The translations under genes and the position numbers were made by a program. Under the pieces are notes generated by a model that did not search any database, was not told where the DNA came from, and worked only from the letters and a program-made list of their open reading frames with translations. A stretch of 33,667 bases of DNA from an uncultured Smithella sp. Lineage in GTDB: Bacteria; Desulfobacterota; Syntrophia; Syntrophales; Smithellaceae. The stretch covers positions 1-33,667 of the forward strand of contig CAYGNV010000004.1 of NCBI GenBank assembly GCA_964351355.1, read 5' to 3'. This document shows, piece after piece, positions 1 through 33,667 of this stretch (position 1 is the first letter of the stretch; every line of letters starts with the position of its first letter).

Positions 1-241
1 CATGATCCACGTCTTGGATGAGTGCGAGTTGATGCGGTGATGAAACAACGGTGATATGCGCGCCTGCTTTCTTATGGCGGTAACTGTCTTTCCCTTCGTG
101 GTCAATGTTAAAACCATGCTTGTTATGCTTTATCGTGGCAACACGCCAGCCCCTGCCGACCAGCTCGGCGATAAGTTTTTCCAGGAGTGTTGTTTTGCCG
201 GTATTGGATTTGCCGACAATGGATATGATAGGGATGGTCAT
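1..241 (-). CDS. mobB: molybdopterin-guanine dinucleotide biosynthesis adaptor protein MobB, N-terminal part (3' end runs off the window)
   Basis: Absent from the ORF track because there is no stop in the window. The reverse complement from ATG 241..239 reads MTIPIISIVGKSNTGKTTLLEKLIAELVGRGWRVATIKHNKHGFNIDHEGKDSYRHKKAGA..., with Walker A GKSNTGKT and the HGF-D-GKDS stretch typical of MobB. The + strand ORFs 56..307 and 105..287 are shadows of it. Confidence 0.8.
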   Translation of the reverse strand, partial: MTIPIISIVGKSNTGKTTLLEKLIAELVGRGWRVATIKHNKHGFNIDHEGKDSYRHKKAGAHITVVSSPHQLALIQDVDH

Positions 242-328
242 TTTTCTCTTAAATTCCTTTATTTGCCAGCTACATACCATATTATAGTGACCATGCCAAA
301 TTTTTAACTGACCACCCATTAAGATTGC

Positions 329-371
329 TTGACATCCCTGAAAACGGTATGATATAGAACGATCGTTCTAT
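329..371 (+). promoter_or_regulatory. candidate sigma70 promoter overlapped by an 18-bp perfect palindrome (GAAC-N4-GTTC, LexA/Cheo-box-like)
   Basis: TTGACA at 329-334, with a TG-n-TATAGA-like -10 around 350-358. ATAGAACGATCGTTCTAT at 354-371 is its own reverse complement. It lies upstream of pgpA-cinA-...-recA, all on the + strand. Confidence 0.4.
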
Positions 372-500
372 CGGCAAGCTTGGCAAATTTTGTCTGGAAC
401 GGGTTAAGTTGATCTAAAATAGTTTGACACCCGGTAAAAAAGAAGCTAGGTTTTCAAAACCTAACTTATTGATAATAAATAACATTATGAAAGGACTCCT

Positions 501-968
501 GTGACGGCCGCGAGGAGAGATCAATTCATCACAATATTGGCGACGGGGTTCGGCGCGGGTCTGTCACCTGTTGCACCGGGAACCGCGGGTACATTGGTTG
601 GCGTTTTGATCTGCCTGATTTGTTATCCCATGCCCTGGGCTTTTCGCCTGCTCTTTGTGATTGCAATATCGGTTCTCTCCATTTATGTTGCGGGGCAAGC
701 GGAGACGCTTTACGGGAAAGCAGACGACCAACGGATTGTGATTGATGAAATTGCAGGTTTCCAGGTTGCGATGCTGCCCGTAGCTATTACCGGTCTGCAT
801 CTTTGCCTGGCGTTTGTTCTTTTTCGGATTTTTGATATCTGGAAGCCTTTTCCGTTGGGGCGCCTCCAGAATTTACCCGGAGGCTGGGGCGTGGTGGCCG
901 ATGATATCGGGGCAGGCATTTACGCCGGGTTAATTTTGCTTTTGTTTACGCTGACAGGGGTTTTATGA
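501..968 (+). CDS. pgpA: phosphatidylglycerophosphatase A
   Basis: GTG start preceded by AAAGGA. GFGAGLSPVAPGTAGTLVG, DDQRIVIDEIAGF, FRIFDIWKPFP and GGWGVVADDIGAGIYAG are characteristic PgpA blocks. The stop overlaps the cinA start (ATGA at 965-968). Confidence 0.85.
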   Translation: MTAARRDQFITILATGFGAGLSPVAPGTAGTLVGVLICLICYPMPWAFRLLFVIAISVLSIYVAGQAETLYGKADDQRIVIDEIAGFQVAMLPVAITGLHLCLAFVLFRIFDIWKPFPLGRLQNLPGGWGVVADDIGAGIYAGLILLLFTLTGVL

Positions 969-2212
969 AGATTGGTATCCTGACTATCGGCAACGAATTA
1001 ATGAACGGGCGGACCGCCGATACCAATTCGTCGTTTATCGCACGGGAAATTAACTTGCAGGGCTGGCAGGTGGAAACCATGATGTCGGTCGGCGATGATT
1101 TTGCCACCATCAAAAGCCGCCTGCACTATCTGCTGACCTTCACCGATGCCGTAATCTGCACCGGCGGCCTGGGGCCGACGGCCGACGATATTACCACTGC
1201 CGCAATTGCTCAGGCATTTGGCCTGCCCTTATTCACCGACGAAGCTGTTTTGCAGGACATAAAAGACAAATTCACAAAATACAATTTACGATGGGTGGAG
1301 AATAACGCCAAGCAGGCTGTGTTTCCGCAAGGCGCGGAAGTCATCGCCAATCCAGTAGGTACTGCTGCGGGATTTGCGCTGCCGGTGCAGGACAAGCTGG
1401 TTTTTGTCATTCCCGGCGTTCCATCCGAAACGCACAGGATGTTGCCGGAAGGCGTTATTCCCATTTTGCGGCGGCACTTTCCGCAACCTGTCGAGCACAC
1501 GATCAAACAGACCATCAAAACATTTGGTCTTTCCGAGGCGGCGGTGGACGAAAGACTGGCAGATGTGAATTTCAATGCCTTGGGCGTGAGCGTCGGCTTT
1601 TATCCCGTCTTTCCCGAAAATCATCTGGTGCTGATTGCGCGTTCCGACGCTCGAGAACAGGCGCAAAAGAATCTGCAAAAAGCGCAGAATGAAGTGACGG
1701 CGCGCCTGCTTGATTGTATTTTTTCATACGGTGAGCAGACGCTGGAAGAAATCATCGCAGCGGCGCTCACGGAAAAGAAACTGACCATTGCCGTGGCGGA
1801 ATCCTGCACGGGAGGCTTGATTGCCAATCGTCTTACCGATGTATCAGGCAGTTCCATCTATTTTGAACGCGGGCTTACGACCTACTCGAACGCAGCCAAA
1901 ATCAGCATGTTGGGCGTTCCCGCTGAAATTATTGCAAAGCACGGAGCCGTCAGCGAGGAAACCGCGCGCCTGATGGCCGAGGGCGTCCGGAGGCAGGCCG
2001 GAACCGATCTGGGTTTGTCTTCCACCGGCATTGCCGGGCCAACCGGCGGAAGTCCGGAAAAGCCTGTCGGCACGGTTTATGTGGCACTCGCCGATGCGAA
2101 TCAGACCGTTTGCCGTCATCACGCATTCCGCTGGGATCGCAAAAGAAACAAGCAGGTTTCTACCGAGGCGGCGCTCATGATGCTCAAAAACTATTTACGG
2201 GAAAAAGGTTAG
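965..2212 (+). CDS. cinA: CinA family protein: MoCF-like N-domain plus nicotinamide-nucleotide amidohydrolase (PncC) C-domain
   Basis: N-terminus MKIGILTIGNELMNGRTADTNS...TGGLGPTADDIT. C-domain LTIAVAESCTGGLIANRLTDVSGSS...GPTGGSPEKPVGTVY. This is the typical two-domain CinA. Confidence 0.9.
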   Translation: MKIGILTIGNELMNGRTADTNSSFIAREINLQGWQVETMMSVGDDFATIKSRLHYLLTFTDAVICTGGLGPTADDITTAAIAQAFGLPLFTDEAVLQDIKDKFTKYNLRWVENNAKQAVFPQGAEVIANPVGTAAGFALPVQDKLVFVIPGVPSETHRMLPEGVIPILRRHFPQPVEHTIKQTIKTFGLSEAAVDERLADVNFNALGVSVGFYPVFPENHLVLIARSDAREQAQKNLQKAQNEVTARLLDCIFSYGEQTLEEIIAAALTEKKLTIAVAESCTGGLIANRLTDVSGSSIYFERGLTTYSNAAKISMLGVPAEIIAKHGAVSEETARLMAEGVRRQAGTDLGLSSTGIAGPTGGSPEKPVGTVYVALADANQTVCRHHAFRWDRKRNKQVSTEAALMMLKNYLREKG

Positions 2213-2218
2213 TTCATC

Positions 2219-2863
2219 ATGACCAGTTCAGAAAAAAATATTCGTGCCTTTCTGGCCATGGAGACGTCGGAAGAAATTTTACTGGCCATGTCCCGTCTGC
2301 AGGAAAAATTGAAGCGGGAAATCAGTGGCCGGATCAGCCTGATATCAAACGCTACGAATAATACTTTCAGCGAATTAGATTTCCGATGTCCATCGTGGTC
2401 TTTAACTGAAGAACTACGAGACTTAACCGCGTTATTAAAAGAGATGAAAGAAAATATAAAGACTTTACATAAACGTGATTATCTAAGCATTACACCAAAG
2501 ATGGAAGATATTGCTCTCGTCAACAGATGGATACAAAATTATAACGTTAAACATTTCTATCTTCAGGTGTTTTTTGACAAGGCATATGTCATATCTTTTA
2601 AGGATATCTTGACGTTAGTTTCCAACGATAATAATGATGGCAATAACTTCTCAATTGAGAGAGACGCGAAAAATCAAGGTAAAACTACGATTAAAATAAA
2701 CGTACAAATTGGAAAAGAAGTTTTAGGCAAGATCGATATGCCTGAGCATAAATCCGCAATGAAGGAATTAGGCAGAGGACGCCTTTTGTTTTATGTAACC
2801 TTTGCGGGTGGCAAAGGTTACCTTGACGAAGAAATATTTATAAGAGACATTATTAATGCATGA
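2219..2863 (+). CDS. chimeric ORF: about 40 codons of ThpR/LigT (RNA 2',3'-cyclic phosphodiesterase) N-terminus fused in frame to an unknown island-encoded protein
   Basis: NIRAFLAMETSEEILLAMSRLQEKLKRE resembles the ThpR N-terminus, but no HxT/S motifs follow. Composition turns AT-rich at about 2341. The frame stays open about 175 more codons in stop-prone AT-rich DNA and overlaps the methyltransferase start by 8 nt. Confidence 0.5.
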   Translation: MTSSEKNIRAFLAMETSEEILLAMSRLQEKLKREISGRISLISNATNNTFSELDFRCPSWSLTEELRDLTALLKEMKENIKTLHKRDYLSITPKMEDIALVNRWIQNYNVKHFYLQVFFDKAYVISFKDILTLVSNDNNDGNNFSIERDAKNQGKTTIKINVQIGKEVLGKIDMPEHKSAMKELGRGRLLFYVTFAGGKGYLDEEIFIRDIINA

Positions 2864-4537
2864 ATCAAAGTACATAGCTGAAACGCCAATAGGTCGCAGA
2901 AAAGATTACGGCCAATTTTTCACGCCGCCGGCTGTTGCACACCTTATGGTGAAATGGATTATGAAAGATAATCCTAAAACCATATTGGATCCGGCGTTTG
3001 GTTTGGGTATATTTTATGATGAAGCATTAAAAATTAATTCAGTGCCTGATTTACACTTTGTTGGCTATGAAATTGATAGCAATATTATGGATTATTTCAC
3101 TCATGATGAAAATAGTCCGAACCTTCAAGTTATCAATGGCGACTATCTCGAAGCTGATCTTGGCTTATTTGATGGAATAGTTTGCAATCCACCGTATATG
3201 AGATTTCAAAAATTTCTCAACCGTCATTCCGTTCTACCGAAAATTGAAGAGAAAATAGGGAAAAAACTTATCGGGTATTCAAACATATCTTCTGTGTTCC
3301 TCGTAAAAGCCTTAAAGGAACTTCGCGTTAACGGCAAATTGGCGTTTATTATGCCTTTCGAGTTTTTTAACACCGGCTATGGGAAGGAAATCAAGAAAAG
3401 CCTACTTGATAACCAATTATTGAAGCAGATCTTAATTTTTGCAAATGAAAAAGAGATATTTCCAGATGCTACGACGACAGTCTGTGTTCTTCTTTGCAAA
3501 AATAATGGAAAAGAAGAATCCGTGAAAATCACTCATATCAAAAACAATGAAGAATTGTATGAAATATCTGATATCAGTGATTTCTATCAGCAGGAAATCA
3601 TGGCTTCGGATTTGCCATACAATAAAAAATGGACGCCAATTATATTATCATTATTTTCTGAACAAGCACCCCCGGAGGATTTCTGTAAGTTGTCGCTTTA
3701 CGGTACGTTTACGAGGGGGATTGCTACTGGCGCGAACGATTTTTTTGCACTAACGAAGTCAAAAATTGAAAATTGGAAGTTGAGCAACAATAATATTTGT
3801 CAGTGTATCACAAAAAGTGCTCAGATAAGAAAAGCGGTGTTCACGGATGTTGACTTTAATGTGCTGTATAACGCCGACAAACCAGTATATTGTTTAGATG
3901 TTCAAGATCCTGAAAGCCAAGAAATACATAAATACATAAACGAGGGCGAGAAACTAGGCTATCATGAAAGGTATCTTACAAAAGCAAGGAATCCTTGGTA
4001 TGGTATTGAAAGAAGAAAACCTGCCCCAATTTTGTTAGGTGTATTTAATAGAGGGCGCGTAAAAGTAATACGAAATTTCACAAAAGCAATAAACTTTACA
4101 TGCTTCCATTCTTATTATCCGAACATGTTCGGACAACAGGTTGTAGATAAGTTGTTTGTATATTTATTAAGTGATGTCGGACAGAAAATAATTAAAATCA
4201 ATAAAAGGAGTTACGGAGATCAGTTAGATAAGTTTGAGCCGGGTGATCTTAATGATGGCTTATGCCCAAGCCAAAAACAATTTGAAATGATGGATGATGC
4301 CAAGGCGGAAGAAGTAATTAATCTGGCAAAAATTGATGAAGAAGCGGCAATTTCATTAAGTAACAGTTTGGTAGAAAAGATGATGAATACCGGACGAGAC
4401 TCCATACCTGATTACTATTCCGTTACATTGCAAGGTAGTCATTGAACTGTAGCTTGAGAAAAAAGTAAATTCGTCAAGTTCATACAGGGTAGAGAAAATT
4501 ATTTAGAAGTTCAGTTGTATATAGCATTTTAAATTAC
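2341..4537 (+). other. low-GC insertion island (unknown ORF plus DNA methyltransferase) replacing the 3' part of thpR
   Basis: There is an abrupt visible switch from GC-rich (ggccggatcagcct) to AT-rich sequence at about 2341, and back to GC-rich at the recA RBS at about 4540. No thpR 3' remnant lies before recA. Confidence 0.6.
2856..4445 (+). CDS. N6-adenine DNA methyltransferase, gamma class (Eco57I/TaqI-like, with a C-terminal target-recognition domain)
   Basis: YGQFFTPPAVAHLM (motif X), ILDPAFGLGIF (motif I), GIVCNPPYMRF (motif IV NPPY), then GIATGANDFF and NPWYGIERRKP as in the TaqI-like specificity domain. 529 aa. Confidence 0.85.
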   Translation: MHESKYIAETPIGRRKDYGQFFTPPAVAHLMVKWIMKDNPKTILDPAFGLGIFYDEALKINSVPDLHFVGYEIDSNIMDYFTHDENSPNLQVINGDYLEADLGLFDGIVCNPPYMRFQKFLNRHSVLPKIEEKIGKKLIGYSNISSVFLVKALKELRVNGKLAFIMPFEFFNTGYGKEIKKSLLDNQLLKQILIFANEKEIFPDATTTVCVLLCKNNGKEESVKITHIKNNEELYEISDISDFYQQEIMASDLPYNKKWTPIILSLFSEQAPPEDFCKLSLYGTFTRGIATGANDFFALTKSKIENWKLSNNNICQCITKSAQIRKAVFTDVDFNVLYNADKPVYCLDVQDPESQEIHKYINEGEKLGYHERYLTKARNPWYGIERRKPAPILLGVFNRGRVKVIRNFTKAINFTCFHSYYPNMFGQQVVDKLFVYLLSDVGQKIIKINKRSYGDQLDKFEPGDLNDGLCPSQKQFEMMDDAKAEEVINLAKIDEEAAISLSNSLVEKMMNTGRDSIPDYYSVTLQGSH

Positions 4538-4559
4538 AGGGTGAAGGAGGTCATCTATT

Positions 4560-5576
4560 ATGTGTGCAGATATGGACAGATCGAAAGCCGTTGATTTGGC
4601 GATTACGCAGATTGAAAGACAGTTCGGTAAGGGATCGATTATGAAGCTGGGCAGCTCGGAGCGTGTAGCCGATGTTCCGGCAATATCCACCGGGTCGCTG
4701 AGCCTGGATATCGCGCTGGGAACGTTTGGTGTTCCGCGCGGCCGGGTGATCGAAATATACGGACCGGAATCCGGTGGAAAAACCACGCTGGCGCTGCACA
4801 TTGTAGCCGAAGCGCAAAAAAAGAATGGGATCGCGGCTTACATCGATGCCGAGCACGCGCTGGATGTCACTTATGCCAAAAACATTGGCGTGAACACCGA
4901 CGAGCTCCTGATTTCCCAGCCGGACACAGGCGAGCAGGCCCTGGAAATTGCCGAAACACTGGTGCGTAGCGGCGCGTTGGATGTTTTGGTCGTGGATTCC
5001 GTGGCGGCGCTGGTTCCCAAGGCGGAACTCGAAGGCGAAATGGGCGACGCGCAGATGGGGTTGCAGGCACGCCTCATGTCACAGGCATTGCGCAAACTCA
5101 CCGGTAGCATCAGCAAATCCAAAACCACTGTGATCTTCATCAATCAGCTGCGTATGAAAATTGGCGTCTTTTTCGGCAATCCCGAAACGACCACCGGCGG
5201 CAATGCTCTGAAATTCTATTCATCGCAACGCCTCGATATCCGCAAAATGACCTCGATTAAGAACGGTCAGGAAGTGGTCGGTTTCCGAACCAAAGTGAAA
5301 GTGGTAAAAAACAAACTGGCCCCGCCTTTTAGAGAAGCGGAATTTGATATCATCTTCGGCGAAGGCATATCGCGCGAAGGCGATGTGCTGGATCTGGCAG
5401 CGGAAAACGGAATTATTGAGAAAAGTGGCGCCTGGTATTCCTACAAGGGTGACAGAATAGGCCAGGGCAGGGATAATTCGCGCATTTTCTTGAAAGAAAA
5501 GCATGATATCATGGCGCAGATCGAAACGGAGGTCCGCGCCAAGCTGGGTATTGTACCCAAAGACCAGGAAGAATAG
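4560..5576 (+). CDS. recA: recombinase RecA
   Basis: [18 protein letters not shown], Walker [39 protein letters not shown]. The GAAGGAGG RBS sits 9 nt upstream. An alternative ATG lies at 4572. Confidence 0.97.
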
Positions 5577-5577
5577 C

Positions 5578-6072
5578 GTGAAAGCTTTAGATCTGGCGGC
5601 TGCCAGGCTAAAAGCATATCGCCTTTTGTCCTTGCGGCCGCATTCGGAAAAAGAGCTGGGAAAAAAGCTGCGGGAAAAAGGTTTTCCCGCAGTTGTTATT
5701 GAAGAAGCGCTGGAAAAGCTCCACGATTTGAAGTATCTCAATGACGCGTCTTTTGCGGTTCAATGGGCGCGCAATCTGGCAGTCAATAAGCTCTGGGGCA
5801 ATCGGAAAATCATCGCCAGCTTGCAGGAAAAAGGTGTGCAGGCCCGTTTGATTGACGATGCTATCGCCGCGGCGCGGTGCGAACTGTCGGAAGAAGAGGC
5901 CATAACGGTTTTAGTTAAAAAGAGGGCAGCCAAAAAGAAACCGGCTGCTTTTGATATCAAAGAGAAACAGAGAATATTTCAAAGCCTGATGGGGCGTGGT
6001 TTCCCGCCGGGCTTGATTTTAAACAAAATAGGAAAGGCAGCGGAGGAAGAGTTCAATGGTGAAGACGGGTGA
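5578..6072 (+). CDS. recX: recombination regulator RecX
   Basis: The GTG start 1 nt after the recA stop gives VKALDLAAARLKAYRLLSLRPHSEKELGKKLREKGFP...YLNDASFA..., a typical RecX three-repeat helical protein of 164 aa. The track ORF from 5503 overlaps recA and is probably too long. Confidence 0.85.
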   Translation: MKALDLAAARLKAYRLLSLRPHSEKELGKKLREKGFPAVVIEEALEKLHDLKYLNDASFAVQWARNLAVNKLWGNRKIIASLQEKGVQARLIDDAIAAARCELSEEEAITVLVKKRAAKKKPAAFDIKEKQRIFQSLMGRGFPPGLILNKIGKAAEEEFNGEDG

Positions 6073-8698
6073 CGCGATACGGGAAAGTTTCATAAAGTTT
6101 TTTGAAAGCAAAGGGCATACGACAGTGAGTAGTTCATCGCTGATTCCCAAGGATGATCCCACGCTGCTTTTTACCAATGCGGGCATGGTGCAATTTAAAA
6201 ATTCGTTCTTAGGACTGGAGAATCGCGGCTACACACGGGCGGTCACTTGCCAGAAATGCGCGCGCGCCGGCGGCAAACATAACGACCTGGAAAATGTCGG
6301 CGTCACCGCACGCCATCATACCTTTTTTGAAATGCTCGGCAATTTTTCCTTTGGCGATTATTTCAAAGAAGAAGCCATTGCCTGGGCGTGGGAATACTTA
6401 ATTGACGTGGTCAACCTGCCCAAAGAAAAACTCTGGGTAACCATTTATACGGATGACGATGAAGCCTTTGCCATCTGGCATGATAAAATGAAGGTACCCA
6501 AAGATCGTATTGTCCGCCTGGGAGAAAAAAGCAATTTCTGGATGATGGGGGAGACCGGCCCCTGCGGGCCGTGCTCCGAAATTATTTTTGACCAAGGTGA
6601 AGGAACGGGCTGTGGGCGACCCGAATGCGATATTCATTGTGATTGCGACCGGCATCTGGAAATATGGAACAATGTCTTCACGCAATTCGACCGCGATGAG
6701 ACAGGAAAATTAAGGCCGCTGGCCATGCCCAGTATTGATACCGGCATGGGGCTCGAACGCCTCACCGCCGTCATTCAGGGCGTCAAAAGCAATTACGATA
6801 CCGACCTGTTTACACCCATTATCCGCTTTGTAGAAAAAATATCCGGCAAGACCTACGGCAAAAATGTCGAGAATGATGTCTCTATCCGGGTCATCGCCGA
6901 TCACAGCCGTGCCATAGCATTTTTAATTGGCGACGGCATTATGCCCGCAAACGATGGACGCGGTTATGTGCTGAGAAGAATTCTACGCCGTGCCGCGCGT
7001 CACGGAAAGATGATTGGTATTAACAAACCATTTTTAAACGAAAGCGCGCAGGTCGTCATTGATATGATGAAAGGTGTTTACCCCGATCTGGTGGAAAAAT
7101 CCTCCTTCATTACCAAAGTCATTCTCAACGAAGAGCAGCGTTTCATGGAAACACTTGATGCAGGACTGCGTATTTTGCAGGAAGAAACAGTCGCGCTGAA
7201 AAAAGAGGGCAAGTCTGTTTTACCCGGCGCGCTGATTTTTAAACTTTATGACACCTTTGGCTTCCCCGCCGATTTGACGGCGGACATTGTTAAAAAAGAC
7301 AACATATCGCTCGACACCGAAGGCTTTGAAACCGAAATGGAACAGCAGCGGGTCAGAGCGCGCGGCGCGTGGAAAGGCAGCGGCGAAGAGGCTGTCGCCG
7401 AATGCTATTTAAAGTCTTCCAGCTCGGGTATCGTCACGGAGTTTTGCGGCTACGAAAGCGTCAGCAAAGACGCGGCCAAGGTGACGGCTATTTTTGTGGA
7501 AGGCAAGCCGGCGGATGCGACACGCGTTGGCCAGCAGGCAGAGATCGTTTTGGATGCCACGCCTTTTTATGGAGAATCCGGCGGACAAGCAGGCGACACA
7601 GGATATCTGGAAGGTCAGAATTTCAATTTCACGGTTGAGGACACGAAAAAACCCATCGATAAATTTATTATCCATAAAGGTGTTGTCCGCAGCGGCGAGA
7701 TAAAAATCGGTGCGACAGCGCGACTGGTGATCGATCACGAAAGACGAAAAGCCATTGCGGCCAACCATTCCGGCACACACATTTTGCAGGCCGCGCTCAA
7801 AGCAGTGCTGGGCGATCACATCAAACAATCCGGCTCGCTTGTCAATGCCGAACGGCTGCGTTTTGACTTTACCCATTTCTCCAAAATCAGCGCTGATGAA
7901 ATGCAGCGGGTGGAAGACATTGCTAACGACATCATTCGCCGCAATCTGGAGGTGCAGACGGAAGTCTGTGCGCTCGAAGATGCGCTCAAAGCCGGCGCTA
8001 CGGCTGTGTTTGATGAAAAATACGGCGCGACGGTTCGCATCGTGAAGATGGGTGAAATGAGCATGGAGCTTTGCGGCGGAACGCATGTGCAGCGCACCGG
8101 CAATATCGGCCTGGTCAAAGTGGTTCATGAATCAGCCATTGCCGCAGGCGTGCGCCGAATTGAAGCCGTCACCGGCAAGGAAGCGCTCATATATCTGCAG
8201 AATGCTGAATCAGAATTAAAGCGAACGGCGGGACTGTTTAAGGCCGGCGCCTTGGAAGTTTACGACCGTACCGATAAAATACTCAAGCATGTAAGAGATC
8301 TGGAAAAAGAAATCGAAGCCCTCAAAGGGAAACTCGCTGCCAATGCTTCCGGTGATCTCATGAGCCAGGTGAAGGAAATCGCCGGTGTGAAGGTGCTTGC
8401 TGCGGAAGTTAATATTGCCGACGCCAAGACACTGCGCGACTTCGGCGACAAACTGCGCGACAAGATGGGATCTGGTATTATTCTTTTAGGCAGCAAAGCC
8501 GGAGAGATGGCACTGCTTTTGTGCATGGTAACCAAAGACCTGGCCGGAAAATATCACGCAGGAAACATCATCAAGGAACTGGCCCCGATAGTCGGCGGCA
8601 AAGGCGGCGGCCGCCCCGACATGGCCCAAGCCGGCGGTACCCAGCCGGAAAATTTGAGTAAAGTTTTTCCGGCCTTAGAGAAATTATTAATAAAGTAG
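6056..8698 (+). CDS. alaS: alanine--tRNA ligase
   Basis: 880 aa. FFESKGH, FTNAGMVQFK, KHNDLENVG, FFEMLGNFSFGDYFK, the editing-domain HTGTH-like HSGTHILQ and CGGTHV, and C-terminal GGGRPDMAQAGG. Confidence 0.97.
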   Translation: MVKTGDAIRESFIKFFESKGHTTVSSSSLIPKDDPTLLFTNAGMVQFKNSFLGLENRGYTRAVTCQKCARAGGKHNDLENVGVTARHHTFFEMLGNFSFGDYFKEEAIAWAWEYLIDVVNLPKEKLWVTIYTDDDEAFAIWHDKMKVPKDRIVRLGEKSNFWMMGETGPCGPCSEIIFDQGEGTGCGRPECDIHCDCDRHLEIWNNVFTQFDRDETGKLRPLAMPSIDTGMGLERLTAVIQGVKSNYDTDLFTPIIRFVEKISGKTYGKNVENDVSIRVIADHSRAIAFLIGDGIMPANDGRGYVLRRILRRAARHGKMIGINKPFLNESAQVVIDMMKGVYPDLVEKSSFITKVILNEEQRFMETLDAGLRILQEETVALKKEGKSVLPGALIFKLYDTFGFPADLTADIVKKDNISLDTEGFETEMEQQRVRARGAWKGSGEEAVAECYLKSSSSGIVTEFCGYESVSKDAAKVTAIFVEGKPADATRVGQQAEIVLDATPFYGESGGQAGDTGYLEGQNFNFTVEDTKKPIDKFIIHKGVVRSGEIKIGATARLVIDHERRKAIAANHSGTHILQAALKAVLGDHIKQSGSLVNAERLRFDFTHFSKISADEMQRVEDIANDIIRRNLEVQTEVCALEDALKAGATAVFDEKYGATVRIVKMGEMSMELCGGTHVQRTGNIGLVKVVHESAIAAGVRRIEAVTGKEALIYLQNAESELKRTAGLFKAGALEVYDRTDKILKHVRDLEKEIEALKGKLAANASGDLMSQVKEIAGVKVLAAEVNIADAKTLRDFGDKLRDKMGSGIILLGSKAGEMALLLCMVTKDLAGKYHAGNIIKELAPIVGGKGGGRPDMAQAGGTQPENLSKVFPALEKLLIK

Positions 8699-8753
8699 AC
8701 GATAGCAGGGCGTTTCAGATTTGATTGATCCTTAAACAATAGAAGAAGTCGAT

Positions 8754-10274
8754 ATGACGCTTGAATCTTTAAATATGTTAGATTATGTTCATCAATCGTT
8801 CAACGCCTCAACGAACAGGATTGACCGCTCTCAGATTGGTCAATTCCTCACTCCCGCTTCCATCGCTGATTTCATGTCGTCGTTGTTTGAAACCAGAACA
8901 AAAGAAGTCAGGATTCTCGATCCTGGCGCTGGTGCGGGTGTTCTTTTTGCAGCCTGCGTGGACAAGTTGCTATCGCAAGAAAAGCGACCGTCTTCGATAG
9001 AAATCGTTGCATACGAAACTGACAGAGTTATTTTACCGCATCTTCAGGAAACCATGGATCGTTGCGCAATCCTTTGTGCATCCCATAATGTCAGTTTCAA
9101 TGGAACCATAAAAGAAGATGATTTTATTGCTTCCGCAATATCTGAAACGGAAGAATCTCTTTTTGTTGTTCCGGGAAGGCGTTTCACCTATGCCATCCTC
9201 AATCCGCCCTACAAAAAAATCAATGGCGAGACAAATATAAGAGCTATGCTTTATTCCGCGGGGTTAGAAGTGGCGAACCTTTACGCTGCCTTTGTGTGGT
9301 TATCGATGCGCTTGCTGGAACCGGGAGGACAAATAGTGGCGATTACACCCCGGAGTTTCTGTAACGGGCCTTATTTTAAAAAGTTCCGAGTTGCCTTTTT
9401 GGATATGTTGAGTCTCAGGCAAATTCATTTGTTCAATTCACGAAATAAAGCTTTCGGTGATGACAACGTGCTTCAGGAGAATATTATTTATTCCGCTATT
9501 CGTAAAATCGAAAAGCCGAAACAGGTCGTCATTTCGGCATCAGAAAGCGATGATTTTAATCATGCCAGTATTTTGAACATACCCTATGACCAAGTCGTAT
9601 ATCCTAATGATCGGGATGTTTTTATTCATCTCGGTATTGATGACACAGCTATTTCCGTCACGGCGCAAATGCAGTGTTTTAAGTTCACCCTCGACAAACT
9701 GAATTTGAGTGTTTCCACAGGACGCACTGTGGATTTCAGGGCAAAGGAACATTTGCGTCAATCCCCGGAGAAAGGCACCGTACCGCTCATACATCCGTGT
9801 CATTTTCAAGACGGTTTTATCAGTTGGCCTCTCGAATCAGGAAAGAAACCAAATGCCATTGTAGCTTTGTCTGAAACGTCCGATCTCTTCGTAGAAAAAG
9901 GTTATTACGTCCTCATAAAAAGATTTTCTTCAAAAGAGCAGAAGCGGCGCGTAATGGCAGCGGTATATGACCCTTCCAAAATTGATGCTTCGTTTGTCAG
10001 TTTTGAAAATCATCTGAATTACTTCCACCGGGATGGCAAAGGATTGCCTGAGAAGCAGGCAAAAGGACTTGCCCTATATCTTAACTCCTCATCTGTTGAT
10101 CAGTACTTTCGGTTGTTTAGCGGACACACTCAGGTTAATGCTACAGACTTACGTAAATTACCGTACCCAAGCGAAAGACAACTTATGAGATTTGGCAATC
10201 ATGTGCAGAAGCGAATGCCAGATCAGGAAACTATTGATGAGATTATACGGAAGGAGTGCGGAGATTGTGCCTAA
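8754..10274 (+). CDS. N6-adenine DNA methyltransferase of a PstI/BsuBI-type type II R-M system
   Basis: GQFLTPASIADFM, ILDPGAGAGVLF (motif I), AILNPPYKKI (motif IV). At 506 aa it is close to the size I recall for M.PstI. It sits immediately upstream of, and overlaps, a BsuBI/PstI-family endonuclease gene. Confidence 0.85.
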   Translation: MTLESLNMLDYVHQSFNASTNRIDRSQIGQFLTPASIADFMSSLFETRTKEVRILDPGAGAGVLFAACVDKLLSQEKRPSSIEIVAYETDRVILPHLQETMDRCAILCASHNVSFNGTIKEDDFIASAISETEESLFVVPGRRFTYAILNPPYKKINGETNIRAMLYSAGLEVANLYAAFVWLSMRLLEPGGQIVAITPRSFCNGPYFKKFRVAFLDMLSLRQIHLFNSRNKAFGDDNVLQENIIYSAIRKIEKPKQVVISASESDDFNHASILNIPYDQVVYPNDRDVFIHLGIDDTAISVTAQMQCFKFTLDKLNLSVSTGRTVDFRAKEHLRQSPEKGTVPLIHPCHFQDGFISWPLESGKKPNAIVALSETSDLFVEKGYYVLIKRFSSKEQKRRVMAAVYDPSKIDASFVSFENHLNYFHRDGKGLPEKQAKGLALYLNSSSVDQYFRLFSGHTQVNATDLRKLPYPSERQLMRFGNHVQKRMPDQETIDEIIRKECGDCA

Positions 10275-11235
10275 AAAAGCAAACAAGAAGAAGGCTGACC
10301 AAAAAATACAGGACGCTTTGGATATACTCAATGCCTTGGGGTTGCCCAGACAGCAACTTAATGACCGATCGGCGCTAACACTGCTTTCTTTACTGGCCAT
10401 TGAACCGGAAACTGGATGGGCGGATGCGAGTAATCCTTTAATGGGCATTACGCCTATGATGGATTTCTTTCTTGAATACTATGGGAAGAAATATGCACCA
10501 AACACCCGGGAAACAGTGCGTCGTCAAACAGTGCATCAGTTTCTCCAAGCTGCGCTGATTGTCGCCAATCCCGATAAACCATCAAGACCGACCAATAGTC
10601 CCAAAGCTGTTTATCAGATTGAACCGTCCATTCTGAAGTTGCTAAGAAGTTTCGGGAAGCCGGAATGGGAGGAAAATCTACAGAAATATCTGCGCACAGT
10701 GAAAACCCTCAAGAAGTTATATGACCGAGAGCGGGAGATGCGGCGCTTGCCCATCAGGCTGGCAGAGGGGCAGGAGATAAAACTTTCTCCCGGTGGACAG
10801 AATGTTCTGGTTAAAAAAATTGTTGAAGATTTCTGCTCTCTATTTACGCCCGGTGGGTGGATGATTTATGTAGGCGACACCCAATTAAAATGGTCATTTT
10901 ACGATGCAAAATCTCTGGCAGCGCTAGGCGTTACGATAGAAGAACATGGCAAAATGCCCGATGTGGTTGTGCATCACGTAAAGAAAAACTGGCTGATTCT
11001 GATTGAAGCTGTAACCAGTCACGGACCGGTTGACCCAAAGCGACATCAGGAATTAAAGAAATTATTTTCCGGATCGTCTGCGGGGTTGGTATTTGTGACG
11101 GCCTTTATTGATCGACACGCCATGCTGAAATATCTAAACGACATTTCCTGGGAAACAGAGGTCTGGGTTGCCGATTCTCCAACGCACTTAATCCACTTCA
11201 ATGGTGAGCGTTTCCTCGGGCCATATGAGGGTTAA
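10267..11235 (+). CDS. type II restriction endonuclease, BsuBI/PstI family
   Basis: The GTG at 10267 (GGAAGGAG upstream, 8-nt overlap with the MTase stop) gives 322 aa. The C-terminal half HGKMPDVVVHHVKKNWLILIEAVTSHGPVDPKRHQELKKLF...VTAFIDRHAMLKYLNDISWETEVWVADSPTHLIHFNGERFLGPY matches my memory of the conserved BsuBI/PstI C-terminal domain. The track start at 10192 is likely too early. Confidence 0.85.
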   Translation: MPKKANKKKADQKIQDALDILNALGLPRQQLNDRSALTLLSLLAIEPETGWADASNPLMGITPMMDFFLEYYGKKYAPNTRETVRRQTVHQFLQAALIVANPDKPSRPTNSPKAVYQIEPSILKLLRSFGKPEWEENLQKYLRTVKTLKKLYDREREMRRLPIRLAEGQEIKLSPGGQNVLVKKIVEDFCSLFTPGGWMIYVGDTQLKWSFYDAKSLAALGVTIEEHGKMPDVVVHHVKKNWLILIEAVTSHGPVDPKRHQELKKLFSGSSAGLVFVTAFIDRHAMLKYLNDISWETEVWVADSPTHLIHFNGERFLGPYEG

Positions 11236-11317
11236 ATTCATGAGCTGTTGCAATGGTGGGGACATTGATGAACAATAACTTGTTCGCTATATTTATTTTT
11301 TATAGGTCTTCACAATG

Positions 11318-11346
11318 GTAGGGAACGGTTTCAAACCGTTCCCTAC
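11318..11346. terminator. 13-bp perfect stem-loop between convergent genes (candidate bidirectional terminator)
   Basis: GTAGGGAACGGTT-tca-AACCGTTCCCTAC lies between the endonuclease stop (11235) and the abfD-like stop (11405). A T-run (atttatttttt) lies on the 5' side on the + strand, so it is not a textbook intrinsic terminator. Confidence 0.45.
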
Positions 11347-11404
11347 GTCCTGATTTCAATCCCGGGGTGGCGTTTTCGTGCCGCACCGGGATGGGAGTGA
11401 ATTA

Positions 11405-12904
11405 TTACTTTATAAAGTTTTTGGCCAGCGCTTCGCGATCTCCTCCGCTCATGCCGGCGATGTATTTCACCAGCTTCTTACGCGATTCAATATCGTATTG
11501 TGTGGTAATGGCAATCTGTTCCATAATCGGCGAACCGCCGCCGTTGTAAGCGCCGATGTTCCGGATACCGCCCGTCGCCGAACACAAAACATCGCCGAGG
11601 TAACGCCACAACTGTGCCTGATCTTCAGCGGGCATATTGGAATTGCGTTTGGTGTATTTGAGCAGCGAATCGCCTGTCACGGGATTCATAAAATCTTTCT
11701 CGTGGGGGAAGGTAGCCGTGACGCCGCCGGAGATATCACAGAGGATCTCCGCTTCTCGAAAGACCGCCTCGCCAGACAGGCAGCGGCCGACATTGCAGTA
11801 GATAGAATGGGGAACGAAGGAACCGGGACCATACGGCACGAAGCCCTTGCCGGGCATGAAGACCTGGGGTCCGCCCAGATCGGATGCCGTATAACCAGCG
11901 GCGTAGCCCAGCTCCGTCACCATGATGATTTCCGCCAGCTTTTCCCTGACATGCGATTCCTTGTGGATATTGTTTGCTTCGGCAGCCAGAGCTGCCGTGC
12001 CAAGGATAACGTCACCGATAGCCGGTTTGCAACCGGAATAGGAATGTCGGTGAAACAGTGCAAAAAGAAGGGCATTGACTCCGCCGTGCTGCCATTCCCC
12101 AGCCAGAAAGACCCGCTCCCAGGGAATAAAACAATTTTCAAAAATCATATAAGAGTCCGTAGATCCCGGCATAAAACCGCGCTGGTAATGTTCTCGTTCC
12201 CGCAGGGTGTGGATGGTCACGACCTGTTTGAGACCGTCCCAGTCGCCGGGAACGGCAAAAGCCAACGCATAGTCCTTGTCCTCGGGACGCATGGCACGGG
12301 TGGGCACAACCAGAACTTCGTCCGCCACGGAGGCCTCCGAAATGTGCACTTTGCACCCTTCGACAACGATGCCGTCCTTCAGGCGCTCCTTGATGTAAAC
12401 ATAAGAGCCTGGATTAGGCTGGTCCGCAGGACGCAGCATGCGGTCGCCTTTTGTGTCCGTTTGGGCACAACAGCCGATGAGGTCTTCGGTCTGGAATCGG
12501 GTCAACCATTTTTTGAAATTCTCGTGATATTGCGTTGCCCCGTTATTCATCTTATCTGCTTCAAAGGAAACATTATAAATGGAATTGGCGGCATCAATGC
12601 CCATACAACGCTGAATACAACCGCCAACCTTCTGGCAGAGCATGCGCGTCATATCCTGCTTGCGATGCAGGTCTTCTTTGTTTTGATGGATATGGGTAAA
12701 GCGGTTGATGCGTTCTCCGGTTAAATGGGAAATGGCAGTAAGCAAATCCTGATTTTCCGGTTTTTCCGCTTCGTCGTAAGTGGTGCCGATGGTGTTAAGA
12801 CACCTCATCTGCAATTCGTCGTCGCGGTCGATAAGCTGGCCGTCGAAGTACAAATTACGCTTCATCTTGGTAAGCCCCTTGATGTAATCTTTTTTTGTTC
12901 TCAT
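11405..12904 (-). CDS. 4-hydroxybutyryl-CoA dehydratase / vinylacetyl-CoA isomerase family protein (HpaB-fold, AbfD-like)
   Basis: 499 aa. GGCIQRCMG (C-x3-C) and FHRHSYSGCK (H-x6-C) match the [4Fe-4S] ligand pattern I recall for Clostridium aminobutyricum AbfD. The overall HpaB/AbfD-like N-terminus is YFDGQLI...NRFTHIHQ. The 448-aa + strand ORF 11378..12724 is an antisense shadow. Confidence 0.7.
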   Translation of the reverse strand: MRTKKDYIKGLTKMKRNLYFDGQLIDRDDELQMRCLNTIGTTYDEAEKPENQDLLTAISHLTGERINRFTHIHQNKEDLHRKQDMTRMLCQKVGGCIQRCMGIDAANSIYNVSFEADKMNNGATQYHENFKKWLTRFQTEDLIGCCAQTDTKGDRMLRPADQPNPGSYVYIKERLKDGIVVEGCKVHISEASVADEVLVVPTRAMRPEDKDYALAFAVPGDWDGLKQVVTIHTLREREHYQRGFMPGSTDSYMIFENCFIPWERVFLAGEWQHGGVNALLFALFHRHSYSGCKPAIGDVILGTAALAAEANNIHKESHVREKLAEIIMVTELGYAAGYTASDLGGPQVFMPGKGFVPYGPGSFVPHSIYCNVGRCLSGEAVFREAEILCDISGGVTATFPHEKDFMNPVTGDSLLKYTKRNSNMPAEDQAQLWRYLGDVLCSATGGIRNIGAYNGGGSPIMEQIAITTQYDIESRKKLVKYIAGMSGGDREALAKNFIK

Positions 12905-13026
12905 GTTTGTCTTCTCCTTTCCTTATGGATAATCTTTTTCAGATTGACACTCTCGCTATTAACCTTATATAGGATGTCTCGCATAATTTTTAATATTCTT
13001 CTGCCTGAAACGAGTATAACATATTT

Positions 13027-13701
13027 ATGGATATAATCCTCTATTTTGTAGATTTTTTTATCCACCTCGATAAATACCTGCCGGGGATCGTTGAGGGCTT
13101 TGGCGTTTGGATTTATGTTATTGTATTTATTGTTATTTTTTGCGAAACCGGCCTGGTGGTAACGCCGGTTCTGCCGGGGGATTCGCTACTTTTTGCTCTG
13201 GGCGCTCTGGCCGCGCTGGGGGCGCTGCATATTGAAGCGCTATTGATTTTACTTTGCGTTGCCGCCATTGCCGGAGACAGCGTCAACTACGCCATCGGCC
13301 ATTATATCGGGCCGAAAGTTTTTCATTATGAAGACAGCCGTTTTTTCAAAAAAAAATATCTTGTAAAAACGCATGAGTTTTATGAAAGGCATGGTGGGAA
13401 AACGATCATTATCGCCCGTTTCATGCCGTTTATCCGTACCTTTGCCCCTTTCGTGGCCGGTGTCGGCGCTATGCGTTATTCTAAATTCATCTTATATAAT
13501 ATCACCGGCGGCATCGCGTGGATTGGCATTTTCCTGTTGGGCGGCTTTTTTTTCGGCAATATTCCAGCCGTCAAAACAAATTTTACAGTCGTGATCGTGG
13601 CCATTATTCTTATTTCCGTCATGCCGGGTTTTATTGCATATGCCCGGCAGAAACTCATTGCCCGACGAACGGCAACAGGGGAAGTGAAGGTTGATCAATG
13701 A
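13027..13701 (+). CDS. dedA: DedA family inner-membrane protein
   Basis: FCETGLVVTPVLPGDSLLF, GDSVNYAIGHYIGPK, GGKTIIIARFMPFIRTFAPFVAGVGAMRY are classic DedA/SNARE-associated blocks. Confidence 0.85.
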   Translation: MDIILYFVDFFIHLDKYLPGIVEGFGVWIYVIVFIVIFCETGLVVTPVLPGDSLLFALGALAALGALHIEALLILLCVAAIAGDSVNYAIGHYIGPKVFHYEDSRFFKKKYLVKTHEFYERHGGKTIIIARFMPFIRTFAPFVAGVGAMRYSKFILYNITGGIAWIGIFLLGGFFFGNIPAVKTNFTVVIVAIILISVMPGFIAYARQKLIARRTATGEVKVDQ

Positions 13702-14540
13702 AATTTAAACTGACTGTCATCGTCACCATAGCATTTATAATGTTTCTATCGCTCCCCGTCGAAGCAAAAAATATTTTTAAATTAGGCCATGATGTCACCA
13801 TAACAGAAGGGCAGGAAGTGGATAATATTGTCGCTGTTGGCGGACAGATCACGGTGAACGGGCTTGTTGAACAAAATGTTCTGGCTGTCGGCGGTTCCGT
13901 TGTTCTGACCAATAAAGCCGTTGTTCGGGGCAAAGTGATCGTGGTAGGTGGCGTTATAGCCAGAGGCAGCGGCTCTCTGGTCTATGGTGATATTACGGAG
14001 ATCAACTCATCCACGCTGTCATCATCTATTGCCTCCGCCCTGCGGGGTGAATCGGAAGGCTGGTCATTAATCTTAAATATTATTTCTCTGTGCTTTTTCG
14101 CCATTATCCTGATTGTCGCGCTGATCATGACATTGCTGATCCCGCGATCGCTGGCCGTTATTGCCAATGCCATTCAGACCAACAAGCTAAAATCTTTTTT
14201 AATGGGTTTTCTGGTGACCCTGATGATTGTGCCCTTCTTCATGCTGCTGGCCATTTCCATTATCGGCATCTTTCTAATACCGCTGGCGTTTACAGCGCTG
14301 CTTTTGGCGGCTATCATCGGTTTCATCGCGTTTGGTTCTCTCCTCGGTAATTTTATTCTCACCAGAATCTTCCACGGATATAAAAAATCACTGATTAAAG
14401 AGACAGTGGTGGGCTTGATTTTGCTGTGGCTTCTAGGCTGGATACCCTTCCATATCGGGATGCTGATAAAAGTATTAGCCATTACCTTTGGACTGGGCGG
14501 TGTCTTGCTGACGCTGTCTCGCAGAAAAACAAACCGGTAG
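13698..14540 (+). CDS. membrane protein: signal peptide, bactofilin-like beta-helical repeat region, then about 5 TM helices
   Basis: N-terminal hydrophobic signal (VIVTIAFIMFLSLPVEA). Repeats IVAVGGQITVNGLV / VLAVGGSVVLTNKAVV / VIVVGGVIARGSGSLV. Long hydrophobic C-terminal half. ATGA overlap with the dedA stop. Confidence 0.55.
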   Translation: MKFKLTVIVTIAFIMFLSLPVEAKNIFKLGHDVTITEGQEVDNIVAVGGQITVNGLVEQNVLAVGGSVVLTNKAVVRGKVIVVGGVIARGSGSLVYGDITEINSSTLSSSIASALRGESEGWSLILNIISLCFFAIILIVALIMTLLIPRSLAVIANAIQTNKLKSFLMGFLVTLMIVPFFMLLAISIIGIFLIPLAFTALLLAAIIGFIAFGSLLGNFILTRIFHGYKKSLIKETVVGLILLWLLGWIPFHIGMLIKVLAITFGLGGVLLTLSRRKTNR

Positions 14541-14571
14541 GAAAGCGCCACCTTGCTACCGGTTTTGTTTT
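14531..14571 (+). terminator. rho-independent terminator candidate
   Basis: AAACCGGTAG (14531-14540, containing the TAG stop) pairs with CTACCGGTTT (14556-14565) across a 15-nt loop, followed by tgttttc. Confidence 0.55.
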
Positions 14572-14614
14572 CAATCCGTATGGCATATAAATACGGACTC
14601 CGCTAACCTTTGAT

Positions 14615-16329
<1,715 letters not shown>

Positions 16330-16407
16330 TTAATGTTTTTATTTAATTGCCCGTGTGGTTTTTACTATAACAAAACACAAAATAAATCAATTTTCGGGAG
16401 GGTTGAT

Positions 16408-17835
16408 CTATCCTAATTTCTTGGCCAGTAATTCTCGGATGATTTTCGGATTGGCCTTGCCGCCGGAAGCCTGCATCACCTGGCCGATCAGAAAGCCCAT
16501 GGCTTTGCCCTGGCCGGCGCGGAAATCGGCAACCGCCGCTGGTTGTTCACTTAAAACCTTGTCGATCAGCGCATCGAGGGCAGTAACATCAGAAACCTGC
16601 TTAAACCCTTTAGCGCTGATGATCTCTTCCGGGGATTCGTCACTGTCAAACAGATGCGTCAGAACCTCTCTTGCCGCGTTGGCGTTGATCTCATCCTGCG
16701 AAAGCATTTTCAGCAGCGCGGCAAAGCGCGCGGGGGTTACAGGGGAACTGCTCAGTTCCTGCTTGCGGTCTTTGACGGCCGGGATTAGTTGCGTGGTGAG
16801 CCAGTGCATGGCTGTGCGCGGTGCGGTCCCTTGTCCAATCAGCGCCTCAAAGTAGGCTGCAACTTCCGGGTCGGAACTCAAAAAAGTGGCTTCCTCGCCG
16901 GTCAGTCCGTGCTGTGTGATAAAGCGTTCGGCCCTTGCGGCGGGCATTTCGGGAAGACGCGAACGCGTCTTCTCGATCCAGTCTTTCGATAATTCAATGA
17001 CCGGAACGGTGGGATCAGGAACACAGGGGCCTTCAAACTTGCCGCGCATCGCCAACGTGACTTTTTTGTCCGGGTCCCATAAGCGGGTATGCAGAATAAC
17101 CGCTTCGCCTGTCTGGACAGCCGTGCTCTGGCGGGTAATTTCGTATGAGATGGCATCGGCCACATGACGGATGGAATTCATGTTTTTAACTTCCACTTTG
17201 GTATTCATCTGGCTGGTTCCCTTGGGACGTATGGAAATGTTGGCATCGACGCGCATCGTGCCGTTTTCCATGCTGCACTCGGAAGATCCCACGTAACGCA
17301 CCTGCGTGCGCAGCGCCTTGAGAAATTCCATCGCCTGATAGGGCGTGCGGAAATCCGGTTCTGTGACGATTTCCACCAGCGGAGAGCCTGCGCGGTTGAA
17401 GTCCACCAGGCTGATTGGCAGGCGTCCTTCCATTTCATGCATCAGCTTGGCGACGTCTTCTTCCATGTGGATATGATGAATGCGCAGTTTTTTGGATTTG
17501 CCGTCCTCATCCGTAATGTCGATGGCGCCGCCGCGCGAAAGGGGGAGATGGGCCTGGGATAACTGGTAGCCTTTCGGCAAATCCGGATAGTAATAAACCT
17601 TTTGGTCAAAGGCGCTTCGGGGCTGAAGTTGTGCACCCAGGCCCAGACACAAAAGCGATGCTTTTTCCAGCGCGTCCTGGCTCAACCTGGGAATGGCGCC
17701 TGGAAACCACAGGCAGGTCGGGCAGGTATTGGCGTTGGGTTCGTCGCCGGGATTGTTGGGGCAGTCGCAAAATAATTTCGTTTTGCAATTGAGTTCAACA
17801 TGGATTTCTAATCCGATGACCGCTTCAAATTCCAT
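16408..17835 (-). CDS. gatB: Asp-tRNA(Asn)/Glu-tRNA(Gln) amidotransferase subunit B
   Basis: MEFEAVIGLEIHVELN..TKLFC.C, DFNRAGSPLVEIVTEPD, the YqeY-like tail ...FLIGQVMQASGGKANP. 475 aa. The start shares 1 nt with the upstream stop (TAATG). Confidence 0.95.
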   Translation of the reverse strand: MEFEAVIGLEIHVELNCKTKLFCDCPNNPGDEPNANTCPTCLWFPGAIPRLSQDALEKASLLCLGLGAQLQPRSAFDQKVYYYPDLPKGYQLSQAHLPLSRGGAIDITDEDGKSKKLRIHHIHMEEDVAKLMHEMEGRLPISLVDFNRAGSPLVEIVTEPDFRTPYQAMEFLKALRTQVRYVGSSECSMENGTMRVDANISIRPKGTSQMNTKVEVKNMNSIRHVADAISYEITRQSTAVQTGEAVILHTRLWDPDKKVTLAMRGKFEGPCVPDPTVPVIELSKDWIEKTRSRLPEMPAARAERFITQHGLTGEEATFLSSDPEVAAYFEALIGQGTAPRTAMHWLTTQLIPAVKDRKQELSSSPVTPARFAALLKMLSQDEINANAAREVLTHLFDSDESPEEIISAKGFKQVSDVTALDALIDKVLSEQPAAVADFRAGQGKAMGFLIGQVMQASGGKANPKIIRELLAKKLG

Positions 17836-19037
17836 TACTGTTTGCCTCCTTCGCGCGTCTTCAAAATATGTTCACCCAACGCGAGTAGCCGCGCGTCACT
17901 GAGTCTTGGCCCCGCCAGTTGAAATCCTGATTGCGCCGTGCCTGACGGAGGCGGCAGATACAATGCGGGCTGACCGGTGACATTGGCAAAAGCCGTCAAG
18001 GCGAATTGCTCGTACGTATCGGCCAGCTGTGCGGGTTCGCCGGATGAGGAACCGCTTGAAGCCGGAAACAACAGAAAGTCCGCCTGCGACGTGACCTTCT
18101 CCATGTCCGCAAGCAGACGCGCGCGGATGCGGCAGGCGTCTTCAGAAGCTTTGTAGCGTTGAAACTGGAAAAATGCGCCCTGAAGCAGATAGCTTTTCAA
18201 AAGTGAGCCAAAGGCCGCGCTTCGTGAAGAGAGATACATGTCGTTCCAGTTTTTGGCGCCGGGCGCGCGCTCGCCGTAACGGACAGAATCATAACGTCCG
18301 GTTGAGGAGGAGGCCTCCACGGAGCCGATGATTTTATGGACGAGCAAAAAAAGAGAAAAGTCGGGCAGAGACATTTCCTTGATGGGAAAGCCCGCTTTTT
18401 TGAGTTCATCGACCGAGGCTTGAAACCTGGTTTGTTCGCCTTCGGGTAAAGCGCTTGGCGCTTCCGTAATGACCCCGATGGTTGTTTTTTGCGGGTCGAT
18501 TTTTTGCGGTGAAAAATCCGGGGCCTTTTCATCGGGGAGTGAAAAATCCAGTTCGTCCGGACCGGCGATGGTCTTCAGAATCTCCTGAATGTTTTTCAGA
18601 CTGCCGGAAACAAGTCCGCAGCATTCCATCGACGGAATCAGACCAATGATGCCGAAGTGCGACACCAGGCCGTAACTGGGTTTGAAACCGCAAACGGCAG
18701 CAGCCGAGGCGGCCAGACGGCTTTCGCCCATCAAATCTAAAACCAGTTCTGCATCGGCAGCCTGTCCTTTGAGCGCCTCACCGGCCTTGCTGCCCGTGAG
18801 ACCAAACCCGAATTCACTCATACGGGTTGAACCGCACAAAGAGGCCCCGGCTTGATGCAGCCGCTGTACAAGCGTTGCGTCTTCCAACGCTTTAAAATTA
18901 ATCAGCGCGTTTGAACCGGCGTCTGTCGGCCAGCCCGCCGCCGAGATGTTGGGTTGAATCGCAATTTTTAACCCCTGCAAAGAACCGCTGCCGGAGGCGG
19001 CGGTTTCGGGATTGCGATAGAAAAAAATAGAATCCAT
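17835..19037 (-). CDS. GatA-like amidase-fold protein, shortened and apparently lacking the Ser-cisSer-Lys catalytic triad
   Basis: At 400 aa it is shorter than the roughly 485 aa typical of GatA. It is colinear with GatA (MSEFGFG, CGFKPSYGLVS, FANVTGQPALYLP). IKDNI is IQPNI, the GGSSGGSAAAVA block is absent, and DTGGSIR is DLMGESR. AGGGAGA RBS. It sits in the gatA position between aspS-gatC and gatB. Confidence 0.75.
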   Translation of the reverse strand: MDSIFFYRNPETAASGSGSLQGLKIAIQPNISAAGWPTDAGSNALINFKALEDATLVQRLHQAGASLCGSTRMSEFGFGLTGSKAGEALKGQAADAELVLDLMGESRLAASAAAVCGFKPSYGLVSHFGIIGLIPSMECCGLVSGSLKNIQEILKTIAGPDELDFSLPDEKAPDFSPQKIDPQKTTIGVITEAPSALPEGEQTRFQASVDELKKAGFPIKEMSLPDFSLFLLVHKIIGSVEASSSTGRYDSVRYGERAPGAKNWNDMYLSSRSAAFGSLLKSYLLQGAFFQFQRYKASEDACRIRARLLADMEKVTSQADFLLFPASSGSSSGEPAQLADTYEQFALTAFANVTGQPALYLPPPSGTAQSGFQLAGPRLSDARLLALGEHILKTREGGKQ

Positions 19038-19051
19038 GAAGATTTCTCCCT

Positions 19052-21172
19052 TTATTCCAGAATGCTGGCGACTTTAAAGTAATTGCCCTTAACCGAAGGC
19101 GCGCTCTTGAGCAACTTGCCTGTTTGTGACAGGGCCGAGCGTTTTTCTTCAGTTCCCGGGCGCGTGCGGTTGGCGACAGGGACAACCGTGCAGATCGGCT
19201 CTTCGCTGCCCGCCTTTTCGGCGGCAAGCCCTGCCAGCTTTCCGGCCTGAACAAGCATCTCCTCCATTCCGGGGCGCTCTTCTGCCGTAATGCCGATGCG
19301 CGACACCCAGGACAGATGATCGATCTGGTTTTCCTTTTCGGCTGTTCCGGGCAAAACATCCTGGCCGCCCAGATTCAACAGCCCCAATTCGGCCAGCTGC
19401 TCGCGTTTCACCGCAGAGGGCGCGCCGGTCAGGGGACAGCTGGCGCTGCGGTTTTTGGGAAAAGCGATCACCTCGCGGATAGACGGGGTTTGCAGAATCA
19501 TCGACACGGTGCGGTCCATGCCAAGGGCCAGCCCGCCATGCGGCGGTGCGCCGAAATCAAAAGCCCGCAGGAAAAAGCCGAACTTTTCCTTGGTCTCTTC
19601 TTCAGTCAGTCCCAGCGAGGCAAATATTTTGCGTTGCACATCGCGGTCGTTGATGCGGATGCTGCCGCCGCCCAGTTCCTCGCCGTTCATGACCAGATCG
19701 TAGGCTCGTGAGCGCAGCGTCAGCAGTTCTTCAATATTTTTCGGATCGAAATCGATGCGGTCCGGTGCGGTAAACGGATGGTGGCTGGAGGTGACACCCC
19801 CTTCATCGGTGGGTTCAAACAGCGGGAATTCCGTGACCCAGACCGGATAAAAGCTATTGGCGGGAATGAGCCCCAAACGATTCGCCAGATGCAGGCGCAA
19901 TTGGCCGAGTACCGACGTGACAATGCTGTATGAGGGATCGGCGATCATAATCAGGACATCCCCGTCGGCCACGTCGAATTTTTTATGCAACGATTCCAAT
20001 TCCTGTTTGCTGAAAAACTGAACGATATTGGATTCGAGTTTTCCGCCTTCGGCGCGCATCCAGGTCATGCCCTTGGCGCCGAATGACGGCGCGATTTCCT
20101 TGGCATATTCATTTTGCAGGACATTCTTACTAAGCTTTTCGGACTGGCCTTTTATGTTGATGCCCTTGATGCAGCCGCCGCGCTGCATCATCTGGCGGAA
20201 GATCGAATAATTCGTTTTCAAAAACACATCCGTCACATCGACAAAACGCAGGCCGAAGCGCAGATCGGGGCGGTCGGAGCCGGTCGTGTCCATCGCCTCC
20301 GCATAGCTCATGCGGGCGAAGGGCCGGGAAAGCGCAATGCCGCCGACGGCGAACATCTTGACGGTCAGTTCTTCAATCAGGTCATAGAGAAATTCTTCAT
20401 CAATGAAAGAGGCTTCAATGTCAAGCTGGGTAAATTCCGGCTGCCGGTTGGGACGCAGATCTTCATCGCGGAAGCAGCGCGCCAGCTGAAAATAGCGTTC
20501 CATGCCGCCGATCATGAGCAGTTGTTTGAAGAGCTGCGGCGACTGGGGGAGAGCGTAAAAATTCTGCGGATGGACGCGGCTGGGCACCAGGTAATCGCGT
20601 GCGCCTTCGGGTGTGCTTGCCGTCAATACCGGCGTTTCGATTTCCAGAAAGCCCCTGGAGTCGAGAAACTCTCGGACGCATTGAAATATGCGGTGCCGGG
20701 CCATGAGATTGTCCCGCATCTGCGGACGACGGATATCCAGATACCGGTACTGGAGCCTTAAGTCCTCAGCCACGTTATCTGCACCCGCGGTAGCCGCGCC
20801 TGCGACCATGGCTTTGTCGGAAACGGCAAAAGGCAGAGCGTCCGATTCGGAAAGCACAGTCAACTCCGTGACCATCACTTCAATATTTCCTGTTTCGATG
20901 TTTGGATTTTCCGCGCCATCGAGCCGCTTTTTGACTTCGCCCGAAACCGCGATGCAATATTCGGCGCGCAGCGCGCCCGCCTTCTGGCAGACGTCTGCTG
21001 CCAAGACTTCGGGGCTGAACATTATCTGCATAATGCCGCTGCGGTCACGCAGATGGATAAACAGCAGGCCGCCGTGATCCCGGAAGGCATCCACCCAGCC
21101 GCAAAGCAGCACCCTGCGTCCGACATCATCGGCAGTCACTTGCCCGCAAAAGACACGTTGGGAAAAAAGCAT
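19052..21172 (-). CDS. aspS: aspartate--tRNA ligase (bacterial type with GAD insertion) fused to a C-terminal GatC-like domain
   Basis: The AspRS core includes FIHLRDRSG, LRLQYRYLDIRR, FLEIETPVLT.STPEGARDYLVPSR, FYALPQSPQLFKQLLM, RCFRDEDLR.NRQPEFTQLD and GGLALGMDR. After about aa 598 come an 18-aa linker and 90 aa (IDHLSWVSRIGITAEE...EP...NRTRPGT...LLKSAPSVKGNYFKVASILE) resembling GatC. The total is 706 aa, versus about 590-600 for typical bacterial AspRS. Confidence 0.85.
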   Translation of the reverse strand: MLFSQRVFCGQVTADDVGRRVLLCGWVDAFRDHGGLLFIHLRDRSGIMQIMFSPEVLAADVCQKAGALRAEYCIAVSGEVKKRLDGAENPNIETGNIEVMVTELTVLSESDALPFAVSDKAMVAGAATAGADNVAEDLRLQYRYLDIRRPQMRDNLMARHRIFQCVREFLDSRGFLEIETPVLTASTPEGARDYLVPSRVHPQNFYALPQSPQLFKQLLMIGGMERYFQLARCFRDEDLRPNRQPEFTQLDIEASFIDEEFLYDLIEELTVKMFAVGGIALSRPFARMSYAEAMDTTGSDRPDLRFGLRFVDVTDVFLKTNYSIFRQMMQRGGCIKGINIKGQSEKLSKNVLQNEYAKEIAPSFGAKGMTWMRAEGGKLESNIVQFFSKQELESLHKKFDVADGDVLIMIADPSYSIVTSVLGQLRLHLANRLGLIPANSFYPVWVTEFPLFEPTDEGGVTSSHHPFTAPDRIDFDPKNIEELLTLRSRAYDLVMNGEELGGGSIRINDRDVQRKIFASLGLTEEETKEKFGFFLRAFDFGAPPHGGLALGMDRTVSMILQTPSIREVIAFPKNRSASCPLTGAPSAVKREQLAELGLLNLGGQDVLPGTAEKENQIDHLSWVSRIGITAEERPGMEEMLVQAGKLAGLAAEKAGSEEPICTVVPVANRTRPGTEEKRSALSQTGKLLKSAPSVKGNYFKVASILE

Positions 21173-21202
21173 GAGAATCGTCCTTTCTATTCAAACAGTT
21201 GA

Positions 21203-21235
21203 GGCACAAATTTGTGTATGCGACAAATTTGTGCC
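21203..21235. promoter_or_regulatory. 13-bp perfect inverted repeat, 7-nt spacer, 31-63 bp upstream of the aspS start (operator or 5'-UTR hairpin candidate)
   Basis: GGCACAAATTTGT-gtatgcg-ACAAATTTGTGCC. Each arm itself contains the palindrome ACAAATTTGT. Confidence 0.3.
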
Positions 21236-21345
21236 GCGAAGCGTATCAAAACTGTTCTGATGTTTCAAGGTTTTAAAGCTGAAACTGACAAGAAAAAAAC
21301 TCAGTTTTTTCCGACAGGCAGGAGTTCGCTGAATTTGATATTTTG

Positions 21346-21399
21346 CTCGTTCCCAATCTCCAGCTTATTTACTCGTTCCCAATCTCCAGCTTGGGAACG
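21346..21399. repeat. tandem 21-nt direct repeat (26-bp period); the second copy forms a 9-bp hairpin (REP-like element)
   Basis: CTCGTTCCCAATCTCCAGCTT occurs at 21346-21366 and 21372-21392. CGTTCCCAA-tctccagc-TTGGGAACG spans 21374-21399. Confidence 0.6.
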
Positions 21400-21491
21400 G
21401 CCTTGTTCTTGAAGCTCTGCTTCCCGTCATTCTCGCTCAATTACGAGAAACTTAGTATTTTAGGTTCACTCTGTCCCTCATATTTCCAACA

Positions 21492-21519
21492 ACTTAATTA
21501 CTTAAGGGCGTCCCCATTG
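21492..21519 (+). repeat. 28-bp repeat, copy 1 (direct)
   Basis: ACTTAATTACTTAAGGGCGTCCCCATTG, 94 bp upstream of the brnT start. Identical to copy 2. Confidence 0.85.
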
Positions 21520-21577
21520 CCCCCCTTGGGCAGCTCCGGCTCAGCTCTACGTTATGCCAAAATACTCAATTTAAATC

Positions 21578-21606
21578 TTGACAACTGTATATGATGTATA
21601 TATGCT
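21578..21606 (+). promoter_or_regulatory. candidate promoter of brnTA
   Basis: TTGACA (21578-21583), a 17-nt spacer, then TATGCT (21601-21606). This would give a very short or absent leader before ATG 21613. The spacer contains the repeated tgtata/tatatg. Confidence 0.35.
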
Positions 21607-21612
21607 TAATTT

Positions 21613-21951
21613 ATGACAGAAGAAAAAGACAAATTAGATATCCTGTTAAAGTGTACAGGTTTTGAATGGGATGAACATAATTCTAATAAAATTTGGATTA
21701 AACACCATGTTTCTCCTTCCGAATGTGAGCAGACATTTTTTAATATCCCTTTAATAATTTTTGACGATATAGATCACTCTGCCACAGAGAAACGCTACTA
21801 TGCACTTGGCTATACTGATGGGATAAAATATTTATTTATCGCTTTTACTTTAAGAAATAAAAAAATCCGTGTAATTTCTGCCAGAGATATGAATCGAAAA
21901 GAAAGGAAAGAATATGAGCTCCATAAAGAAAATACCAAAATTCAAAAGTGA
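21613..21951 (+). CDS. brnT: BrnT family toxin (DUF497)
   Basis: FEWDEHNSNKIWIKHHVSPSECEQTFFN ... YALGYTDGIKYLFIAFTLRNKKIRVISARDMNRKERKEY is the typical DUF497/BrnT layout. 112 aa. Confidence 0.8.
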   Translation: MTEEKDKLDILLKCTGFEWDEHNSNKIWIKHHVSPSECEQTFFNIPLIIFDDIDHSATEKRYYALGYTDGIKYLFIAFTLRNKKIRVISARDMNRKERKEYELHKENTKIQK

Positions 21952-22186
21952 AGATGAAGAAAGAACTTTTTGGGCAACACATGATTCAACAGAATATATG
22001 AATTGGAAAAAAGCAAAAAAAGTTATGTTATCAAATCTTAAACCTTCGGTAAAATCAATTTCACTTCGTCTCCCTGAATCAATGATTGAAGAGCTTAAGC
22101 TTCTTGCAAATAAAAAAGATGTTCCATATCAGTCTTTGTTAAAGATATTTCTTGCGGAAAGAATCGGAGAAGAATTGAAAATTTAA
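21914..22186 (+). CDS. brnA: BrnA family antitoxin (RHH/CopG-like)
   Basis: IPKFKSEDEERTFWATHDSTEYM ... ISLRLPESMIEELKLLANKKDVPYQSLLKIFLAERI is the typical BrnA. It overlaps the brnT 3' end. Confidence 0.8.
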   Translation: MSSIKKIPKFKSEDEERTFWATHDSTEYMNWKKAKKVMLSNLKPSVKSISLRLPESMIEELKLLANKKDVPYQSLLKIFLAERIGEELKI

Positions 22187-22190
22187 AATT

Positions 22191-22257
22191 GCATAACAAT
22201 GCGCTGCACGGGATCGGCGCGCAAGCGCGCCTCCCCGTGAGCTCCGTCGTTAGGATA
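22191..22257 (+). other. attC-like imperfect palindrome directly after the brnA stop
   Basis: Outer TAAC (22194-22197) pairs with GTTA (22249-22252). Inner stems are CACGGG/CCCGTG (22207-12 / 22234-39) and GGCGCG/CGCGCC (22216-21 / 22226-31), with unpaired bases between them. Span is about 63 bp. GCATAAC ... GTTAGGA approximates RYYYAAC ... GTTRRRY. Confidence 0.3.
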
Positions 22258-22262
22258 ATAGA

Positions 22263-22340
22263 ATGATAAAATCGATTGAAACCAAGTATAAAGAAATCAA
22301 ATTTCGAAGTAGATTAGAAGCACGGTGCACATTCCGATGA
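22263..22340 (+). pseudogene. 25-codon remnant of a gene with the YK..FRSRLEAR(W) N-terminal motif
   Basis: MIKSIETKYKEIKFRSRLEARCTFR-stop. The motif ...FRSRLEARWA.FFD opens a family of phage/plasmid nuclease-like proteins as I recall it. Here the ORF ends where a 23-bp tandem repeat begins. Confidence 0.35.
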
Positions 22341-22341
22341 A

Positions 22342-22379
22342 ATCGGCCGGCTGTTCCGGGTGAAAACGGCCGGCTGTTC
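22342..22379. repeat. imperfect tandem repeat, 23-bp period
   Basis: ATCGGCCGGCTGTTC (22342-22356) and AACGGCCGGCTGTTC (22365-22379). Confidence 0.6.
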
Positions 22380-22409
22380 TGATGCAAATCAGCCACCCTT
22401 TGAGTAGTT

Positions 22410-22455
22410 ACTTAATTACTTAAGGGCGTCCCCATTGGTCCCATTGGTCCCCGAT
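22410..22455 (+). repeat. 28-bp repeat, copy 2 (direct), followed by two further GTCCC(C)ATTG-type iterations
   Basis: ACTTAATTACTTAAGGGCGTCCCCATTG at 22410-22437, then GTCCCATTG and GTCCCCGAT. It lies 91 bp upstream of the antitoxin start. Confidence 0.85.
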
Positions 22456-22527
22456 AGCCTGCTGAGAGACGCCAAAGCCAAAAAAGCTTACGCAGGACAA
22501 GGACAAGTATCTTAAGAGAGGTATTCT

Positions 22528-22755
22528 ATGAACACTGCACAAACCACGGAAAACATTAGCCACCAGGAACTTACTCTCCTGGAAAAACTTCGGGTGTTGC
22601 CCCCGGATAGAGTTCATGAGGTAGAGGATTTTGTCGATTTTCTGAGGCTTGCAGATGAAGACCGGCGGCTGATCCGGGAAGCGGCAAAGCTATCCGAAAA
22701 TGCTTTTTCTGCTGTGTGGGATAATCCGGAGGATGCCGCATATGACCGGCTATGA
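22528..22755 (+). CDS. antitoxin (DUF2281-like) of the MazF/PemK module
   Basis: 75 aa. LRVLPPDRVHEVEDFVDFL is typical of small DUF2281-type antitoxins. It overlaps the toxin start by 14 nt. Confidence 0.65.
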   Translation: MNTAQTTENISHQELTLLEKLRVLPPDRVHEVEDFVDFLRLADEDRRLIREAAKLSENAFSAVWDNPEDAAYDRL

Positions 22756-23080
22756 GTTCGGCGACATCGTTCTGATACCTTTTCCATTCACCGATCAAAC
22801 AACAACTAAGAAACGGCCTGCCGTGGTGGTCAGCTCAGCGGCTTATCATCGTTATCATCCCGACATTATTCTCATGGCCATAACCAGTCAGGTAAAATCA
22901 AGCATGGCGTGCGGCGAAGTATTACTGACCCAATGGAAAGCCGCCGGTCTTCTTAAACCGTCCGTCATAAAACCCGTCTTCACAACCGTAGAAAAAAATC
23001 TTGTCATAAAAAGTCTGGGGCAACTCCACGAAGATGATCAGCAAGCCCTCAAAAAAGCCTTACAGATTATTCTGGGATAA
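22742..23080 (+). CDS. mazF: type II toxin, MazF/PemK family endoribonuclease
   Basis: From ATG 22742: MTGYEFGDIVLIPFPFTDQTTTKKRPAVVVSS...ILMAITSQV...LKPSVIKPVFTTVEKNLV. This is the PemK/MazF SH3-like fold signature (G.I....FPF.D....K.RPA.V.S). 112 aa. Confidence 0.85.
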   Translation: MTGYEFGDIVLIPFPFTDQTTTKKRPAVVVSSAAYHRYHPDIILMAITSQVKSSMACGEVLLTQWKAAGLLKPSVIKPVFTTVEKNLVIKSLGQLHEDDQQALKKALQIILG

Positions 23081-23153
23081 CAAACAGCAGTGTTTAATCG
23101 AATGGTGCGTCTGCATCCTCGGGCTGCACCGGCACGTGTGACCTTTAGGTTAT

Positions 23154-23179
23154 GTCAGATAATGCCGGTATTATCTGAC
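23154..23179. repeat. 10-bp perfect stem-loop
   Basis: GTCAGATAAT-gccggt-ATTATCTGAC, in the non-coding stretch after mazF. Confidence 0.5.
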
Positions 23180-23301
23180 GTGGCTTGACGTCATGCTGCT
23201 TGCGCGAGTCGTCGTTGCGAGGCTCCCCTTGGGAGACGTGGCAATCTCTGTAATCAGCACGCCGTCAAGCTTCCCTCGCTCTCGTTTTTACATAAGGGCA
23301 T

Positions 23302-23440
23302 CAATGGGGACGCCCTTAACTAATTAAGTTTACAATATAAGTATTTGTATTTAAAAGATGATTCATGATCAGACCAGCGATACTTAGAGTGTAATGGGGG
23401 ACGTTCTATTTATTGAAAGAGAGGTTGATAATCGGGGACG
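23302..23440 (-). repeat. 28-bp repeat, copy 3 (inverted, 27/28), plus two further AAT(N)GGGGACG iterations
   Basis: CAATGGGGACGCCCTTAACTAATTAAGT at 23302-23329 is the reverse complement of copies 1 and 2 with one mismatch. TAATGGGGGACG lies at 23392-23403 and TAATCGGGGACG at 23429-23440. Confidence 0.8.
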
Positions 23441-23589
23441 TTGTGTTCCGCACTGCTTTCTGACCCCATTTCTTCCTCAAGCGTCCTCCTGGCACAAAAT
23501 AGATTTGTAACGATTCTGGAAAAGATGACCGTATCGGTTGTGCCGCCGCAGGATTTTCTATCGTTGTTTCCCAAAGAGAATCTCAATTT

Positions 23590-25041
23590 TTATTGATCCC
23601 TTGTTGCGGGTTTGGCGCCTTTCGTCTGGATGCTTTTTTGAGTGTCTGCCGACCACCCGCCACCTAGCGCTTTTATCAGCAAAGCGGCCGCTCTCATACG
23701 CTGGCCGTTGATGCTGATGGCTGTCCTTTCATTAGACAAGGCAAATGTCTGGGCGACGACCACGCTCAGGTAGCTGACAATACCGGCTCGATACTGGTTG
23801 GTTGTGAGCTGGACGGACTCGCGCGCGGCTTGGACGGCCTCCTGTTGCACCCGGGCTTCTTCCTCCAGAATCCGCAGCGCGGCCAGATTGTCTTCCACGC
23901 TCTGGAAAGCCGTGAGCACGGTCTGTCTGTAATAGGCCACCGTGCCGTCATATGCCGCCTGGGCCTGGTCGGTCTTTGCCTGACGCGCTCCGCCATCAAA
24001 TATTGTCGCAGCCGCGACCAAAGGGCCTATGGCCCAGAAAAAATGAGGCGATGTAAACAGGTTGGCCAGTTCTACGCCTTGATAACCCAGCGATCCTGAA
24101 AGCGTGATCGAAGGATAGTAGGCCGCCTTGGCCACCCCGATCTGGGCGTTGGCTGCCGCCATTTTTCTTTCTGCCGAGGCGATATCCGGCCGGCGCTCCA
24201 GCAAGTCGGAGGGAAGGCTCACCGGTATCTTGATAGGCGGCCATTGGAATTCAGCGGGCGGCAGTGTAAGGTCTGCGGGCGGCTTCCCCGTCAGAATTGC
24301 AATGGCATGTTCCAGCTGAGCGCGATAAATACCGAGGTCCATCGCTTGAGCCTCTACCGATTTCAGTTGCATCCGGGCCTGAACAGTGTCTGCTTTTGCC
24401 GCGACGCCCGCATTGTATCGGTTTTCCGTCAGCTTCAGCGCTTTTTCGTAGGCTGCGACCGCCTCGTCAAGATTTTTTTTCTGTTCATCAATCATTCGCA
24501 ACTGGTAATAGTTGAGCGCCAGTTCCGTCTGCATGGACAACCGCATGGCCTGGAGGTCAGCAAATGAGGCCTGCGTGGAAGCATGGCCCGCCTCCACCTG
24601 GCGCCGCACTTTTCCCCAGATATCCAATTCCCATGAAGCGCCAAGCGACAGCTGATGGACATTGGCGATGTCACGCCCTGTTGAGGGTCCGCGAGACCGC
24701 TGGTAGGCGGTATCTGCGCCTACGACGGGAAAATATTTTGATCTGGCCAGTTGAATTTGCGCCATGGCCTGGCGGTATTGTGTCTCCGCAAGGGCGATAG
24801 ACTGGTTGGAAACATTAACCTGTTCCACAAGCCCATTCAGGACGGGATCGTTGAACATTTCCCACCATTTTCCCCGGGCGGTGTCGTCTTGCGGCTGGGC
24901 CTGTTTCCAGCCCTTGATCTCCTTAAAGGCAGCCGGCACGTCGGTTTCCGGCCTGGCATAATTCGGCCCCACCGAGCAGGATGACAGGAGGAACGGGGCA
25001 ATGACCGCGGCCGCCATCATGAGAAGAAGCGGCTTGGGCAT
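23590..25041 (-). CDS. RND efflux outer-membrane factor lipoprotein (NodT family), in frame with and not separated by a stop from upstream mdtC
   Basis: MPKPLLLMMAAAVIAPFLLSSCSVGPNYARPE is a signal peptide with lipobox LSSC plus the canonical GPNY.RP start of NodT OMFs. 483 aa from ATG 25041. Confidence 0.85.
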   Translation of the reverse strand: MPKPLLLMMAAAVIAPFLLSSCSVGPNYARPETDVPAAFKEIKGWKQAQPQDDTARGKWWEMFNDPVLNGLVEQVNVSNQSIALAETQYRQAMAQIQLARSKYFPVVGADTAYQRSRGPSTGRDIANVHQLSLGASWELDIWGKVRRQVEAGHASTQASFADLQAMRLSMQTELALNYYQLRMIDEQKKNLDEAVAAYEKALKLTENRYNAGVAAKADTVQARMQLKSVEAQAMDLGIYRAQLEHAIAILTGKPPADLTLPPAEFQWPPIKIPVSLPSDLLERRPDIASAERKMAAANAQIGVAKAAYYPSITLSGSLGYQGVELANLFTSPHFFWAIGPLVAAATIFDGGARQAKTDQAQAAYDGTVAYYRQTVLTAFQSVEDNLAALRILEEEARVQQEAVQAARESVQLTTNQYRAGIVSYLSVVVAQTFALSNERTAISINGQRMRAAALLIKALGGGWSADTQKSIQTKGAKPATRDQ

Positions 25042-28000
25042 CGTAAGTCCAGGTCTCTTTTTTTCAAACCGGGCTCTGAATCGGTCCAGGTACAGATAGA
25101 TCACCGGCGTGGTATATAAGGTGAGCATCTGGCTCACGATCAGCCCGCCGATAATGGAAATGCCCAGGGGGCGGCGGATTTCCGACCCCACTCCGGCGCC
25201 GAGCGCCAGGGGAAGCGCCCCGAGCATGGCGGCCATGGTCGTCATCATAATGGGCCGGAATCTTAACAGACAGGCCTGGTAAATAGCATCCATAGGACTT
25301 TTTCCCTCCTTGCGTTCCGCTTCCAATGCAAAATCCACCATCATGATTCCGTTCTTTTTGACGAGGCCGATGAGGAGGATAATCCCGATCAACGCGATCA
25401 CACTCAGTTCGGCGCCAAAAATGAGAAGCGCCAGGAGCGCCCCCACCCCCGCCGAGGGAAGAGTGGACAGAATTGTAATCGGATGAATATAGCTTTCATA
25501 AAGAATTCCCAAAACGATATACACGGCAATCAGGGCTGCCAGAATCAGCAGGGGCTGGTTTGCAAGCGATTCCTTGAATGCCTTGGCGGTTCCCTGAAAA
25601 CTGCCCCGGATCGTGGGAGGCATGTTCATCTCCCGCATGGCCGTTTCTACGACGGTAATGGCCTCCCCCAGGGTGACGCCGCGCTCCAGATTGAACGAAA
25701 TCGTCACCGAGGGGAGCTGACTCTGATGATTGACGGTCAGAGACGTCGTTTTGTTTTCAAACCGGGCAAAGGCGGCGAGCGGAACGGCCTCGCCGTTCGG
25801 GGGCGTCACGTAAACATGATGGAGCGTCTCCGGGTGCTGCAAGAAGCGCGGCTCGACTTCCATCACCACGCGGTACTGATTCAGAAGCGTGTAGCTGATC
25901 GAAATCTGCCTCTGCCCGAAGGCGTCATAGAGCGCCTCGTCGATCAGGGCGGGCCGGATGCCGAAGCGGGCGGCCGCATCCCGGTCGATAACGACCGAAA
26001 CCTGGAGCCCCTTCTCCTGAAGATCGCTGTTCACATCGGTCAGTTCCTTCATTCCGCCCATATGTCTGCGCATCTTGGCGGCCCACACATTCAGTTCCGC
26101 GAGGTTTTCCCCCTGAAGCGTATATTGATAAAGAGCGCCGCTCGATCTTCCCCCGATCCGGAGGTCCTGAACAGGCTGCAGAAAGGACGGCGCTCCCGGG
26201 ACCATGTAGAGTTGCCGGCGCAGCCGCGCAATCACATCCTGGACGGATGATGCTCGTGATTCGGGGGGCGTAAGAGCAATGTTCATCCTTCCTTGGTTTG
26301 TGCCCGTGCCGCCCCCCGTGTAGGCTGATACCGAAGTGACATCAGGATCTTTCCTGACGATCTCCGTGATAATGGTCAGCTTTCTGCGCATGGTCTGAAA
26401 AGAGGTTGTCTGGTCTGCGTGAATAATGGCGCCGATCCGTCCTGTATCCTGCTCCGGAAAAAAGCCTTTAGGGATAAAAATGAAAAGGGTAATACTGAGG
26501 ACGACCATGGCGAGCGTCAAAGACAGCATCGTCCGGGGATGGCGCAAGGCAAAACCAAGGCTCAAATCGTAAGCGTGGTGCATCCGGTCGAATGCCCGCG
26601 CTGCGGCCTCGTAAAAGCGCCTTTTCTTTTTGGGGTTTTCGGACTCCGTCTTCGATTTTAAAAGGGCTGCGCACATCATGGGTGTCGTGGTCAGGGACAT
26701 TACGAGCGAGATGAGGATGGCCACCGAGAGGGTGATTGCGAATTCGCGGAAGAGTCGTCCGACGATCCCCTTCATCAACAGGATGGGAATAAATACGGCA
26801 ACAAGCGAGATCGTCATGGACACAACAGTGAAAGCGATTTCCCGCGATCCTTGCAGGGCCGCTTCGAGGGCCGTCGCCCCTTTTTCCATGTAGCGCGTTA
26901 CATTTTCAAGGACGACGATTGCGTCGTCCACGACAAAGCCGGTTGAAATCGTCAGCGCCATGAGGGAAAGGTTGTTGAGGCTGAACCCCAGCAGGTGCAT
27001 GATGGCAAAGGTCCCGACGATGGAAACCGTTACGGCCACGCCGGGGATCAACGTGGACCGGAAATCCCTGAGGAAAATAAATACAACCAGGATGACGAGC
27101 AGCAGAGAGATCACCAGCGCCTGTTCCACTTCCCGAAGCGAGCCGCGGATCGAAGGCGTCCGGTCCTGAGTGACGGCCAGTTCAATCCCCCCCGGCATGG
27201 CGGCTGTCAGCTGCGGGATCAGCTCCCGGATGCGATCGACGGTTTTGATGATATTGGCGTCCGGCTGGCGGTAGATCAGAACACTGACGGCCGGTTTGCC
27301 GTTGACGATTCCGAAGGTGCGCATATCTTCCACGGAATCATGGACGTAGGCGACATCCGTCAGCTTCACCGCGGCGCCGGACCGGTAGCTCACGATCAGA
27401 TTCCGATAGTCCCTGGCTTTGTGAAGCTGATCGTTGGTCTGGATCTCCCAGGTTTTCTCGTCATTCATCAACTGCCCCTTGGGACGGTTAACGTTTGAGC
27501 TGGCCAGGACGCCGCGCATCTCCCTCAGGTTAATGCCGTACTTGTTGAGCGCCATGGGATTCATTTCCACCCGGACAGCCGGGAGTGATCCACCGCCGAT
27601 GTAAACATGGCCGACGCCCTCCACTTGACATAACTTCTGCTGAAGGATGGTGGAGGCCGCATCATACATCTTCGGCGGGTCCACCGAATCGGATGTCAGG
27701 GCGAGGATCAGGATCGGGGCCTCGGCGGGATTGACCTTGCGGTAAGTCGGATTGCCATGGAGATCTGAAGGAAGGCTCCCCAGAGCGGCATTGATCGCAC
27801 CCTGAACATCGCGGGCCGCCCCATCGATGTTTCTGTCCAGATCGAACTGCACCACGATATTCGTGTAGCCGCGGTTGCTCATGGAGGTCATTTCCGTCAC
27901 GCCGGCAATGTTACCCAACTTCCTTTCCAGCGGCGCCGCGACCGATGTCGCCATCGTCTCGGGATCACCGCCGGGCAGCCTTGCCGTAACCAGGATCGTG

Positions 28001-28128
28001 GGAAAATCGATGCGGGGCAGGGACGAGACAGGCAGCAACTGGAACGCGACGATTCCGGCGAGCGCGAGCCCGATGGTCAGAAGCGTGGTCGCAACGGGGC
28101 GATGGATGAAGAGTTTCGATATGTTCAT
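25042..28128 (-). CDS. mdtC: RND multidrug efflux permease MdtC-like (1029 codons, no stop codon of its own)
   Basis: [65 protein letters not shown] closely tracks E. coli MdtC as I recall it. ATG 28128 overlaps the mdtB stop (ATGA). The extra 12 codons of the track ORF (from 28164) lie inside mdtB. Confidence 0.85.
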
Positions 28129-31100
28129 GGCCGCTTTAGACTCCCGTTGTTTGTGGCAGGCCAAACGAACCGCGCTTTTTGCATGCGGCGCGCCAGGCGA
28201 TCAAACGCGAGATAGATAACCGGCGTTGTATAAAGCGTGAGAATCTGGCTGATCACGAGCCCGCCGACAATCGAAATGCCCAGGGGATGGCGCAACTCCG
28301 AGCCGACGCCCGTTCCGAGCGCCAGGGGAAGCGCTCCGAGAAGGGCCGCCATGGTGGTCATCATAATGGGGCGGAACCGCAGAATACTCGCCTGGTAGAT
28401 CGCCTCTTCGGGCGGCAATCCGTCTTTGCGCTCGGCTTCCAGGGCGAAGTCCACCATCATGATTCCGTTCTTTTTCACAATGCCGATCAGGAGGATGATG
28501 CCGATGACGGCGATGACGCTCAGGTCCGTGTGGAAGAGGATCAGCGCGATGATCGCCCCCACCCCCGCGGAAGGCAGCGTGGAGAGAATCGTGATCGGGT
28601 GAATGTAGCTTTCATACAGGACGCCGAGCACGATATAGACGACAATAAGCGCGGCCAGGATCAGGAGGATCTCGTTGTTCAGAGCGGATTGAAAGGCTTT
28701 GGCTGTCCCCTGAAAGCTTCCCCGGATACTCGGGGGGACACCGATCTGCCGTGCGGTTTCCTCGACGGTTTCGACCGCCTTGCCGAGTGAGACGCCGGGC
28801 GCCGGATTGAACGAAACCGTCACTGCGGGAAACTGCCCCTGGCGGTTGATGACGAGTGGTCCGGTGGTCTCTTCCACCCTCGTGATCGAGCCCAGGGGGA
28901 TGCGCGCCCCGTTCGTCCCGCGCAGGTGGATCGAATGGATATCCTGTGGATCTTTCTGGAACTGGGGCTTTGCGACCAGAACAACTTTATACTGGTTGGA
29001 TTGTGTGAATATGGTGGACACCTGGCGCTGCCCGAAGGCGTTGTAGAGTGTGTCGTCGATGAGCTGGGGCGTGATTCCGAAGCGGGAGGCGCTGGCGCGG
29101 TCAATGGTGATCGATGCGCGCAACCCCTTGTCCTGCTGGTCGCTCGTGACGTCCCTCAATTCCGGCCGGTTGCCGAGCGTTTCCACCAGGCGGGGAGCGA
29201 AATCATTCAGAATCTGGATATCCGGGCATTCCAGGGTATAATTAAACTGTGTCCGGCTGATGCGGGGATCAACCGTGAGGTCCTGAACCGGCTGCATGAA
29301 AAGGGTAATTCCCTCGACCGCGGCCAGTTCCCGCTTGAGCCGAAAAATGATCTCCTGCGCTCCGGTCCGGCGCTCTTCCAGAGGTTTCAGGTTGATCAGG
29401 ATGCGGCCGCTGTTCAAGGTCGTATTGATCCCGTCCACGCCGATAAACGAGGACAGGCTTTCGACGGCTGGATCTTTTAGAATCGTCTGGGCCAGCGCCT
29501 GCTGCCGCTTTGCCATCGCGGCAAAAGAGATCGACTGCGGCGCTTCCGAAATGCCGAGGATGACGCCGGTATCCTGAATGGGGAAGAAGCCTTTGGGGAC
29601 GACCACATAAAGAATAACCGTGAGAACAACCGTCACCCCCATCACCATAAGCGTTAGTCCCTGATGTTTCAGCACCCACTGCAGTGTCCTTCCGTAAGAG
29701 GCAATCACCCGGTCGAACCACTGCCGGGATGCGGCGAAAAACCGTCCCTGCTCGGATACCGGTTTGTGTTTCAGTATCCTGGCGCACATCATCGGCGTCA
29801 GCGTCAGCGAAACGACCGCCGAGATGAGGATCGTCACGCCGAGCGTGATCGCGAATTCCCGGAAAAGCCTTCCCACCACGTCCCCCATGAAGAGGAGCGG
29901 GATGAGGACGGCGATCAGGGAGACCGTCAGAGAGAGGATCGTGAAACCGATCTGCTTGGAACCTGTGAGCGCCGCCTCAAGGGGGGGCATCCCCTGCTCG
30001 ACATAGCGTCCGATGTTTTCGATCATGACGATGGCGTCATCGACTACAAAGCCGGTGGAGATTGTCAGCGCCATGAGGGACAGGTTGTTGAGGCTGAAGC
30101 CCATCAGGTACATGACGCCGAACGTGCCGATGAGGGACAGGGGAACGGCCACGCTGGGGATGGTGGTCGCGGCCAGGCTCCTGAGAAAGAGGAAAATAAC
30201 CAGAACGACGAGCGCAACGGCCAGAAGGAGCTCAAACTGCACGTCCCTGACCGATGCGCGGATTGTCGTTGTCCGGTCGGTCAGCACCGTGACCTTCACC
30301 GAGGGGGGAAGAGAGCTTTGAAGCTGCGGTAAAAGCTTTTTGATCCGGTCAACGACCTTGATGACGTTGGCCCCCGGCTGGCGCTGAATGTTCACAATAA
30401 CGGCCGGGGTGGCGTTCATCCATGCCGCCTGATTAACGTTTTCGATATGGTCAATGGCTTCGGCGACATCGGAAAGCCGGACAGGGGCGCCGTTTCTGTA
30501 AGTGATAATGATTTTTGCAAACTCGGCGCCGGAAAAGAGCTGGTCATTGGCGCCGATATTGTAAGCCCGGTGGGGGCCGTCGAAATTTCCTTTGGCCTGA
30601 TTGACGTTTGCCGCAACGATTGCCCCGCGCAGGTCTTCCAGCGTCAGGTTGTAAGCGGCCAGGGCGGTTGGATTGGCCTGTATTCGCACAGCCGGACGCT
30701 GTCCGCCACTGATTGTGACCAGACCCACATCGGGGAGTTGGGATATCTTCTGAACAAAGCGTGTGTCCGCCATATCCGCCACCTGGGAAAGGGGGAGGGT
30801 GTCGGAGGTGAGCGCCAGAGTCAGGATCGGGGCATCCGCCGGGTTTACCTTGCTGTAGATCGGCGGCGTCGGGAGGTCTTTCGGCAAAAAAGTATAAGCG
30901 GCATTGATTGCCGCCTGGACTTCCTGTTCGGCCACATCCAGACTCAGATCGAGTGAAAATTGAAGGGTGATGATCGAGCTGCTGCCCGAGCTCGACGAGG
31001 TCATCTGCTTCAAGCCGGGCATCTGGCCGAAATGGCGCTCCAGCGGCGCGGTGACCGCTGTCGCCATGACCTCCGGACCGGCGCCGGGATAGAAAGTCCG

Positions 31101-31241
31101 CACCTGAATGGTCGGGTAGTCAACGGTCGGCAGGGCCGAAACCGGCAGCTGGGTGTAAGCCACGAGGCCCGCCAGGATGATGGCGATCATCAGGAGCGTG
31201 GTCGCAACCGGGCGAAGGATAAAAATCCGGGAGATATTCAT
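28125..31241 (-). CDS. mdtB: RND multidrug efflux permease MdtB-like
   Basis: [66 protein letters not shown]...[23 protein letters not shown] is near-colinear with E. coli MdtB as I recall it. 1038 aa. The start overlaps the mdtA stop (ATGA). Confidence 0.9.
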
Positions 31242-31648
31242 TGTGGCTTGCTCTGCTTTCCCGCAGACGGAATTCTGACTTCCACCTTGGCGCCTTCACG
31301 CAGCCTGTCTGCGCCGTCCGTTACAACGACCTCGCCCGGAGCCAGGCCTTCAAGAACTGAGGCCTGCCCTGTCTGGATTTCTCCGATGGTGATCGTTTTT
31401 ATTGTAACCGTCGAATCCGTTTTCACCACATAAACGAAAACGCCCTTCGGTCCGCGCTGGATGGCTGACGCCGGGATGACCGTTGCTTTCTTGCGGATAT
31501 GGGTGAGCAGCAGCACATTCACGAATTGATTGGGAAAGAGCTCCCCCTTTTTGTTGGCAAAGATCGCTTTCAGGCGCACCGTTCCCGTAGCCGTATCGAT
31601 CTGATTGTCGTGGGTAAGCAGATACCCCGAGGCAAGGCGCTCCTTCAT
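31238..31648 (-). CDS. mdtA: membrane fusion protein MdtA-like, C-terminal fragment (beta-barrel and membrane-proximal domains)
   Basis: [39 protein letters not shown]...[17 protein letters not shown] aligns with the E. coli MdtA C-terminal third. Its ATG overlaps the stop of the N-terminal fragment (ATGA at 31645-31648). Confidence 0.75.
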
Positions 31649-32427
31649 TTCCCGGTAAACGCATGGACAGTCAGGCGTTCGCCCTTGCGCAGCTTGGCGA
31701 GGACGGTAGGAAGGCTGTCTTCCGGGATGGGAAAGACGACGGTGATCGGCTCCATCCTCGTCACGACGACGATTCCGCCTTGATCGCTTGCGCGCACGTA
31801 ATTTCCCGGATCAATCTGGCGCAAGCCGGCCCGGCCGGCAAGCGGAGACGTGATCTGGCAGTAATGGATCTGAAGCTTTGCGCTTTCAATCAGGCCCTTG
31901 TCAACGGCAACCGTCCCCTCATACTGGCGAACCACTGCCTCCTGGGTGTCCAGCTGCTGTTTCGGAATGGAATCCTGTTTCCATAATAGACGATAGCGCT
32001 CCAGATCGACTTTTGCGTTCCGAAGGAATTCCTGATCGCGCGCCATTTGCCCTTCGGCCTGATGGAGCTGAACATAATAGGGCCGCGGATCGATCCTGGC
32101 CAGCAGATCCCCTTTTTCCACCAATTGCCCCTCTTTAACGGGCAGCTCGATGAGGTGACCATCCACACGCGTTTTGATTGTCACCGTATGGATCGGGGTC
32201 ACCGTGCCGAGCGCGGACAGATAGACTTTGAAGTCCTCCTCTTTGGCGGCAGACGCCAGAACGGGCACGCTGTAAACGCGAGGCTTTTTGTCCTGCTCAG
32301 CCGTCCGGATCGACTTTTGCCAATAGAAAAAAAAGGCGGCTGCTGCTACTGCAACGGCCGCCAAGACTAAGAGCGTTACTTTTAACTTCCTGCTTCCGAA
32401 CACCGACTGGTGCGTCATCTCATTCAA
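31645..32427 (-). CDS. mdtA: membrane fusion protein MdtA-like, N-terminal fragment (TM anchor, lipoyl and hairpin domains)
   Basis: It has a TM anchor (VTLLVLAAVAVAAAAFFFY). LSALGTVTPIHTVTIKTRVDGHLIEL.VKEGQLVEKGDLLARIDPRPY and ITSPLAGRAGLRQIDPGNYV are HlyD/MFP hallmarks. It ends abruptly at ...LTVHAFTGK-stop, where homologues continue. Confidence 0.75.
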   Translation of the reverse strand: MNEMTHQSVFGSRKLKVTLLVLAAVAVAAAAFFFYWQKSIRTAEQDKKPRVYSVPVLASAAKEEDFKVYLSALGTVTPIHTVTIKTRVDGHLIELPVKEGQLVEKGDLLARIDPRPYYVQLHQAEGQMARDQEFLRNAKVDLERYRLLWKQDSIPKQQLDTQEAVVRQYEGTVAVDKGLIESAKLQIHYCQITSPLAGRAGLRQIDPGNYVRASDQGGIVVVTRMEPITVVFPIPEDSLPTVLAKLRKGERLTVHAFTGK

Positions 32428-32642
32428 CCCTTTCTTCCGTTTACTGATTTAATCCGCTTTGCTTTTTAGACTTTTTCCGCTTATTGAAGTGCCCGGGTAT
32501 CACCGCAATCCTGAATCTGAATGGATACAGGACCAACTCTGTTAAGTCACAAGCAAATTCCATACCGGAAACGTCTTGCCGGTAAGTTACCGTAAATAGA
32601 AGGATTTATTACAGATCGCGCGTCGTAGAACCGAATATCAGG

Positions 32643-32690
32643 TATCCAGTTTTGGATATTAATTATCCAGGCGTGGATATTAATTATCCA
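32643..32690. promoter_or_regulatory. operator-like array of alternating TATCCA / TGGATA half-sites upstream of the efflux operon
   Basis: TATCCAgtttTGGATAttaatTATCCAggcgTGGATAttaatTATCCA. The 17-mer TGGATATTAATTATCCA is repeated exactly at 32653-32669 and 32674-32690 (21-bp period). It lies 216-263 bp upstream of the mdtA ATG. Confidence 0.5.
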
Positions 32691-32731
32691 AGTCTGGTCT
32701 GGTAGGTTTAGTGGGATCGGAGTATATTTCG

Positions 32732-33514
32732 CTATCGCCGCAGGGGTGCGGTATGCAAATGGGCGCCTCCGTCCACAATGAGGGTCTCGCCGGTGGTCCA
32801 GTCGGCGCCGCCCACCAGGGCCAATACGGTTTGGGCTACGGTTTCGGGCGTGGCAGTATTTTTCAGGGGCGAGATCTCTGCGAGCTGCATGCGGATAGAC
32901 TCGTAAACTTCGGGCCCCAATCCTTTTTGAAGCCATTCACCGGCCACAAATCCAGGGCAGATTGCATTGACGCGGATTTGCGGTCCGAGCACGCGAGCCA
33001 GAGAGAGGGTCATGGTCACCAACGCCCCTTTGGAGGCGGCATAGGCAATGGAGCTGCCCACGCCGGTGATGGCGGCAATCGAGGCCATGTTGACAATGTG
33101 GGCCACGGGTTGCTGACGCAACGCTGCTTCGGCCGCACGGGTCATTTGAAACGGCCCGATCAGGTTAACCGCGTAGATTCCGAGAAAATCCTCTTTGCTC
33201 AGGCCGTCCAGGTTCTGGTGTACGCAAAACTTGGTGGTTCCGGCGTTATTCACCAGGATATTCAAACGGCCAAAGCGTTTCAAGGTGGCATCCACCAGCA
33301 TGCGGCAATCGCCATCTTCAGACACATCGGCCCGCTGGATCAGGACTTGCCCCCCCAGCGCTTCGCATTCGGCGGCCACGGCGCGTGCGCCAGTCTCGTT
33401 TTGGCTATAGTTGATCGCTACTTTGCAGCCCTGGGCGGCCAGTTGCCTGGCCACCGCCGCTCCAATGCCTGAAGATGATCCGGTGACAATGGCGACGCTG
33501 TTTTTAAGTTCCAT
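32732..33514 (-). CDS. SDR family oxidoreductase (FabG-like)
   Basis: VAIVTGSSSGIGAAVA (TGxxxGxG), LVNNAG, catalytic S...YAASKGAL (YxxxK), and a C-terminal ...GETLIVDGG tail. 260 aa. The + strand ORF 32711..33472 is its shadow. Confidence 0.9.
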   Translation of the reverse strand: MELKNSVAIVTGSSSGIGAAVARQLAAQGCKVAINYSQNETGARAVAAECEALGGQVLIQRADVSEDGDCRMLVDATLKRFGRLNILVNNAGTTKFCVHQNLDGLSKEDFLGIYAVNLIGPFQMTRAAEAALRQQPVAHIVNMASIAAITGVGSSIAYAASKGALVTMTLSLARVLGPQIRVNAICPGFVAGEWLQKGLGPEVYESIRMQLAEISPLKNTATPETVAQTVLALVGGADWTTGETLIVDGGAHLHTAPLRR

Positions 33515-33667
33515 GCTGAAGTCTCCTATTGTTTCAATTTGGCTTGCAGGTTGCGGTGCTCTTTTCCTTACGCGAGCGATTGTATTTCAAAAAACAGATA
33601 AAAACAAACGGTAAATTTAAAACTCAAAGGAGAGTCCTCCCTTAAATGTTCTTCCCGGCATGGGGTA

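Follow-up and report, generated by a model that had tools for sequence, protein, structure and literature searches.

GatA', a predicted glutaminase-dead GatA homologue encoded between an AspRS-GatC fusion protein and GatB in anaerobic bacteria

The GatA homologue encoded between aspS and gatB in a stretch of 33,667 nucleotides from an uncultured Smithella sp. (contig CAYGNV010000004.1; the whole stretch is referred to here as the window) is predicted, from a residue-by-residue comparison with canonical GatA, to be a pseudo-enzyme, unable to bind or hydrolyse glutamine by the amidase-signature mechanism. Together with its two neighbours this protein, which we call GatA', appears to represent a variant of the known GatCAB system that is glutaminase-dead and widespread in hundreds of anaerobic bacterial species. 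GatCAB is a textbook glutamine-dependent enzyme, in which a glutaminase and a transamidase are coupled via a gated tunnel; as the residues that release the nitrogen are all lost from GatA', the nitrogen must come another way in this module. Its genes and associated elements are:

19379..21172, minus strand: bacterial-type AspRS body, with OB anticodon-binding domain, class II core and GAD insertion (Pfam PF01336, PF00152, PF02938)
19334-19378, minus strand: AspRS-GatC linker of about 15 residues
19055..19333, minus strand: complete GatC domain at the AspRS C-terminus, residues ~614-706 (profile of the tails against solved GatC)
19046..19051, minus strand: ribosome-binding site AGGGAG, right behind the aspS stop (sequence read)
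17835..19037, minus strand: GatA', glutaminase-dead GatA homologue of 400 aa (open reading frame, Pfam and NCBIfam, AlphaFold, Foldseek, dN/dS)
16408..17835, minus strand: canonical GatB of 475 aa, whose ATG overlaps the GatA' stop (Pfam, NCBIfam, sequence read)

The former glutaminase site of GatA'

A previous sequence-only reading of the window had singled out the open reading frame at 17835-19037 as a pseudo-amidase in the gatA slot. The frame is real and 400 codons long, with the qualification that it lies on the minus strand. Pfam Amidase (PF01425) matches its product with 164 bits against a cut-off of 27, split over two stretches; gatA is also the best NCBIfam match, with a score for the equivalog model TIGR00132 (215 bits) below the cut-off of 481. 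The protein is ~85 residues shorter than canonical GatA, and ~40-50 of the missing residues are at the N-terminus, close to the 40 originally estimated. There is no hidden upstream start, because the stop-to-stop frame reaches just 12 codons further, overlapping the end of aspS.

Residues were mapped with MAFFT onto S. aureus GatA, whose sequence was verified residue by residue against 2df4_A, in a comparison of 130 short homologues with 85 canonical GatA representatives; the codons of GatA' at the key sites were read directly from the DNA. The positions discussed below are:

18951..18956, minus strand: codons CAA CCC of Gln28-Pro29, which align with catalytic Lys79-Asp80 (alignments and codon reading)
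18786..18791, minus strand: Ser83/Lys84, junction of a 22-residue deletion in which the GGSSGGS loop with cis-Ser154 is gone (alignment)
18717..18737, minus strand: DLMGESR motif (residues 101-107), whose Glu105 takes the place of nucleophile Ser178 (alignments)
18624..18626, minus strand: Glu138, equivalent to S. aureus Asp211 and unchanged across the family (alignments)
18336..18338, minus strand: His234 in place of glutamine-binding Tyr309 (MAFFT mapping; His in 129/130)
18189..18191, minus strand: Tyr283 at the position of Arg358, which binds the glutamine carboxylate (MAFFT mapping; Tyr, Phe or Leu in the family)
18003..18005, minus strand: Phe345 at the position of glutamine-binding Asp425 (MAFFT mapping; Phe in 127/130)

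The claim that the catalytic Lys, cis-Ser and nucleophile Ser are all missing is borne out: K79 is replaced by Q28, S154 falls in a 22-column deletion, and S178 is replaced by E105. Alignment to profiles and to the chains of solved structures recovered no Lys/Ser/Ser at the catalytic positions. With HMMER against the solved GatA chains, IAIQPNI pairs with IAVKDNI, in agreement with the reported substitution of AIQPNI for G(I/V)KDNI; DLMGESRLAAS pairs with an 11-residue segment of the solved chains, and a gap of ~20 residues opens in GatA' at GGSSGGSA. The position of Lys79 is occupied by Gln in 127 of the 130 short homologues, as compared to Lys in 71 of the 85 canonical representatives. The deletion corresponds to alignment columns 145-166, which are empty in every short form, such that S154, S155 and G156 are gaps in 130/130. 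At the nucleophile position Glu is found in all 130 proteins and in 86/86 genomic copies (in the window as GAA, 18723-18725, minus strand), as compared to Ser178 in 71/85 canonical representatives, and the Gly176 turn of canonical GatA is changed to Met or Leu. Since the deletion and the Glu are common to all 130 short homologues, these losses are a property of the family and not a matter of chance: Lys to Gln, deletion of the cis-Ser loop and Ser to Glu, in 130/130 or nearly, leave it without the catalytic set of the amidase-signature enzymes. A Cys was also considered as an alternative nucleophile and rejected: the cysteines of 'MECCG' vary among the divergent homologues, and canonical GatA has Cys116 as well.

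The site that binds the substrate is altered as well. The roles of the GatA active-site residues are established (PMC2330236, PMC4027206, 10.1101/733030), including those of Tyr309 (10.1101/733030) and of Arg358 and Asp425 (PMC4027206, 10.1101/733030) in glutamine binding. The losses of Tyr309, Arg358 and Asp425 go beyond what had been spotted from the sequence alone. GatA' is thus without both the catalytic and the substrate-binding residues of a GatCAB glutaminase.

The fold, as predicted, is nevertheless that of GatA. The AlphaFold model of GatA' (pLDDT 90.5, pTM 0.92) has as its best Foldseek matches the GatA chains 3kfu_E, 3h0l_A, 3al0_A and 4wj3_A, with TM scores of 0.88-0.91, and also matches many other amidase-signature enzymes.

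Within this fold the former pocket is lined by Glu105, Glu138 and His234, together with Trp36, Tyr/Phe283 and Phe345, and its covering loop is lost. E105, E138, H234 and R107 are among the 10% of columns that are invariant in a diverse subset of 20 sequences, and S136 is likewise invariant. The tunnel-associated residues E125 (E75 in GatA') and R180 are retained. Judging from this pattern of conservation, the pocket appears to be rebuilt rather than drifting, and the presence of invariant residues at the old active-site positions argues against a purely passive scaffold. These new invariant residues had not featured in the sequence-only reading.

One way to account for them is that the pocket was rebuilt as a different catalytic site, for example with Ser136, His234 and Glu105 or Glu138, which would obtain ammonia from some other amide donor, probably small and uncharged. 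The invariance of E105, E138, H234 and S136 is consistent with this idea, as is the replacement of the residues that bind the glutamine backbone with aromatics, which would change the specificity of the pocket rather than merely destroy it. We consider such a site very unlikely, because the oxyanion/cis-Ser loop is missing altogether and Met or Leu replaces the Gly176 turn, and no amidase-signature enzyme with an alternative triad was found in the literature searched.

Conservation, selection and expression

A scan of genome collections identified relatives of GatA' in ~300 species genomes. The homologues span 40-80% identity over their full length, and are separated from canonical GatA by a clear gap in score; when the canonical GatA representatives were ranked against the HMM of the GatA' family, the list was flat, with no evident parent lineage. 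The module is found in Syntrophales, Desulfobulbus, Syntrophorhabdaceae and Desulfobacterales. All 86 genomic copies are intact and free of stop codons, and the median dN/dS of GatA' is ~0.26, as compared to 0.13 for both gatB and aspS; in all of 205 pairs the value for GatA' is double that for its neighbours, which suggests a constraint looser than that on a catalytic subunit. Conservation of the degenerate form in relatives, and purifying selection on it, were the checks that had been suggested for this gene, and both came out in its favour. With catalytic residues gone and purifying selection present, GatA' corresponds to the definition of a pseudo-enzyme.

Missing catalytic residues and a shortened length could also be the marks of a decaying pseudogene, or of an artefact of assembly or annotation. 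To this explanation we assign virtually no probability: decay is rejected on the basis of the dN/dS value and of the 86 intact copies, and the full-length homologues at 40-80% identity, the confident AlphaFold model and the coupling of translation to gatB all point the other way. This coupling (TAATG at 17833-17837) had been recognized from the sequence, as had a good ribosome-binding site: AGGGAG is found 8 nt before the ATG of GatA', immediately following the TAA stop of aspS (19052-19054, minus strand). Scans of the window for promoters and terminators gave background levels only, and an Rfam search of the window returned no matches. Overall, the original description of a pseudo-amidase that is expressed and retained is well supported: the family is large and old, its substrate-binding residues are lost too, and it is under purifying selection.

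The AspRS-GatC fusion and its partners

The sequence-only reading was silent on the fact that the upstream AspRS carries GatC. The fusion protein consists of 706 residues, and the bifunctional AspRS/GatC model NF009460 covers it entirely with 1348 bits (754 bits with NF001750 for the AspRS body). Pfam GatC matches the single sequence weakly, with 16 bits; a profile built from 12 diverse tails aligns with residues 6-95 (of 100) of S. aureus GatC (2df4_C) at E 1.8e-4, and also matches 4wj3_C and 3h0l_C. The covalent fusion, of 705-706 aa, is present in all the lineages looked up, and the order AspRS-GatC, GatA', GatB, with genes abutting or overlapping, is kept in every locus with sufficient flank. 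These loci include Syntrophus buswellii, ORM2a, Desulfobulbus alkaliphilus and a Syntrophorhabdaceae MAG, and their flanks vary. Synteny and translational coupling suggest that the A, B and C subunits of the module assemble physically; since GatC is fused to AspRS, the assembly would be a hard-wired Asn-transamidosome. As to the specificity of the synthetase, the Asp/Asn ligases 5w25 and 4wj3_M are among the solved chains nearest to it, with discriminating enzymes scoring nearly the same (306 vs 293 bits). Its RDHGG motif is that of P. aeruginosa AspRS, a motif that we take to be linked to non-discrimination.

GatB is canonical: GatB_N and GatB_Yqey match with 328 and 150 bits in Pfam, NF004012 matches with 569 bits against a cut-off of 338, and by these domain matches both the kinase/transamidase domain and the tRNA-binding tail are retained. 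This bears on the idea that the module no longer amidates tRNA and has some other role, such as the regulation or stabilisation of AspRS or the sequestering of tRNA, with Asn-tRNA being made by AsnRS. The loss of the site that supplies nitrogen would agree with such a role, and so would the presence of direct-pathway synthetases such as GlnRS in many delta-proteobacterial genomes (PMC3927822). We find it quite improbable, as a purely regulatory assembly would have no need for an intact kinase/transamidase, and here GatB has kept both the catalytic and the tRNA-binding domain and is strongly constrained by purifying selection.

Neither the window nor any of the first 85 loci scanned, which amount to ~1 Mb in total and cover the flanks of the module only, has a second amidase-family ORF. 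A 485-aa ORF adjoining gatB in S. buswellii was considered as a second gatA and rejected, as it is an aldehyde dehydrogenase. Nothing on a pseudo-GatA or on an AspRS-GatC fusion was found in the literature searched, nor did anything relevant turn up in supplementary proteome and genome data for S. aciditrophicus and ORM2a.

Source of nitrogen and comparison with known systems

We tentatively favor, with somewhat less than even confidence, a model in which GatA' is a structural subunit of a tethered Asn transamidosome whose GatB uses free ammonia. The AspRS part would attach Asp to tRNA-Asn; its fused GatC domain would clamp GatA' to GatB, GatC being required in known complexes for the folding of GatA and for joining GatA to GatB (PMC2330236); GatB would then phosphorylate Asp-tRNA-Asn with ATP and amidate it. 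Because the complex would be unable to make ammonia, the nitrogen would be drawn from free NH3/NH4+, which probably would enter via the rebuilt ex-glutaminase pocket and the retained tunnel. With direct use of ammonia, the ATP that goes into each amide via glutamine synthetase would be spared, a saving that may be relevant to energy-limited anaerobes in ammonium-rich habitats. S. aciditrophicus is among the genomes that contain GlnRS (PMC3927822), and therefore Gln-tRNA would be independent of the module there.

The chemistry has precedents. In vitro, 20 mM NH4Cl supports transamidation, and in yeast mitochondrial GatFAB truncation of the N-terminal domain of GatF, which loosens the glutaminase site, results in less use of glutamine and more NH4Cl-dependent transamidation (PMC4027206). 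This is the behaviour proposed for the module, at its extreme; that form of GatFAB is an engineered mutant with the triad intact, whereas the loss in GatA' is natural and fixed. AsnA (as opposed to AsnB) and NH3-dependent NadE carry out the same chemistry with free ammonia and no glutaminase domain; in these enzymes the domain is simply absent, whereas the module keeps it as an inactive conserved subunit.

Against the ammonia model it can be said that free ammonia in the cytoplasm may be too low for efficient use, and that the dN/dS of GatA' is double that of its neighbours. The P. aeruginosa type VI secretion toxin Tse8 is also a matter of concern: like GatA', it is an amidase-signature protein with no glutaminase activity and without Tyr309, Arg358 and Asp425, and it binds GatB and GatC in the place of GatA (10.1101/733030). 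The toxicity of this glutaminase-inactive mimic in P. aeruginosa (10.1101/733030) indicates that an inactive A subunit can harm an ordinary bacterium. Unlike GatA', Tse8 keeps the triad, is sent into other cells and compromises the complex there; GatA' belongs to the cell itself as a resident, co-translated partner, conserved with its own GatB.

The fate of Tse8 targets suggests that a dead GatA may be better tolerated alongside a live one, as would be the case if the module were a second, specialised transamidosome in a genome that also has a canonical gatCAB, and possibly a standalone AspRS. GatA' would then have originated by duplication and lost its chemistry, with the fused GatC preventing the mixing of subunits, and the complex would have a conditional or auxiliary role, for example ammonia-dependent synthesis of Asn-tRNA or asparagine when ammonium is plentiful, or the channelling of tRNA-Asn. 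Pseudo-enzymes mostly arise after duplication, the module has its own gatB and aspS like a self-contained paralogous set, and the doubled dN/dS of GatA' is also in line with this origin. Two gat sets are annotated in the Firmicute Ca. Propionivorax F70, namely a gatC-gatA-gatB operon and a second set with gatB, gatA and 'GatC (modular protein)', the latter being only a candidate member of the GatA' family (PMC7082340 supplement). Ca. Phosphitivorax has a canonical-looking gatB-gatA with aspS separate, and is not tied to the GatA' family (PMC7082340 supplement). We regard a second complex as a viable reading, somewhat less likely than the ammonia model: the order is exactly gatC-gatA-gatB with aspS fused ahead, as decay in situ of a housekeeping operon would leave it, and the AspRS and GatB of the module evolve at a housekeeping pace (dN/dS 0.13) and pass equivalog models. 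The scan of the flanks described above, which found no other amidase-family ORF, also speaks against it, with little bearing on the remainder of the genome. If a canonical gatCAB does coexist, the finding becomes that of a duplicated translation-related complex with one subunit turned pseudo-enzyme.

A more far-reaching version of the ammonia model, possible in our view though doubtful, holds that the module is the only tRNA-dependent amidotransferase in whole Desulfobacterota lineages (Syntrophales and others). Glutamine would have been abandoned, and the pocket, with its two Glu, His and aromatics, would be an ammonium-capture site feeding the old tunnel; Asn-tRNA-Asn would be made from free ammonia, and each asparagine would cost one ATP less, in organisms that live close to the thermodynamic limit. 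If a natural, ancient and widespread GatCAB does function with a dead glutaminase, the coupling of the two activities is dispensable, and the module would offer a natural system for studying the entry of ammonia to the tunnel.

With respect to canonical GatCAB (S. aureus 2DF4, A. aeolicus 3H0L), the module has components C, A and B in the same order, a GatA fold with TM ~0.88, a canonical GatB and a full-length GatC domain; it differs in an A subunit ~85 residues shorter, without the Ser-cisSer-Lys triad and the Tyr309/Arg358/Asp425 site, and in a GatC that is the C-terminal domain of AspRS and not a free protein. The Asn transamidosomes of T. thermophilus (3KFU) and P. aeruginosa (4WJ3), in which AspRS, GatCAB and tRNA-Asn form one particle, provide GatA chains that are the best structural matches of GatA', and 4wj3_M matches the AspRS of the module; those complexes are non-covalent, with an active GatA, while in the module a single polypeptide comprises AspRS and GatC, and the A subunit is predicted to be dead. 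As a ready-made stoichiometric transamidosome, AspRS-GatC should suit structural work. Another case of repurposing is AtzE-AtzG (1-carboxybiuret hydrolase, PDB 6C62), also a GatA-like protein with a GatC-like helper of GatCAB descent, which appears at ranks 15 and 17 among the structural matches of GatA'; AtzE is active and has no GatB, whereas GatA' is inactive and has kept it.

The homologues of GatA' are named inconsistently in public databases: JGI calls many of them GatA subunit A, and NCBI sources use 'amidase family protein' or 'hypothetical protein'. As a result, a step that depends on glutamine may be taken for granted in metabolic reconstructions of syntrophs and sulfate reducers where it is in fact absent.

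Operon structure and the AspRS~GatC fusion

GatA', the 400-aa GatA-like protein without the glutaminase residues, is encoded in a tightly packed operon of three genes:

19052-21172 (-): AspRS (706 aa), first gene
17835-19037 (-): GatA' ORF, 400 codons, middle gene
16408-17835 (-): gatB, third gene, its ATG overlapping the GatA' stop as TAATG

This overlap is read directly in the sequence, and the ribosome-binding site that the sequence-only reading had placed upstream of GatA' is present as AGGGAG in the 14-nt spacer that follows aspS. GatA' matches the Pfam Amidase domain in two separate stretches (164 bits); its best NCBIfam match, the gatA equivalog TIGR00132, scores 215 bits, far under the 481-bit cut-off. 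GatB is canonical (GatB_N and YqeY domains, 569 bits versus a cut-off of 338), and AspRS matches the NCBIfam bifunctional AspRS/GatC model (NF009460) over its full length with 1348 bits. A profile built from 12 diverse AspRS tails matches the GatC chains of P. aeruginosa and A. aeolicus, as well as that of S. aureus (E = 1.8e-4); since it covers residues 6-95 of the 100 in the latter, the tail is a complete GatC domain, and the operon amounts to gatC-gatA-gatB preceded by a fused aspS.

At every locus with enough contig around it, GatA' relatives have the same neighbours, an AspRS of 705-706 aa upstream and, downstream, a GatB; the genes abut or overlap, and the flanks of the module vary between lineages. 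The same module occurs in distant members, namely the isolate Desulfobulbus alkaliphilus, a Syntrophorhabdaceae MAG and an uncultured lineage, and the fusion length of 705-706 aa is kept in Syntrophales, D. alkaliphilus and Syntrophorhabdaceae. In the lineage of one family member, P0133 (loci L089 and L090; 9221-10450), the gatB downstream of the dead GatA is called at 409 aa versus about 475-479 elsewhere; either its tail domain is shortened or the gene call is an artefact. A literature search found the GatA' family and the AspRS~GatC fusion described nowhere beyond the NCBIfam model name.

Lost residues and the former glutaminase pocket

The catalytic Lys, cis-Ser and nucleophile Ser had been reported missing, and all three points recur when GatA' is aligned by HMMER with solved GatA chains. 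For residue mapping, S. aureus GatA (checked against 2df4_A, 485/485 residues) was aligned with 130 short homologues, which share the deletion of GatA', and 85 canonical representatives. Lys79 is replaced by Gln28 (Gln in 127 of the 130 short homologues) and Asp80 by Pro29; Ser154-Ser155-Gly156 fall inside a 22-column deletion (130/130), and Ser178 is replaced by Glu105 (Glu in 130/130). Tyr309, Arg358 and Asp425, the residues that bind the glutamine (10.1101/733030) and whose yeast equivalents are given the same roles (PMC4027206), become His, Tyr/Phe and Phe in the family alignment. About 40-50 N-terminal residues are also absent, as had been noted; there is no hidden N-terminus upstream, because the open frame extends just 12 codons further, and the ORF before it stops at the natural GatC C-terminus. 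The pseudo-amidase observation is thus confirmed and extended, and on these replacements GatA' is predicted to be unable to perform amidase-signature chemistry on glutamine. At His127 (18657-18659 (-); S. aureus Arg200, motif VSRFG) GatA' shares with few homologues a His where nearly all of the family and canonical GatA have Arg.

The AlphaFold model of GatA' is confident (pLDDT 90.5, pTM 0.92). In the PDB it matches most closely the GatA chains from the transamidosomes of T. thermophilus, T. maritima and P. aeruginosa and from A. aeolicus GatCAB (TM 0.88-0.91), with other amidases ranking lower. In a diverse 20-sequence subset (40-80% identity, 10% of columns invariant), the invariant positions include Glu105 (Ser178), Glu138 (Asp211), His234 (Tyr309) and Arg107, while Gln28, Phe345, Trp36 and Pro37 lie in the most conserved quarter of columns. 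Glu75 (S. aureus Glu125, which we take to belong to the tunnel) is retained. Judged from this conservation, the old pocket appears rebuilt rather than eroded, because a passive scaffold would let the invariant pocket positions drift.

Conservation and selection

A word-indexed search returned over 120 clusters with 66-80% identity, all of about 399 aa. Among 50%-identity representatives, searched exhaustively, short forms reach down to 40% identity (309-496 bits), followed by a score gap, with canonical GatA at ≤163 bits; every short form carries the deletion and lacks Lys at the Lys79 position, and the nucleophile position is nearly always Glu, with one Gln exception. Scanning one genome per species identified about 300 genomes with a relative, among them those of Syntrophus buswellii DM-2 and the benzene degrader ORM2a, both complete. 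The gene is intact in 86 of 86 genomic copies, and over 205 pairs (limited to dS 0.1-1, dS being saturated for many others) its median dN/dS is 0.26, whereas gatB and the AspRS fusion each have 0.13; in every pair GatA' is the higher. Intact copies and this ratio therefore clearly indicate purifying selection, though looser than that on the catalytic partners, and the degenerate form is kept across relatives; together with the depth of the family they rule out a pseudogene.

Many near-identical modules (L006-L085; 56-76% identity, same synteny) come from genomes labelled Dehalococcoidia, Chloroflexota, Verrucomicrobia, Acidobacteria, Pirellulaceae and others. MAG taxon names are the submitters' own; this scatter suggests mis-binning or wrong taxonomy more than wide transfer.

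Possible role of the module and other genes in the window

GatA' is maintained alongside a GatB that is intact and a GatC domain fused to AspRS, and is very probably a dead subunit retained in the complex. GatC is required for GatA folding and for joining GatA to GatB, whose job is ATP-dependent activation and amidation (PMC2330236). GatA' would then play a structural part as the A subunit of an Asn-transamidosome that is assembled covalently; the listing of S. aciditrophicus among genomes with GlnRS (PMC3927822) fits a module dedicated to asparagine. Nitrogen would be drawn from free ammonia, for which there is precedent: transamidation proceeds in vitro with 20 mM NH4Cl, and yeast GatFAB gains NH4Cl-dependent activity when its glutaminase site is destabilised (PMC4027206). 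The carboxylate/aromatic lining and loss of the covering loop might even provide an ammonium entry site in the old pocket, and the glutamine-synthetase ATP conceivably saved would suit syntrophs. The module would work like GatCAB and the Asn-transamidosome, yet GatA' lacks the defining glutaminase features of GatA; its nearest precedents are the GatA mimic Tse8, GatFAB mutants and the repurposed GatA/GatC pair AtzE-AtzG, found among the structural matches of the GatA' model.

If the dead subunit is retained, the module could be the sole, ammonia-dependent enzyme, a reading we hold tentatively, at somewhat below an even chance: its genes are ordered as in the housekeeping operon, and its AspRS and GatB change at the slow pace typical of housekeeping genes. 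These same features speak against a specialised second complex beside another gat set, which we consider possible but somewhat less likely, even though pseudo-enzymes usually follow duplication. Tse8, without glutaminase, is toxic in P. aeruginosa (10.1101/733030), and the Firmicute Ca. Propionivorax syntrophicum F70 is annotated with a gatC-gatA-gatB operon plus a second set, perhaps of this family, of gatB, gatA and 'GatC (modular protein)', both of which would favour a second complex; Ca. Phosphitivorax F81 has a separate hisS-aspS, glnS and asnA, with gatB-gatA adjoining mtnA (both genomes, PMC7082340, supplement 6).

Elsewhere in the window, on the strand opposite aspS and immediately upstream of its promoter region, are a BrnT/BrnA-type toxin-antitoxin pair and a MazF/PemK-type toxin (21613-22186 (+) and 22700-23080 (+)). 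Between cinA and recA, a restriction-modification cassette (2219-4445 (+)) comprises an AccI-type endonuclease ORF, which aligns with its profile over the C-terminal portion alone (positions 157-356 of 366) and may be truncated, followed by an N6-methyltransferase. A second pair directly after alaS (8754-11235 (+)) consists of an Eco57I/N6-type methylase and a BsuBI/PstI-type endonuclease, their ORFs overlapping by about 80 nt. The 499-aa product of 11405-12904 (-) belongs to the HpaB family, which in strict anaerobes includes 4-hydroxybutyryl-CoA dehydratase; such an enzyme would be in keeping with a syntroph that degrades fatty acids or aromatics. Two RND pump genes lie side by side (23590-28164 (-) and 28125-31241 (-)) and overlap by 40 nt; the former (1524 aa) has an unusual architecture in which a full AcrB domain and an outer-membrane efflux (OEP/TolC-like) domain are fused.

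Follow-up and report, generated by a model that had tools for sequence, protein, structure and literature searches.

Organization of the locus

The window analysed here, a stretch of 33,667 nt (33.7 kb), contains an aspS::gatC fusion ORF of 706 codons plus stop (19052..21172, minus strand), read in one unbroken frame and followed by a gatA-like gene (17835..19037, minus strand) and gatB (16408..17835, minus strand). The fusion ORF ends in TAA, and the ATG of the gatA-like gene follows after 14 nt. This spacer (19038..19051, minus strand), read directly from the sequence, carries a Shine-Dalgarno sequence, AGGGAG, for the gatA-like gene. The TAA of the gatA-like gene and the ATG of gatB overlap by 1 nt (TAATG). 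The three genes are thus arranged as expected of translationally coupled genes, which we predict them to be. A sequence-only reading of the window had placed a gatA-like gene and gatB downstream of the fusion, at distances of 14 nt and then 1 nt, and had seen no free-standing gatC. The gene order and the spacing were borne out, the second distance being an overlap; the operon recurs in related loci, and a free-standing gatC was not found in the window by tblastn. The window has no tRNA gene, and a promoter and terminator scan of 14400-21700 gave counts at chance level.

Residues 1-598 of the fusion protein form a complete bacterial AspRS with the Pfam domains tRNA_anti-codon, tRNA-synt_2 and GAD (PF01336, PF00152 and PF02938, all above their gathering scores). 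The ORF scores 754.4 bits against NF001750 (cut-off 443), which makes it a bacterial-type AspRS, and 687.2 bits against TIGR00459 (cut-off 373.85). The N-terminal OB-fold anticodon-binding domain (residues 21-107; 20852..21112, minus strand; PF01336) is followed by a family-specific hinge insertion of about 12 residues, SDKAMVAGAATAGADNVAE (residues ~117-135; 20768..20824, minus strand). In the AspRS alignment the insertion is found in all fused AspRSs and is missing from the E. coli and P. aeruginosa enzymes. The class II catalytic core with its inserted GAD domain comes next (residues 136-575; 19448..20767, minus strand; tRNA-synt_2, 388.7 bits; GAD, 61.8 bits by Pfam); the dN/dS of the AspRS core is 0.087.

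When the fused AspRS is aligned to those of E. coli (1c0a) and P. aeruginosa (4wj3_M), its OB domain has a His (in RDHGG) and a Gly (in LDGAENPN) where the P. aeruginosa ND-AspRS has H31 and G82, two positions that we take to affect the use of tRNA(Asn). As a discriminator between ND- and D-AspRS the pair is uninformative: some Smithella-type genomes have a second, canonical AspRS, and both paralogues carry the ND-type His and Gly. The co-resident canonical AspRSs aligned, from loci L015, L027 and L037, are without the hinge insertion.

The GatC-homologous tail

An 18-residue linker, LNLGGQDVLPGTAEKENQ (residues 599-616; 19325..19378, minus strand), read directly from the sequence, connects the AspRS to the tail. 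It aligns without gaps in 19 of 20 tails, the stretch being missing from the remaining one, and the Pro-Gly of its LPG is invariant. The tail itself comprises the last 90 residues (617-706; 19055..19324, minus strand), from IDHLSWVSRIGITAEE to APSVKGNYFKVASILE, again as read directly. The sequence-only reading had taken it for a GatC-like domain and proposed a GatC HMM search as the check. In that search the tail remains below the curated thresholds, scoring 16.0 bits with PF02686 (threshold 23) and 14.6 bits with TIGR00135 (threshold 47.1), yet the latter alignment spans positions 3-93 of the 93 in the model. The homology is established instead by phmmer and profile searches. Among 1.84 billion protein representatives, phmmer with the tail alone finds a canonical free-standing GatC (P0055; 101 residues, with a Pfam GatC match) at E=2.8e-6, and BLASTP aligns the two over their full length (98 columns) at 35% identity. 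A profile made from 20 tail sequences matches S. aureus GatC over its length (E=0.0019), residues 5-95 of chain 2df4_C aligning with positions 56-148 of the profile. Both GatC end motifs are kept in the tail alignment, and with a dN/dS of 0.17 the tail is under purifying selection. At the level of sequence, these comparisons confirm that a complete AspRS is continued in frame by a homologue of GatC.

An AF2 model of the isolated tail has two N-terminal helices, the remainder being extended, at low confidence (pLDDT 61). The search for homologues with the tail returned contig-end fragments only and no full-length proteins. The representative set does not serve to count fusions, since full-length members cluster under ordinary AspRS representatives. 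The gene after that of P0055 is cut by the contig end and is unannotated.

The partner subunits

The product of gatB is canonical (475 residues). It scores 569.5 bits against NF004012 (cut-off 338), and 328.5 and 150.4 bits against the Pfam domains GatB_N and GatB_Yqey, respectively. It aligns to Aquifex GatB (3h0l_B) over the full length with 416 bits, the GLEIHVEL, HMEED and VTEPD motifs included, and the dN/dS of the gene is 0.09.

The middle gene encodes a 400-residue GatA-derived protein of the amidase fold from which the glutaminase machinery appears to be missing, and which we call pseudo-GatA. Its TIGR00132 score is 215.3 bits, below the cut-off of 481.1. In GatA, catalysis is by Ser-cisSer-Lys, an Arg binds the carboxylate of glutamine and an Asp its amino group (PMC4027206). 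The corresponding positions were mapped by alignment to Aquifex GatA (3h0l_A) and counted over 75 orthologues. The nucleophilic Ser is replaced by Glu in all 75 (E105 in the window) and the catalytic Lys by Gln in 71 (Q28 in the window), while the cis-Ser is kept in only 44. Of the glutamine-binding residues, the Arg has become Tyr or Phe across the 75 orthologues, and the Asp has become Phe in 71 of them. In addition, a 20-residue active-site loop is deleted and the N-terminus is shorter by about 42 residues. The fold, in contrast to these residues, is predicted to be retained: when the AF2 model of pseudo-GatA (pTM 0.76, mean pLDDT 65) was compared with the PDB by Foldseek, the best nine matches were all GatA subunits (TM ~0.64, E 1e-19 to 3e-17). 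The gene has a dN/dS of 0.18. The pattern of replacements identifies the partner as a conserved pseudo-amidase, predicted to be catalytically dead. Calling it only 'gatA-like', as had been done, was right about its descent but overlooked the conserved loss of catalytic residues. Since the residues that hydrolyse and bind glutamine are lost, the amide nitrogen would not come from a glutaminase activity of GatA.

Distribution and annotation

The order aspS::gatC, short gatA-like gene, gatB is found in all 80 related loci with enough sequence, in genomes of syntrophic and sulfate-reducing bacteria labelled Smithella, Syntrophus, Syntrophobacter, Syntrophorhabdus and Desulfobacterales. All parts of the operon are under purifying selection (dN/dS 0.09-0.18). 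Within 6 kb on either side, the 80 loci have no fourth gene in common and contain neither a free gatC nor a second gatA, and no extra glutaminase or asparaginase gene was found to be conserved beside the operon in the related loci. GlnRS genes adjoin the operon in four Smithella-type loci. Syntrophus aciditrophicus, which presumably has the fusion, judging from S. buswellii (L008), is tabulated as asnS 0, glnS 1, aspS 1, gatCAB 1 and U1-A72 yes (PMC4206432, Table S1). With asnS absent and glnS present, it would therefore be Asn-tRNA(Asn) rather than Gln-tRNA(Gln) that requires the amidotransferase in Syntrophus.

The AspRS-GatC architecture is already catalogued. NCBIfam NF009460/PRK12820, named 'bifunctional aspartyl-tRNA synthetase/aspartyl/glutamyl-tRNA amidotransferase subunit C', has the same architecture as the window protein and covers it end to end in a profile search, residues 1-706 corresponding to model positions 18-723 of 723; the tail alone contributes 123.5 bits over positions 612-723. 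The score of 1348 bits is 31 short of the cut-off of 1379 for curated membership, a cut-off that looks tuned to very close seed relatives. As a result of scoring below it, such proteins are named only 'aspartate--tRNA ligase' by PGAP. In RefSeq the fusion indeed goes by that name and pseudo-GatA by 'amidase family protein', and under these names automated pathway reconstructions would list gatC, and in many cases gatA, as absent. NF009460/PRK12820 is an annotation label behind which we found no paper. Full-text searches found no experimental or descriptive paper on a natural AspRS-GatC fusion, and those on GatCAB in Syntrophus and Desulfotalea revealed no such fusion either. Thus, of the novelty that had been considered for the fusion, the absence from the literature searched holds, but the architecture is catalogued and widespread in Thermodesulfobacteriota-type genomes.

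Comparison with known systems

In its components and presumed logic, the operon resembles the non-covalent Asn-transamidosomes of T. thermophilus (3KFU), P. aeruginosa (4WJ3) and H. pylori, in which ND-AspRS together with GatC, GatA and GatB channels Asp-tRNA(Asn). PDB chains of components of this type are the best sequence and fold matches of the operon proteins. However, those systems consist of four separate proteins, assemble dynamically or in a tRNA-dependent manner and have an active GatA glutaminase, whereas in the operon AspRS and GatC are encoded as one chain and GatA is predicted to be catalytically dead. The tail profile also matches chain C of 3AL0, the crystal of the T. maritima Gln-transamidosome, which is listed as 'GatC, Linker, Glutamate--tRNA ligase 2'. 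As in the window fusion, a synthetase is there tethered covalently to GatC, stabilizing the transamidosome. Unlike the window fusion, the chain is artificial, its order is GatC-synthetase instead of synthetase-GatC, and it concerns GluRS and tRNA(Gln) instead of AspRS and tRNA(Asn).

Carbamoyl-phosphate synthetase I uses ammonia and keeps an inactive glutaminase domain. Although of an unrelated protein family, it is a conceptual precedent for a dead glutaminase module being kept as a structural part. The GatF of yeast mitochondrial GatFAB, a belt of the GatC type that bears an additional domain, is like the window tail a GatC variant with an appended region. Its extension is not a synthetase but a peptide that scaffolds GatA, and that GatA is active and keeps its Ser-cisSer-Lys triad. 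GatF mutants with impaired glutaminase still transamidate with NH4Cl (PMC4027206). The GlnRS-YqeY of Deinococcus radiodurans is, like the window fusion, a natural synthetase with a C-terminal amidotransferase-derived domain. There the appended domain, a paralogue of the GatB tail, aids tRNA binding (PMC1865053) and is not known to recruit the amidotransferase as an assembly subunit.

Alternative explanations

The sequence-only reading had raised the possibility of a missed stop or frameshift, by which the long ORF would join aspS to a separate gatC. Such errors are a general possibility in metagenome assemblies, but here the explanation is practically untenable. Exactly the same 706-residue protein is called on three independent contigs, and about 70 other genomes carry the fusion intact, among them S. 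buswellii and ORM2a, whose chromosomes are complete. The linker is fixed in length, conserves its LPG and has a dN/dS of 0.15, and upstream of the tail there is no in-frame start codon that is conserved. The fusion cannot be ascribed to assembly because the same operon is present in all 80 related genomes, and the comparative data can be taken to have already refuted an artefact. It is also very improbable that the tail, although derived from GatC, has been repurposed as a tRNA-binding or dimer-stabilizing extension of an AspRS that acts alone, recruiting neither GatA nor GatB. Its scores below the curated GatC thresholds and the want of a confident AF2 fold in isolation would suit such a role. 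However, canonical GatC, as seen from GatCAB structures, is also unfolded without its partners, both end motifs are conserved, the gatA-like gene and gatB are strictly linked to the fusion, and neither the loci nor the window yielded a further gatC that could serve as the partner of GatB.

A conventional glutamine-dependent amidotransferase deserves more weight, even if we consider it unlikely. In that case a canonical GatA encoded elsewhere in these genomes, possibly along with a free GatC, would supply the glutaminase activity, and pseudo-GatA would be an alternative, regulatory or assembly subunit. The survey of gatA and gatC covered the window and 6 kb on either side of the loci, the gatCAB entry for S. 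aciditrophicus is given without detail, and paralogue pairs do exist in the pathway, such as the two AspRSs at some loci. Nevertheless, none of the 80 loci, nor the 33.7-kb window, offers a second gatA or gatC. Moreover, pseudo-gatA is flanked by the GatC tail and gatB, to which it appears to be translationally coupled, and it is kept everywhere under purifying selection, as expected of a stoichiometric partner.

A probable hard-wired asparagine transamidosome

We favor, as the likely explanation, that the three genes specify a hard-wired asparagine transamidosome without GatA-derived nitrogen, for which free ammonia would be the likeliest amide donor. The bacterial-type AspRS would provide the dimeric core of this covalent assembly, and the GatC 'belt' at the end of each AspRS chain would clamp one GatA-derived scaffold and one GatB, a role suggested by the strict linkage of the genes. 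The fused AspRS is probably the sole AspRS in Syntrophus and would therefore need to be non-discriminating there. The AspRS site would produce Asp-tRNA(Asn) and hand it directly to GatB, which would phosphorylate and amidate it to Asn-tRNA(Asn). The GatA-derived subunit, which is predicted to keep its fold and is under selection, would neither bind nor hydrolyse glutamine, and free ammonia or ammonium would reach GatB, perhaps by way of the emptied pocket of GatA and the tunnel. In vitro, NH4Cl can serve amidotransferases as the donor, and one GatFAB mutant with impaired glutaminase outpaces the full-length enzyme when given NH4Cl (PMC4027206).

A bolder version is that Syntrophia, Syntrophobacteria, Syntrophorhabdia and some Desulfobacterales have no other tRNA-dependent amidotransferase than the one this operon encodes. 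Such an Asn-transamidosome would run on ammonia and be obligately independent of glutamine. Its AspRS would be clamped covalently onto a dead GatA scaffold and an active GatB, and ammonium would enter the tunnel at the invariant Glu/Gln that stand in for the Ser/Lys of the former active site. This version is tentative, and we hold it to be possible rather than probable.

Significance

Transamidosomes have been described as transient, non-covalent or tRNA-dependent assemblies, and trapping one crystallographically took an engineered GatC-synthetase fusion. A natural, clade-wide AspRS-GatC fusion would offer a putative ready-made stable complex for studying the structure and kinetics of substrate channelling. 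The loss of the glutaminase site from GatA, conserved across the orthologues, matters more than the fusion. If these genomes have no canonical GatA, theirs would be the first natural tRNA-dependent amidotransferase unable to use glutamine. Such a loss bears on the evolution of the ammonia tunnel and on the nitrogen and energy economy of syntrophic bacteria. If the bolder version is true, no glutamine would be spent per Asn-tRNA(Asn), and the ATP of glutamine synthetase would thereby be saved. This saving would be a plausible adaptation of syntrophs that live close to the thermodynamic limit in anaerobic habitats rich in ammonium.

The fused synthetase and its operon

The aspS::gatC gene (19052-21172, minus strand) is a single uninterrupted frame encoding 706 aa. 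Residues 1-598 make up a complete bacterial-type aspartyl-tRNA synthetase by Pfam and NCBIfam (NF001750, 754 bits; cut-off 443), with OB anticodon-binding, class II core and GAD insertion domains. The normal AspRS end (...REQLAELGL) is followed by an 18-aa linker, LNLGGQDVLPGTAEKENQ (19325-19378, minus), and a 90-aa GatC-like tail (19055-19324, minus). Beyond the TAA lie 14 nt with an AGGGAG Shine-Dalgarno sequence, then the ATG of a gatA-like gene (17835-19037, minus; 400 aa), whose TAA is overlapped by one base by the ATG of gatB (16408-17835, minus). Reading both junctions confirmed the spacing of 14 nt and then 1 nt proposed from sequence alone. A missed stop as the source of the long frame is excluded: the DNA across the AspRS-tail junction contains no stop or frame change, exactly the same 706-aa protein is annotated on three independent contigs, and the fusion recurs in relatives.

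The tail falls short of the curated GatC models, scoring 16 bits with Pfam (threshold 23) and 14.6 bits with TIGR00135 (threshold 47.1), the latter over model positions 3-93 of 93. Its homology to GatC is significant despite these scores, because three independent searches found it. With only the 96-residue tail as query against 1.84 billion representative proteins, phmmer recovered P0055, a canonical 101-aa free-standing GatC, at E=2.8e-6; this protein has a precomputed Pfam GatC hit, and its downstream gene is unannotated, being cut by the contig end. BLASTP aligned the tail to P0055 over the full length at 35% identity, with the N-terminal I-x-H-L-S-x-x-[AS]-R-[IL]-G and C-terminal AP-x-x-KG-x-YF-[KR]-V motifs both inside the alignment. 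A profile of 20 tails matched Staphylococcus aureus GatC (2df4_C) end to end (E=0.0019), and the GatC of Pseudomonas aeruginosa and Thermotoga maritima more weakly. The identification of the tail as GatC in the sequence-only reading thus stands on homology but not on the family thresholds, and the larger proposal, an AspRS with a covalently fused GatC domain in a gatA-like/gatB operon, is borne out by homology and conserved gene order. AlphaFold2 modelled the isolated tail with low confidence (pLDDT 61) as two N-terminal helices and then an extended chain, as would be expected if a belt-like subunit needs its partners in order to fold; the model counts as no independent evidence.

Every fused AspRS aligned also has an insertion of about 12 aa, SDKAMVAGAxTAG...VAE (20768-20824, minus; residues ~117-135), in the hinge that links the anticodon-binding domain to the catalytic one. 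The AspRS of Escherichia coli and P. aeruginosa and the co-resident canonical AspRS lack it; it might give the tethered amidotransferase or the tRNA an additional contact.

Elsewhere in the window, GC is low (0.40) just upstream of aspS, where two type II toxin-antitoxin pairs lie (21613-23080, plus): one with a BrnT/CopG-type antitoxin, the other combining a PemK/MazF toxin and a DUF2281-like protein. Two restriction-modification modules (2219-4445 and 8754-11235), where local GC falls to 0.36-0.43, flank recA-recX (4560-6072) and alaS (6056-8698); one comprises an AccI-like endonuclease fragment and an N6 methylase, the other an Eco57I-type methylase and a BsuBI/PstI endonuclease. A second RND permease gene (28125-31241) is followed by a single 1524-aa frame (23590-28164, minus) in which an RND permease (Pfam ACR_tran, residues 15-1026) continues into an outer-membrane efflux protein (Pfam OEP, to residue 1501), with a lipobox-like LSSC at the junction; either the two genes are fused (RND-OMF) or a stop was missed.

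Distribution, selection and database status

A scan for the conserved tail motif in one genome per GTDB species matched 89 genomes, from which 80 loci were retrieved. The order fused aspS::gatC, ~400-aa gatA-like gene, gatB holds in every locus with enough sequence, and the 80 loci share no fourth gene next to it, such as a further glutaminase. Most records are titled Smithella, Smithellaceae, Syntrophus, Syntrophaceae, Syntrophobacter, Syntrophorhabdus or Desulfobacterales. Two complete chromosomes, those of Syntrophus buswellii DM-2 and 'ORM2a', are in the set, as is the isolate Desulforhabdus sp. TSK. Nearest to the window are Smithella and Syntrophus-type genomes (AspRS identity 85-88%). 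Many loci ~80% identical to Smithella/Syntrophus bear submitter labels of other phyla (Dehalococcoidia, Verrucomicrobia, Pirellulaceae, Acidobacteria, Chloroflexota, Competibacteraceae), which is indicative of MAG bins that are mislabelled or contaminated rather than of wide phyletic spread.

Every part of the operon is under purifying selection. Nei-Gojobori dN/dS between the window and 13 relatives is 0.087 for the AspRS core, 0.15 for the linker, 0.17 for the GatC tail, 0.18 for the GatA-like protein and 0.09 for GatB. The linker is gap-free in 19 of 20 aligned tails (in P0019, the exception, it is missing) and includes an invariant Pro-Gly; the same alignment has no conserved in-frame start codon ahead of the tail.

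The fusion itself is not new to databases, its architecture being already catalogued as NF009460 (PRK12820), 'bifunctional aspartyl-tRNA synthetase/aspartyl/glutamyl-tRNA amidotransferase subunit C'. This model aligns across the whole window protein (1348 bits, just under the cut-off of 1379), so the architecture is in the NCBI family library. The high cut-off explains why RefSeq names the fused proteins only "aspartate--tRNA ligase" (for example WP_367360460.1, S. buswellii). A full-text literature search found no paper on a natural AspRS-GatC fusion or on GatCAB in Syntrophus/Desulfotalea, and in a major aaRS review the transamidosome features solely as an assembly of separate proteins. The fusion, though known to databases, appears never to have been described or studied.

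A GatA-like partner predicted to be a dead amidase

The 400-aa GatA-like protein differs from Aquifex GatA (3h0l_A) at every key position. Among 75 orthologues (74 loci and the window), the catalytic Lys (AVKDNI) is Gln (AIQPNI) in 71, the nucleophile Ser (DTGGSIR) is Glu (DLMGESR) in all 75, the Arg that binds the glutamine carboxylate is Tyr or Phe, the Asp that binds the glutamine amino group is Phe in 71, and the cis-Ser is still Ser in only 44 (roles as assigned for GatA in the GatFAB structure paper, PMC4027206). The 20 residues before the GGSSGG loop are deleted in all, and the first ~42 GatA residues are missing. From these losses the protein is predicted to be a dead amidase, a point that the sequence-only reading missed. 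GatB, in contrast, is fully canonical.

The pseudo-GatA gene is not decaying, since it is present in every locus, has a dN/dS of 0.18 and keeps GatA-specific motifs (e.g., EASSxxGRYDxVRYG) and the GatA fold: the nine best PDB matches of its AlphaFold2 model (pTM 0.76) are all GatA subunits. Its database labels are "amidase family protein", "hypothetical protein" and, in JGI, GatA.

tRNA specificity

A GlnRS gene (RFPPEPNGYIHIGHAKS motif) adjoins the operon in four Smithella-type loci (L002, L004, L024 and L038), downstream of gatB on the opposite strand in the first three; its presence implies that those genomes do not need the amidotransferase for Gln-tRNA(Gln). In four others the fused operon has a hisS-aspS operon for a neighbour, whose aspS encodes another AspRS, canonical and 590 aa long (L015, 2161-3933; L037, 1351-3123; L027, 9964-11742; L031, 12082-12336). 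It is only ~47% identical to the fused AspRS. The fused enzyme has His and Gly at the two marker positions that favour tRNA(Asn) use in the non-discriminating AspRS of P. aeruginosa; the canonical paralogue carries both, so the markers are uninformative.

Unlike these two-AspRS genomes, S. aciditrophicus SB is tabulated with one aspS, along with asnA 0, asnB 1, gatCAB 1, asnS 0, glnS 1 and a U1-A72 tRNA(Asn) (PMC4206432 Table S1). In S. buswellii, aspS is the fused gene. If the same is true of the single S. aciditrophicus aspS, the fused enzyme has to aminoacylate tRNA(Asn) as well as tRNA(Asp), and the cell would depend on the amidotransferase for Asn-tRNA(Asn) but not for Gln-tRNA(Gln).

Proposed mechanism

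The evidence best supports a model of a hard-wired Asn-transamidosome, in which each C-terminus of an AspRS dimer would carry a GatC belt recruiting one pseudo-GatA and one GatB, and Asp-tRNA(Asn) would pass to GatB without release. With the glutaminase site gone, as predicted, another source has to supply the amide nitrogen, most simply free ammonia. NH4Cl can serve amidotransferases as donor in vitro, and with it a GatFAB mutant of impaired glutaminase activity was faster than the full-length enzyme (PMC4027206). It is speculation that the invariant Glu and the Gln, where the former active site lay, could mark a new point of entry for ammonium. The chief alternative to this model is that a canonical GatA and GatC are encoded elsewhere in the genome; neither a free gatC nor another gatA is present within ±6 kb in the loci or in the whole window, where the sequence-only reading had likewise seen no free-standing gatC.

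Judged from sequence, what is new relative to the known transamidosome and GatCAB is the whole system: a fused GatC, a conserved GatA predicted to be dead and a GatB predicted to be active. The fusion is a catalogued curiosity of real experimental value, and the pseudo-GatA poses a sharper, directly testable question.
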